A DNA stretch of 64,000 nucleotides from Mayamaea pseudoterrestris. Lineage: Eukaryota. How positions within the stretch are numbered: position 1 is the stretch's first letter; the number at the start of each line of letters is the position of its first letter. A program made the position numbers and the translations under genes. Below the pieces are notes generated by a model. The model had not been told where the DNA came from and searched no databases. It worked only from the letters and a program-made list of their open reading frames with translations. Shown one piece after another: positions 1 to 64,000 of this stretch. The stretch covers positions 1 to 64,000 of the forward strand of contig BROI01000004.1 of assembly GCA_027923505.1 (NCBI GenBank), read 5' to 3'.

Positions 1-3000
1 ACCATTTGAGACTTTGCACCTGTCAATGGCCATACCCTGGACATGTTTTGCCTGACTCATTGGGTATTTGGGTGGCCAGGGCATGGGGCGTTTGACAGGG
101 AAGAATCTGCAACTTGTGGTGTTGGCCATACCCACAGTGGAGGCCGTACCCATGGTGTCAGCCTCCAGGCAGTCCTTTTTGCACCATTTGAGACTATGCA
201 CCTGTCAATGGCATCCCCTGGACATGTTTTGCCTGACTCATTGGGTATTTGGGTGGCCAGGGCATGGGGCGTTTGACAGGGAAGAATCTGCAACTTGTGG
301 TGTTGGCCATACCCACAGTGGAGGCCGTACCCATGTTGTCAGCCTCCAGGCAGTCCTTTTTGCACCATTTGAGACTATGCACCTGTCAATGGCATACCCT
401 GGACATGTTTTGCCTGACTCATTGGGTATTTGGGTGGCCAGGGCATGGGGCGTTTGACAGGGAAGAATCTGCAACTTGTGGTGTTGGCCATACCCACAGT
501 GGAGGCCGTACCCATGTTGTCAGCCTCCAGGCAGTCCTTTTTGCACCATTTGAGACTATGCACCTGTCAATGGCATACCCTGGACATGTTTTGCCTGACT
601 CATTGGGTATTTGGGTGGCCAGGGCATGGGGCGTTTGACAGGGAAGAATCTGCAACTTGTGGTGTTGGCCATACCCACAGTGGAGGCCGTACCCATGGTG
701 TCAGCCTCCAGGCAGTCCTTTTTGCACCATTTGAGACTATGCACCTGTCAATGGCATACCCTGGACATGTTTTGCCTGACTCATTGGGTATTTGGGTGGC
801 CAGGGCATGGGGCGTTTGACAGGGAAGAATCTGCAACTTGTGGTGTTGGCCATACCCACAGTGGAGGCCGTACCCATGTTTTCAGCCTCCAGGCAGTCCT
901 TTCTGCACCATTTGAGACTCTGCACCTGTCAATGGCCTACCCTGGACATGTTTTGCCTGACTCATTGGGTATTTGGGTGGCCAGGGCATGGGGCGTTTGA
1001 CAGGGAAGAATCTGCAACTTGTGGTGTTGGCCATACCCACAGTGGAGGCCGTACCCATGGTGTCAGCCTCCAGGCAGTCCTTTTTGCACCATTTGAGACT
1101 ATGCACCTGTCAATGGCATACCCTGGACATGTTTTGCCTGACTCATTGGGTATTTGGGTGGCCAGGGCATGGGGCGTTTGACAGGGAAGAATCTGCAACT
1201 TGTGGTGTTGGCCATACCCACAGTGGAGGCCGTACCCATGGTTGTCAGCCTCCAGGCAGTCCTTTTTGCACCATTTGAGACTATGCACCTGTCAATGGCA
1301 TACCCTGGACATGTTTTGCCTGACTCATTGGGTATTTGGGTGGCCAGGGCATGGGGCGTTTGACAGGGAAGAATCTGCAACTTGTGGTGTTGGCCATACC
1401 CACAGTGGAGGCCGTACCCATGTTGTCAGCCTCCAGGCAGTCCTTTTTGCACCATTTGAGACTATGCACCTGTCAATGGCATCCCCTGGACATGTTTTGC
1501 CTGACTCATTGGGTATTTGGGTGGCCAGGGCATGGGGCGTTTGACAGGGAAGAATCTGCAACTTGTGGTGTTGGCCATACCCACAGTGGAGGCCGTACCC
1601 ATGTTGTCAGCCTCCAGGCAGTCCTTTTTGCACCATTTGAGACTATGCACCTGTCAATGGCATACCCTGGACATGTTTTGCCTGACTCATTGGGTATTTG
1701 GGTGGCCAGGGCATGGGGCGTTTGACAGGGAAGAATCTGCAACTTGTGGTGTTGGCCATACCCACAGTGGAGGCCGTACCCATGTTGTCAGCCTCCAGGC
1801 AGTCCTTTTTGCACCATTTGAGACTATGCACCTGTCAATGGCATACCCTGGACATGTTTTGCCTGACTCATTGGGTATTTGGGTGGCCAGGGCATGGGGC
1901 GTTTGACAGGGAAGAATCTGCAACTTGTGGTGTTGGCCATACCCACAGTGGAGGCCGTACCCATGTTGTCAGCCTCCAGGCAGTCCTTTTTGCACCATTT
2001 GAGACTCTGCACCTGTCAATGGCATCCCCTGGACATGTTTTGCCTGACTCATTGGGTATTTGGGTGGCCAGGGCATGGGGCGTTTGACAGGGAAGAATCT
2101 GCAACTTGTGGTGTTGGCCATACCCACAGTGGAGGCCGTACCCATGTTGTCAGCCTCCAGGCAGTCCTTTTTGCACCATTTGAGACTATGCACCTGTCAA
2201 TGGCATACCCTGGACATGTTTTGCCCTTTGATACTCATGGGTATTTTGGTGGCCAGGGCATGGGGCGTTTGACAGGGAAGAATCTGCAACTTGTGGTGTT
2301 GGCCATACCCACAGTGGAGGCCGTACCCATGGTGTCAGCCTCCAGGCAGTCCTTTTTGCACCATTTGAGACTATGCACCTGTCAATGGCATACCCTGGAC
2401 ATGTTTTGCCTGACTCATTGGGTATTTGGGTGGCCAGGGCATGGGGCGTTTGACAGGGAAGAATCTGCAACTTGTGGTGTTGGCCATACCCACAGTGGAG
2501 GCCGTACCCATGGTGTCAGCCTCCAGGCAGTCCTTTTTGCACCATTTGAGACTATGCACCTGTCAATGGCATACCCTGGACATGTTTTGCCTGACTCATT
2601 GGGTATTTGGGTGGCCAGGGCATGGGGCGTTTGACAGGGAAGAATCTGCAACTTGTGGTGTTGGCCATACCCACAGTGGAGGCCGTACCCATGTTTTCAG
2701 CCTCCAGGCAGTCCTTTTTGCACCATTTGAGACTATGCACCTGTCAATGGCATCCCCTGGACATGTTTTGCCTGACTCATTGGGTATTTGGGTGGCCAGG
2801 GCATGGGGCGTTTGACAGGGAAGAATCTGCAACTTGTGGTGTTGGCCATACCCACAGTGGAGGCCGTACCCATGTTGTCAGCCTCCAGGCAGTCCTTTTT
2901 GCACCATTTGAGACTATGCACCTGTCAATGGCATACCCTGGACATGTTTTGCCTGACTCATTGGGTATTTGGGTGGCCAGGGCATGGGGCGTTTGACAGG

Positions 3001-6000
3001 GAAGAATCTGCAACTTGTGGTGTTGGCCATACCCACAGTGGAGGCCGTACCCATGTTGTCAGCCTCCAGGCAGTCCTTTTTGCACCATTTGAGACTATGC
3101 ACCTGTCAATGGCATACCCTGGACATGTTTTGCTTGACTCATTGGGTATTTGGGTGGCCAGGGCATGGGGCGTTTGACAGGGAAGAATCTGCAACTTGTG
3201 GTGTTGGCCATACCCACAGTGGAGGCCGTACCCATGTTTTCAGCCTCCAGGCAGTCCTTTTTGCACCATTTGAGACTATGCACCTGTCAATGGCATACCC
3301 TGGACATGTTTTGCCTGACTCATTGGGTATTTGGGTGGCCAGGGCATGGGGCGTTTGACAGGGAAGAATCTGCAACTTGTGGTGTTGGCCATACCCACAG
3401 TGGAGGCCGTACCCATGTTGTCAGCCTCCAGGCAGTCCTTTTTGCACCATTTGAGACTATGCACCTGTCAATGGCATCCCCTGGACATGTTTTGCCTGAC
3501 TCATTGGGTATTTGGGTGGCCAGGGCATGGGGCGTTTGACAGGGAAGAATCTGCAACTTGTGGTGTTGGCCATACCCACAGTGGAGGCCGTACCCATGTT
3601 TTCAGCCTCCAGGCAGTCCTTTTTGCACCATTTGAGACTATGCACCTGTCAATGGCATCCCCTGGACATGTTTTGCCTGACTCATTGGGTATTTGGGTGG
3701 CCAGGGCATGGGGCGTTTGACAGGGAAGAATCTGCAACTTGTGGTGTTGGCCATACCCACAGTGGAGGCCGTACCCATGTTGTCAGCCTCCAGGCAGTCC
3801 TTTTTGCACCATTTGAGACTATGCACCTGTCAATGGCATACCCTGGACATGTTTTGCCTGACTCATTGGGTATTTGGGTGGCCAGGGCATGGGGCGTTTG
3901 ACAGGGAAGAATCTGCAACTTGTGGTGTTGGCCATACCCACAGTGGAGGCCGTACCCATGGTGTCAGCCTCCAGGCAGTCCTTTTTGCACCATTTGAGAC
4001 TATGCACCTGTCAATGGCATACCCTGGACATGTTTTGCCTGACTCATTGGGTATTTGGGTGGCCAGGGCATGGGGCGTTTGACAGGGAAGAATCTGCAAC
4101 TTGTGGTGTTGGCCATACCCACAGTGGAGGCCGTACCCATGTTTTCAGCCTCCAGGCAGTCCTTTTTGCACCATTTGAGACTATGCACCTGTCAATGGCA
4201 TACCCTGGACATGTTTTGCCTGACTCATTGGGTATTTGGGTGGCCAGGGCATGGGGCGTTTGACAGGGAAGAATCTGCAACTTGTGGTGTTGGCCATACC
4301 CACAGTGGAGGCCGTACCCATGTTGTCAGCCTCCAGGCAGTCCTTTTTGCACCATTTGAGACTATGCACCTGTCAATGGCATCCCCTGGACATGTTTTGC
4401 CTGACTCATTGGGTATTTGGGTGGCCAGGGCATGGGGCGTTTGACAGGGAAGAATCTGCAACTTGTGGTGTTGGCCATACCCACAGTGGAGGCCGTACCC
4501 ATGGTGTCAGCCTCCAGGCAGTCCTTTTTGCACCATTTGAGACTATGCACCTGTCAATGGCATACCCTGGACATGTTTTGCCACATGTTTTGCTTGACTC
4601 ATTGGGTATTTGGGTGGCCAGGGCATGGGGCGTTTGACAGGGAAGAATCTGCAACTTGTGGTGTTGGCCATACCCACAGTGGAGGCCGTACCCATGTTTT
4701 CAGCCTCCAGGCAGTCCTTTTTGCACCATTTGAGACTATGCACCTGTCAATGGCATACCCTGGACATGTTTTGCCTGACTCATTGGGTATTTGGGTGGCC
4801 AGGGCATGGGGCGTTTGACAGGGAAGAATCTGCAACTTGTGGTGTTGGCCATACCCACAGTGGAGGCCGTACCCATGTTGTCAGCCTCCAGGCAGTCCTT
4901 TTTGCACCATTTGAGACTATGCACCTGTCAATGGCATACCCTGGACATGTTTTGCCTGACTCATTGGGTATTTGGGTGGCCAGGGCATGGGGCGTTTGAC
5001 AGGGAAGAATCTGCAACTTGTGGTGTTGGCCATACCCACAGTGGAGGCCGTACCCATGGTGTCAGCCTCCAGGCAGTCCTTTTTGCACCATTTGAGACTA
5101 TGCACCTGTCAATGGCATACCCTGGACATGTTTTGCCTGACTCATTGGGTATTTGGGTGGCCAGGGCATGGGGCGTTTGACAGGGAAGAATCTGCAACTT
5201 GTGGTGTTGGCCATACCCACAGTGGAGGCCGTACCCATGTTTTCAGCCTCCAGGCAGTCCTTTTTGCACCATTTGAGACTATGCACCTGTCAATGGCATC
5301 CCCTGGACATGTTTTGCCTGACTCATTGGGTATTTGGGTGGCCAGGGCATGGGGCGTTTGACAGGGAAGAATCTGCAACTTGTGGTGTTGGCCATACCCA
5401 CAGTGGAGGCCGTACCCATGTTGTCAGCCTCCAGGCAGTCCTTTTTGCACCATTTGAGACTATGCACCTGTCAATGGCATACCCTGGACATGTTTTGCCT
5501 GACTCATTGGGTATTTGGGTGGCCAGGGCATGGGGCGTTTGACAGGGAAGAATCTGCAACTTGTGGTGTTGGCCATACCCACAGTGGAGGCCGTACCCAT
5601 GGTGTCAGCCTCCAGGCAGTCCTTTTTGCACCATTTGAGACTATGCACCTGTCAATGGCATCCCCTGGACATGTTTTGCCTGACTCATTGGGTATTTGGG
5701 TGGCCAGGGCATGGGGCGTTTGACAGGGAAGAATCTGCAACTTGTGGTGTTGGCCATACCCACAGTGGAGGCCGTACCCATGTTTTCAGCCTCCAGGCAG
5801 TCCTTTTTGCACCATTTGAGACTCTGCACCTGTCAATGGCATACCCTGGACATGTTTTGCCTGACTCATTGGGTATTTGGGTGGCCAGGGCATGGGGCGT
5901 TTGACAGGGAAGAATCTGCAACTTGTGGTGTTGGCCATACCCACAGTGGAGGCCGTACCCATGTTGTCAGCCTCCAGGCAGTCCTTTTTGCACCATTTGA

Positions 6001-9000
6001 GACTATGCACCTGTCAATGGCATACCCTGGACATGTTTTGCCTGACTCATTGGGTATTTGGGTGGCCAGGGCATGGGGCGTTTGACAGGGAAGAATCTGC
6101 AACTTGTGGTGTTGGCCATACCCACAGTGGAGGCCGTACCCATGGTGTCAGCCTCCAGGCAGTCCTTTTTGCACCATTTGAGACTATGCACCTGTCAATG
6201 GCATACCCTGGACATGTTTTGCCTGACTCATTGGGTATTTGGGTGGCCAGGGCATGGGGCGTTTGACATGGAAGAATCTGCAACTTGTGGTGTTGGCCAT
6301 ACCCACAGTGGAGGCCGTACCCATGTTTTCAGCCTCCAGGCAGTCCTTTTTGCACCATTTGAGACTCTGCACCTGTCAATGGCATCCCCTGGACATGTTT
6401 TGCCTGACTCATTGGGTATTTGGGTGGCCAGGGCATGGGGCGTTTGACAGGGATGAATCTGCAACTTGTGGTGTTGGCCATACCCACAGTGGAGGCCGTA
6501 CCCATGTTGTCAGCCTCCAGGCAGTCCTTTTTGCACCATTTGAGACTATGCACCTGTCAATGGCATACCCTGGACATGTTTTGCCTGACTCATTGGGTAT
6601 TTGGGTGGCCAGGGCATGGGGCGTTTGACAGGGAAGAATCTGCAACTTGTGGTGTTGGCCATACCCACAGTGGAGGCCGTACCCATGGTGTCAGCCTCCA
6701 GGCAGTCCTTTTTGCACCATTTGAGACTATGCACCTGTCAATGGCATACCCTGGACATGTTTTGCCTGACTCATTGGGTATTTGGGTGGCCAGGGCATGG
6801 GGCGTTTGACAGGGAAGAATCTGCAACTTGTGGTGTTGGCCATACCCACAGTGGAGGCCGTACCCATGTTTTCAGCCTCCAGGCAGTCCTTTTTGCACCA
6901 TTTGAGACTATGCACCTGTCAATGGCATACCCTGGACATGTTTTGCCTGACTCATTGGGTATTTGGGTGGCCAGGGCATGGGGCGTTTGACAGGGAAGAA
7001 TCTGCAACTTGTGGTGTTGGCCATACCCACAGTGGAGGCCGTACCCATGTTGTCAGCCTCCAGGCAGTCCTTTTTGCACCATTTGAGACTATGCACCTGT
7101 CAATGGCATCCCCTGGACATGTTTTGCCTGACTCATTGGGTATTTGGGTGGCCAGGGCATGGGGCGTTTGACAGGGAAGAATCTGCAACTTGTGGTGTTG
7201 GCCATACCCACAGTGGAGGCCGTACCCATGTTGTCAGCCTCCAGGCAGTCCTTTTTGCACCATTTGAGACTATGCACCTGTCAATGGCATACCCTGGACA
7301 TGTTTTGCCTGACTCATTGGGTATTTGGGTGGCCAGGGCATGGGGCGTTTGACAGGGAAGAATCTGCAACTTGTGGTGTTGGCCATACCCACAGTGGAGG
7401 CCGTACCCATGTTGTCAGCCTCCAGGCAGTCCTTTTTGCACCATTTGAGACTATGCACCTGTCAATGGCATCCCCTGGACATGTTTTGCCTGACTCATTG
7501 GGTATTTGGGTGGCCAGGGCATGGGGCGTTTGACAGGGAAGAATCTGCAACTTGTGGTGTTGGCCATACCCACAGTGGAGGCCGTACCCATGTTGTCAGC
7601 CTCCAGGCAGTCCTTTTTGCACCATTTGAGACTATGCACCTGTCAATGGCATACCCTGGACATGTTTTGCCCTGACTCATTGGGTATTTGGGTGGCCAGG
7701 GCATGGGGCGTTTGACAGGGAAGAATCTGCAACTTGTGGTGTTGGCCATACCCACAGTGGAGGCCGTACCCATGGTGTCAGCCTCCAGGCAGTCCTTTTT
7801 GCACCATTTGAGACTATGCACCTGTCAATGGCATACCCTGGACATGTTTTGCCTGACTCATTGGGTATTTGGGTGGCCAGGGCATGGGGCGTTTGACAGG
7901 GAAGAATCTGCAACTTGTGGTGTTGGCCATACCCACAGTGGAGGCCGTACCCATGTTTTCAGCCTCCAGGCAGTCCTTTTTGCACCATTTGAGACTCTGC
8001 ACCTGTCAATGGCATCCCCTGGACATGTTTTGCCTGACTCATTGGGTATTTGGGTGGCCAGGGCATGGGGCGTTTGACAGGGAAGAATCTGCAACTTGTG
8101 GTGTTGGCCATACCCACAGTGGAGGCCGTACCCATGTTGTCAGCCTCCAGGCAGTCCTTTTTGCACCATTTGAGACTATGCACCTGTCAATGGCATACCC
8201 TGGACATGTTTTGCCTGACTCATTGGGTATTTGGGTGGCCAGGGCATGGGGCGTTTGACAGGGAAGAATCTGCAACTTGTGGTGTTGGCCATACCCACAG
8301 TGGAGGCCGTACCCATGGTGTCAGCCTCCAGGCAGTCCTTTTTGCACCATTTGAGACTATGCACCTGTCAATGGCATACCCTGGACATGTTTTGCCTGAC
8401 TCATTGGGTATTTGGGTGGCCAGGGCATGGGGCGTTTGACAGGGAAGAATCTGCAACTTGTGGTGTTGGCCATACCCACAGTGGAGGCCGTACCCATGTT
8501 GTCAGCCTCCAGGCAGTCCTTTTTGCACCATTTGAGACTATGCACCTGTCAATGGCATCCCCTGGACATGTTTTGCCTGACTCATTGGGTATTTGGGTGG
8601 CCAGGGCATGGGGCGTTTGACAGGGAAGAATCTGCAACTTGTGGTGTTGGCCATACCCACAGTGGAGGCCGTACCCATGTTGTCAGCCTCCAGGCAGTCC
8701 TTTTTGCACCATTTGAGACTATGCACCTGTCAATGGCATACCCTGGACATGTTTTGCCTGACTCATTGGGTATTTGGGTGGCCAGGGCATGGGGCGTTTG
8801 ACAGGGAAGAATCTGCAACTTGTGGTGTTGGCCATACCCACAGTGGAGGCCGTACCCATGGTGTCAGCCTCCAGGCAGTCCTTTTTGCACCATTTGAGAC
8901 TATGCACCTGTCAATGGCATACCCTGGACATGTTTTGCCTGACTCATTGGGTATTTGGGTGGCCAGGGCATGGGGCGTTTGACAGGGAAGAATCTGCAAC

Positions 9001-11448
9001 TTGTGGTGTTGGCCATACCCACAGTGGAGGCCGTACCCATGTTTTCAGCCTCCAGGCAGTCCTTTTTGCACCATTTGAGACTCTGCACCTGTCAATGGCA
9101 TCCCCTGGACATGTTTTGCCTGACTCATTGGGTATTTGGGTGGCCAGGGCATGGGGCGTTTGACAGGGAAGAATCTGCAACTTGTGGTGTTGGCCATACC
9201 CACAGTGGAGGCCGTACCCATGTTGTCAGCCTCCAGGCAGTCCTTTTTGCACCATTTGAGACTATGCACCTGTCAATGGCATCCCCTGGACATGTTTTGC
9301 CTGACTCATTGGGTATTTGGGTGGCCAGGGCATGGGGCGTTTGACAGGGAAGAATCTGCAACTTGTGGTGTTGGCCATACCCACAGTGGAGGCCGTACCC
9401 ATGGTGTCAGCCTCCAGGCAGTCCTTTTTGCACCATTTGAGACTATGCACCTGTCAATGGCATACCCTGGACATGTTTTGCCTGACTCATTGGGTATTTG
9501 GGTGGCCAGGGCATGGGGCGTTTGACAGGGAAGAATCTGCAACTTGTGGTGTTGGCCATACCCACAGTGGAGGCCGTACCCATGTTTTCAGCCTCCAGGC
9601 AGTCCTTTTTGCACCATTTGAGACTCTGCACCTGTCAATGGCATACCCTGGACATGTTTTGCCTGACTCATTGGGTATTTGGGTGGCCAGGGCATGGGGC
9701 GTTTGACAGGGAAGAATCTGCAACTTGTGGTGTTGGCCATACCCACAGTGGAGGCCGTACCCATGTTGTCAGCCTCCAGGCAGTCCTTTTTGCACCATTT
9801 GAGACTATGCACCTGTCAATGGCATCCCCTGGACATGTTTTGCCTGACTCATTGGGTATTTGGGTGGCCAGGGCATGGGGCGTTTGACAGGGAAGAATCT
9901 GCAACTTGTGGTGTTGGCCATACCCACAGTGGAGGCCGTACCCATGGTGTCAGCCTCCAGGCAGTCCTTTTTGCACCATTTGAGACTATGCACCTGTCAA
10001 TGGCATACCCTGGACATGTTTTGCCTGACTCATTGGGTATTTGGGTGGCCAGGGCATGGGGCGTTTGACAGGGAAGAATCTGCAACTTGTGGTGTTGGCC
10101 ATACCCACAGTGGAGGCCGTACCCATGTTTTCAGCCTCCAGGCAGTCCTTTTTGCACCATTTGAGACTCTGCACCTGTCAATGGCATCCCCTGGACATGT
10201 TTTGCCTGACTCATTGGGTATTTGGGTGGCCAGGGCATGGGGCGTTTGACAGGGAAGAATCTGCAACTTGTGGTGTTGGCCATACCCACAGTGGAGGCCG
10301 TACCCATGTTGTCAGCCTCCAGGCAGTCCTTTTGCACCATTTGAGACTATGCACCTGTCAATGGCATACCCTGGACATGTTTTGCCTGACTCATTGGGTA
10401 TTTGGGTGGCCAGGGCATGGGGCGTTTGACAGGGAAGAATCTGCAACTTGTGGTGTTGGCCATACCCACAGTGGAGGCCGTACCCATGGTGTCAGCCTCC
10501 AGGCAGTCCTTTTTGCACCATTTGAGACTATGCACCTGTCAATGGCATACCCTGGACATGTTTTGCCTGACTCATTGGGTATTTGGGTGGCCAGGGCATG
10601 GGGCGTTTGACAGGGAAGAATCTGCAACTTGTGGTGTTGGCCATACCCACAGTGGAGGCCGTACCCATGGTGTCAGCCTCCAGGCAGTCCTTTTTGCACC
10701 ATTTGAGACTATGCACCTGTCAATGGCATACCCTGGACATGTTTTGCCTGACTCATTGGGTATTTGGGTGGCCAGGGCATGGGGCGTTTGACAGGGAAGA
10801 ATCTGCAACTTGTGGTGTTGGCCATACCCACAGTGGAGGCCGTACCCATGTTGTCAGCCTCCAGGCAGTCCTTTTTGCACCATTTGAGACTCTGCACCTG
10901 TCAATGGCATCCCCTGGACATGTTTTGCCTGACTCATTGGGTATTTGGGTGGCCAGGGCATGGGGCGTTTGACAGGGAAGAATCTGCAACTTGTGGTGTT
11001 GGCCATACCCACAGTGGAGGCCGTACCCATGTTGTCAGCCTCCAGGCAGTCCTTTTTGCACCATTTGAGACTATGCACCTGTCAATGGCCTACCCTGGAC
11101 ATGTTTTGCCTGACTCATTGGGTATTTGGGTGGCCAGGGCATGGGGCGTTTGACAGGGAAGAATCTGCAACTTGTGGTGTTGGCCATACCCACAGTGGAG
11201 GCCGTACCCATGGTGTCAGCCTCCAGGCAGTCCTTTTTGCACCATTTGAGACTATGCACCTGTCAATGGCATCCCCTGGACATGTTTTGCCTGACTCATT
11301 GGGTATTTGGGTGGCCAGGGCATGGGGCGTTTGACAGGGAAGAATCTGCAACTTGTGGTGTTGGCCATACCCACAGTGGAGGCCGTACCCATGGTGTCAG
11401 CCTCCAGGCAGTCCTTTTTGCACCATTTGAGACTATGCACCTGTCAAT
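1..11448. repeat. Tandem satellite array, 181-bp unit, about 63 copies, continuing past the left edge of the window
   Basis: The unit accatttgagactatgcacctgtcaatggcataccctggacatg...gcagtcctttttgc repeats head-to-tail with period 181, with only a few recurrent SNPs and rare indels. The last partial copy ends at ...ctgtcaat (11448). Confidence 0.99.
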
Positions 11449-12500
11449 TGCAACGACGAAAGCAGCGACAGGGTTTGACCAGCAAGATTCGAAGCCTCAC
11501 CACCAACATGTTGAACAAGAATTCGGGTTCCGCGGTAGTCAAGCAGCAGCGCGATCGGTTCGCCGAAGCCAACTTTGATACCGCTCCGCCGTCCATGATG
11601 CGGGCATCTTCGGGGCGAGACGCATACGGCGAAGGCGGCGGCGGTAGTGGCCACTACAGTCACTACGGTGACGCGCCGTACGGTCGACGGTTCAGCACGT
11701 CGCAAACGTCGTCGCAGGATATCATGCCACCGCCACCGCGGCGACAAGCGCGACGGGGCGATTTGGAAGAAACGTATGCAAGCAGCAAGAGTTTCAGTGG
11801 GTCTTTCAATTTACATAATAATAGTAATGATGCATGGTATGAAGACAATGGTGAATCGGATGAGCTTGCTGAACATGCGCAGCACGTTGCTTCTGTGGAT
11901 GAGGACGAGGACGACGGCGGCATGCTGGCTATTTTGCAGAGGCAGCTGCTGGCGAAAGCGGCGGTCGAAGCGCAGCAGCGGCATGAACAACAAGCAACAC
12001 TACACGCGTATCCAACGATGAGGCCCATGGATCCAAATGGGCAAGCAGGCATTTCCATGGGAATGGACGCGATTGGAGCAATGCGAAATCTACATTTAGG
12101 ACCGCCGCAAGTTCAGCCCCAACCATACTTTGAAACATACCATGCCGTCATGCCGAGTGCACCGATTGCATCAATAGCAGCGCAGTTGGATAGAATGCAA
12201 GTGGATGCAGCGGCCATGCAGCCGACGCCATTGCCACCTTCATTCAATGGCGGCGCCCAAGCTCAAACGTACGCGCAGCCATCGCAAATACAGCCGGTAG
12301 GCTCGTTCGAAGTTCCCACATTCAAGTCACGCGCGAGCGGCCGCTTCTCCAGTATAGGTGAGCTAGAAGACGGGCAACTTGAGACTCTTTTGACCGGATT
12401 GGATGTAAGTTTATCCGATTTGAACTTTGACGATGCGCAGCAACAGCAGCAGCAACAACAGCAACAACACCACTACCAACAACGGCACGCGCAAGTATAG
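11449..12500 (+). CDS. Low-complexity Q/S/G-rich hypothetical protein, possibly 5'-truncated by the satellite (first in-frame ATG at 11508)
   Basis: The frame is open from the satellite junction to TAG at 12498-12500 (about 350 codons). It has a poly-Q C-terminus and is followed by an AT-rich 3' region. Confidence 0.65.
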
Positions 12501-12661
12501 ATTATTCAATGGATTGATGTCTGTACACAAATCATCTGCACTATTGGGTGCATCTGTTAGCCACAAATAGAAAATACGATAACAAGAACCATATATTCTT
12601 TACATATTGATCAATTTCAAATCCACTATAAAGTAGGACCAACGCATCCGTTTTGCAACTA

Positions 12662-14086
12662 TCACGACAAATTCTCCGCGAAAAAGGCATCCGCATCCAC
12701 CAAATCAAACTCTTGCTCCGAAACCGGTGGCAGTCCCTGCAGCTTTAGCTTTTGGTTGAATCGGTGCCAATCTGATTTAAAGTGAGTGCGATAGGCAGCA
12801 GCGCTGGGAAATGAGCCGCCGCAAGTGTTGCAACTCTTGGCATCTGGGTCAGTATACGTTGCCATTGCGGTACTGGCTAGAGCGTTGCTTGAGCGACTGG
12901 TTGTAGCTTCTGGCGCAATTTTATCCGATGAATCTGCATCCTCCTCATCCGCTGCCTCCTGCTGACGCTTGGACATTTTTGAATGCTTCTTTTGCTGCTG
13001 CCGAAGCTGCTTGCGCGACATTGGAACAACAGTCTCCTCCTTATCCGATTCAGAATCGTCACTCGCATTATCAGTATTATCATTATTTCGAAGAGACACT
13101 CCTGCCATTCTTTGCTCGGTAATGTCCAGTTCCGAGTCACTGCTGCTACTGCCCGAGCTGCTTTCGGAGTGCTTGTCGCGTTGTTGCTTGAGCTTGTCAC
13201 TCTCGTTAACGTTTGCAGTTCCGGCTAGCGTTTTCGCGCGCAAGTCGTTATTAATACCTCTTTCGCCGGAACGGTTGCCCTGCTGAGCAATATTAGCATT
13301 CACATCCGTCACCACTTGCTGGTGCACAATTTCCAGCTTTCCTCCCTTGATGGACTGCACCAGCTGATCAAGGTTTCGATACAGCGACGGATCAACCTGA
13401 ATGCGAATGACAAACAATGCATCACTTGTAGTCGCAGCATTCGTCGTTGGCTCCTGTCGCTCCACCATGAGAATAATCACAGGCGGTTCCATCTCCTTGA
13501 GCGTCGCCATGACTGAATCCTGCTCCTCGTGGGTGCATGTCAACAGGAGCTCCATTTTCGCACGCTCAATATCCAACACATTCTGTTGCTTCAAATACTT
13601 TAACGCATCCAAATACTGCTTTTTCAACGCTTTATGGGGCTGCACATTGTATCCGCTCGACGAAAGCGCACTCTGAATCTGCAACACCGTGTAGGGTTGC
13701 TGCGTCACCGAGTGCACGCAGTGGTTGGCCATCCACGTCGAAATCCGCGCCAGCGAGTCCGCCTGCTGGAGCTCCCGCTCCTTGTCCGACACTTGAACAA
13801 TAGATTTGGGATGATTCAAAATAATCTTGACAATCACTTGTTGGTCCGTCGTGTCAAAGACTTGGCGCAAGTCTTGCGTCTTGGCGAATTGTCCCTTGCT
13901 CACGTTGGTGAAAACGCGATCGGCTTGCAGCACTTCGGAAATGTCCGTCTCGTGACCGCTTCGATAATCCATAATCTTGTTGCGATAGCAAGCAATTTCG
14001 AATCGCTTGCCTTGCAACTGCAATTTGACGACGGCCACATTGGTGAGCTTGACTTGATTGATGGGTTGTTGAATTAAACGAGACAT
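12662..14086 (-). CDS. SBDS: Ribosome maturation factor SBDS/Sdo1 with C-terminal C2H2 zinc finger
   Basis: N-terminus QPINQVKLTNVAVV...KRFEIACY...VFTNVSKG; C-terminal CNTC...HFKSDWHRFN zinc finger. Confidence 0.95.
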   Translation of the reverse strand: MSRLIQQPINQVKLTNVAVVKLQLQGKRFEIACYRNKIMDYRSGHETDISEVLQADRVFTNVSKGQFAKTQDLRQVFDTTDQQVIVKIILNHPKSIVQVSDKERELQQADSLARISTWMANHCVHSVTQQPYTVLQIQSALSSSGYNVQPHKALKKQYLDALKYLKQQNVLDIERAKMELLLTCTHEEQDSVMATLKEMEPPVIILMVERQEPTTNAATTSDALFVIRIQVDPSLYRNLDQLVQSIKGGKLEIVHQQVVTDVNANIAQQGNRSGERGINNDLRAKTLAGTANVNESDKLKQQRDKHSESSSGSSSSDSELDITEQRMAGVSLRNNDNTDNASDDSESDKEETVVPMSRKQLRQQQKKHSKMSKRQQEAADEEDADSSDKIAPEATTSRSSNALASTAMATYTDPDAKSCNTCGGSFPSAAAYRTHFKSDWHRFNQKLKLQGLPPVSEQEFDLVDADAFFAENLS

Positions 14087-14512
14087 GGTGCTACTGCTGG
14101 TAGGGAACCTGAAAGTAGTTGGCTGCCAAAGGCGGTTAATTTATCACCAAAGCAATGGTGAATCTGGCGGATAAATCGTGCGCGGCTATTAATTTTTCGT
14201 TTGCTAGTCGCCTTGCGATCAATTCTGGAGGGCTGATGTGAAACGTGCGGCAGATTTGCCATGGCCTCGTTTCTGTGCGCCCGCGTTTCAAAACGTCGTA
14301 CCGGCATACAGTACGAACAGACAGTAACAGTGTGACAGCATTGTTTGCTGCGATGACGCCAGCGAGGGACGACGACGTTGGCCTCGGAAGCTGCAACCAC
14401 ATCCTTGGATCAACCATGGGAAGCAAAAAGAACAAAAGCTCTTTCGCCTCGCTATCAATCTAAAAGAGTAGACTCATCTCGCTACATTATACGGCTTCAA
14501 GTACCGGTAGTC

Positions 14513-16141
14513 ATGGCTCCTCGCGCTCAAACGCCAACGGACGCGTCTCTCGTTAACGAGACGATTGAGCAGCCCTCTCCCAAGCGTGCTGCTGCAAACG
14601 GCCAACAGGAGAGCATTGCTCCAAAGCAAAAACGATTTCATACCTTTCATCATGAGCTTAATGTGTATACCTTTGGTTTCCTTTTTTTCATGTACAAAAT
14701 CTTTGTCATTCCTCCCATGATGGTCAAGATCTCACTGACACTGATTGCATTGGATGCCGCCAAGTATTACTACTACAAAGGAAGTAAACCCGGCGTAGTT
14801 TATACACTGCCTTTCGTCTCGCTGATTGCCATGATCATCAAACCGACGCGTTTCTGGGCGGAAATGGCTGACATTGCTATGGAATCCGAAGCTGGCATGT
14901 GTACCAACTTGTTGGTGAGCAACTTTATGGTGTTTTGCACCGATCCGCAACTCTGTCGAGACATTTTGACGGGAGAAGGATCGTTTGGTGTATACGCCCA
15001 TCCAAATGCTCTCTGGCTCTTTGATCCAGATAATCTCATTTACCTTGACCGGGAACCGCACAAAAAGTTTCGCGCCATTTTGACGCCGGCACTCTTCTCC
15101 AGCGAGGCCTTGGCCCAGTACGCGCAGGCGCAGGAACGCGTCGTGCGAGCCTACATGGTCAAGTACAAGGAGAAGTGCACTGCTTCCGGCAAGCCGATTG
15201 ACTTGAAAACTAGCTTTCGCAGCATGGCTGCCGCATCGTCGCAGGAATCATTCATTGGGCCTTATCTGACGGATGAGATTCGTAGCCACTTGGAGCGTGA
15301 TATACTCACCTTTACCATGGGCTTTCTCTGCTTTCCGTTTCCATATTTCTTTGGACTTAGCAAAGCCATTCAGGCCAAGCATCGCATTGAAAAGACCGTC
15401 ATGGAGATTGTTCCCAAGGCGCGTGCTTATATTGCGGCTGGCAATGAACCGCGCTGCATGATTGAACACTGGTGTAAAAGCATTATTGACGCTGCCAAGG
15501 AGCTTGGCTGTGAGCCGCACGAGGTGCCTCAGTGCAAGGATAACGATTTGGCTCGATCAGTGCTTGACTTTATGTTTGCCGCGCAGGATGCCACCAACTC
15601 GGCTCTTGCAGCGTCAGTTGATGTGCTGGATGCGCGTCGAGATGTTTTAACAAGGCTCCGGCAGGAAGTTGATGACAAGTGTGGAAAGGGAGAAATTTGG
15701 AGCCAGTCACGTGCCGTTGATGGCTTGCCCTACCTTGCCAAGGTTGCGAATCAGCTTTTGCACCACAAGCCGCCCGTTCCAATGATTCCTCACATTACCA
15801 AGAAGCCAGCCATGCTAGGGGGTCATGCTTTGCCCAAGGGATGCGTCGCTATTCCATCGATTCAGTACTCTGCTCGTGCTAGTGGAGCGAGTATTGAGTT
15901 TTTACCCGAGCGCGAGGATCAGGACTCGCAGTTTGTCAAGACGGTGACGTTTGGAGGTGGCCAACACAAGTGTCCCGGAAGGAGGTATGCTGAGTCGCTG
16001 CTCAATGTCTTTTTGGCGGTAGTTGCGCAAGAGTATGATTTTCATCGCACTGGACGTCGTCCTACCGCCGATGAGTTTGTTTACTTTCCGACCATTTTTC
16101 CGGAGGATTGTAACTTTGTGATCAAGGCGAGAAGCAATTAA
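14513..16141 (+). CDS. Cytochrome P450, sterol C-22 desaturase-like (CYP710/CYP61 clan)
   Basis: I-helix FMFAAQDATNS (the AxQDA motif typical of CYP710/ERG5), heme motif FGGGQHKCPG, N-terminal membrane anchor. ATG at 14513. Confidence 0.85.
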   Translation: MAPRAQTPTDASLVNETIEQPSPKRAAANGQQESIAPKQKRFHTFHHELNVYTFGFLFFMYKIFVIPPMMVKISLTLIALDAAKYYYYKGSKPGVVYTLPFVSLIAMIIKPTRFWAEMADIAMESEAGMCTNLLVSNFMVFCTDPQLCRDILTGEGSFGVYAHPNALWLFDPDNLIYLDREPHKKFRAILTPALFSSEALAQYAQAQERVVRAYMVKYKEKCTASGKPIDLKTSFRSMAAASSQESFIGPYLTDEIRSHLERDILTFTMGFLCFPFPYFFGLSKAIQAKHRIEKTVMEIVPKARAYIAAGNEPRCMIEHWCKSIIDAAKELGCEPHEVPQCKDNDLARSVLDFMFAAQDATNSALAASVDVLDARRDVLTRLRQEVDDKCGKGEIWSQSRAVDGLPYLAKVANQLLHHKPPVPMIPHITKKPAMLGGHALPKGCVAIPSIQYSARASGASIEFLPEREDQDSQFVKTVTFGGGQHKCPGRRYAESLLNVFLAVVAQEYDFHRTGRRPTADEFVYFPTIFPEDCNFVIKARSN

Positions 16142-16811
16142 GCAATGATTTGGTCACATGTTATCTTGATAGTGTGCTTGGTTTTTGTTGTTGATGTGCT
16201 GTGATGATGATCATATGATCCAAGCTGTCTATCGGTTCAATTTGGTTATTATGTGTGAGATGTAGGAAGACCGGTGGAGTTGGCTATCACTTGAAAGGAG
16301 CTTAACATTCGATAAGCCATATAAGTGTATTTCTTGCTAAATTACACATGTGCGGCCTTCCATTAGCTCCCTAGTAAACTTGCACTAGTTAATAATCAAA
16401 TGTCAAATGCATGCGTTTCGAAACGTCGTGACGGTTTTGCAGTACGACGCCGCGTAAAAAAGCCAACGGCATTGCGGCGTTTATAATAGTAACTCATCAA
16501 AGAGTTCTTTAGTCATACACATGGCAATGGGCCTTGTAAGTTATTATAAAAGACGGACCAGTCATTGACAATTGTGCCAATCAGACCAAACAGATCAGCC
16601 TACGGAAAGCATCCCGTTGGGCACTGTCCCAAACTTGAGGTACAATTGTTATAGTCTACTTCAACAAATGTATCTGCAGAAACAGGATCCTGAGGGTACT
16701 CGTATGCTGACTAATATTTACCGTTAATCGCACAGAGGAAGTTGACAGAATGCTATTCTCCTCTTACAAATAGACGTGCGGCAGGCTTACATTCCATCGA
16801 GTGGTGTCTCG

Positions 16812-19800
16812 TTACGCCAGGCTAATCAGCATTTCAGCATCAAGCCCTCGTATGTTATCAAACAATAGTCGGATAATCATTCGTCCACCCTCCGCTCCAC
16901 CATCGGCATTAGCCCTATTCCAATCAAACTCGACCGTTCGGACTACATCGAATTTCCCCAACCTGTCGATTCGGATTGACGACTGTCCCAAAAGCATCTT
17001 TTGGTGATAGCTACCAAGAAGAATCGTCAAGGAAACTTCATTGTCGGCCTTGTCTCGTTGGCGTTCCATCTGTAAATGCATTTCAAGCTTGCCGACTGCC
17101 TTTCCGGTCACCTTATTGATATGATGAGAGACCGCACACTTATTCAAGTTGACGAGTGGCAATCTAAAAAGGGTGGTGATGGCCACATCAACTCTCTTCT
17201 TGTCCAAACGCGTCAATTGTGAAATGGTATTCACAGCAGTTGCACGTGGCATCGCGCGAATTTCTCGTAAAGAAATGGTATGGTTGCTGGTCTTCTGCTT
17301 GTTTACCGTAAGCTCAGGAGCACCAACTAGGAGCAACACGGGGTCGCTCTGTGGTGTACTTTTGGTTGCAACGAATTGTCGCGTCCGAGAAAATTGCGTC
17401 AGCAACTCGAAGCTGCCTGGCTGCTCCTTGTCCTGGCCAGCGATAAACTCCATCGCCGCTAGCAGACGGGGTATATTGTCGACCACGCTCATTGTATCGT
17501 TCACGTAGTCGGTGATCGGAAGCTTGGCACGCTGCAAATAGGCTTGCACAAGCAAAAAGCATTTTGTGTGAGGATCTTGGAAGATCTCAACATTGTAACT
17601 TCGCCGACCGGAAAGCAGCATCGTCATGTCTGGGCCCCACATGAGACTACGGCTTAGCTCCTCGTTTAAATGCTCCTCATTATGGCGGACAGGGTGTTCG
17701 TCAAACTCATGTGTGGAACAGAGCGTGTACAACAGCCATCCGGATGCAACTTCGTCGATGCCTGGCGAGCGTTCAAATGAACTCAAAGTCGTTTTAAGGG
17801 AGTCGCTGACTTTGGAATTTGTTTCTTCTTCAAGGTATTTCAGAACAATGCGTCGGCCTTCTTTGACGCCAAACTGCATTTGTTTTGGTGTGCGATGGCT
17901 GAGATAATAACTCGCAGCTGCAATAGACAATGGAGTAGACTTAACCTGGGCAGTGTCGTCGTTTGGCTGAGTAACGATGCAGCCGCTCTCGTCAAGTTGG
18001 GCCAGCGTGTCTTTTACAGTGGAAAAGAGAAACTCTTCGACGTCATCGTCGTCGGATGACTTGGCGCCATAATAAGATGGGTTGGCTTTTACCCGGCGCG
18101 CAAAAAATGTCCACGACAGATAACCCAGCGCATCCACCGTCGTTGATATCGTCCCACTTGCAATTTCAGCATTAATGTTTTCGCATAATTTTTCTTGTAG
18201 ACACGACTCCACTGGGAACGAGGTATACTACGTAAAATTGACACGCAAGGGTTAGTATGTAAACATGTGTGCGCTCACAGCAAGCAGAGAAACGTTCGCT
18301 CACCAAAAACTTCTTATAAAAATTCTTCTTGTCTTCAGTAGCCATTACCACCGCGAATGCTTGCGTATCAAATCCTGGCCTGCCAGCGCGACCAATCATC
18401 TGCAAAACATCAGTCAAGGGATAATCTACGTAACGCGAAGACTTCCCATCAAAATATTCGGTTCCTTTAACAATGCATAATCGTCCGGGCAAATTCAGGC
18501 CCCAGGCAAGGGTACTATGTACAGGATGAGAGTATTGTAGATCAGCGCAAGAAGTCACTCGGCAAACGATGACACTATAAATGACTTACGCAGTTGCGAC
18601 CAAAACACGAATCCGACCTTCTAAAAACAATCGCTCAACAACCTCTCGATCAGCAGAAGTAAGGCCCGCATGATGCAAACCGATGCCAAACGTCAGCGTA
18701 TGGCGTAGTGACTCGTCGCGGATATTCTCGGCAACCGATTCGATGTAGTCTTGGCTACAGTCCAGAAAGGACATAGGCTGTTCATCACTAGCTGCATAGC
18801 TAATTAAATCAATCGCCGTGAGACGAGTCTGGCGACGCGAAGCAACAAATATAAGAGTTGGTTTCGTCGGAGCATAGTCCTTTATAGCCGCATAGCAAGG
18901 CTTGTTCATCGTTGCCATTCTGGGGCAATAATGCTTGCCGGAAAATCCCTGAACGTGCACCGCGATGGGTATCGGCCTAACATATTGAGAGAAATTGAAC
19001 AGACCTTGTCGGTTGCTCGTACACGTACTTTCTGTCTCAATGCCAATCCAAGCGCCTAAATCGACGGCGTTCGCGAGGGACGTGGAAAGCCCGACAATAC
19101 GTGTTTCTTCCTCGCCCTTCGGCCCTTTCGATTGTTGCAGCGTTCGAGAAATAAACCGGGTCCTACTAACAATGGCTTCGAGGACAGCTCCTCTTTCTTC
19201 GCCGAGCAAGTGCACTTTAACGAATAGAAAAGATTGAATTAGATGCAATACTGGTGATCACTAGTCCATAGTCGACACTAGCTTACCTTCGTCTATCACG
19301 AGAAGGCCCACACGTTTCACGAACGATTTTTCCTTAACGGCGTCCCCCGTTTGAAAACCTCGCCATCCGCGTGAGAGAAGATCCCATTTTTCAGGTGTGC
19401 ATACTAGCACATCCGATCGTTCCAGCCGTGACAAATCATGATGCGTATCACCCGACAATTCCAAGACGTTCCAGTTAAGGGGTGGCGCACCAAGTCGTCG
19501 CTGCCAATCCTTCAGTCTCTCTCGGGCAAGCGCCTTTAGTGGAGCAATGTAAACGCAGATGCTTGAGGGTCGGAGTTTCTTCATTCGGAGAAGAGCTAAC
19601 TCTGCGACGATTGTCTTGCCACTTCCTGTTGGCGCACCCAGCAGAACGGGAGAATCCGTATGGTAGAGAACATGAAACAATTGCGTCTGAATCGGGTTAA
19701 ATGCATGAAACGGATACAATTTTTCATAAGCAGCATTTTGTAAAGCCGACGTCGGAAGGGGAGTCAAGTCTTGAAGCTTCGTCAACACTTCATCTTGCTT

Positions 19801-22800
19801 GGGTAACTGAGATTCTTCAATAGAGATAGGTACAACCTGCTCAACACCGACCCACGAGTCGGATATGATCTTTACCACAAATTGGCCTGACTCGCCAAAA
19901 ATTGGTGCCATGGCATCAATCGCAAATGAGCTTGCACTCTTTGCTTTTGTCAGTGTGAACTGCTCATGGTGGTAGATGCGCTTACTCTCAGTGTTCTCGA
20001 TCCAGAACCAAAATGATTGTCCGCCCCCATGCCATCGTCCATGCCAAACAAACGCCGGCGACAATGTGACGTGGAATTTGAGTATACTACCTGTTACAGG
20101 CAACACACGACACTCCACCTCAAATTGAGGAAGCATACGGATCAAACTTTGTACTTTCTCGCCACCTTTGTTCCAATGACAAAGGCTACCAACCTCATTT
20201 GGGTGCAGGTCGAGCAAAGACGTGACTGACGCAAGCCCACTGTATTCGGAGCTGACGGCCTTTTCGAGATGTAGAAGCGCATTATCGCGAATCTCGCCTT
20301 CAAACTGTCGTAATGGTGTTTGAAACCACCAGATTCGATTATCAACGCTCTTCGCAATCCGTAACAGTTTCATTGCTGACCCAGCATCACCTTGCTTGAG
20401 ACACATCTCAAAAAGCGCCCGCGCGATACGTCCAGCGTTCGCCGAGATATAATTAACGTCTGATATGAGTGTAAAACTAGTTATCCGTTCCTTTGATATG
20501 TAGGCCTGAATAAGCAGGAAGGCCTTGTCTGTGGCACTAGTAACGAGGCCTCTGCCCCGATCATCAAGTCCAGCACCTCTAATCTCCAAGGGACAATTGC
20601 CAGCAATCTTCTCAAGTTCCTCCAGTTCTTCTTGCCGCACTTTCATATTCTGAAACTCGCTAGCCGATGCAATGGTGTGAACAAGGGATGCATTCGAAAG
20701 ATTTTTGTTACTTCCCATCTGTTCATTAAACGTCGCCACACTCTCAGATTGAACGTAAAAGTGAGCGGCTGTTCGTCCCATTTCTCTGGCAGACAAATTG
20801 CCGGATGCTTGTGCATAGGCGATCATCTTAGTGGCACTAAGATGCTTCGCGGCATGCACGATGAGCTCGCGGCGGCGAGACACAAGCGTTGGATCATCAT
20901 TCTTCTCCTCGGGTTTGATTCCATACGCCAGAGGATTGCCAAGCATTCTGATATGCAGGTACGTGTATCCAAGCCATTGCACGGCTTCTTGTATGGTCGA
21001 CACGGTTCCACCCACAATCTCTGCGTTCAAATGATCTGGAAGTTGTTTGATAAAGTTTGACTCGATTGGGACGGCACGGACAAGTTTTGTTATATATCGC
21101 TGATAAGCGTCATACGACGTTATTAAAGTTGCTTCACCTGAAGAGTCAAACTGCGGTCGACCAGCTCGTCCAAAAATTTGTTGCACATCCAAAATCGATA
21201 GATCGACGGCGCCACCCTTCTCAGGGTTGTACACTTCTGTTCCTTTTATTATCACCCTGTTGTACAGCAAGAGTGACGCTGTTGTGAGAATCAAGTTCCG
21301 CTATTGTGTAGTATAAAACAAATACAGCACCAATATTCCTACGTGTGCGCCGGAAGATTAATTCCCCATGCTAGCGTCTAGTCGATGAAGTGATAAGTAG
21401 GGTTAGTGCACGCTTTTACGAGAAGATGCACGACATCCAACGAAAACTTACGCTGTCATTTCAGAAACCGAGCGAGTACGGCGACGAATGTAAGTGCACG
21501 AATGGAAAACCAATAAACACAAGCGTATAATCACTATTTTTTGCATGGCTTACGCTGTGCAGCATAGGACTTTTATGGCACCGTCGCTAAACATGTTCTC
21601 CGTCAGCTTGCGGTCGCCACGCAACATTCCAGCATGGTGAATTCCCATACCATTCTGGAAATGTATGGCTACTTGACGGTCCCTCGACTTGATCACCTTG
21701 TCCTTGTATCTACTATATGCATCTCCGGCAACACCGTCCTTCCCAGCTGTGACGAAATGACTTTCGAGAGCGCCATCTGCTGCAGCGAGATCCGCCAACG
21801 CGCGCGCCGTATCACCAGTACCCTTTCTTGAATGCACAAATACCATTACTTGATAGCCACGACGTAGCGAATCAATGACGATGTCATAGCAAATCTCATT
21901 CATTTTTAAATCCCTTTGCCTTCGATCCTTCGTTGAGATCCCAATCATTGATTGTTGCAAAGGCACCGGGCGAAATTCAGGCCCAAAGAAAAAGATTCCT
22001 CGAGGAGGCACTTGAAGAAAGTTCGCGACATCCATATAATTCGGCAGTGTTGCCGACAAGGCCACAATTCGAAGTTGGCGCTGACGCGCTTCCACGAGCC
22101 TGTGATGTCGAGCCACTACGGACTCAATGACAGCGCCTCGATCATCCGCTAGCAAATGGACCTGAGCCGTAGGGCAGGGGGCGTCAGCGATGATGAAACA
22201 CTCACAACACAAATAACAATGGAAACTATTGTCATCGTACCTCGTCAATAATCAAGAGACCACACTGATTGCCGAGCGAAAGTTCATCCGTGCCGGACTT
22301 GCGCGTCACAACATCCCATTTTTCGGGAGTTGTGACAATGACATTGGCCGACTCTGCTTCGGCCCGGGTCAGTTGCATGTCGCCCGTTAGTTCGCGCACG
22401 ATGAGCCGCAACGATTTCAGCTTGGAGGAAAACTTTTCGACAACTTCCTGCGCCAATGCCTTCATTGGTGCAATGTAGACAACCTTGCGTCCAGTCTCCA
22501 TAATGGTTTGGTTGCTCGCTGACGCGCCTGGAAGCAACCCAACGTCTCGAAAATGCGAGACTACCGTCAACATTGCCACGTTCGTTTTCCCAGCTCCCGT
22601 GGGCGCACACACAAGCATGTTTTCACGGCCCCAAAAGGCAACGTCAAAGACTGTTGATTGCATCGGATTGAGTGTTTCCGTACCGTCAAACGCGCGCTGG
22701 CAGGCTTCGTCCATTACTTCACGAATCTTGAGACGGTCCGGTAGCTTTGACTCATCTCGACGAGCAGCTGGAATGATAACCTTTTCGTAGCCACTCCCCT

Positions 22801-23689
22801 TTTCAAATATTGTTCCAAACGGCAACCCCTTATCGTTGTAGTATTGCTTGGCACCACTTGCCAGCAGCGAATCCTGCAGTGCCTCCAAATCATTTGTCGA
22901 TTTCTTCATCAAGCCCCCCGGTCCTCGCTCCTGCAAGTCAAGTTTCCAAAAGATTTCATCGTCAAGAATGGCACCTTGCTCCTTGGCGCGAGCCAATGCT
23001 TGCGCCGCCTTTTTCTCGAGTCGCTCCACCTGCTTGACGGCGTCGCGATTGGATTGTCGAACCACCGAGTGCGTCAGCGTTTCTGATGAGTTACTATATA
23101 AATTGGCGTTCTCCAGCTCCTGTCGTGCCAGCTCGGCCAGTTGCGCCGCTTCCCTGGCTTCCTGCAGCAAAAATTGTCGCTTTTCTTCCTCCAAGTCAAG
23201 GTAGACTGAATCGGATGCAATAATATTGCCATTTTGCACTGCTGCATCTCCCGATACTAGTTCGTCTCGCCGCATGTTACGAGCAATCTCCCGCATCACT
23301 GGCATGATCTCCAACAAGACTGCCATGGCCTGATCGGACGACCCAAGCACGTCAAAGAGGGCAGCCTGCTGCGACGCTTCGTCGAGTGATTCGTTCGTTG
23401 CCACGTCGAAAATGCACTCGGCCAAGTAGTTGGCACCCAATGCGGATGATACAGTGGAACAATGTTTCAGCAGCCATGATGCATTGATGAGTGATGTTGA
23501 GGAGGCTGGATAATCTTGCAATGGTGAAGATGCTTCGTTGAATGATTCTCTTGACGCATGAGACGACTTTAGAATGGGCAGAGCGTCACGTAATGCGACG
23601 GCGAGGTCAACAAAAGCTGACTGCACCTTTGCATCACATACAGGTGCTTTCTTCTTGTTGGAACAAAGACCTTTGAGGAAGGCTTCCAT
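16812..23689 (-). CDS. ASCC3: ASCC3/Slh1 tandem Ski2-like helicase. Proposed exons: 23689-22241, 22161-21554, 21452, 21377-21343, 21256-19287, 19214-18590, 18514-18304, 18227-16812
   Basis: Two helicase cassettes (APTGAGKT and [23 protein letters not shown]), Sec63 domains and the ASCC3-type [11 protein letters not shown]. The GT-AG introns I read restore the frame. Confidence 0.9.
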
Positions 23690-24097
23690 ATTATAGATTA
23701 GAAAGCGTGGGTTGCTAATGGTCGTCAGTCGTCGAGGCTTGTCGAGGCTCGAGAGGCAGGTCGAAAGGTTTTCGAGTGTGGTGGCAACGCCTTTTTCAAC
23801 CTTTACCAAACACCACAGTAAGTCAATGTCACTCTTGGACCAGATCAGCCGGCTTTCAACTCAGTCTCTTGATCCCGTACGGTAGCAAGCTGGGATGACG
23901 AGTGATGGCTCGCACGTTTCGCGGCGGCGAGGAATGCCAGACACGCTGCGACTTTTTAGAACTGCTGCGACAATAATTCACGCAACCGCGCCGACGCAAC
24001 GGAAAATGCGCCTTCATCGAGGAACCGATTCAGAATCATGGCAGCAGCAGCGTCGTCTTCATCTTCCATCGCACCACTGTCTCTTACTGTCTTGATC

Positions 24098-25393
24098 ATG
24101 TCTAATTGGAAGAATGAACATTCGTTTGGAACGCCGCCTCCAGCTCCAATAGGCAGCATGTGCGCTTTATTTGGTGCGGCGCCGGCTCCTCCCCTCTTTG
24201 GCGAAACATCTGCAGCTCCGCACAGTTTTGGCGGGTTTGGAGGAGGCCATTGATTCTCGGCGTCATCTGGAGGATTTGGATTCCCGTCGGCGACGTCTGG
24301 AGCATTTGGAGCGCCGGCTCCAGCTCCAAGTGGCAGCTTTTTTTGTACAACGCCAGCTCCAAGCAGCTTATTTGGTGCGGCGCCAGCTCCTTCACTCTTT
24401 GGCGAAACATCCGCAGCTCCGCACAGCTTTGGCGGGTTTGGAGGAGACCATGGATTCTCGACGACCTCTGGAGGATTTGGAGCGCCGCTGGCGACTTCTG
24501 GAGGATTTGGGTTTGAAATGCAGCCTTTTCTCTCGGCTTTTGGAGCGCCGTTGGCGACATCTGGAGGATTTGGTTTTGGAACGCAGCCTGGTTTCTCGGC
24601 TTTTGGAGCGCCGTCGGCGACATCTGGAGGATTTGGGTTTGGAACGCAGCCTGGTACGTCGCTAAATTGGATGGGCGGATTTTCCGGGGCTACGGCAGCT
24701 TTTGGAGCGTTGCAGCAGCCGCAGCCACACATACCTTTCATTGGACGTAAGAAAGATCCAGCTCACCGCTTTGACCTGCCTCGCTCGCCTTTTCCTTTCG
24801 CGACAGCTCCCGCTTCGCATGAGTCAGCCGGATTTGGAACCGCGCCGTCCTTTGGTTTTCCGCCGGCCGCCGCAACTGGCTTTGCGCCACCTGCTTTTGG
24901 ATCGAATAGCTTTTCTTTCGCTTCAATTCAAGCTGCAGCTGCAGCTGCCTTTCGAGCCCCCACTTGCCGCAACAATTCAGTCGTCCCAACGTCAAAGACG
25001 GGCGGCAGCAACTCGGTCCTTGTCGGACATCTTGCGCAGGAAATTGTTGATCGCATCAACAAGCTCGAGTACAATGACTGGAAGGAGAAGGTCTTTGGCT
25101 ACTTTAGCCGCAAGTCGATCCAGGCGCAGTCGGATTCGAACATGATGGATGAAGACTTTGGAGACAAGTTGCTCGCTCTTCTGAAGCATTTGGAAGTGCT
25201 TGCCAAGATCTCCGTCTTGAAGCTGGTGGTGTGGAAGGCCAAGTGTCGTTTGCACTCGAGCGACGAAAACGCCGACCCGCTTGGCGCCGTCATGTGGTAC
25301 AGTAAGGGATGGAAAAAAGTCAAGCAGCATTACGTTGACGACGCGGCGATTGAAACGGTTGCGAAACTCATTCGGCCATGGCTCGGGGAGTAA
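24098..25393 (+). pseudogene. FG-repeat-rich protein with a conserved C-terminal domain, interrupted by one in-frame TGA (24251-24253)
   Basis: ATG 24098 is in frame with the 24518-25393 ORF. CAT TGA TTC corresponds to CAT GGA TTC in the internal repeat 201 bp downstream. Paralog of 25984-26853. Confidence 0.65.
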
Positions 25394-25409
25394 GCGAGCG
25401 ACAAGAGTA

Positions 25410-25517
25410 ATTACATCAATGAAACATGAAAGCGACATGAGTGTCGGGGTTTGACAGCAACAGATTACATCAATGAAACATGAAAGCGACATGAGTGTCG
25501 GGGTTTGACAGCAACAG
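25410..25517. repeat. Perfect 54-bp tandem duplication
   Basis: attacatcaatgaaacatgaaagcgacatgagtgtcggggtttgacagcaacag occurs at 25410-25463 and 25464-25517. Confidence 0.95.
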
Positions 25518-25983
25518 AAAACAAGAGTTTTCGAGTAGAGTACAGGATTCTTGCGACGGCGATCCAATAATAGTACTAACAGTAAACTAACATACTACTT
25601 ACGCAATACTCTATGGTCTATCGTGGATACTTCAGAGTGCGTGGCTGATATCTTGGCAATTTACAGAAGTCACCAAAACAGTAAGTCAACAAAGAAGCTG
25701 TTAACATAGTTGACACAGATGACCTGTACGCTCGTTCATTTGCCAAATCCCGTGGCAAGCTGCGATATCAAGAGGCGTGTTGCCTCTCGCAACCCAGTTT
25801 CGCTCCCGCGGGGAATGTCAAACTCGCTCCGACTTCTGTACCCGGTACGACACACAATCCGGCAACTACAGCTCGCGCACAACGGAAATCGCCATCGTGG
25901 AACTGGTTCAGCTTTTTGGCAGCAGCCGCGCAGCGTTGCCGTGGATTTCATCGCACCACTCTTGTCAATTAACTGCCTTGATC

Positions 25984-26853
25984 ATGTTTCGATATCCTCC
26001 GAACAACGACAATTCTAATTTCGGAGCGCCAGCTGCTCGCGGTGGCGGATTATTTGGACCGCCGCCAGATGCTCCTGATGGCGGTGCGCCGCAAGGTGGT
26101 GCCTTTGGTGCGCCAGTTCCAGCGGGTCTGATGCCGCCCGTAGACGGGTTTGAAGGAGGCTTTGGGTTTGCAGCTGCAAGCGTTGGTGTCGAAGATCCTC
26201 CAGCTGCTCGTCCACGTTTCGGCTTTGGAGCGCCATCTGCGGCTGCAGATGGAGGCGGCCTCCCTTTGCTCAATGCCTACCATGAACGTCAACAGCAAGG
26301 AGTGCTGCCGCCGAGCAGTTTTTTATTTCGTAATCCGCCTCGCAATACTCAGGCGCCAGTCGCTACGTATCCGTGTTTTCGTTTTGACTCGCAGTTGCAT
26401 ATACAAGAGCCTAGTACCGGTAGTTTCTGGCCGGCAGCAGTGTTTAAAAACTCGGCGGATGACCGTCCCATCCTTGCTGGCTTCATTGGAGAGGATATGA
26501 TCGACCGCATTGAGAAGCTCGAACACAATGCGTGGAAGGAGCAAGTTTATGGCTACTTGTGCCGCAAATTCATCCACTTGCAGATGCCTAATAGTCAAGA
26601 CGCCTTGGACGAAGTTGGAGACCAAGTTCGTTCGCTTTTGAAGCATTTGGAAGTGCTCGCCAAGACTGTCCTTTTGAAGCTTGTCGTCTGGAAATCAAAA
26701 TGCCGCTTGCATGAGGTCGAGGAGAATACCAATCCATTTGGTGTCATGTTGTGGTCGGGCAAGGGATGGAAGAAGGTCAAGCAGGAATATGTCAATCATG
26801 CGGCCATTGATACGATTGCCGAGGTGATGCAGCCGTGGCTTGAGGATTTGTAA
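25984..26853 (+). CDS. Hypothetical protein with G/P/F-rich N-terminus, tandem paralog of 24098-25393
   Basis: Shared C-terminal domain (IDRIEKLE..WKE.V.GY...LLKHLEVLAK..LKLVVWK.KC...KGWKKVKQ.YV...PWL) and shared upstream sequence catcgcaccact...ttgatcATG. Confidence 0.8.
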   Translation: MFRYPPNNDNSNFGAPAARGGGLFGPPPDAPDGGAPQGGAFGAPVPAGLMPPVDGFEGGFGFAAASVGVEDPPAARPRFGFGAPSAAADGGGLPLLNAYHERQQQGVLPPSSFLFRNPPRNTQAPVATYPCFRFDSQLHIQEPSTGSFWPAAVFKNSADDRPILAGFIGEDMIDRIEKLEHNAWKEQVYGYLCRKFIHLQMPNSQDALDEVGDQVRSLLKHLEVLAKTVLLKLVVWKSKCRLHEVEENTNPFGVMLWSGKGWKKVKQEYVNHAAIDTIAEVMQPWLEDL

Positions 26854-27306
26854 ATGATTCTAGACGGGAGCAACTGAAGAGACGGAGAGTGATCCAGTGT
26901 TTGTCGAGTTGAGTAGAGTAGTTTTCGAACGACCATTACTTACTGTAATTCTACTACTGTGATAACAAGATTTAATGATTGAAAAACGCCATATACTCCT
27001 AGCATTTTCGTGCGCGACGTTTCGTTTCATGCTAAGCGCCTTCGGCGCAGCTCTCCTTGCAATAACATACAATACAGTGAGCTAGTTTCCGTAATGAAAA
27101 AGCTGCGGGATTATATCCCGCGAACATGCAGCGATTGGCATACCGGCAGCTAGTCAACCGATGCGACTCGGGAACGAGTTCATTAGGGTCATGGTTGACG
27201 TGGATGCATGATGGATTCGCATCATCCGTTCGACCAAGCATATATTCACCATGAGATCTTGCGCGATTCCTTGTAGCTTCACGCACCTTTAAACCTACGT
27301 TACGTA

Positions 27307-30300
27307 ATGGAATTACAATCTACATTAAACCTTTACAAGTGGAAGCGAAAGCGGCGGTATCTCGTTAATTGCGCGTGGAGAAGTTTGGGAATCTGGCAAA
27401 CCATCATTGCCGTCATGTTTCTTCTCGGCATGTCGCAACGAAGCACCTTCTTTGTCAAAGGGTTTATGATTAAAAGCAACTTTAATCAAAGACATGAACG
27501 AGCATCAGTGCTCCTGACGGCTGTCGCCGCGAGAAAGGCGTCCAAGAAAGCCACGAAACCCACAATAGTAGCATCGGACACTACCTCCTTGCCCTATCGA
27601 CTCGTCATTGTCGAGTCACCCTCCAAGTGCAAAACAATCGACAAGATTCTGAACGAATATGTGCAAACAAACAATCTTGCATTCAGCTATCAAGTGACAT
27701 CATGCTACGGCCATGTGAGGGATCTCAGCAAGGAAAAAATTCCACCGAGCGACTCTGCAGCCTTTCCCTATACTGTTCCTGGCATTGACCTTTCCCATCA
27801 TCAATTTAAACCACTCTACCAAATCATTGAAAAGAAGAAACATATTGTCAAAGAGCTGCGTCAGCTTGCGAGCAAGGCGGAAAAGGTATTGCTCGCGACG
27901 GATCCGGATCGTGAAGGTGAAGCGATTGCATGGCACTTGAATGAAATATTACAGACTGATAGTATTGATGATGCTGGACGCTTACCGACTGAGCGCGTCT
28001 CATTCACCGAAATTACTCCATCTGCTGTTTTGGACGCAGTCATACCGACGCACGAGAATGATGCAGCTAGTTCTGCCGAACATAGTAACCTCCGGCGAAT
28101 CAATCCACACTTGGTCACGGCCCAGGAAACGCGGCGATTACTGGATCGACTCGTTGGATTTACACTGAGTCCGATTCTTTGGCGCAAGATTGCGCCCGGC
28201 TTGTCGGCGGGTCGCGTGCAGTCGGTGGGCATGGCGCTCGTGGTAAATCGCGAGCGAGAGCGATTGCGGTTTGAAGCAACTGAGTATTGGGACTTGGAAG
28301 CGAAATTATTGGTGGCGACAGAGTCGCATAATGAGCAGAGTAATTCAATCAAGGCAAAGCTAGTGTCTGTGAATGGACAATATGTGGCGTCGGAAGGAAA
28401 AGACTTTACTGCCCAAGGAAGACAACTTGTCTCGGCCGAGAAACTGCACTTGAACGTGGATGAGGCGCACTCGTTGGCAAACAAACTATCCAACGCCACT
28501 TGGGTCATCAAGGAGGTTACATCGAAACAGGTGCGTATGCAGCCTCCGAAACCATATCGAACCAGCACGCTGCAGCAGGATGCGAATCGCCGGCTATCGC
28601 TCAGTGTTGACCAGACAATGCGAGTGGCGCAACAGCTCTACGAAGCCGGGTACATTAGCTACATGCGGACAGACTCGAGCACCTTGTCAAGTCAAGCAGA
28701 GGAAGCCATCGAGTTGTCAGTGGAAGAAGTGTTTGGCTCTACTGAATACGATGCATCGATACGTGGCAAGGGCATTGGACATGTCAAATCGTCGCAAAAT
28801 GTCAGCTTTGCGCAAGAGGCCCATGAGGCTATCCGCCCAGCCGTCCAACCAGGAGGTATCTTGGCAGCGCCAGAACTTTTGATGGGTCAAGTCGACGATG
28901 TTGCATTAAAATTGTATCGCATGATTTACCAGCGCACATTGGCCAGTCGCATGCAGCCTTTGTTAACGCTTCGCACCCGAATTGCCATTGAAACTACTGA
29001 ATATGGGGGTGTCACTGCGGAGTTTCGTGCAACTGGTAGCGTCATTGTCAAACCTGGTTATTCAGCAGCTTATGCAGCAAGTAAAATAGACGAGGAGGCG
29101 GAGGGCGATAAACAGCAGCTGCCTCATCTAAAAGAAGGTCAAGTCATGACGTTAGAAACTGTTTTGCCGATTGACCACGCCACACAACCTCCACCACGAT
29201 TCAATGAAGCCAGCTTTGTCAAGGAGCTTGAAGCTCTTGGCGTGGGTCGTCCAAGCACTTATGCGAGCACCGTAAAGACTCTGCGCGAGCGAGCCTACGT
29301 GGGAACCCCTCTTAAAGAAAATAGCCGCCGAATCAGTTTCAGAAAGGAACCTTCGGGCATGTCTAAAGTAGCTCAACGAGCTGCCGGTGGCGAGGATTTT
29401 ACAGGAGCAGCTCAAGGTCCACTGGTGCCATCTCTTTCCGCGTTTGTCGTCAGTGACCTTTTAGAGAAGCACTGTTCAATTATCATTGATTCCGGGTTCA
29501 CTGCAAATATGGAAGAGCAACTGGATTGGATCGCATCGGGCGACAAACCGAGCGAGTACAGTGTCCAGTACCTGAATGACTTTTATACTGGCGACGAAGG
29601 TTTGGCAGCACGTGTGAAACGGATTGATGAGGCGGTAGATGCGGACGACGCGCGCCGTGTTGATCTCCCAGCTCTTGAACCTACCGATTTTGCATCGTCA
29701 GGCGACGACATTGCACTGTGTGTCGGGCCTTGGGGGCCTTTCGTCAAGCTTGTTGACAATAACGACAGCAGCAATGCAACGACAGTGTCATTACCGCCAG
29801 GAATGGCTGCTGACCTCACTTTAATATCCCCTGAGGCTTTGCGATCTATTGTCGCCACCAAGCTGGCTGGAGGATTAGTGCTCGGCCAGCATCCATCGGA
29901 CGGACGCAACATTCGGTTAAAGACGGGTCGATACGGAGCTTTCTTACAATGGGGTGAGGATAACGAAGAGGGCACGACAACCCACTCTTTGCCAAAAAGT
30001 ATAGCAAGCATGCGTACCTTTGATTCGTTCACAGATGACGTTGAAGCTGATAGCGAGGAGAACGCTGGATTGTTTGCTCAGCGACTTGGGGTCACTTACG
30101 ATCATGCGGTCGGCTACGTGGAGCTTCCACGTACTGTTTGCTTCTTGAATGATAAACCCATCGTCGCGGCAATCGGCCCGTATGGTCCCTATTTGAAGTA
30201 CAACAATTCTTATACAAGCTTAAAAGCCACAGACGGGGACGTACTCAATGTTGATCCAGCTACAGCGGAACAGTTGGTCATCGAACGAATAGTAAACGGT

Positions 30301-31044
30301 AAACCTAAGGGCGCTATAGCTGATCTAGGTGAAAAGGATGGAAGCCCAGTAACAGTAAAGAGAGGGCGGTTTGGCAATTACTTGAATTGGAAGCGAGTCA
30401 ATGCCAAGCTACCTTCAGAATACCAGGACGAGCCATCGAGCATGCCACTTGAAGAAGCGTGGGTGCTGATACAGGCTGCTTCGGGTGGATCCAAAGGTAA
30501 GAAAAGCACGTCAAAGATAGCAAAGTCTTCTCCAGAACTCCCGCCAGCTCCAAAGCGCCCAATGTCGGCATATTTACACTTTTGCGCCGCGAAGCGCCCG
30601 GAAATTAAAAGCACTGTGTCTTCGCTGGGAGATGCTGCAAAGGCGCTGGCAGCTCTTTGGGCCGCAGCTTCGGAGACCGAGCGCGAAACCTACATTAAAT
30701 TAGCAGCTGCGGGAAAGGTCGAGTACGAAAAAACAAAGGAAAACTGGCAGAAGGAGTGTCAAGAGATTCTTGACAAGTCAAAAGCTGCCAAGCCAACTGG
30801 GAAACAGCGAAAGATAGCTGTCATCAAGAAAGCTCCGCCTTTGCTTTCGAAAAAGGCGAAATCAGCCTACCTATTCTTCTGCGCAGAGAAGCGCCCCCAA
30901 GTTGCAGCGCAATTCTCGGGGTTGGGCGCCGTGACCAAAGAACTCGCTCGTCAATGGGCAGAAACTTCCGATCGAAGCAAATACGAAGCGCTCGCACAAG
31001 TGGCCAAGGAGTCACATGCCACGGAGAATGTGTTGCAAACATGA
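27307..31044 (+). CDS. topA: Bacterial-type DNA topoisomerase IA with TopA C-terminal repeats and two C-terminal HMG boxes, probably organelle-targeted
   Basis: LVIVESPSK, ATDPDREGEAIAWH, SAGRVQS, active-site GYISYMRTDS, AQEAHEAIRP, GRPSTYA; GRYG/GPYG/GRFG repeats; HMG boxes PKRPMSAYLHF...W and KAKSAYLFF...W. Confidence 0.93.
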   Translation: MELQSTLNLYKWKRKRRYLVNCAWRSLGIWQTIIAVMFLLGMSQRSTFFVKGFMIKSNFNQRHERASVLLTAVAARKASKKATKPTIVASDTTSLPYRLVIVESPSKCKTIDKILNEYVQTNNLAFSYQVTSCYGHVRDLSKEKIPPSDSAAFPYTVPGIDLSHHQFKPLYQIIEKKKHIVKELRQLASKAEKVLLATDPDREGEAIAWHLNEILQTDSIDDAGRLPTERVSFTEITPSAVLDAVIPTHENDAASSAEHSNLRRINPHLVTAQETRRLLDRLVGFTLSPILWRKIAPGLSAGRVQSVGMALVVNRERERLRFEATEYWDLEAKLLVATESHNEQSNSIKAKLVSVNGQYVASEGKDFTAQGRQLVSAEKLHLNVDEAHSLANKLSNATWVIKEVTSKQVRMQPPKPYRTSTLQQDANRRLSLSVDQTMRVAQQLYEAGYISYMRTDSSTLSSQAEEAIELSVEEVFGSTEYDASIRGKGIGHVKSSQNVSFAQEAHEAIRPAVQPGGILAAPELLMGQVDDVALKLYRMIYQRTLASRMQPLLTLRTRIAIETTEYGGVTAEFRATGSVIVKPGYSAAYAASKIDEEAEGDKQQLPHLKEGQVMTLETVLPIDHATQPPPRFNEASFVKELEALGVGRPSTYASTVKTLRERAYVGTPLKENSRRISFRKEPSGMSKVAQRAAGGEDFTGAAQGPLVPSLSAFVVSDLLEKHCSIIIDSGFTANMEEQLDWIASGDKPSEYSVQYLNDFYTGDEGLAARVKRIDEAVDADDARRVDLPALEPTDFASSGDDIALCVGPWGPFVKLVDNNDSSNATTVSLPPGMAADLTLISPEALRSIVATKLAGGLVLGQHPSDGRNIRLKTGRYGAFLQWGEDNEEGTTTHSLPKSIASMRTFDSFTDDVEADSEENAGLFAQRLGVTYDHAVGYVELPRTVCFLNDKPIVAAIGPYGPYLKYNNSYTSLKATDGDVLNVDPATAEQLVIERIVNGKPKGAIADLGEKDGSPVTVKRGRFGNYLNWKRVNAKLPSEYQDEPSSMPLEEAWVLIQAASGGSKGKKSTSKIAKSSPELPPAPKRPMSAYLHFCAAKRPEIKSTVSSLGDAAKALAALWAAASETERETYIKLAAAGKVEYEKTKENWQKECQEILDKSKAAKPTGKQRKIAVIKKAPPLLSKKAKSAYLFFCAEKRPQVAAQFSGLGAVTKELARQWAETSDRSKYEALAQVAKESHATENVLQT

Positions 31045-31595
31045 AACATTCATAGTCAAGCTACACGACGCTCCGACCAGCGCTGTAGAACCGACCGGTC
31101 GTCGACACTTTGCCTTCGGTTGTGCCAGGTTACAAAATGGCATCGGCAAGGTGCGTGAGGTGCACTACTGAAGCAATTAAGAGGGCCAGATAGCGCCTAT
31201 AAAAAGGCTACCCGATGACTTCGACTACAGCAGAGTAGTTGAGCGATGGGCTAGCTAGATAATCAATGCAACTGCCTTCTCTTTGCTGACCGTGCGGACG
31301 TTGTTCAAGTAAACCATCTGTGTTGCTCCAATGATTAGTCGCCGCGCTCGCCCGCCGGCTGGAATTGTTGTCGGACCGGTTATGCGACGTTCTTGGTACT
31401 CATTTGACGTGGATTTCTACAGGGGAGCCTCGCTGATTCGGTTCGGGTGACGTGGTGTTCTCGCAACGCATGCGAAGGTTCGAACTTTAAAACGGACATG
31501 ATCACCGAAAACAAACTCGTTCGTTTCGACCGCATTTAATTTGCGACGTCGCTCACAAACCGACAAAAATCTTTTTGTCTCGAACAAGGATTCCA

Positions 31596-31856
31596 ATGGC
31601 CCTATCTTCAGCGACAAGCACCATGGTGCGACGGGCGGCGACTCTGCAACGATCATCCCCAACTCTGCATCAGCAGCAACGACACTTCCAAGCAAGCAAG
31701 GTGACGACGGAATCGAGCCTCACCGGGGCCTCGATCTTTATGGGAGCTTTGGTCGGAATTCCCGGTCTTCTTGTCTACGCCGACTATGCATTTATGAAAG
31801 AAAGAGTCGAAGTCTTTGGAGGCAGATTGCAGCGAGTCAGCAGCAGGTGGCTGTAG
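31596..31856 (+). CDS. Small single-pass membrane protein with a mitochondrial-type presequence
   Basis: Arg/Ser-rich, acid-free N-terminus (MALSSATSTMVRRAATLQRSS), one hydrophobic segment, and similarity to 37824-38120. Confidence 0.55.
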   Translation: MALSSATSTMVRRAATLQRSSPTLHQQQRHFQASKVTTESSLTGASIFMGALVGIPGLLVYADYAFMKERVEVFGGRLQRVSSRWL

Positions 31857-32126
31857 GAGTAATATGATCGAAAATGCGATTCATTTGATGCATTGTTCGA
31901 CCATTTCTACAGTACGTACGACTCAATTCATTTCGATTACCACTTCTCTGAACTTTGCCAAGGCCTTTTTGCAAGACACCAAAGAAACGCACATCTTTTA
32001 TGCATATATACGACAGTCTGACTATCATGTCGGTAGGAATTAATACATAGGCAAATGTTTGTCACTTTTACCCTACCTTCGTAAACTTCTGATATTTCGG
32101 TAGCTACGTAAATGGTGCAAATTAAT

Positions 32127-35100
32127 CTACATTAACATTCTATTGCACTGAATCTCCAGCAGGTTGTCAACAACCAAGTCCACCGTTGATCCAATCGCAC
32201 TTGCCAAATCTTCTTGGTCAACCAGAGAAAGGTCTACGTAGCGCATGACAAAATCACCGTCAATGACGCCTTTCTTTCGATCGTTGCTTCGACATCCACC
32301 TCGTCGCGGTGATCGGCGGTATAGCCGATATGCTCGTTGATTCAAGCCACAATCGCTCTCCAAAGCATTCGCCATGACCGACTGCAGGGCCATGAGTCGC
32401 CAGTAGACGGGCTCGCTAAGCGGAACAATGCCATGAATGCTTCCATCAGTCGTGCCAAAGAATGCTCCAACCTTTTGATCGTCGTCGCTTTTACCAAACA
32501 GAGTGTCTTGCTGCTTCAAAGCAGCCAATGTGCTCGATGGTGTTGCGCTGTGGACATGGAGGCTTGACCGACAAAAGTAGGACTCGAATGCTGTTGTCTG
32601 ACTTCCAACATGAAAGTCCGCCCGACAAACAAGCTTGTTTCCTCCTCGAGCGGCTGCTTCGCCGGGCGAATACTGGAAGAACTGCAAATTTTGGCGGTCG
32701 TCATTGCAAATAAACGTCATCGCTGCCCCGCGGCTCATGAGACCTGCAGCGTATACGGCAATCGGATCATAGTCCTTAGCCAGCAGCGTCAAGCTCTTGT
32801 CAGACTCTCGCCATATTAAGAAATGAAGAGAATCGTACGCATCACTGAGCAGCAAAAAGTTTTTGAAATGATGAATGTCCAAAATATGCATCGTGGCCCG
32901 GAAAAAGCCCACCTGTGTCAGCCTGTTGCTACCCCACTGTTCCACATTCACATCAGCACCAGCGCCAATTACGAGTCGATGCCGCCCTTCCGCAGCGAGA
33001 CAGCTTAAACTTGTGACAGGACCATGGGAAATGTTCTTCTCGTATTTAAGCGAAAGGACTGGCACATCAGTGGCCATCAAGTTTTCCTCGGCAGGTGGCG
33101 AAATTTCAAAAAGCAAGGCTCGGCCCTTTGATGTGACATCCTCGCCGTTATGATTAACAATCCCAGTGCCAACCGTAACAAATAATTGGTCGTTATGTTC
33201 CGTCGTGTCTTCCTCCGATGAGCCAGACACGTCCGGAAAGTCAGTCAGCCTCATGACCTTCATCGTAAGCGCATGTTCGTACTCTTCAAATTCAAATGAG
33301 TCGACAACCATCCAATTGCTTGCTGCGTCAACAATCCAAAGCGAGTATGCCTCTGTCACTAAAGGAGGGGCCCCGCCGAGGGTGTCACTGATGGCAAAAC
33401 AGTCCTCGCGTTCAATCTCTTCCACCCACTCAGTCTCAAGATCAAAGCCACCAAGATCAGCTTCGACCTGTTTCTGTATCTTCGCTGCTTGTTTCTCTTC
33501 TTGTATCCTCTCCTTCTCCTCTGGCGAGACACCGTCGTTGTCAATATCAAGCTGATCCACTTCTAGCTCACGAGAAACCAACATTGCATAGATTGGACGG
33601 TCTGGAGACGAAATAGTATCGTCGTCAATAAAACAAACAGCGCGAACAGTAACTCCGAGCAAAATTTTCTCTGCCAGATAGCTGCTGTTGCCGACTAGAA
33701 GACCTTGCGACTGAAAAGCCGGTGATAAACCATGAAAGGCAGTAATCCGCTGACTGCCGACGCGGCCAACACGTTCATGAAGTGTCACAAAACCGAAGTA
33801 AGCACCTTCGCTAGGCAACAATCCTGAACAAAATCCAGACACTGGCCTTGGTTTGCCGCCTGCTGGAGCTCCATGTCTAGTGCGATGGACAATTATCTTT
33901 GGATTTTCCCGCTCTGGAACAATCCAAACAGACTGAGAGCATGACGCAAACAGTCCATCGAGTCCTGATATGTTACTAAATCGATGAAGTCGGACGAAGG
34001 AGAATGAATCATCGAGGTTCGTTTTTTCAACAATGCGTCTCCGCACTAGCTTTGTGAAATGTCGATGCTGCTCCTGACTTGACCGCACTATAGATGCACT
34101 TCGAACTTTGTAAAAGACGGAACTTGAACCAGATTCAGCACTCACTTTCACGCTGTAGAGCTCGAGATCGCCAGCAGTTGTCTCGATTGCCAAGCACATG
34201 CTATTTTGTATAACCGCATTCGACGTGTTGCTAGATTCCTTACACAAAAAGAATCGCATTTCTTTGACAGCAATTAAATGAGATCTAGGAAGCCTCACAG
34301 AACTTGCATCATTTTGTAACATTTCAACTCCTTGGCCGCAACCCGCAGCAGTCCAACATTTACTGAGATGGCCATCACTGCCGTAGGAGTAAACTTCTAG
34401 ATGACCAGACTGCCTACAAACAGCAACAAATAACATCACTTCGTCCAATAAACTGGTGGCCTCCTGCTGCACATTCTCGTGTGTCTCCGGAATGCAGGTA
34501 GTGGATCGAGCAGCTATACCGTAAAGTTCCGCCTCCTCGTCATCGTCACTAAAATAACTAGGGATGACATTGACATTCGCATTCCCATTCTCTGATGTCA
34601 TTGCGTCCTCATCATTCGCGGCCAGTTGTGGTGCGAAAAACGATTTTGGGCACGTGAAGACATCGACACTGACAACTAGCTTGTTTTTGTAAAAGCTTTG
34701 GATATCGTCATCATCAATGTCCATGTCATCGGCCGGCGAAGCCTCTATTGCACAAGATGACAATATGCCACCATCGCTTACAATAAATGCCTCGCCTCGG
34801 CCAGAGCTCCAAACACAAGCAAAAGCCAAACCATCAACACCTTCGACTTGATGCTTCACAAACGGAGTCGCTTGGTTCATAGTGTCACCGCTTGTTTCAA
34901 GCATAATTTCTATTTTCAAGACGAGTGATGCTCTGGTGGCTTCGAGGACGACAATAAAATAAGCAGGCATGCCATTAGCACTAGGTGTACTCACAAGGAC
35001 ACAGACCGACCCGTCGAGAAATTCTCCTGCCATATGGAGTGTTGAAAGAAAGACATCCGCTGTGCTTTCAAAGATTTGGCCTCCGCTTGAGAAGTCATTC

Positions 35101-37214
35101 CACTCCCTTATGTCAATTTCGTTAAGGGGACACTCGCTGTCGCCGCTATCCGATCGAAGAACGCGCGTTCCACCACCAGCTTTCTCCGACATGCCAAGCA
35201 AAAGTAAGCCATTCACTGGCAAGCTGAAAATGCAGTCGACATTCATGCAATCCTGCTCGCCGAGTATCATTCGATCATCTCTGCCAGGAGCTGTTAATAT
35301 AGACAGGCCGCCGCTGGAGCCATGCCCAGCTGGGAAGACAAGCGCTGGCGAGCCGATTACCGATATGGGCTCTGACGCTCCGACCGGCGTTTCTTCCGGA
35401 ATCAAGAATGTCGGCGTTGAAGCGATTGGACCTTCACAACTCTTCCCGAGAGGACCAGAGTGGACGAGCGAATCCAGAGGCGTTAACACTCGAACCACGG
35501 AAGACGTTGCGAGCCGCTGCCGTTTCAAGTCTCTCGCAAAAGCATGTTTTTCGGCGTCCGACGCAACGTCTGGAACTGTGTCAAGGTTGTCAACATTCGT
35601 ACCATTGTCATCACACGGCGCATACAGCGCCTCTTCCTCAATTCGCAAGATCCTGTCGTAATCTTCATCCACGACTGATGCCAGTACATCCGACTTCACA
35701 TGCGTTTGATCCAAGATTTGACTGGTTGTTTTCGCCATTGACGATGATACAACCGGCACAAGATCATGTTTTAACGTCTCCAAATCGCTGGGCATTTTGA
35801 TCGCCTCCAGCGCGAACCCAAGAAGCAACGAGTTTCCGAGACGACTTCCAGCAAATATCAATCCCATGGACATGTCTACCGACTTTTCGCCTCCCAGTTT
35901 GCTCACCCATGAGGACTTGTTGCTTGCGTGATTCAATGAAAGAGCCGTCATGTGATCGATTTGCCCAATGCCACCAAGTGTTTGACCCGTCGGAAGCAAA
36001 CTCCATGTTTTATGTCCCAAGCGCTGGAAAATGTACAACTGACCTCGTCGAAGTGAAACAAGCGCTGTGGCCGAAGTCGCTGCACTCCCAGTATCAACCC
36101 AAGTCCAAGCACTCCCATCCAGTGCAATGGACAGCTTCAGCAAGGGATTTGCTCGTAGGCGCGGCATTAAACTATTGGGACAAGTTGCCTTTGCCCATCC
36201 ATTCACCGCCGTTACTTGCTCGACGGCACCAGTCGCATCCAACACAGTCAATGTATTTACACCCACCACTAGACACTTCGAGTCATTGTCAAAGGCGTGC
36301 ACCGATATTGCATCCGCACTGACTGTCGTCGACCATAGCAGCGCGCACCGATCATGGTGAACACTCACTGATAGTGCCGTCACGTAGTAGGGATGCGTCA
36401 CTCCGCCCTGTCCATTGGTGCGTCCCAGTCGTCCACTCCACACCCGACCCTGCGGGTCGGAATGCAGTAGCAGCAACACTGGTTCCTGGTAGCAGGATAG
36501 AAATGTTGCGTCAAATATATCGCCAAAACCAGTGGATAGTGATGATAACGTAGTGTTGCCTATTGATAATCCTCCTGGTTGCATTTGATGCAGCTGCGTG
36601 TACGCATGCGTCTGCAAGTGCGGCAGCTTGGTGGCAATCGTTGACAGCGGCACCACGTACGGTTCCTGCTTGGTCGCCACCCATGTTTTCTTGACTTGTC
36701 TCAGTTCTACGACTACAACACTGAGTCCGCCTCCAATCACGCAGGCAATGGTGGCGTGACCGGGTTTTTGTTTCAAGGTCTTGCACAAGGCATCGGGATG
36801 CTCCGTGGCGCCGCCACTCGTTTCAAAAACGTTCTGCAGCGCGCCAAGATCGAGCAAGCACTCGGCTTGCAGCAAGTCGTATTGAACACTCACGACGCTC
36901 AACTTTGGATCGGCTCCGGCGAAGCCAATCAGTAAGGCATCGGAAATGAGAGGCGAGTTGGACGAAAGAGTCGCTAAATAGCTGACACTTCCCGCTAAAT
37001 TTGTAAAAGGACCATTGAAGACAATGCTTAGCTTGCCATTGACATTGACGCGGTAGACCGTAACGCAGGATGAGGCTGCCGTGACCAAGTTTGGAATGGT
37101 TTGCTGCTGTTTGCGTCGTTCCAAGTAGGCCCAGCAGGAAGATTCGGCTCCCCGCAAGGCGTCTGTCAAACTCAAGACGCACGGATGAACGGGACGGGAG
37201 ACTGCGGATGACAT
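32127..37214 (-). CDS. CPSF1: Cleavage and polyadenylation specificity factor subunit 1 (CPSF160)
   Basis: 1695-aa ORF with FAGSRLGNSLL, VGTG...GED...KGR, LTLLAKDY, GG.KL..RADFHVG and GLN.RAYR...VIDG motifs. Confidence 0.92.
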   Translation of the reverse strand: MSSAVSRPVHPCVLSLTDALRGAESSCWAYLERRKQQQTIPNLVTAASSCVTVYRVNVNGKLSIVFNGPFTNLAGSVSYLATLSSNSPLISDALLIGFAGADPKLSVVSVQYDLLQAECLLDLGALQNVFETSGGATEHPDALCKTLKQKPGHATIACVIGGGLSVVVVELRQVKKTWVATKQEPYVVPLSTIATKLPHLQTHAYTQLHQMQPGGLSIGNTTLSSLSTGFGDIFDATFLSCYQEPVLLLLHSDPQGRVWSGRLGRTNGQGGVTHPYYVTALSVSVHHDRCALLWSTTVSADAISVHAFDNDSKCLVVGVNTLTVLDATGAVEQVTAVNGWAKATCPNSLMPRLRANPLLKLSIALDGSAWTWVDTGSAATSATALVSLRRGQLYIFQRLGHKTWSLLPTGQTLGGIGQIDHMTALSLNHASNKSSWVSKLGGEKSVDMSMGLIFAGSRLGNSLLLGFALEAIKMPSDLETLKHDLVPVVSSSMAKTTSQILDQTHVKSDVLASVVDEDYDRILRIEEEALYAPCDDNGTNVDNLDTVPDVASDAEKHAFARDLKRQRLATSSVVRVLTPLDSLVHSGPLGKSCEGPIASTPTFLIPEETPVGASEPISVIGSPALVFPAGHGSSGGLSILTAPGRDDRMILGEQDCMNVDCIFSLPVNGLLLLGMSEKAGGGTRVLRSDSGDSECPLNEIDIREWNDFSSGGQIFESTADVFLSTLHMAGEFLDGSVCVLVSTPSANGMPAYFIVVLEATRASLVLKIEIMLETSGDTMNQATPFVKHQVEGVDGLAFACVWSSGRGEAFIVSDGGILSSCAIEASPADDMDIDDDDIQSFYKNKLVVSVDVFTCPKSFFAPQLAANDEDAMTSENGNANVNVIPSYFSDDDEEAELYGIAARSTTCIPETHENVQQEATSLLDEVMLFVAVCRQSGHLEVYSYGSDGHLSKCWTAAGCGQGVEMLQNDASSVRLPRSHLIAVKEMRFFLCKESSNTSNAVIQNSMCLAIETTAGDLELYSVKVSAESGSSSVFYKVRSASIVRSSQEQHRHFTKLVRRRIVEKTNLDDSFSFVRLHRFSNISGLDGLFASCSQSVWIVPERENPKIIVHRTRHGAPAGGKPRPVSGFCSGLLPSEGAYFGFVTLHERVGRVGSQRITAFHGLSPAFQSQGLLVGNSSYLAEKILLGVTVRAVCFIDDDTISSPDRPIYAMLVSRELEVDQLDIDNDGVSPEEKERIQEEKQAAKIQKQVEADLGGFDLETEWVEEIEREDCFAISDTLGGAPPLVTEAYSLWIVDAASNWMVVDSFEFEEYEHALTMKVMRLTDFPDVSGSSEEDTTEHNDQLFVTVGTGIVNHNGEDVTSKGRALLFEISPPAEENLMATDVPVLSLKYEKNISHGPVTSLSCLAAEGRHRLVIGAGADVNVEQWGSNRLTQVGFFRATMHILDIHHFKNFLLLSDAYDSLHFLIWRESDKSLTLLAKDYDPIAVYAAGLMSRGAAMTFICNDDRQNLQFFQYSPGEAAARGGNKLVCRADFHVGSQTTAFESYFCRSSLHVHSATPSSTLAALKQQDTLFGKSDDDQKVGAFFGTTDGSIHGIVPLSEPVYWRLMALQSVMANALESDCGLNQRAYRLYRRSPRRGGCRSNDRKKGVIDGDFVMRYVDLSLVDQEDLASAIGSTVDLVVDNLLEIQCNRMLM

Positions 37215-37823
37215 GAGTCTAGTGATTGATTATCTGATGAACCAAGAATTTCGTTTAGAAAGTAGATTTAGAATGGCAGCAGGATCCTCATGGTCAAATT
37301 TGATTTGATCTGCGGTCGGCGTGACATGTCGCTGCGGGAATGAGTCGCTCGAGTTGTTCAGCTACGTAACGGTAGCCAACGCCGTGCTTCATATGTGACA
37401 AACACACACATCAAGGCCTATGTTTAACATTGACGGTTAGATTGTAACAACAATTAGACATCTGAGGCTCCAGTGAAGCTCTTGCCAGAGCAAGGTGGCA
37501 AGTAGCATTGGCCCGGTATGCTGCGCTCACTGAATGTGAATCGATATACGCTATCAGATACGGAACGTACTCATTTAAATAGAAGTGGTGAGCGCAGCTA
37601 TTTTAATTTGTAGCGAATTGCGGGAGGCAGCAGCCATATTATACTCGCAATGTTGCAGTATAATACGACGAAACGAATACGACTGCGCGTAATGAGCGTT
37701 GCTATCTGTAAGGTTTATATTGATTAACAGTCCACCTTTCTCTGTACAGTCGACTAAACTTTTTGTCTGATAGAGTCATCAAGTATGTCAGGGAGCAATG
37801 CTTGTCGACAAGGCCATCCTTAC

Positions 37824-38120
37824 TCACACGCCATTCCAGGTTGTATTTTGCCGCTGAATCCGACCAGACTGAACGTCCTTGACATCGCCTCGAATGAAAT
37901 AGGCAGGTATCAAAATGCAGGGCACCAAGACAAAACCAAGGAACCACTTGCTGCTGTCATTTGACGACTCGGAGGCCGATGATGGTGTTGCCGAAGGTTT
38001 CTGTGATGGATGCGAAGACAAGAGCCGCAATTGCTGCGATGGATATCTTGAGGCTAACGGACGTGCAAGAGTAGCAGCATAGCAGCGGGCCAGAGAAGAA
38101 GTTGATCGTAGAAGCAGCAT
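37824..38120 (-). CDS. Small single-pass membrane protein with a mitochondrial-type presequence
   Basis: Presequence-like MLLLRSTSSLARCYAATLARPLASR...LRLLSS, transmembrane segment WFLGFVLVPCILIPAYF. Confidence 0.65.
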   Translation of the reverse strand: MLLLRSTSSLARCYAATLARPLASRYPSQQLRLLSSHPSQKPSATPSSASESSNDSSKWFLGFVLVPCILIPAYFIRGDVKDVQSGRIQRQNTTWNGV

Positions 38121-38508
38121 AGTAGTTGTTGTACTTTAATGAAGTATGACGATGAAGGAAGTGATCGTATCGTTGATGTCGTTCGAAGGAACTCCACAAG
38201 GAGCTGAAGAGCCTTTTGCGGACGTCACATTGATGCGTGGTATTCAAAATTTCTATAGGCTAAAGAGTGATAAGGAGTTTCACGAATGAGTCATTTGACG
38301 ACGGGGAATCGTGCGTTGTGCGCAACCAAGCTGACTGAGAATGAGCTGCATCACTTTCGTTCATATACCGGCAAGGGTAGGGGATTCTAACACGGCTACT
38401 TTTAGCCTCAAAATATAGAACAACTTTGACGTTTGTAATCAACTACCGGTAGGCGCTTATCGCTATGCGCTGCCGTTAATTTTAACTCAAAACTACCACG
38501 TCTCTAAT

Positions 38509-39436
38509 CTAGGCGAACAAACCACCCATACCAGCCGCATATGCCATCGGCTTGACCGCCGGATGAGGAACACAGTCAAACTGTGTATAGACAGGTTCCA
38601 GAGATGCATCAAAATGAATGAATGCTCCCTTGTTGCCCATAGTGCTAACTCGTCTTCCGTTTCGCGGGTCTCGCGGGGGAAGTCACTTTCAGTTTTTCCT
38701 GCGGCGTTTCGCTTGGGCATCTTGTGCACTCCCAGGGTCGCGACTCCCCATCGTTCGTTCGTGACAAACCCGTGCAACCAGTGAATTTTTGCTTTTTCTT
38801 CGCTTGATTCGATCGCAACTCGAACCAGCAGCCTCAGTCCAGATCTCGATAGGGACGCTACCGGTATGCAACAGAAAGTAGTATCACTATGCCGTTAAAA
38901 GTAGCGCACCTCGGAATCGAACCAAGGATAACCGGCTATATCACCTCTAAACACGCTGCTACTTTTCCGTCTGCTAGTGTACTATATGCTGCATACAAGG
39001 CACCATGCACTATGACAAGTAAAGGTATCGCTCTGGTTGCTGTTTTTCGTGTGCAACCTGCTACGCAAATTAATGCAGCAATTGAAACTCATAACGCAAG
39101 GCCGCCGCCTCGCTTCGATGGACTCTTGCCCGGGAACGGCTGCGGATCGCTCCACAGCAAGTCACTCATGAGGCCATTTTCGGGCGGCTCCATGCCGCGC
39201 TTAATCTTCCGTATGTCGTCCAGCATGACAGTCTCGTCCACTGGTAAGCCGCCGTGAGTGACAAAGACCTTTTCGCCAATGACCGCCGCAAGAGGTAGCC
39301 ACTCAAATACTTCGAGAAACAGCTGGAATATCTTGTCGTCAAATTTTGCTCTGGCTTCTCCTTCAAATCCGTAAACTGCGCAGAAAAGTGTGCGGAAAGG
39401 CGATGGCAATCAACTTGTTGTTCCGACTTACTCTTA
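38509..39436 (-). pseudogene. Partial, disrupted second copy of the PP5 3' half
   Basis: 38509-38644 matches 41860-41995, and 39093-39436 matches 42137-42511 including an intron. The intervening 448 bp is unrelated, and the 5' half of the gene is absent. Confidence 0.9.
38901..38962 (-). ncRNA. tRNA-like Pol III element (box A-like sequence, T-arm/box B, paired ends, TTTT) lacking a normal anticodon arm
   Basis: Minus strand reads GTAGCAGCGTGTTTAGAGGTGATATAGCCGGTTATCCTTGGTTCGATTCCGAGGTGCGCTAC followed by TTTT. Confidence 0.5.
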
Positions 39437-41555
39437 CGCTTTCAATGGACAGAGGTCCATCAACAAGCATTCGAACAGATGAAGGCAATCGTTGCCGAGG
39501 ATGCCCTCGTGCGGTATCCTGATCACAATTTACCGTTCGATATTGAAACCGATTCATCCGACTATCAACTTGGAGCAGTAATTAAACAGAACGGCTATCC
39601 AGTAGCCTACTATTCCCGCAAGCTAACGCCAGCGCAGCGGAATTATACAACGATAGAGAAGGAAATACTCAGTGTCGTAGAGACGTTGAAGACGTTTCGC
39701 TCAATGTTGCTCGGAGAACCATTCGCGTCCATACAGACCATAAAAATCTCACGCATGAGTTAACGCCATACCAAACACAACGAGTCCTACGATGGCGCCT
39801 ATATTTAGAAGAATATGGGCCAACGTTTCATTACAAAAAGGGCGGCGAAAACGTAATAGCAGACGCGTTGTCTCGAACGCCAACTCAACGTCTTTCACCA
39901 GTCGGGGAGGAAGACAGTGATGCCGGCCCGATGAGCAGTGATGACCGCTCAACAAGTATCAGTATAATGGATGATCCGGATCTAGTTGATTGCTTTCTAT
40001 TACACCCGCAATTCGACGACGCAAGCGACGAGTATCCCCTCGATTACAACGTGATTCGAACGCATCAAGACCACGACGGTCCATTAATAGCTGCAGCAAA
40101 CGCAAACGATATACCATCGATCCAATGGAAGGATCTCGGGGATGTACAGCTTGTTGTTTACGTTCCACCTCAGCGGCCGCAAGAATGGAGGATTTGTATA
40201 CCAACCGATATGTTGGAGAAGCTCGTTCAATGGTACCATATAATCTTGGCACACGCGGGTATGAAAGGACTCGAAGCGACAATGAAACGACATTTCTACA
40301 GCACGAAGCTGACGAAGACGATTGAAACCATCGTCAACAAATGCGACGCTTGCCAACGTTATAAAGCAGGCGGACAACCGAAATACGCAGAGTTACCAGC
40401 CAGGGATATTAGAGAAGCTCCTTGGTATGAAGTACAAGTTGATTTGATCGGCCCGTGGTCGTTCAAGGCGAACGGCGTTGAGTATTCGTTCCAAGCGCTC
40501 ACGATGATTGATCCAGTAACAAACTTCGTCGAGCTTGCGCGTTGCGATAACAAGCAAGCACAACACGTAGCCTTGTTGTTCGAGAACAATTGGCTAGCGC
40601 GCTATCCGAAACCATTGCGTGTCATACATGATCGAGGAACCGAGTTCAAAGGGGCATTTCGGCAGATGCTCTTGCAAAACGGAATTGCAGAACACATTTC
40701 CTCAACGAAGAATCCAACGGCAAACGCCATTTGCGAAAGAGTCCATTTAACGATAGCAAACGTATTGCGAACGATGCTGCACGCTCACTTTCCTGATGGA
40801 TTGACGGAAAACGAGCTCATCGATCAATGCCTCGCGACGGCAATGCAAGCAACCAGAGCAGCAGCAAGTAAAGCTCTTGATGGTTGGTCGCCTGGAGCAC
40901 TTGTCTTTCAAAGAGATATGATTCTCGATATACCGCTAATCGCGGATATAATGGCCATTACAAACAAACGTGCACGTGCGATAAACGAAACGCTTTTAAA
41001 AGCAAATCGGCAAAGGGTGACTTACGATTACAGAGTCGGCGACAACGTATTACTAAAGGTAAACGATCCAGACAAGCTCGATGATCGATGGATTGGACCA
41101 TATACGATAACAAGAGTCCATACAAATGGGACTGTAACCATTCGAAAGACGCCAATGGTAACGGATCGAGTCAATGTGCGCAAAATCAAACCATACCGAC
41201 AATAAAACACGGGTTTTCGTCAGCTTTTCCCAAGGCGTTCGATACGCTTTCAATAGCCTACGTATAAAGGCAGCTGACATGCATAACTACATGCGTCAAT
41301 AACAGTAATAAAAAGGACGACGAGCGTCCATCGTCTTCAAGATGCAAGCATCTTCTCCAGTCGGGGAGGGTGAAAGATCATGACGCAACGGTACTCGTTT
41401 AGCTAGGAGTAAAGGAGCCGACTGCCGGACCAATGAGTCTTAGGAGAGACATCGAGGCCCGCCGATATTCTACCGAACGGTCCCGACGGTCGAGCCCATG
41501 GTATACATCATAATTGCACGTTTTGCATATGACTTCTACGTCTCGTGACTAGGTG
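39437..41555 (+). mobile_element. Ty3/Gypsy LTR retrotransposon 3' fragment: RNase H, integrase, PPT and start of the 3' LTR
   Basis: RNase H ([37 protein letters not shown]) with a frameshift near 39719. Integrase has HHCC, DLIG/HDRGTEF/ICERVH and a WIGPY module ending at 41205. PPT GGGGAGGG is followed by TG at 41371. The right boundary is approximate. Confidence 0.93.
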
Positions 41556-41859
41556 TAGCACTTTGCGAACGTCAGTCGTTGATGAGGGGTATTCAAATTT
41601 ACTATCGGATAAAGAATTCGACGGAGTTTCACGAATGAGTCATTCTACGTTGAGGAATCGTGCGTTGTGCGCATCCAAGCTGAGAGTGAGCTGTTGCATC
41701 CTTTCTTTCGCTCAAAAAAAAATTACGGCAAGGTTAGTCTAGCAAGGCTAATTTAGTAGCATGATGTAGAACAACTTTGACGTTTGTAACAAACTAAGAC
41801 GCTTATCGCTACCGGTAAGCGCTGCTGTTAATTTTACTCTGCATTGTCACGTCTCTAAT

Positions 41860-43617
41860 CTATGCGAACAAGCCACCCATACCAGCCGCATATGCCATTG
41901 GCTTGACCGCCGGATGAGGAACACAGTCAAACTGTGTATAGACAGGTTCCAGAGATGCATCAAAATGAATGAATGCTCCCTTGTTGCCCATAGTGTCGCA
42001 ATAGTTTGGTGCGCTAAACACAGTCACCGTCTTGCCACCATGTTCCACCAAATACCCCTCCTCCTTGACCTCGTGTGATCGAACCAACAAGCTCAAATGA
42101 TTGCGCTCCAAAAATGCCGCCGTAATGTCTGGTCCAAACGCAAAGCCGACGCCTCGCTTCGATGGACTCTTGCCCGGGAACGGCTGCGGATCGCTCCACA
42201 GCAAGTCACTCATGAGGCCATTTTCGGGCGGCTCCATGCCGCGCTTAATCTTCCGTATGTCGTCCAGCATGACAGTCTCGTCCACTGGTAAGCCGCCGTG
42301 AGTGACAAAGACCTTTTCGCCAATGACCGCCGCAAGAGGTAGCCACTCAAATACTTCGAGAAACAGCTGGAATATCTTGTCGTCAAATTTTGCTCTGGCT
42401 TCTCCTTCAAATCCGTAAACTGCGCAGAAAGTAGTGCGGACGAAAAGTGTGAATCAGTGTATCGGTCGCACTTACGATAACCCCAAACAGTCTTGTTCCG
42501 ACTTACTCTTATTCATATTCTTTGTTTCATGATTGCCTCGCGTCAAATAAATGCATTCGGGATCGTACAGTTTGAACAACAAATAGGTCAGAATGACTTC
42601 CACACTAAAGGATCCACGATCCACAAAATCTCCATTGAACAAGTACGGATTGTTGCGATGCGGGTAGCCATTCAATTCAAATATATGCAACACGTCATAA
42701 AACTGTCCGTGCGTGTCGCCGCATACCGTCACGCGGGGCGAAACGTCCGTCGCATGATCCGGCGGCAAACCGGGAACTGAAATCTCCATGAGACTGGACA
42801 GTTGCGCAAAGTATGTGCGGCACGACAGCAGCAAGCGCGCCACGTAGCGCTTGTGAATGAGCTGCTGGTGTTTAAAGCGCTGCACCGACGCCATGACAAA
42901 CTCCAGCGGCAATTTGCCAGGTTCAAAGTACGACGCCTCCAACTCCATATCCGTCAGTAACGTTCCATCAATATTTGGATGCGGTCCATCATATGACGCT
43001 GCTACATCAATTGCATTCGCATCAAAGATACTCGACAGTGGCGCCGTTTGCGTCGCCTCAATGGCTTGCGCAAAGGCAAACTCGCGCACCGCCTTTTCGC
43101 AGGCCGCCAGCTTGACGCGGGCATCCTTGTCCTTTGGTTTGAGCTTGACCACGGCCCGAAAGTCCTTGCGGGCGAGTTTAAAGTGATTGAGCGCGTAATT
43201 GGCCGACGCGCGGCGGTAGTACGCCTTGGCGTAACTAGCGTCGGAGCAAATGGCGCCATCGGCATCCACCAAGGCCAAGCCGTAGTTTTCGACTTTAATG
43301 TAGGCGAACGCGCGGTTGGATAGTAGAATGGCGTTTGTAGGAGCATACTGGAGACCCTCACTGTATTTGGAAATCGCCTGCAAGTAGTGGCCAGCGACGA
43401 GTTCAGCATTGCCTTGCTCCTTCAGCGCCATGGCTTTGGATGCGGCGTCGGGATCGGATGACAAGTCGATGATTGGCTCCTCCATGGGTGGACGCTCCGA
43501 TTCTTCGGACGATGCCAGCGAGTCTTCCTCGTCGGCGGCTGCTTCCACCAGGGAAGGCATCAAGCTGCTATCAGTGCTGCCGTCATCAGACTCGTCAGCT
43601 GATGCATGAAAAGACAT
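41860..43617 (-). CDS. PPP5C: Serine/threonine protein phosphatase 5 (TPR + PPP catalytic domain); exons 43617-42507 and 42419-41860
   Basis: TPR repeats; GDTHGQ, GDFVDRG, RGNHE, LLWSDP, RSHE and FSAPNY motifs; 87-nt GT-AG intron. Confidence 0.96.
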
Positions 43618-43724
43618 TTTGTGAATACTAATGTTGGCTTAATTCCTCGATGACGGATAGAAATATATCCTAATAACAATAGTGCTCTTTGCAAGCAATC
43701 GTAGTTATACAATCGGCAGCGTGG

Positions 43725-45749
43725 ATGAGCAAGGAGACCAACAATGTCCATCGCGATGGATGGCCGTCACTGAGTACCGGAACGATATTAAAAATCGTAT
43801 ACCGGAGCGATGTCGTAGCAAGCGACGGAAGAAAACGCAAAAGCATCAAACGCAAATCTCGTCGCGACGACCAAACGAAAACGTCAAAAGCTCAATACTG
43901 CACCAGCATGGCATGTTCCATACCATTGGATGCCAATAACGTAGCTAGCAATCTTGACGCGAATGCTGAGAAAGATGGCCATAAACCGACGGCACGAACA
44001 CTAAGAAGGAAACGATGGTGGCCATTCATGTTGGTGCCGTATATGATTGGCATCACTTGGCACGGACTTCATCCATTCATGTCAATCTTGACTGGAGATT
44101 TTTCCAAGCCTCGTCGATCCTACATTGACGAACACTCGTTGGAACCGCATCACTTTAAGCGAGACGTGACGTATCATCCCATCAAGGCGTCGCAGCATCT
44201 GCAACCAGCGGAAACCTCACTCTGCCGCTTGCTGCGCTCCGGTACCTTGCTGCAACGTTCCATGGAATGCTTGCAGCGAAAACCACTCGAAATTGTCAGA
44301 ATCGTTCCAGTCGGAACAGCCGTTGCGCCAGTTTCCGAAGCACTCGTCTTGGTGGTGCCAGCGACGCTTAATTGGCGGACGAGTCAGCTGCATACTTCGG
44401 TTGTGCAGCTAGTGACGAAGCTCGCTTCGCCTACGGCAATTCCGTGGCTCGCCAAGACGGTGCTGCTCGTGTCGGCGTCACATACAGATACATCATTGCA
44501 TGAAACGGTGGATACGTTTCTCAACATGGTCAACGGCGAGCCGTTGCTGCCGTTGCTGCCGGATGGCGCCGTCATTCGCCAATTACTCGTATTGGATGTA
44601 GCAGCAGCAACAGCAACCCCGACCAACTCGTCCCTCGCGACGTCGACGACTGCGCAACTACAAATACTTCCACAGGGCCGCCGCGGCATATTGCCCAACA
44701 TGGATCTCGTGTTCTTGTGCACGAGCATTTACGCGCGCGACAATTTGTTCACAAACATTGCCATGCATCCGTACCGCGCGCAACTCGACGCGTGGCGACA
44801 AGCGAAACCATTGTACAAGTCGCTCCCACCTATCGTCGTCACCTATTTGGACAAGCTGCTCGAACTACTGAGTTTTGAATACTCGCTCATGGCGGGCCCC
44901 GTGACGTCGCATGCTTCTGCGTTGGATCGCCAGATTGATGCACTCACCCTTCGACTCATCGTTTCATCCGGCCGCCACGACAACAACGCCGTTTGCCACT
45001 TGATCGCTGGCGTTGAATACATTCTGCGCGCCATGAGCAACCTGCACGAGCGACTGCATCACTCCACGTCGCTCTATCTCTTGACGTCGCCGCGCGCCTA
45101 CGTGAAACACGAGGAATACTTGGTGCCCAATTTGCTGCTGCTTTTGCCGTGCGTACTGCGGGCAATCACGTTGGTGTTTTGTGACTTGCAACGATTCGAT
45201 TTTGCCGTCGCCAAGCGGGCCATGTTGTACACGCTACTTTGGACGGTGGTGGTTGGCATGCTGGGAGTGCCACTGCTACTTGGTGAATCGGATGATGGAA
45301 ATGACACTAAAGTATTTGCATCATGGCGTTTCAATGTCAACCGTGCAGCTGCTTGCCTTGTGGCGCTTTGCCATATACCATTATTTTGGTGGTCACCGCT
45401 AGCAACCGTGCATCGTGACGGCAAGACGAACGACGCAGCGCTAACAAGGGACGATGACGCGCTGTTGACGGTTCAGTTCTTGGCGTGTTTGCTGGTGGTC
45501 TACACGCACGTGGCCATTGCCTTTGGCCACGTTTCCTTGGCCTTTCCGTCGGCGCTGGTGTGGTCCATGCTGGCGGCGTTTCCTCGCTACGACGTTACGC
45601 CGCGGTGGATCCGGAAACTGTTGTTTGTGGTAACATGCGCGGCAGGTAGCTGGCTGCTGCAGAATGGCGTCTTCTCCTACGACGACATGTACATGCGCTT
45701 CGTGTGTTTGCCCCTCCACTGGCTCTTGTCAATCATTTGGCTGGGATAG
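43725..45749 (+). CDS. GPAA1: GPI transamidase component GAA1-like (start codon uncertain)
   Basis: N-terminal TM then SYIDEHSL, LPNMDL, NLHERLHHSTSLYLL, and multiple C-terminal TM segments. Confidence 0.8.
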   Translation: MSKETNNVHRDGWPSLSTGTILKIVYRSDVVASDGRKRKSIKRKSRRDDQTKTSKAQYCTSMACSIPLDANNVASNLDANAEKDGHKPTARTLRRKRWWPFMLVPYMIGITWHGLHPFMSILTGDFSKPRRSYIDEHSLEPHHFKRDVTYHPIKASQHLQPAETSLCRLLRSGTLLQRSMECLQRKPLEIVRIVPVGTAVAPVSEALVLVVPATLNWRTSQLHTSVVQLVTKLASPTAIPWLAKTVLLVSASHTDTSLHETVDTFLNMVNGEPLLPLLPDGAVIRQLLVLDVAAATATPTNSSLATSTTAQLQILPQGRRGILPNMDLVFLCTSIYARDNLFTNIAMHPYRAQLDAWRQAKPLYKSLPPIVVTYLDKLLELLSFEYSLMAGPVTSHASALDRQIDALTLRLIVSSGRHDNNAVCHLIAGVEYILRAMSNLHERLHHSTSLYLLTSPRAYVKHEEYLVPNLLLLLPCVLRAITLVFCDLQRFDFAVAKRAMLYTLLWTVVVGMLGVPLLLGESDDGNDTKVFASWRFNVNRAAACLVALCHIPLFWWSPLATVHRDGKTNDAALTRDDDALLTVQFLACLLVVYTHVAIAFGHVSLAFPSALVWSMLAAFPRYDVTPRWIRKLLFVVTCAAGSWLLQNGVFSYDDMYMRFVCLPLHWLLSIIWLG

Positions 45750-46076
45750 AGAAAGATGGTGTTAATTGGGAAATGTACTAAGAAGGCACTTCTTTGCATG
45801 CCTTCATTGTGAGGCGAGAGATAGAATATGGGTGCTAAATCTTCGGCTCAGATGTCACCTATACGGTACAGAAGTCCATCTCATTTTCATCGAGGTTTTT
45901 AATTATATTGTTATATTATGACGTTCAAGCTAAACTAGATACAGCTTTTCAAAGGCTGCACATGATTGATCCTTTACGCCAACTCTTTGTCGTCAATATC
46001 ATCTTATGCTCGACACAATACATAATTCACCCCATCTCCCAATCACACCAAGCATATATGCCGTCCAACAATCGCT

Positions 46077-46561
46077 CTACACTGGCGCCGGAAATCGCTC
46101 ATGGCTATTCACAATCGCCACGCCGCACTCGCGAGGCCATGTGATGAGCTTCTCAAGGAAACGGTTAATGTCCTTGACAAAACTCAAGAGAGCTTCGAAT
46201 GGCTGTAAGTGAGATAACAAGTGTGTCAGAGAGAGGATATCAAAATTCACGCTTCGACAGCGTGAGTGAGCCTGGGGTGAGGCCAAGGGTGGCGGAACGT
46301 CCGCAGTCGAAGTGCAGCAATCGTGATCTGTACAATTTCAGTTGTTCACCATTCTTCACTCATTCACTGAAGCGTGCCAGACATCATGACAGTCTATCCT
46401 CATCGTTCATCGGCGCATGTTGCCTCCAACCCATCACGAACGAACATTTCGAAACGCACCTGAATGATAATCCAGAACCACGAGCAGAACAATGCTAATG
46501 GCCAGGCAACAAAGAAGAGGAGAAGAATCCAAAGAATTGAGTAGATAAAGTTCTTGGCCAT
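46077..46561 (-). CDS. Small hydrophobic membrane protein (about 75 aa); exons 46561-46460 and 46202-46077
   Basis: MAKNFIYSILWILLLFFVAWPLALFCSWFWIIIQ joins in frame through GTGCG...TTACAG to PFEALLSFVKDINRFLEKLITWPRECG... Confidence 0.7.
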
Positions 46562-47126
46562 GGTTAAGGTCGTCGTTTGGTTGGAGGCGAAAAGGAATAA
46601 TGATTGGAGCAACAAGTTGTGTGAGATGAGCGTGGACGCGGAACAAAAGATGCTCGCCAAAAGCGCACGTCGCATTGGCGATAACGCAGCCGGCCGGCTC
46701 GCATTGACGCATCATTCGTGACTGACTCGAAACTCTATTCGCGCTGCTTCACACGCTCCGCCGACGAACATCATTCGAGCCGAACTTTTCCTCCTTTCAA
46801 TTACGACGACCACTACTTTCTTGCTGCTTTCCTTTTAGAAGCTTCTTTTATTTGAACGTCTACCTTGGTCGAGTGAAATTTCTCTGCGCTTAACTCATTA
46901 TTTCGTGACGCCGCTTCAACCGTCCGCAGACGTCAAGGCGATACGATTGAAGACTGCTCAGCTTGCAATCACTCATCAAGATTAAAAATCTTCGAGACGC
47001 GCGCTTGTACAGATTAAATTCTCTCGTCCAATTTACGACCCTGGAATTTTGGCGACTGACTTGTAAACGAAGATAGCTACGAATCAGCAAATCAACGGCA
47101 TCAACGGTCACCTGAATCATTAAAAC

Positions 47127-50100
47127 ATGGAAAATTTCACGAGCGATCACGACGAGCCCGAGTGCCGCGTCTGTCGCGGGCCGCCCGAACTACCCGACTC
47201 ACCGCTTTTGCGCGCCTGCAAATGCAGCGGCAGCATTGGATGGATCCATCAGGAATGCTTGCAGCACTGGCTGGACGTCATGGTGCGGCGCGGAAGTGGC
47301 AACCAAAGGAAATGCGAGCTGTGCAAGTACGCCTTTCAATTTGAACCATACTATGCGGAAGATGCGCCGGAGCACTTGACGAAAGGCCAGTTTGTTTACG
47401 GAGTCTCGCGGCGCGCCTTTGTCAAATGGATGCCGATTTTTGTGAAAGTGACAATTTGCTTGTTTTTGTGGCTTGGAGTCATGCCGCTACTGTCGGCGCA
47501 CTTGTACTTGTCATGGATGCGCAGTCCGGCGTTACTGCTGCAGCGATTGACCTACGACATGATGAAGCAGGATTGGGCCGCTGGATTGGTCGTTGCCGCT
47601 TTGATCATCATTTCCTTTTTGTGTTTAATGAACTTTGCCGATTTCGTGCGAATGGAGATGCAGCCATTGGCGATTGAGCGCCGACGATTGCTGCAGGTGA
47701 TGCAGCGGGCCGCCGGGCACCGTGCAGTTGGTCAAGATGACGATCGACGCGAACAGCCACCACCGGAGGAGCGCATTGATAATGAACTCTGTAACCAGGC
47801 GCAGCAACAAGAAGGTATCCGCACAAGAGCGAGGCGGAATATGGTTGGTCGGTATTCCTTGGACCGGCCTGTTAGTGACTATGCAACGGATATGGATGTT
47901 GTTCTTATGAATGCTGGAGGGGACTTTGACGATGATGATGATGACGACGACGACGAAAGCTACGCGCAAGAAGACGACGATGACGACGACCCCTCTGCTG
48001 ATATAGAAAGTGACGATGAAGATGTTGGCGACGATGGTGCTGATCATTTCGATATGAACAATGCTCGCATGCAGGAATTTATAGAGCAAATGCGCGAGCG
48101 ACGTCCTGGTGTTCACATTGAGGTCCGCCTAGATGCAGGCGTAAACGATAACAATCGCTTGTTGAACGGTCAAGCAGCGCTTCCGGCACCTGCGTTGAAT
48201 GACGGCGGTGATTTGGGTATACAAGAAGCGTTGGACGAGATTTTGGGCTTACGAGGACCGGTGTTTATTGTATTGCGCAACATGCTGTGGCTTTTGACAT
48301 TTAACACCCTCTTTCTGCTGCTCTTTGTATTTACACCTCGAATGGTGGGCAAGATGGCCAACTACTTATTTTTGAAGTTGATCAGCAGCAACTTCACCCC
48401 ACAAGTTTCTACCAACGTGACCGATACATTACAGTCATTGAACACATCGAGTGCTCTGGAAATTGATTGGCATTCGATCATTACAAATATATCTTCGCCG
48501 ATGGATTTATTGCGTGCTGTTGAAACGCACAGCGAAGTCACGAAAGCTCCGTTTCGCCTGTCTGACATTTCGAATGTCTTGTCAGGCTACTTGGTATGCG
48601 CATTTGTCGTAGTTTTCTCGCATTTCTTTTGGCTTGCCATGACTCGCTTTCGATGGATGCGACGCGCGGAAGAAGAAGCAAATGCGGCGGAAATGCGTCA
48701 AAATATTGACATGGAGGAGATGCGAGTGGCTTTTGATGCGTTTAACCGAGTGCTTGACGGTGCAGCCGAGCAAGCAGAGGTCGGCGAAAATCGCCCTATC
48801 GTTGACGGCGAAGAAGATGTGGCTATTGTTTTTGTAATACGAGTTAGTTTGAAAGCGATTACATCTGTCGTGAAAGTTGGCGTATTGCTGCTACTCAAGA
48901 TGTTCGTACTGCCTGTTGCGCTTGGTTTGTATCTTGATGCAGTCACCATGTCTCTTATTGGCGCCACATTGGATCAACGCATCCAATTTGCTGGAAGTGA
49001 TCTGTTCTCTTTCACACTTCTCCATTGGGTTGCGGGTATCACTTTCATGCTGCTAGTAACTGTCTCTGTCCTGCAGCTTCGCGAGGTCATGCACCCTGAA
49101 ATTCTTGCAAATGTCGTGCGGCCACAGGAGCCTCAGCCTGATTTGCTTGGAAACCTGATGCACGAAGCATTTACAAAACATATGAAACGAATGGTACTGT
49201 CGCTGTTTCTTTACGCTTGTCTATTATCGATGCATGTCTACGTGCCTGTTCGATTTCTTACGTGGGCAGGCTATCAGCCGCGCTTGAACTTTTCATTCCT
49301 TTTGATGCCCCGTGTGCAAATCCCGCTGGAGCTTATCTTCTTTCACCTTTGCATGCTTGGACTGCTAGAGAAGAATAAGAATATCATTGGCGAGTTGCAG
49401 CATCATTGGCTTAAATTCATTGGTGGTATTTTGCGCATGAAGGAATGCATTTTGCCCCATGTAGTTCCCCGATTTCGATTCTACGGGAATCGAAACATTT
49501 ACTTTGCCGATTCAACGATAGATCCATTCTGGCAGAAACTCGCAAAATGCAAGTACAAGCAGCGAGAAGAAATTTTGGAAAAGGGCTCAGACGGTTTTAT
49601 GCTCAGCGAGACCAACGTCTTTCGCCCGAGTGCGATTAGATTAGACGGGAAGCGTGTGTTGAAACCAGATTTTGACTATATTCGGCTACCACTTCGCATA
49701 CCTGTCCGTGCTGAACGATGTCGTTCACTTTTATTGCCTACAAGCATTGGCCGATACAGACTGAGTCGCACACAAAATTTAGAACGCGACGTTATTGAAG
49801 TGTGGGAAGAGTCCACAGGAGAGGCGATCCCGCGTCCACCTGAAGGATGGGACGACCTTGGAGCTGGTGGCGCATTTGAGCAAGGGCGATGGAGTTGGAC
49901 ATTGGAGAAGAAATCTGAAATTGAGAATGGCGTGGCACGCCGCACTCCGTTTTTCCAGACGCAGCGAAGTATGGTGGTTGCTATCTTCAAGCTTGCTTTT
50001 ATGGCGATTGCCTCATGGGCGGCAACTTCGGTTTTGGTAGGCTTGATCGCGCTGTCGCCCCTGGTGATTGGTCGATGGTTGCTTTACATAGCTCGCCTTT

Positions 50101-51286
50101 CGGATACTTGGGCTCATGATCCATTTGCATATGCACTTGGCAGCCTTTTCTTCTTTCCTATGTTCAACTACGTGTTTCACGGATTCGTCGGGGATCGTCG
50201 CACTCCCTTTGCACGCCGTTTCTCGAGGGGGCTTTGCCAGCTCAGCCTGTTTCCGGCTCATAAGACGATGACACTTTGTGCCTCTGCTGCGCTGTTCTTT
50301 GGCTTGTCTCCCTTGCTTCTCGGGTCGATTATCGACGTTGGCGTCATTAAACCCAAAGCATGGTTTATGGGAGCAGAACCATGGGTTGACCAGAAAGATA
50401 TTGTACTTGACTGGCTCCTTGGAGCTGTGCTACTTTTTGTTTGGGTCCAGTTTTGCCGTTTCGGCTTTGTGGCTCGACATATTTGGGCGTTCTTCACGCT
50501 GGCTCCGCCAAACAGGGCTGCGATTGTCGTCAATGGTGGTGCCCAGCCTCACGCACCTGCGATGGATGATGGGAATGAACCATTGAATGGTGCCTGGCTG
50601 GGCGAGTTTGGTCGAACGACGCATTTTGTTGCCATTTGGAAGGCTGCCTTGCTCGACTTTGAGTATGACAAGATCGATTCAGCAGTTCTTCTCGACGATT
50701 TTTGCTTTCCATTAATTCGCGGCCTAGTCGGTACATTGTTTTGGCCGCTGGGCTGTCTTGGAGTCATTCACTGGTGCGCTCCGGCGACTTCTGCCTTGTT
50801 TCGGGCGCTCATCGTTCGCTGTTCAATCCTTCTTACGATTGCACACAAAACGAGCCCGTTTTGGCTGGAGCCGGCGAAAAAGCTGTTGAAGGCTGCCCAC
50901 ATGAACCATTGAATGGTGCCTGGCTGGGCGAGTTTGGTCGAACGACGCATTTTGTTGCCATTTGGAAGGCTGCCTTGCTTGACTTTGAGTACGACAAGAT
51001 CGATTCAGCGGTACTTCTTGACGACTTTTGCTTTCCATTGATTCGCGGCTTATTCAGTACATTGTTTTGGCCGCTGGGCTGTCTTGGAGTTATTCACTTG
51101 TGCGCTCCGACGACGTCTGCCTTGTTCCGAGCGCTCATCGTTCGCTGTTCAATCCTTCTTACGATTGCACACAAAACGAGCCCGTTTTGGCTGGAGCCGG
51201 CAAAGAAGCTGTTGAAGGCTGCCCACAAGTCTGCGCGTGACGATTTGTTTTTGCTGGGAGAACGATTGATGACTTACGGGGGATAA
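47127..51286 (+). CDS. MARCHF6: ERAD E3 ligase MARCH6/Doa10. As written the frame stops at 50912 because of a 326-bp duplication; the natural C-terminus is at 51227-51286
   Basis: RING-CH (CRVC...CKCSGSIGWIHQECL..W...CELC), many TM segments, HWVAGITFML, LREVMHP. The C-terminal ARDDLFLLGERL motif follows the second repeat copy. Confidence 0.88.
50575..51226. repeat. 326-bp tandem duplication of MARCH6 coding sequence, about 94.5% identical
   Basis: 50575-50900 versus 50901-51226, with 18 substitutions counted by eye. Confidence 0.95.
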
Positions 51287-51715
51287 ATGGAGCGATGGAC
51301 GCGCTTGCAGATTTAATAGAAATAAACCGCCACTTGCCTATAGAGCATTGCTTAATTACGCAACTCATTGCATAGTTCTGGGAAAATACCTGCCGGTAAT
51401 CTTAACAACGTTCTTTGTTCCGTTGCCGCGTCGCCATTTGTCAGTAACGCTACGACGTTTCTGTTAGGCTGAGTCACGATCCGACGGCCCGACTGACTGA
51501 CGGTGTCACAATCACAGAACAAAGCGGTCCCCACCTCCATCCAAACTTCCCATCACCCTTGCTTCTGTAAAACCATAAAAAGTAGACTTGATACTGCGCG
51601 AATTGAAAGATTAGAAAGGAAAGATAGTCTTAGTAGTAGAAGGAGTGATAAGGAGGAGTCGGTGTGACGAAGGAACCAAAAAACCTGAGTTTCGAAACCA
51701 GTCTATAGCAACAGC

Positions 51716-52954
51716 ATGACGCGACGGTTGACCCTTCTGATCGGATGGCTGATGTTACAGGCAGCCCAATCTACGCCACAATACTCTGATCCTAATTTGA
51801 ATACCTGGTCATGGCGAAGGAGGAAATCGAGTCCATTTTCACAACAAACTCCTGGATACCTTCCAACAAGCCTGTCGCCAAGGCTGCTCACCTCGAAACC
51901 TGTCACAAACGGCATGCGAGGAGGCTCGCTTCAACCACCACCAAGCAACGACGAATTCATAGAGCCAATTTGTCGACGCGACGACATGGGATCTCGCTTC
52001 TCGCTCTTTCCCATTGAACATCCTGATTTATGGTCCATGTACAAACAACATGTTGCTTCCTTTTGGACGGCGGATGAGATTGACTTGTCACAGGATCTGC
52101 AGGACTGGAAGGAGCGACTCAACGACAATGAGCGACATTTCATCAGCATGGTGTTAGCCTTCTTTGCTGGCGCGGATGGAATCGTCGTGGAAAACCTTGC
52201 GGAGCGATTCTGTCGGGACGTTGCCGTGCCCGAGGCGCGATGCTTTTACGGCTTTCAAATGGCCATGGAGAGTATACACCAAGAAACGTACTGTCTCTTG
52301 ATTGATAGCTACATTAGCGATCCAAAGAACCGAGATGTTTTGTTTAAGGCGCATACCCGCGTGCCAAGTGTGAAACTGAAGGCACAGTGGGCGCAACGAT
52401 ACATTGGATCCGACGCATCATTTGCCGAGCGGTTAGTGGCCTTTGCGGCAGTCGAAGGTATTTTCTTTTCGGGTGCCTTTTGCTCCATCTTTTGGCTCAA
52501 GAAGCGAGGCCTCATGCCTGGCTTGACCTTTTCGAATGAGCTCATTAGCCGAGACGAGGGTCTGCACTGCTCCTTTGCTTGTCAACTCTACTCGAAACTG
52601 GAACGAAAGCTACCCGAACGAGCAATACACGCTTTGATACGCGATGCTGTCGACGTTGAAAAGGGCTTTATATGCGATGCTCTTCCAGTCGGACTCATTG
52701 GCATGAATGCATCGCTCATGTCGCAATACATTGAGTTTGTGGCCGATCGTTTGTTATCCGATCTAGGCTACCGACCTCTGTTTGGCAGTAAGAACCCGTT
52801 TGACTGGATGGACATGATTTCACTGGAAGGAAAAACAAACTTTTTCGAAAAGCGGGTGGGAGAATATCAAAAGAGCGGTGTCATGGCGTCGCTATCTCAA
52901 CCAGACCACGGGCGACAAACGTCATCCTTTAACTTTGACAATGTCGACTTTTAA
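51716..52954 (+). CDS. RRM2: Ribonucleotide reductase class Ia small subunit with an N-terminal signal-peptide-like extension
   Basis: [59 protein letters not shown]-terminal DF. Confidence 0.95.
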
Positions 52955-53459
52955 CTGCCCAGCAACAAGTGAACAAGAGCTACAGAGCTATATCACTGCT
53001 AACTGCATCCATCCACACTCTTTATGATCCTGCTTGTCATGTAAATTGATTACTACACGTTCTAGTAATAACCCTTGTTAATAGTTTTTCACGCTTGTTC
53101 TTTCATGACTACTTGTACACCTGCTTGGCCTCGTAGGTGCATCGGATGCCACGCCTGCAGCTATTCATCGAGGTGTACGGTTTACTAAGAGAAAAGGCAT
53201 AGAATACACTTCGCTGTGCTGCTTAGCATTTGGCAAGTGTTATCTCGTTCATGGGAGATACTGTCCCCGCCCTCTAACCACCGAATGCAGCTAGAAATAC
53301 TGCACTAGCTTCCAACTCCTTCAAAACTTAATATATTTCATAAGGGGAAAGACTACAAGAAGCTGAATTCAGAGTTTGTTTCTTAGTTTAATACATTATC
53401 ATTAAAGACTGCTACTTGCGCACGCCGCATTATCAAGCGACCAAGAAGCAGACAACCAT

Positions 53460-54044
53460 TTAACGATATGACTTTTGGAATCGCGCACGAGCCGATTTTC
53501 CTCCATACTTTTTTGGCTCGCAGCGACGCGGGTCACTCACTAGCAAATTGCGATCATAGTCCACCAAGGTGTTTCGCAGTTCATTCTTGGAGTGTTCATC
53601 CACATACTTGGCGTGGTACGCCACAATGCTCTTGGCAATGGCCGAGCGAATGGCGTAAATTTGCGACGTGATACCTCCTCCCTTGACTCGGATGCGAATG
53701 TCAAGGTTAGAAAACTTGTCCTGTCCAATGATCAAGACTGGCTCAAATACCTTGAGGCGCAAGGCTTCCGGCTCAATGTTTTCCAAAGGCTGACCATTGA
53801 CCTTGATCAGACCGCGGCCCTGCTTGGCATGGGCGACGGCTGTTGCAGTCTTTTTCCTGATATAATAAAGGAGGGAATAGAGTTAGTAAATGTGCCGTAT
53901 GTAAGGGCCGATGGTGCAAGCAAGCCTTCAAGAGCATTCACTCGAGCGCCATGCATTATTTTTAAGCGTAAGCTAGTTGAATCCCGCCAGTCGCCGTCTC
54001 ATCACTCACTTTCCAAACACTTGAACAGATTGTACAGGCGCCAT
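53460..54044 (-). CDS. RPS16: 40S ribosomal protein S16 (uS9); exons 54044-54010 and 53856-53460
   Basis: [21 protein letters not shown]...GGG..SQIYAIR...[23 protein letters not shown]. Confidence 0.97.
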
Positions 54045-54305
54045 GGCTATTGATATTTGATTTGAGTAGAAAATCAAGTCTATTGCAGCTCAGCGCTCGT
54101 CTTGGTCGATGCGTGCTCGTCCGCCGTCGCTTTCTCGTCAAGTAAGAGCGGTAACCTTTCGTGACTGGCCAAATCGGAGTCCCGAATAAAACCGATGCGA
54201 TACGGCGTTTCGACGGACCGTCATGGACACCACACCATGCAAGCAACCTGCTCCTTGCTAGTCGTTGTGTTAATCATCTTTGCTCCAAAAGCAAGTAGTA
54301 TAGCA

Positions 54306-54800
54306 ATGGCTACTAGAGATAGTTCACCACCCAATGCTGCTACTTTTACGACGAATGAACATGATCAGCGCGAGGCAGCCAGAATTCGCCATGAGCTACA
54401 ATCCGAGCGAAACAATGCAAGTACTTGTTCCAATAACAATATTTCATCATCTGCTTCTCGACTACCATCCGTCGAAATTTGCGAGGGCGCACATAAATAC
54501 GTACAAATAACGGCATCATTGGACGGCGCCGAGCAAACCTTTGTCGTGAGTCGCCGCAACGCTTCGTACCATCGCAACGCTGCCGAACCCTTCATTGCCA
54601 AGCTAAGGCAGCATGGCTACTGCGACATTGAAGTAGCTGGAGGAGGTAGAGTCGATGTCAATGCAGACGCCAAGCAAGTGTCCATCTTTGGCTTTTCCTA
54701 CGGTTTCGGCAAGGCGAACCACGAGTTGAGCGCAGATATTGTACGACGAGACGAGCGATACAATGATTTTGACGTGTCTTGGAGTGATGATGGATACTGA
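54306..54800 (+). CDS. PHPT1: Janus/Ocnus family 14-kDa phosphohistidine phosphatase-like protein
   Basis: G.HKYV.I, YH, GGGR, IFGFSYGFGKANH, C-terminal WSDDGY. Start codon uncertain. Confidence 0.85.
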   Translation: MATRDSSPPNAATFTTNEHDQREAARIRHELQSERNNASTCSNNNISSSASRLPSVEICEGAHKYVQITASLDGAEQTFVVSRRNASYHRNAAEPFIAKLRQHGYCDIEVAGGGRVDVNADAKQVSIFGFSYGFGKANHELSADIVRRDERYNDFDVSWSDDGY

Positions 54801-54971
54801 ATCAATTGAATATTGAATGTATATACACAAAAGCATGTATGCAGGCTCGATCAGACGATACAATTATGTATGAAGTATAGCGAGACTCGTCGACGGCAGC
54901 GGCTCCAGCCACCGCATCAACTGCTTGCAGATAGGTCAATGAATCAATGACTATAAATATAATCTCATTTT

Positions 54972-55745
54972 CTACCTAAGTTTGTAGTATCCTTCCGGCG
55001 CCTTTGCAATCTCCGCATTCATGTTCGGTCCATGCTGGCGAACGACTCCATCACCATGGTACTTGAGTGGGCGAAAGTAGTGGCTCGTTCCCGCCTTGGT
55101 GCGGTGCCACCAGTCGCACGAGGTACCTTCCTTTTGAATCTTGGCCGTGACGGCTTGCGGCAAAAAGTTGTCCTGGTACTGCGCGTCATCCCGACGCTCG
55201 TAGCGCAATATGGGATGCTTCACCACATAGTTCCATCCGCGCTTCTTGCAAAAGTAGACTGCTTCCTCGGCGTTCGCAAAGGTCAAGGGAGGCGCCGACT
55301 GGTAAGGATCCGCGTTACTCGTCCATCCCATGAGCGGGTTCAACCACTTTTCCGCCGTCATGCCGTCCTCGTAAAAGAAAATCTTCCAGCTGGCTTCCGG
55401 ATTGAGTGGCGCCTGCCGCATGGACTTTTGCTGCTGGCGCACCACGACGGTGCGCTTGGTGCCGTCCATGCGGAGGCGATGCCCCTGGTCGACGGGGTCG
55501 AGGGCGGCAATCTCCGCCGGATTCTCCGGCAGGACGGGCGCCGGAAGGAACTCGTCGTCGGTCTTGCCCCACACCATGTGGCGGTTGAACTTGGTCATGT
55601 GCTCCACCTTTTCCTGCACGGGATTGGCGACAACGACATCAGTTTCTGATTCAGTCGTTGTCACTGGTTTGGAGGAGAAAGTGCGCGCCGCTGAGTAGAG
55701 GCGCGAGAAACGGAGCGTAGCGCTAGTGGAGCGAGAGAGCATCAT
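54972..55745 (-). CDS. NDUFS4: Complex I subunit NDUFS4 (18-kDa) homolog
   Basis: Mitochondrial presequence; W.NPLMGWTS.ADP...LTF...EEA..F..KRGW.Y. Confidence 0.88.
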   Translation of the reverse strand: MMLSRSTSATLRFSRLYSAARTFSSKPVTTTESETDVVVANPVQEKVEHMTKFNRHMVWGKTDDEFLPAPVLPENPAEIAALDPVDQGHRLRMDGTKRTVVVRQQQKSMRQAPLNPEASWKIFFYEDGMTAEKWLNPLMGWTSNADPYQSAPPLTFANAEEAVYFCKKRGWNYVVKHPILRYERRDDAQYQDNFLPQAVTAKIQKEGTSCDWWHRTKAGTSHYFRPLKYHGDGVVRQHGPNMNAEIAKAPEGYYKLR

Positions 55746-56068
55746 GGTGGACTTGTGTGCGTCGCTGCTGCGTCGCGCGTCGCTGTGATAAAAATGGTGT
55801 CGCATCGGTGCACATGCGTCACTCGTGGCTTCGGGTGCTCGTAAGCAGCTATCTCGGCGTTACCAGCGGTCAAAGCGCAAACCAAGACTTTCTGATTGTA
55901 AGGGGTTCAAACAAACAAAAACATAAAATAAATGATACCTTTTGCAGTAATAATGGTATATATCTAGCTATAGCAAGTGTGTGTATCATGTCCGGCATGC
56001 TTAAAGGGTTTGCATCGCATGCTGTACAGCCGGTTCACCACCGTTGAAAAAGGCGCATGGATAGCAGC

Positions 56069-57301
56069 CTACTGACCTTTCTTGTTCTTTGAAAGAGCTT
56101 CCAGCCTTGTCGTTGCTTCACTAATGATTCTGCGTATTGCATGGGCTTCGTCCTCCATCTTTGAGTTGCCGGCAACGGGTGCTGGATTCTCACCTTCCGT
56201 CAAGGTCAATTTACTTCCAGTAGTATCATCCAAATTCACCAAGTACATCATTCCCACGGACCGAAGCACAACGTTTGTAAAACTGCTTTGCGATCCAACT
56301 TGAATTGGCAGCGCATGAATTAAAACATGAAATCCAAAGCCATTGACAATGAAACTCATCACGAAGCGAAGCCACAGCCGCCAATCGTTGTGCACCAAGT
56401 TGTAGTGACCAAGCTTTTTGGTATGAATCGCCACATAGCTGGCGCATGCCCCCGTAATCTTGGCCGTCAGCAGCATTTGCAGCCAAAAGGAAGTGTTTTG
56501 TTCCGAGCTCCCATAGTTTGTCTTTGGGCCAAGCATGAACACCAAGGCGAAGAATATTCCCAGCACGTAAAACAAGTATGAGCCCAGCGTCAAACCAATC
56601 GGAACGTTTGGTGTTCCATCGAGCGACGTATACGTGGACGTGTGAAAGGCGTCGGCAACGACAATGCCAATGAGTAGTGTCTGCGTCAGAAACACCATGA
56701 GAACCACCGTGTAGCGCTGGGAAAGGTCTTCGTACACGTTGCGCGGCTGCAGTACAATAATTTCGTGATTCTTGGGCTTGACGTAGTAGTCCGACGTAGG
56801 CACGTACTCTAGCAGTGACGACGTTTCCTTGTAGGCAATCACGACGCGGAGTGAATCCAAAATGCTTTCGACGAAAAAGCAAGCCATCATGACGGTAAAG
56901 GCGCTTCCGTAATCAATCTGCATGCCACCCAAGAACCACAGAGATTGCGCCGTAAACTTGTTAATGACGAACCACGCATCGTCCGTGTCAATGTATGCCG
57001 ATATCAAGGTTCGAATGCGAATGGACCAGCTCAAGTGGCTGCCGACAATGTGCGAGCGATACTCGTGGACGCGCCGGCTGTACTGCCAACACGCGGCCAG
57101 CGAAAAGCATGCTGCCACGAGCCACGTGTACCAAAGGGGAGGCGCCCTGGCGTTGTACCACGCGAACGGCGACGTAAAGTTGATGCGGTCGTAGAGGTCG
57201 CCCTTTGAGCCGGACGTGTTGAAGTTTGGATGTAAGATCTGATCCATGATTCCTCCCACCTTGTGAATGATTCGTTCCGGAACCTGATGGAAATATGGCA
57301 T
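56069..57301 (-). CDS. Multi-pass membrane protein of unknown function
   Basis: 410-aa ORF with about 6-7 hydrophobic segments; I do not recognise the family. Confidence 0.75.
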   Translation of the reverse strand: MPYFHQVPERIIHKVGGIMDQILHPNFNTSGSKGDLYDRINFTSPFAWYNARAPPLWYTWLVAACFSLAACWQYSRRVHEYRSHIVGSHLSWSIRIRTLISAYIDTDDAWFVINKFTAQSLWFLGGMQIDYGSAFTVMMACFFVESILDSLRVVIAYKETSSLLEYVPTSDYYVKPKNHEIIVLQPRNVYEDLSQRYTVVLMVFLTQTLLIGIVVADAFHTSTYTSLDGTPNVPIGLTLGSYLFYVLGIFFALVFMLGPKTNYGSSEQNTSFWLQMLLTAKITGACASYVAIHTKKLGHYNLVHNDWRLWLRFVMSFIVNGFGFHVLIHALPIQVGSQSSFTNVVLRSVGMMYLVNLDDTTGSKLTLTEGENPAPVAGNSKMEDEAHAIRRIISEATTRLEALSKNKKGQ

Positions 57302-57465
57302 TGTGTGCTTTGGTGAGCTTTGCTAAAGATGGAAACGAGACGAGATGATCACCGTTTCGTCGAAAGTCGGACTGTAAGCACCGACAATGAGAACCGCTCC
57401 GACAAAAATTAAAGGTCTCACCGTGACTGTGGATGTCAGCACGAGATCCATCCACGCGGAAAAGG

Positions 57466-57693
57466 CGGAGAAACCATGAAACGCCTGATCGGAAGCAAGG
57501 CGACGTGTTTAAATCCCAAACGTGTTTCGCGCAAGTGGTCGGAGTACCGCATTCGATCCGCATTCTCACGACCGGAGAAACATTGAAAAGCCTGCACAGA
57601 CCTTGGCTTATGTAAACAAGTACGTATTTCGTACAAGTGGTCGGAGTATTTGCAAAATTTGCCGCATTTTCCCGCAGCGGAGAAACCATGAAA
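57466..57693. repeat. Degenerate tandem repeat of about 105 bp (two full units plus a partial third) in a divergent promoter
   Basis: cggagaaac..tgaaa at 57466, 57573 and 57678; caagtggtcggagta and ccgcatt each occur twice at equivalent offsets. Confidence 0.7.
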
Positions 57694-57756
57694 AAGCGAA
57701 CACAATCCGAATTTGAGGCGACAAAAGCCACCACAACTGCAACACAGCAAACAAAC

Positions 57757-58998
57757 ATGGCGGGGTCAAAGCGTAAGCAATATTTCTATTTGAGAGATGA
57801 AGAGCAAGATTGCATATCACGGGACTCGGGGCCGCCCATCGTGTCGCTGAGCAACGACGAGAGAGGGGCGCTCTTGCAATGCGAAGCGAACGAGTCAGCA
57901 GCCCGTTTCATCAAGCGATTACGCAAGGACACGGCGTTAATGTTCCCTGAAAGAACGAAGCTACTAGGCTTATCAAATTCTCGTGGAGACTACTACGCGC
58001 GACAGGCTCACAGAATGACGACGGATCATTTCTGGCGGCTGTACGAGTTACTGAAACCACACATGCGTCCTGAACCGTTGCCTCTTCTAAAGCACCGCGA
58101 GGACTGGAATCAACCGCTACGGATCAAGGTGGCACTGCGATTCTTTGCTGGCGGTGACCCATTGGAGATTGCCATTGACCATTGTATTCCGACTTTACGA
58201 TTGCTGGAACAATATATCTTTGATGTAATTGCTGCGGTACATGATTGCGAAGCATTGAAACTGGAATTTCCCGAGTCGCATGATGAGCAGAGGGAGATTG
58301 CGACAGGGTTTGAGCTTTTCAAGTCGGATGCCGGCATTGATGATTGCTGCGGTGCTCTGGGTGGTATGCTACTTCAAACCGATCCGCCGCCGATTGACGA
58401 TGCCACACTTTGCGCCAAGTATTTTCATAAGCAGCGAGGGTTGTGGGGCTTAAACATGCAAGCCATTTGCGACTACAACGGCCGATTTATGGAGGTTTGT
58501 TTAAAGTCTCCAGCCTCTACGAGCGACAGCATGGCATTTTGTAAATCCTCGTTCAGGCGCAAGCTTGAGCGACAGGGATTTCTTGCCGATGGTCTGTCGC
58601 TCTATGCCGACGAGCAGTATCCCGACAGCCCAGTCATCACAAAACCCATTCATCTGGCTCGTGCGGACAAAACGCAAGACTATCGTCATTTTCAACTTCG
58701 AGATCAGGTTGACGTTGCCTTCAGCTGTTTACTGCAACGTTGGGCCCTCCTCCGTAGACCATTGCCACTCAGTCTGGGCAAAGACAAGATATCGCAACTT
58801 GTTCTTGCCGCTTGCAAGCTGCAAAACTTTTGTTTGGACGATTCAGAGCTCATGCCGCCCTTATTAGCCGGTGATGTTGTGTTTGGCATTCTCAACGGAG
58901 CCGTACTACTGGACCAAGACTTTCGTCCTGCTCGGCTCTTGGGAGCTGGAGTCCGCGTCGAAGAGAAAAATTGCGGTGATGCAGAGTTGACGGCATGA
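57757..58998 (+). CDS. PIF/Harbinger transposase-derived (HARBI1/ALP1-like) protein with a degenerate DDE triad (start codon uncertain)
   Basis: ALRFFAGG helix-turn-helix region, CCGALGG (canonical GAIDG), LNMQAICD, SDS.AF, YADEQY, R..VDVAF..L.QRW.LL, AC.LQNFC. Confidence 0.85.
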   Translation: MAGSKRKQYFYLRDEEQDCISRDSGPPIVSLSNDERGALLQCEANESAARFIKRLRKDTALMFPERTKLLGLSNSRGDYYARQAHRMTTDHFWRLYELLKPHMRPEPLPLLKHREDWNQPLRIKVALRFFAGGDPLEIAIDHCIPTLRLLEQYIFDVIAAVHDCEALKLEFPESHDEQREIATGFELFKSDAGIDDCCGALGGMLLQTDPPPIDDATLCAKYFHKQRGLWGLNMQAICDYNGRFMEVCLKSPASTSDSMAFCKSSFRRKLERQGFLADGLSLYADEQYPDSPVITKPIHLARADKTQDYRHFQLRDQVDVAFSCLLQRWALLRRPLPLSLGKDKISQLVLAACKLQNFCLDDSELMPPLLAGDVVFGILNGAVLLDQDFRPARLLGAGVRVEEKNCGDAELTA

Positions 58999-59080
58999 TG
59001 TCGTTTGTGAAGTAGACGTTTATATAAGTCTATGAGTTGCAAATATAACATAGCGTCTATTCATTACATTAACCGGTCAA

Positions 59081-59342
59081 CTACTCCCAGCTACTGATAA
59101 TAGAATTTGAATGTGGAGGAGGCTGTAAAGTAAAACCATTGTCCCAACCATCATCGGCCTCGTACTGTCCGTCTTCTGAAATTATTACAGCTCCCATCAG
59201 CCGACGAATACCAGGAGCATCCATCCCATCGTCGCCCCAGTAGGATTGACTCAGACTTTCTATTCCATCCGTGTCTTCGCCATCATACGTAAGATCTTCC
59301 ATGACGGCGCTTATAGCATCGTGTTCATTCTTTTGTCGCCAT

Positions 59343-59373
<31 letters not shown>

Positions 59374-60831
59374 CATATAGTTGCTGCAGATAATATTGTT
59401 GCGACTCGGGTGAAATTGTTTGGAATTGCATCTGCTGATGATATTGCGGTGGAATGTCGTTGCTACCTCCTATGAATCGCACAGGCATGTATTGATCAAA
59501 ATACATGGAATCGTCGTCCAGCGCATCAAAGTCGACCACGGGGGCAGCTCGCCCGTCCAGTTGCAAATGACAGGGTGCTTGTTCCTCCATCATACCATCC
59601 ATGATTACGTGATGCTCTCCATTATGCTCCCTAATTTCATGCAAGCTGTCCAATGTTTCATCGTGATGTAATGTCGTATGCAACGGCATCATGGGTGACT
59701 CTGGCGCTCGTGGAGGTTGTCGTGGCGCCACGTCAATGAGGCGCTGCTGCTGCGGTTGTTGCGGAGGTCGATCAATGTATGTGACTCTAGAATATCTAGT
59801 GGATTGGTCGGCCATTTCTTCGGCCTGTCTGCGAGTCGTCTTTTTGAGCAGCAGTGTGCGTTTCAGCCTGCGACTGGCGCTTTCCTGTGGTCACAAAGAG
59901 GCAGGGGAGTATTGAATAAGCACAACAAAATTGCTTCGACTCATATGATCACCATCCATTAACGTACCATGTATTCTTCAAAGCGATCGTAACGGTCAAG
60001 TGAAGATACTGTCCGTCTTCGTTGATTCTTTGCCTTAACGTTGGCACGAATCGAGTCGATAATCTGCGGCAACAAAACTCATGTCGTCAGAAATGTTGAA
60101 GAGCACGCGACAAGCTTGACTCGTGACATGCACCAGCACAAAAGTACAATCCGTTACTTCATACACATACCTCATTAAAGGATGCGCCCCACTCGATCAA
60201 AATTTCCTCTCGATCTTGCCTCGTCAAGACGAGCTGTGGCAAATGTTTTCGCGGCGGTCGAGCTGCTTCGTAGTCGTCGACTAACATGGTTCGATCCTTG
60301 TCATGCGCCCAGCCAATTCTGCAACGAAACAAATAGTGACAGTGAGACATGCTTAAAAACCTTCGAATCCAACTTCAAACACCTGGCAACGAAACTCACG
60401 CTATTGGCGCCCCACTGCTACAACTGGGATTGTCGCCAATTATTCTGAAGTCGAGGTCAAAGGATTAGTGTAAAGCATATCGATAGACGTATCATCCACC
60501 ACGCAAAAGATCATGAACGATTGCAATTCGTAATGCCAATAGCATTTCCATCAATTCCATTCGCGCACCTTTCAAACTCTCGAACATGAACATGCTTGAA
60601 CTCCACCTTCTTCTTGTTCACGCAGAGCAGCGAATACTGACTCCCAGATGGCGTATTGGTGGACGATTCCGCCTTGGACGGCGCGTCGTTGTTTTTGCGC
60701 AGAATGCTCTTGAGTTGCACCGACGCGCTCGATGGGACGCTGTGGTGGGACGAACCATCCGATTCCTGCTGGAGGGACGGCGACTTGGATGACTTGGCGG
60801 ATGACCCGCGCTTGCGCTTTACAATGAACAT
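59081..60831 (-). CDS. Hypothetical protein; exons 60831-60569, 60444-60400, 60318-60171, 60063-59968 and 59884-59081
   Basis: Four GT-AG introns join into VEF..VHVREFER/IIGDNPSCSSGAPIA/IGW...REEIL.EWG...KNQRRRT, followed by a Q-rich tail. Confidence 0.75.
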
Positions 60832-61339
60832 GCAATTGTCCTTTTATGTAAATGTAAATTGAATGTACTTTGTACAGTGCTCATGAACAGCGAGCGAGAG
60901 AAGGAGGAGATACTACTGTTTAGTTGTTCTGCAGAAATCGGCTGGCACGTCGTGTTCCTCGTTCCACAATTAGTCGTCTTCCGTTGCCCTCGAGACCCAA
61001 CTTCAAGGCTATTATCACAATTTCAAAAGTCTCGTAAGAACTGGGGATCACGAGTATAATGCAGGTCGATGTGACGGAAGGTAATCATCTAGTTGCACAA
61101 TTTCCATTTGCCAGGCAACAGCTTGCAACAGGATCAAAGTCGTCGCAGCGCGGGGGATGGAGGGACGAGAGTCTTTGTCGGACCGGTTCTCTTCGCTTAC
61201 CGAAGCGTTCCGCTTTCCTACTACCGGTAGTTCGCGTCATGCTTGGATGAGCCGTTATCATTCCAACATATACTCTTTAAAAATGCAAAGCTTATACAAT
61301 ACGTCTATATATATATTTATATAGCTATTCAAATGCATT

Positions 61340-63693
61340 TCAGACCTCAGTATAGTTCTTCTGCGCCGTGGATGCCATAATGGGTGATAGGAAAGGATTG
61401 GTTGCCGACCGACCGCGTCGAGGACTCTCCAAGCGCAAACGCTTTGGACTGGCCGCTCCTCTACCTGGAGTTCGTCTTTGGCGTTTCTTTTTCAAGTGAC
61501 TCAGAGGCGTGGACAAGCTTGATGTTTCCTCGTCGTAGTCGCCCGTCATGGCCATGGCCGCCATCAACAGTTTGTTGACACCTTCCCCTTCGCCACTATC
61601 CGTTGGGCTGGTTGCTTCTCCCGAAGATGCCGCTTCAAGTGATGGAAGAGAGTCAATCTCTCCGCCCGTATATGCAGCCGATGGTTTCAAGTCTAAGGTG
61701 GCAGCAGACCCATGTTTTGGTGGAGTAGGCGTTCCATGTTTCATAGAGGTCAGATTCTGAGCAGCAAGCCAGGGTTCGGCAACGACAGGCTTACCTTTAC
61801 TACTTCTCTCAGCGCCGTCCGTTGCTGTTCCAGAATCGTTCTCGTTACTTCCGTCCATTGCGCTCGGCGTATGTGGTCCATCGCCTGGCGGGCTACCTGG
61901 CGCCATGACGTGCGGCATCATGTGAGGATGATGAGGAGGGGGGTGATGATGATACATCATCGGATGAAGAGGAGAATGGTGGTGATGATGTGGGTGTGGA
62001 ACGGGATATGGCATGGAATAGTATGAATGTGTCGGCATTGGCAGAATTTCAGAATTGTACGACATGGATGCTGCGGATCCGTCTCGCTTGCGACTATCCG
62101 CATGTGTGGCAGTCCCCATGTTTTTGCATCCCATGCAGCGACAAGCACCACTGCATTTAACGCCTCCGGCATAGCATTCGCAATACTGCGCATTATAGAA
62201 ACATATTTGTCAGTCACTGAGCACTCAAGGTTTAGCATTTCACAAGGTCGCTAACGCACCTTTTTCATGCAACCGCTTTTACGACACTTGCAACCCGTCT
62301 TGTGCGCAATGAGCTTTGGCGCCATTGTTGTAGCCGTCTGTAGAGGAAGACTCGCATCCGAAGCGGCACCCTGCTGTTCGTCGTGCACTGCTGTGTCATT
62401 CGTGCTCGCCGTGTCAGTCGACTCTGCTGTTGCAATGACTGCGTCACTCTGCTGCTCCACCACCACCACTGTCTCCTGCTGAAACTTGGTGTCAAAGGCA
62501 GTCGGGTTGCGCGCCAATATCAAGCGCATGGCGCTTCGCCGCGTATCTTCATGCTCCATGGTGTTTTGACAAGTGAGACATCGACAGTTGTTTCCGCAGT
62601 ATTGTTTGGCGGCGAAACATTGACAGTATAATTTGAGACAGCGAGTTCGCTTGCAAGTGCAGCTTCCATGTTGAGTAGAACCTGTTAATTGTTTCGTATC
62701 GGGAGGTAACTTGCCGCCAACCATTGCTTTCTTGTCCAATGGTTTTCGTTCGTGCTTGTCAAACGCCGCTGGTTTCCTGTAACGAGGCGGACGAGCACTG
62801 TATCCGATTGGTGGCACGGAAAGGGAAGAGTCCTTTTGTTCATCCGTTTCTGCGAATTGTTGTTGCATGTGAAAATGATGCATGTTCCAAAGGTTCATGT
62901 GCGGGGGCGGCGGCGGATAAGCGTGATATGGATATGGAGGAGGCGGAGGCGGAATATTATTGGCTGCCGGAGAATTCTCTTCCGTACCGGCGTCTTCAGT
63001 TTCGGATGGACTGCTCTTATTCACTTCGGAGCTTGCAAAATCGTTCGGGTCCGTTTGCTTCTGCGATTCCTTCTCATCGTCGCCTGCAGTCGTATCGTAA
63101 GAACTAGCCGGTATGTAAGACCGCAGATCACGGGGTTGTCTTTGGGCATCCGAAGCAGGTGAAAAGTATCGATGATACTTGTTGGAGGACGCCAATGCAG
63201 CTTGCGACGACAAGGGAGATGCTGTGCTTGCTGTTGCTGACGTTACATTGGTCATCATGGATGGATGATAGTAATGCTGATGAGGATGATGATAATTGTA
63301 GGGGCTCGTCTTCATCAATCCTGCCTTCATTGGCGATGATCCAGGCGTCTTTCCTCCTCGTCGACTAAAGCTGGAAGGCGTGCCGCCGTGAAACGGAGAC
63401 GAAATTCCGTGCAAGTAATGTGGCGGTGGAGAAGAGGTCGCCGATCCTAAAGGATGCTGCTGCTGCGATGGCGGCGGAGACATGATTCCAAAGGAGCTGC
63501 TGTCAAATGGCGGAGACATGAAGCCGGCGTAATATATCGGAGGAGGATGCACTGGTGGCGGTGCTGCTCCAGCTGCTGGCGACGCTGCAACGCTGCCATT
63601 CGTGGAAGCCTGTTGCTTATGTGGCGTTGTAGTTGGCGAGCTACTCGATGGCTTGCTCGAAGTATCATCAATTGAATCTTTCGCAGGATCCAT
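61340..63693 (-). CDS. CRC (tesmin/TSO1/LIN54-like) domain DNA-binding protein; exons 63693-62260 and 62185-61340
   Basis: CTCKRTRCLKLYCQCF...C.C..CQN, linker RNPTAF..K, and a second CXC CKCRKSGCMKK/YCECY...C.C.GCKN spanning a 74-nt intron. Confidence 0.92.
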
Positions 63694-64000
63694 GCTGATC
63701 TATTGTGAGAGTCTCTAAAGGCAAAAGGAATGGAACAGAATCTATTAGAGAAGACTCTTTCGCGGCGAACGATGTGTTTGTGTGTTGGGCGTCTCTTCGA
63801 ACGGAGCGGTCTTGTGGCCCATGCATCTGGTCTCCGGGTGTGCCTTGCTGGATCGACGTGAATCCAGTACCAAGATCTACGTAAGTCGGACTGGTACCAG
63901 TTCAAATTTGAATCGCAGAAGTTTTGGGCACACGTAACCGTTGAAGCCAGCTGGCGTGCTCGGGTTGTTGAACTATTTAGCTTAGCTTTAGGAAGAGTAC

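Follow-up and report, generated by a model that had tools for sequence, protein, structure and literature searches.

The helicase gene and its public annotation

The window, i.e. the whole stretch of 64,000 nucleotides that was analysed, carries a predicted ASCC3-type gene on its minus strand. Two neighbouring exons of this gene are separated by an interval of 176 nt (21553-21378), which contains a single C at 21452 placed directly between an AG and a GT. The features of the gene around this site, together with the corresponding intron of the second helicase cassette, are listed below with intron letters in lower case.

16812..23689, minus strand: whole ASCC3-type gene, from the ATG at 23689 to the last base of the stop codon at 16812, in eight exons
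21554..22161, minus strand: exon 2, 608 nt, ends TGC ACA GC, of which GC are the first two bases of an Ala codon
21453..21553, minus strand: intron A, 101 nt, gtaagcc...tgacag, absent from the RNA contigs of runs X4 and X5
21496-21490, minus strand: putative branch-like motif of intron A, cacttac, assigned by its motif, with its A (21491) 38 nt from the 3' end
21452..21452, minus strand: probable one-nucleotide exon, C on the coding strand and G on the plus strand, third base of the Ala codon GCC
21378..21451, minus strand: intron B, 74 nt, gtaagtt...cgactag
21408-21402, minus strand: branch-like motif of intron B, cactaac, predicted from the motif, with its A (21403) 25 nt from the 3' end
21343..21377, minus strand: 35-nt exon, 11 residues plus bases one and two of the following Thr codon
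21257..21342, minus strand: intron after the 35-nt exon, 86 nt, gtagga...aacag, joint present in RNA
18515..18589, minus strand: intron in the second cassette, at the paralogous codon position, 75 nt, GC/gtaagtc...acatag/T ACC, splicing shown by RNA contigs

All splice joints of the gene model were taken from RNA contigs. Besides A and B, the gene has five introns, located at 22240-22162 (79 nt), 21342-21257 (86 nt), 19286-19215 (72 nt), 18589-18515 (75 nt) and 18303-18228 (76 nt). The 35-nt exon is taken here to encode helicase motif V. Joined by their coordinates and with the C included, the exons yield a coding sequence of 6315 nt, comprising 2104 codons and a single terminal stop. A stop appears at codon 688 when the C is left out of the frame. 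The predicted product is colinear with the full-length diatom proteins P0004 and P0023 (2084 and 2121 residues, respectively) and shows 69% identity over 1642 columns to P0003 from an intron-poor relative; neither comparison opens a gap at the site. Related proteins are mostly named 'activating signal cointegrator complex subunit 3' or, for plants, 'DExH14', and some bear names of U5 snRNP helicases. Pfam analysis of the two public half-models of the gene, P0121 and P0001, revealed together two DEAD, two Sec63 and two wHTH domains as well as one Helicase_C domain. This domain content places the gene among the Ski2-like tandem-cassette helicases, putatively of the ASCC3 type as opposed to Brr2/SNRNP200.

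These half-models are the nearest named proteins, two 'hypothetical proteins' from Mayamaea pseudoterrestris, a raphid pennate diatom. P0121 (686 residues) is 100% identical over exon 2. P0001 (1409 residues) is 98% identical over the large exon, but is encoded on another contig and probably represents the other haplotype. These identities place the window in this species or one very close to it. M. pseudoterrestris is described as diploid with a heterogeneity of 2.97% (PMC9724779). The public annotation splits the gene in two exactly at the site. P0121 ends with ...KVLCCTA, its model continuing across the intron A donor to read GCG TAA, and P0001 starts with MTAVIIKG..., initiated inside the intron after the 35-nt exon. 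Both the one-nucleotide and the 35-nt exon are lost from the two models. The break cuts the Helicase_C domain of cassette 1, which was undetected by Pfam in either half. A helicase gene of 2104 codons is in this way represented by models of 686 and 1409 residues, and motif V is lost. The first-pass annotation had stated that gene finders miss one-nucleotide exons; the split of the closest public models at this position is an example. Other diatom genes may hide breaks of the same kind wherever an 'intron' reaches about double the usual length.

The extra letter in spliced contigs

In the minus-strand direction, the upstream exon reaches 21554 and ends with ...TGCACAGC, its last codons being AAA GTC CTA, then TGC TGC ACA GC, and continues into gtaagcc. 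The next exon starts at 21377 with ACGCTAGCA, behind the acceptor tag (21380-21378). It reads from ACG CTA GCA TGG to GCG CAC AC, and the donor gtagga begins at 21342 directly after these 35 nt. When 21554 is joined directly to 21377, the frame is shifted and translation ends after ...CCTAR, with the stop two codons further; this agrees with the immediate TAG reported in the first-pass annotation. One C between the exons produces GC-C-ACG and restores the motif CTATLAWG of the first helicase cassette. This effect had likewise been proposed and is seen both in the joined frame and in the RNA contigs. The C is embedded in gacag/C/gtaagt (21456-21447, acag C gtaag) and divides the 176-nt interval into 101 nt (21553-21453) and 74 nt (21451-21378). 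Introns A and B use the donors GTAAGC and GTAAGT and the acceptors CAG and TAG, respectively, each with a CTNAC-type motif. The pyrimidine tract of intron A is weak, and its branch motif is rather distant (38 nt); in the other introns of the gene, branch-like motifs picked by eye lie about 22-32 nt from the 3' end. The letters and coordinates that had been given for the site are all correct in the minus-strand reading, the two intron lengths are confirmed by the coordinates, and cacttac and cactaac are present, one per intron. The proposed match in length to the other introns of the gene holds for the 74 nt of intron B, inside the range of 72-86 nt, but less well for intron A, which is somewhat longer with 101 nt. 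An intron at the equivalent codon position of the second cassette (GC/T ACC), also indicated earlier, was found at 18589-18515 and is spliced out in RNA contigs.

A search of public runs over 19300-23800 identified five matching runs from two studies, none of them on record as RNA. Contigs of four runs (X1, X2, X4 and X5) were aligned to 16500-24100. The contigs of X1 and X2 are DNA-like and pass unspliced through introns, e.g. over 19826-21353. The run type of X2-X5 is unrecorded, and X4 and X5 were judged to be RNA by their spliced alignment. Their RNA-like contigs are joined over six intervals, every one of them GT..AG on the coding strand. After correction for the stated cut offsets, five of these coincide with the five introns other than A and B, and the sixth is the 176-nt interval. 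X4 and X5 represent two samples of one study, and X2, X4 and X5 share a common organism label. The RNA evidence consists of assembled contigs, not raw reads, from this one study.

The contigs of X4 and X5 skip exactly 21378-21553 (176 nt), with a single letter inserted between the flanking exons. This joint and both neighbouring ones are spanned by one X5 contig (1898 nt). The inserted letter is reported as G by an X5 contig on the plus strand as well as by an X4 contig on the minus strand. Since contigs of both orientations report G, the letter is given on the plus strand and corresponds to C in the mRNA. A coding-strand G is ruled out because 21553 is g, and such a G would have lengthened the exon in the alignment. 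Neither of the exon-adjacent bases (g21553 and g21378) is C; hence the C originates from inside the interval and not from a shifted donor or acceptor. The RNA sequence predicted in the first-pass annotation, ...TGCACAGCCACGCTAGCA..., is matched exactly by spliced contigs of both runs. The mature RNA lacks both GT-AG introns, each of them complete, but retains the one base that separates them. In the bin 21326-21579, the depths of X4 (2.98) and X5 (1.92) equal the expectation from its 61 exonic letters alone. Contigs with a retained intron or a direct join were not seen in X4 and X5, contigs being prone to drop rare forms.

A donor or acceptor shifted by one base, or a GC donor, is excluded by the inserted letter together with the length of the skip. 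The first-pass annotation had named a GC donor dropping the Ala codon as a finding that would contradict the tiny exon. Such a donor would skip 178 bases without an inserted letter, whereas the contigs show 176 bases and one letter. The second contradicting finding named there, a missing genomic base at an exon edge, is absent as well: the DNA-like contigs of X1 and X2 have no 1-base indel at these edges. The only indel near the site in these contigs is a 6-nt insertion behind 21378, present in part of the depth in both runs. It sits in the 3' end of intron B, changes tag/ACG to cag/ACG, and is read as a second haplotype. X1 is possibly the sample behind the window assembly and not fully independent of the genomic sequence.

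The same DNA contigs bear on an account without a tiny exon. It assumes an extra base at an exon edge in the genome of the RNA strain, caused by an assembly error or a strain difference, and the removal of a single 176-nt intron. The window is a single assembly, and the organism label of the RNA runs (B) differs from that of the best DNA run (A), which is in line with this account. However, it needs a C beside g21553 or g21378, and a 1-base insertion is absent from the contigs of X1 and X2, although X2 carries label B and belongs to the study of the RNA runs. Both public models of the nearest named species break here, as expected if that genome reads like the window. An extra base at an exon edge is considered highly improbable. 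An untemplated C, added after removal of a single intron by insertional RNA editing or introduced as an artefact of contig assembly, is hardly credible. The RNA evidence comprises contigs only, and nothing specific speaks in favour of such an origin; against it, the same letter is found in two runs from two samples, and a templated C with consensus splice sites is available in the interval. Insertional editing is not known to occur in nuclear mRNAs of this group.

A templated C may be supplied by two positions. The 176-nt interval contains only two AG-C-GT sites, 21452 (acag/C/gtaagt) and 21412 (aaaag/C/gtgcac).

21412..21412, minus strand: alternative candidate C, same mRNA via introns of 141 and 34 nt

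The second site had gone unnoticed in the earlier annotation, which was made from the sequence only. An exon at C21412 would result in an identical mRNA, and the RNA contigs are as compatible with it as with C21452. It is regarded as very unlikely, as its downstream intron would measure 34 nt with cactaac starting 4 nt after the donor, in contrast to 72-101 nt for the seven introns of the preferred model, and as its donor GTGCAC is poor compared to the consensus GTAAGT at 21451. Spliceosomal introns as short as 34 nt are known from a few lineages only. Among 20,000 shuffles of the 176-nt interval, a bare AG-N-GT occurred in 43%, AG-N-GTRAG in 0.97%, and AG-N-GTRAG with both halves of at least 60 nt in 0.26%. 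According to these frequencies (43% versus 0.26%), the site at 21412 is a chance expectation, while the site at 21452 is not. Other AG-N-GTAAG sites in the window (n = 7) resemble ordinary exon ends.

C21452 is preferred on account of the consensus donor GTAAGT, introns of 101 and 74 nt close to the range of 72-86 nt, and a CTNAC-type motif in each half. The letter in the RNA is contiguous with neither exon, a templated AG-C-GT lies in the interval, the resulting introns are workable, and the exon edges are correct. With a probability of about 0.88, C21452 represents an internal exon of one nucleotide, used constitutively, in a diatom gene for an ASCC3-type helicase.

Related loci and the origin of introns A and B

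A scan of metagenome contigs yielded 78 related loci. At more than 55% identity, 51 of them align over the site; the remaining 27 were left out as too short, cut, or below 55% identity. None of the 51 loci has an intron at the Ala codon of the site, and the Thr-Ala-Thr codons (Thr-Ser-Thr in L046) are continuous in all of them; an unknown share of the 51 is possibly derived from cDNA, and at least nine, with introns a few codons downstream, are genomic. Conservation of AG-N-GT in orthologues, suggested as a check in the first-pass annotation, did not materialise, all 51 loci reading straight through. The codons ACA GCC ACG, as in the mRNA of the window, are present in L003, L007 and L016. In 9/51 loci, the coding sequence is interrupted two to five codons downstream, at four or more places:

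L010-L013 and L034: interruption at TGG G/gtaag
L020: interruption at GGA/gtaagt
L021: interruption at TGG/gtaggt
L008: interruption at TTA G/gtaag
L002: two interruptions, apparently on either side of a microexon of about 12 nt

These scattered interruptions indicate that the coding region of motif V holds introns at shifting positions among diatoms. Since an intron at this codon was observed in 0/51 related loci, the one-nucleotide exon appears to be lineage-specific, as far as sampled.

The ORFs P0002 and P0003 show 72% identity over the large exon and 81-83% over exon 2. Both ORFs are open across the positions of six of the seven introns in the window and terminate, after KKFL, by running on into the position of the seventh. 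P0002 and P0003 look like genomic DNA without six of the window's introns. The difference would be due either to gain in the lineage of the window or to loss in the relatives. If A and B were gained rather than lost elsewhere, the relatives without them would offer a datable intron gain.

Introns A and B share ACAGCGTAAG at both donors, 102 nt apart, and CGTGCACT[T/A]AC is common to both. An origin by tandem duplication was rejected as unsupported. The local alignment of A versus B scored 17 (z 1.4), with 31/300 shuffles as good, and a simple duplication would need an in-frame direct join, which does not exist. A search for an introner or repeat family revealed no matches of the seven introns beyond chance words of 10-16 nt in the 64-kb window and the 78 related loci. 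In motif V, both cassettes contain introns at GC/N, and after the DE of the DExH motif their intron positions differ by no more than one base. At all four of these places, the nearest relatives have continuous ORFs. A separate and recent gain of A and B, one base apart, is conceivable but unlikely; this pattern, with the site as the exact paralogue of an intron position in cassette 2, would then suggest a sequence-directed intron gain. It might involve reverse splicing or repair-mediated insertion into similar coding sequence, with the one-letter exon as by-product.

Splicing of a single base and known one-nucleotide exons

In introns of 70-100 nt, the spliceosome pairs the splice sites across the intron, and the length of the exon is not limiting. 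In a short-intron organism, introns A and B may each be recognised across itself by intron definition, and a one-nucleotide exon would consequently need no exon-definition signals. When intron A is excised, the C together with the beginning of intron B would serve as downstream 'exon'; when intron B is excised, the upstream 'exon' would consist of the 3' end of intron A plus the C. U1 pairs with the donor positions -3 to +6. On the donor of intron B it would cover the AG of intron A, and therefore A and B are probably removed sequentially. Such a process, possible in either order, would resemble recursive splicing, but with one base left. The overlapping splice sites of A and B are a natural substrate for studying the order of use. 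The predicted RNA fold of 21562-21370 (-41.2 kcal/mol, z +0.41) gives no sign of a structure joining the sites, and 127/200 shuffles fold as well.

Recursive splice sites in Drosophila, named ratchet points, form a zero-nucleotide exon and subdivide very long introns. The diatom site shares with them the 3' AG beside a 5' GTAAGT and two reactions on overlapping sequence in turn. Unlike a ratchet point, it keeps one base and both introns are short. A recursive splice site in the strict sense is rejected, as AG and GT are separated by one base that the RNA retains. In a stwintron, an inner intron interrupts the donor, the branch or the acceptor of an outer intron, which can act only once the first excision has taken place. 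This arrangement is rejected as well: introns A and B each possess their own uninterrupted GT, branch-like motif and AG.

The existence of one-nucleotide exons in plants, stated in the first-pass annotation, is borne out by published cases (PMC4674806; PMC8831610), and fungi have since been added (PMC12940212; PMC12230235). The phenomenon itself is rare but has been documented repeatedly since 2015. In the published literature searched, with subscription journals largely outside its scope, one-nucleotide exons in diatoms were not found, and C21452 is probably the first such exon noted in a diatom. It widens the range from land plants and fungi to a stramenopile. The wider range suggests that exons of one nucleotide are manageable for any spliceosome that operates by intron definition.

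A 1-bp exon in the mitochondrial cox1 of placozoans is organellar and belongs to a different kind of splicing (PMC5436844). Guo and Liu (2015, PMC4674806) demonstrated the first one-nucleotide exon, that of Arabidopsis APC11, by sequencing cDNA and substituting the base. Like C21452, the APC11 exon is described as a single base within an annotated intron, flanked by AG and GT, required for the frame, constitutive and missed by annotation, and it was found through a cDNA letter not contiguous in the genome. In contrast to the diatom exon, it is an A in an interval of 422 nt, belongs to a small RING gene and has been proven by mutation (PMC4674806). The plant-wide study by Yu et al. (2022, PMC8831610) confirmed APC11 and added VPS55. 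Both exons are reported there as conserved in land plants, followed by a conserved GTRAGT donor and absent from annotations. The conservation of the APC11 exon across land plants differs from the 0/51 related loci of the diatom exon, which is known from RNA contigs. With the VPS55 microexon, the diatom exon shares the length of 1 nt, the strong GTRAGT donor directly after it and the omission from reference annotations, resulting in wrong proteins. Conservation of the VPS55 exon extends from bryophytes up to flowering plants, and some lineages use it alternatively (PMC8831610), whereas no alternative form was seen among the diatom contigs, which could miss one.

In Fusarium, the one-nucleotide exon of CYP621A was noticed by a 139-nt 'intron' compared to a median of 56 nt, and SRA reads and an intronless relative were reported in its support (Nelson and Syed, 2026, PMC12940212). 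The diatom exon agrees with it in the over-long 'intron', the internal AG-N-GT and the position within a conserved motif. The Fusarium exon is present in 20 orthologues and provides the middle base of a Gly codon (PMC12940212), whereas C21452 provides the third, synonymous base of an Ala codon in one lineage as sampled. A long-read annotation of Coprinopsis cinerea identified 13 one-nucleotide exons in 13 genes (PMC12230235). This set is a genome-wide catalogue for a basidiomycete, versus a single diatom gene in the present case. The catalogue shows one-nucleotide exons to recur in short-intron genomes, and in both cases their omission leads to premature stops (PMC12230235).

Intron places common to the two helicase cassettes

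The ASCC3-type helicase gene (16812-23689, minus strand, eight exons) carries introns at paralogous places in both of its cassettes:

22240-22162, minus strand: intron after DE of the DExH motif, cassette 1, phase 0
19286-19215, minus strand: intron after DE of the DExH motif, cassette 2, phase 1
21553-21378, minus strand: motif V interruption, cassette 1, at GC/N of the Ala codon
18589-18515, minus strand: motif V intron, cassette 2, at GC/N of the Ala codon

The positions of the two DExH-motif introns differ by one base. Sequence comparison of the introns at paralogous places of the two cassettes revealed no likeness.

Acceptor variant of the intron downstream of the one-nucleotide exon

In part of the depth of both DNA-like runs (X1 and X2, with contigs unspliced through the introns of this gene), the 74-nt intron directly 3′ of the one-nucleotide exon C21452 (intron B, 21378-21451, minus strand) contains a 6-nt insertion, TGCCGG on the plus strand, behind position 21378. 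With this insertion the acceptor reads cag instead of tag; it probably originates from a second haplotype.

Surrounding features of the window

A 181-bp tandem satellite (63.2 copies, 98% matches) takes up the first 11.4 kb (1-11452), and the flat composition there is due to it. A very long frame of 1255 codons runs uninterrupted on the plus strand (27277-31044); read by eye, its translation resembles type IA topoisomerases and has a tail rich in lysine. Two donor-like sites, spaced by six bases (AGC/GTAAGA/GTAAGT), are located at 39445-39425 on the minus strand and are possibly alternative donors of another gene.

Introns in related loci

All four paralogous intron places are read through uninterrupted in the relatives' ORFs P0002 and P0003. 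A few further related loci (L011, L066) are interrupted near DE/VH. Just downstream of the motif V Ala codon of cassette 1, nine related diatom loci from metagenome contigs (L002, L008, L010-L013, L020, L021, L034) carry introns at no fewer than four distinct places, at most eight codons past the site, with boundaries taken from tblastn alignments only. In L002, about 2880-3100, two introns seem to flank a microexon roughly 12 nt long that would encode GVNL, and a GC donor is possible at TG/GCAAGT.
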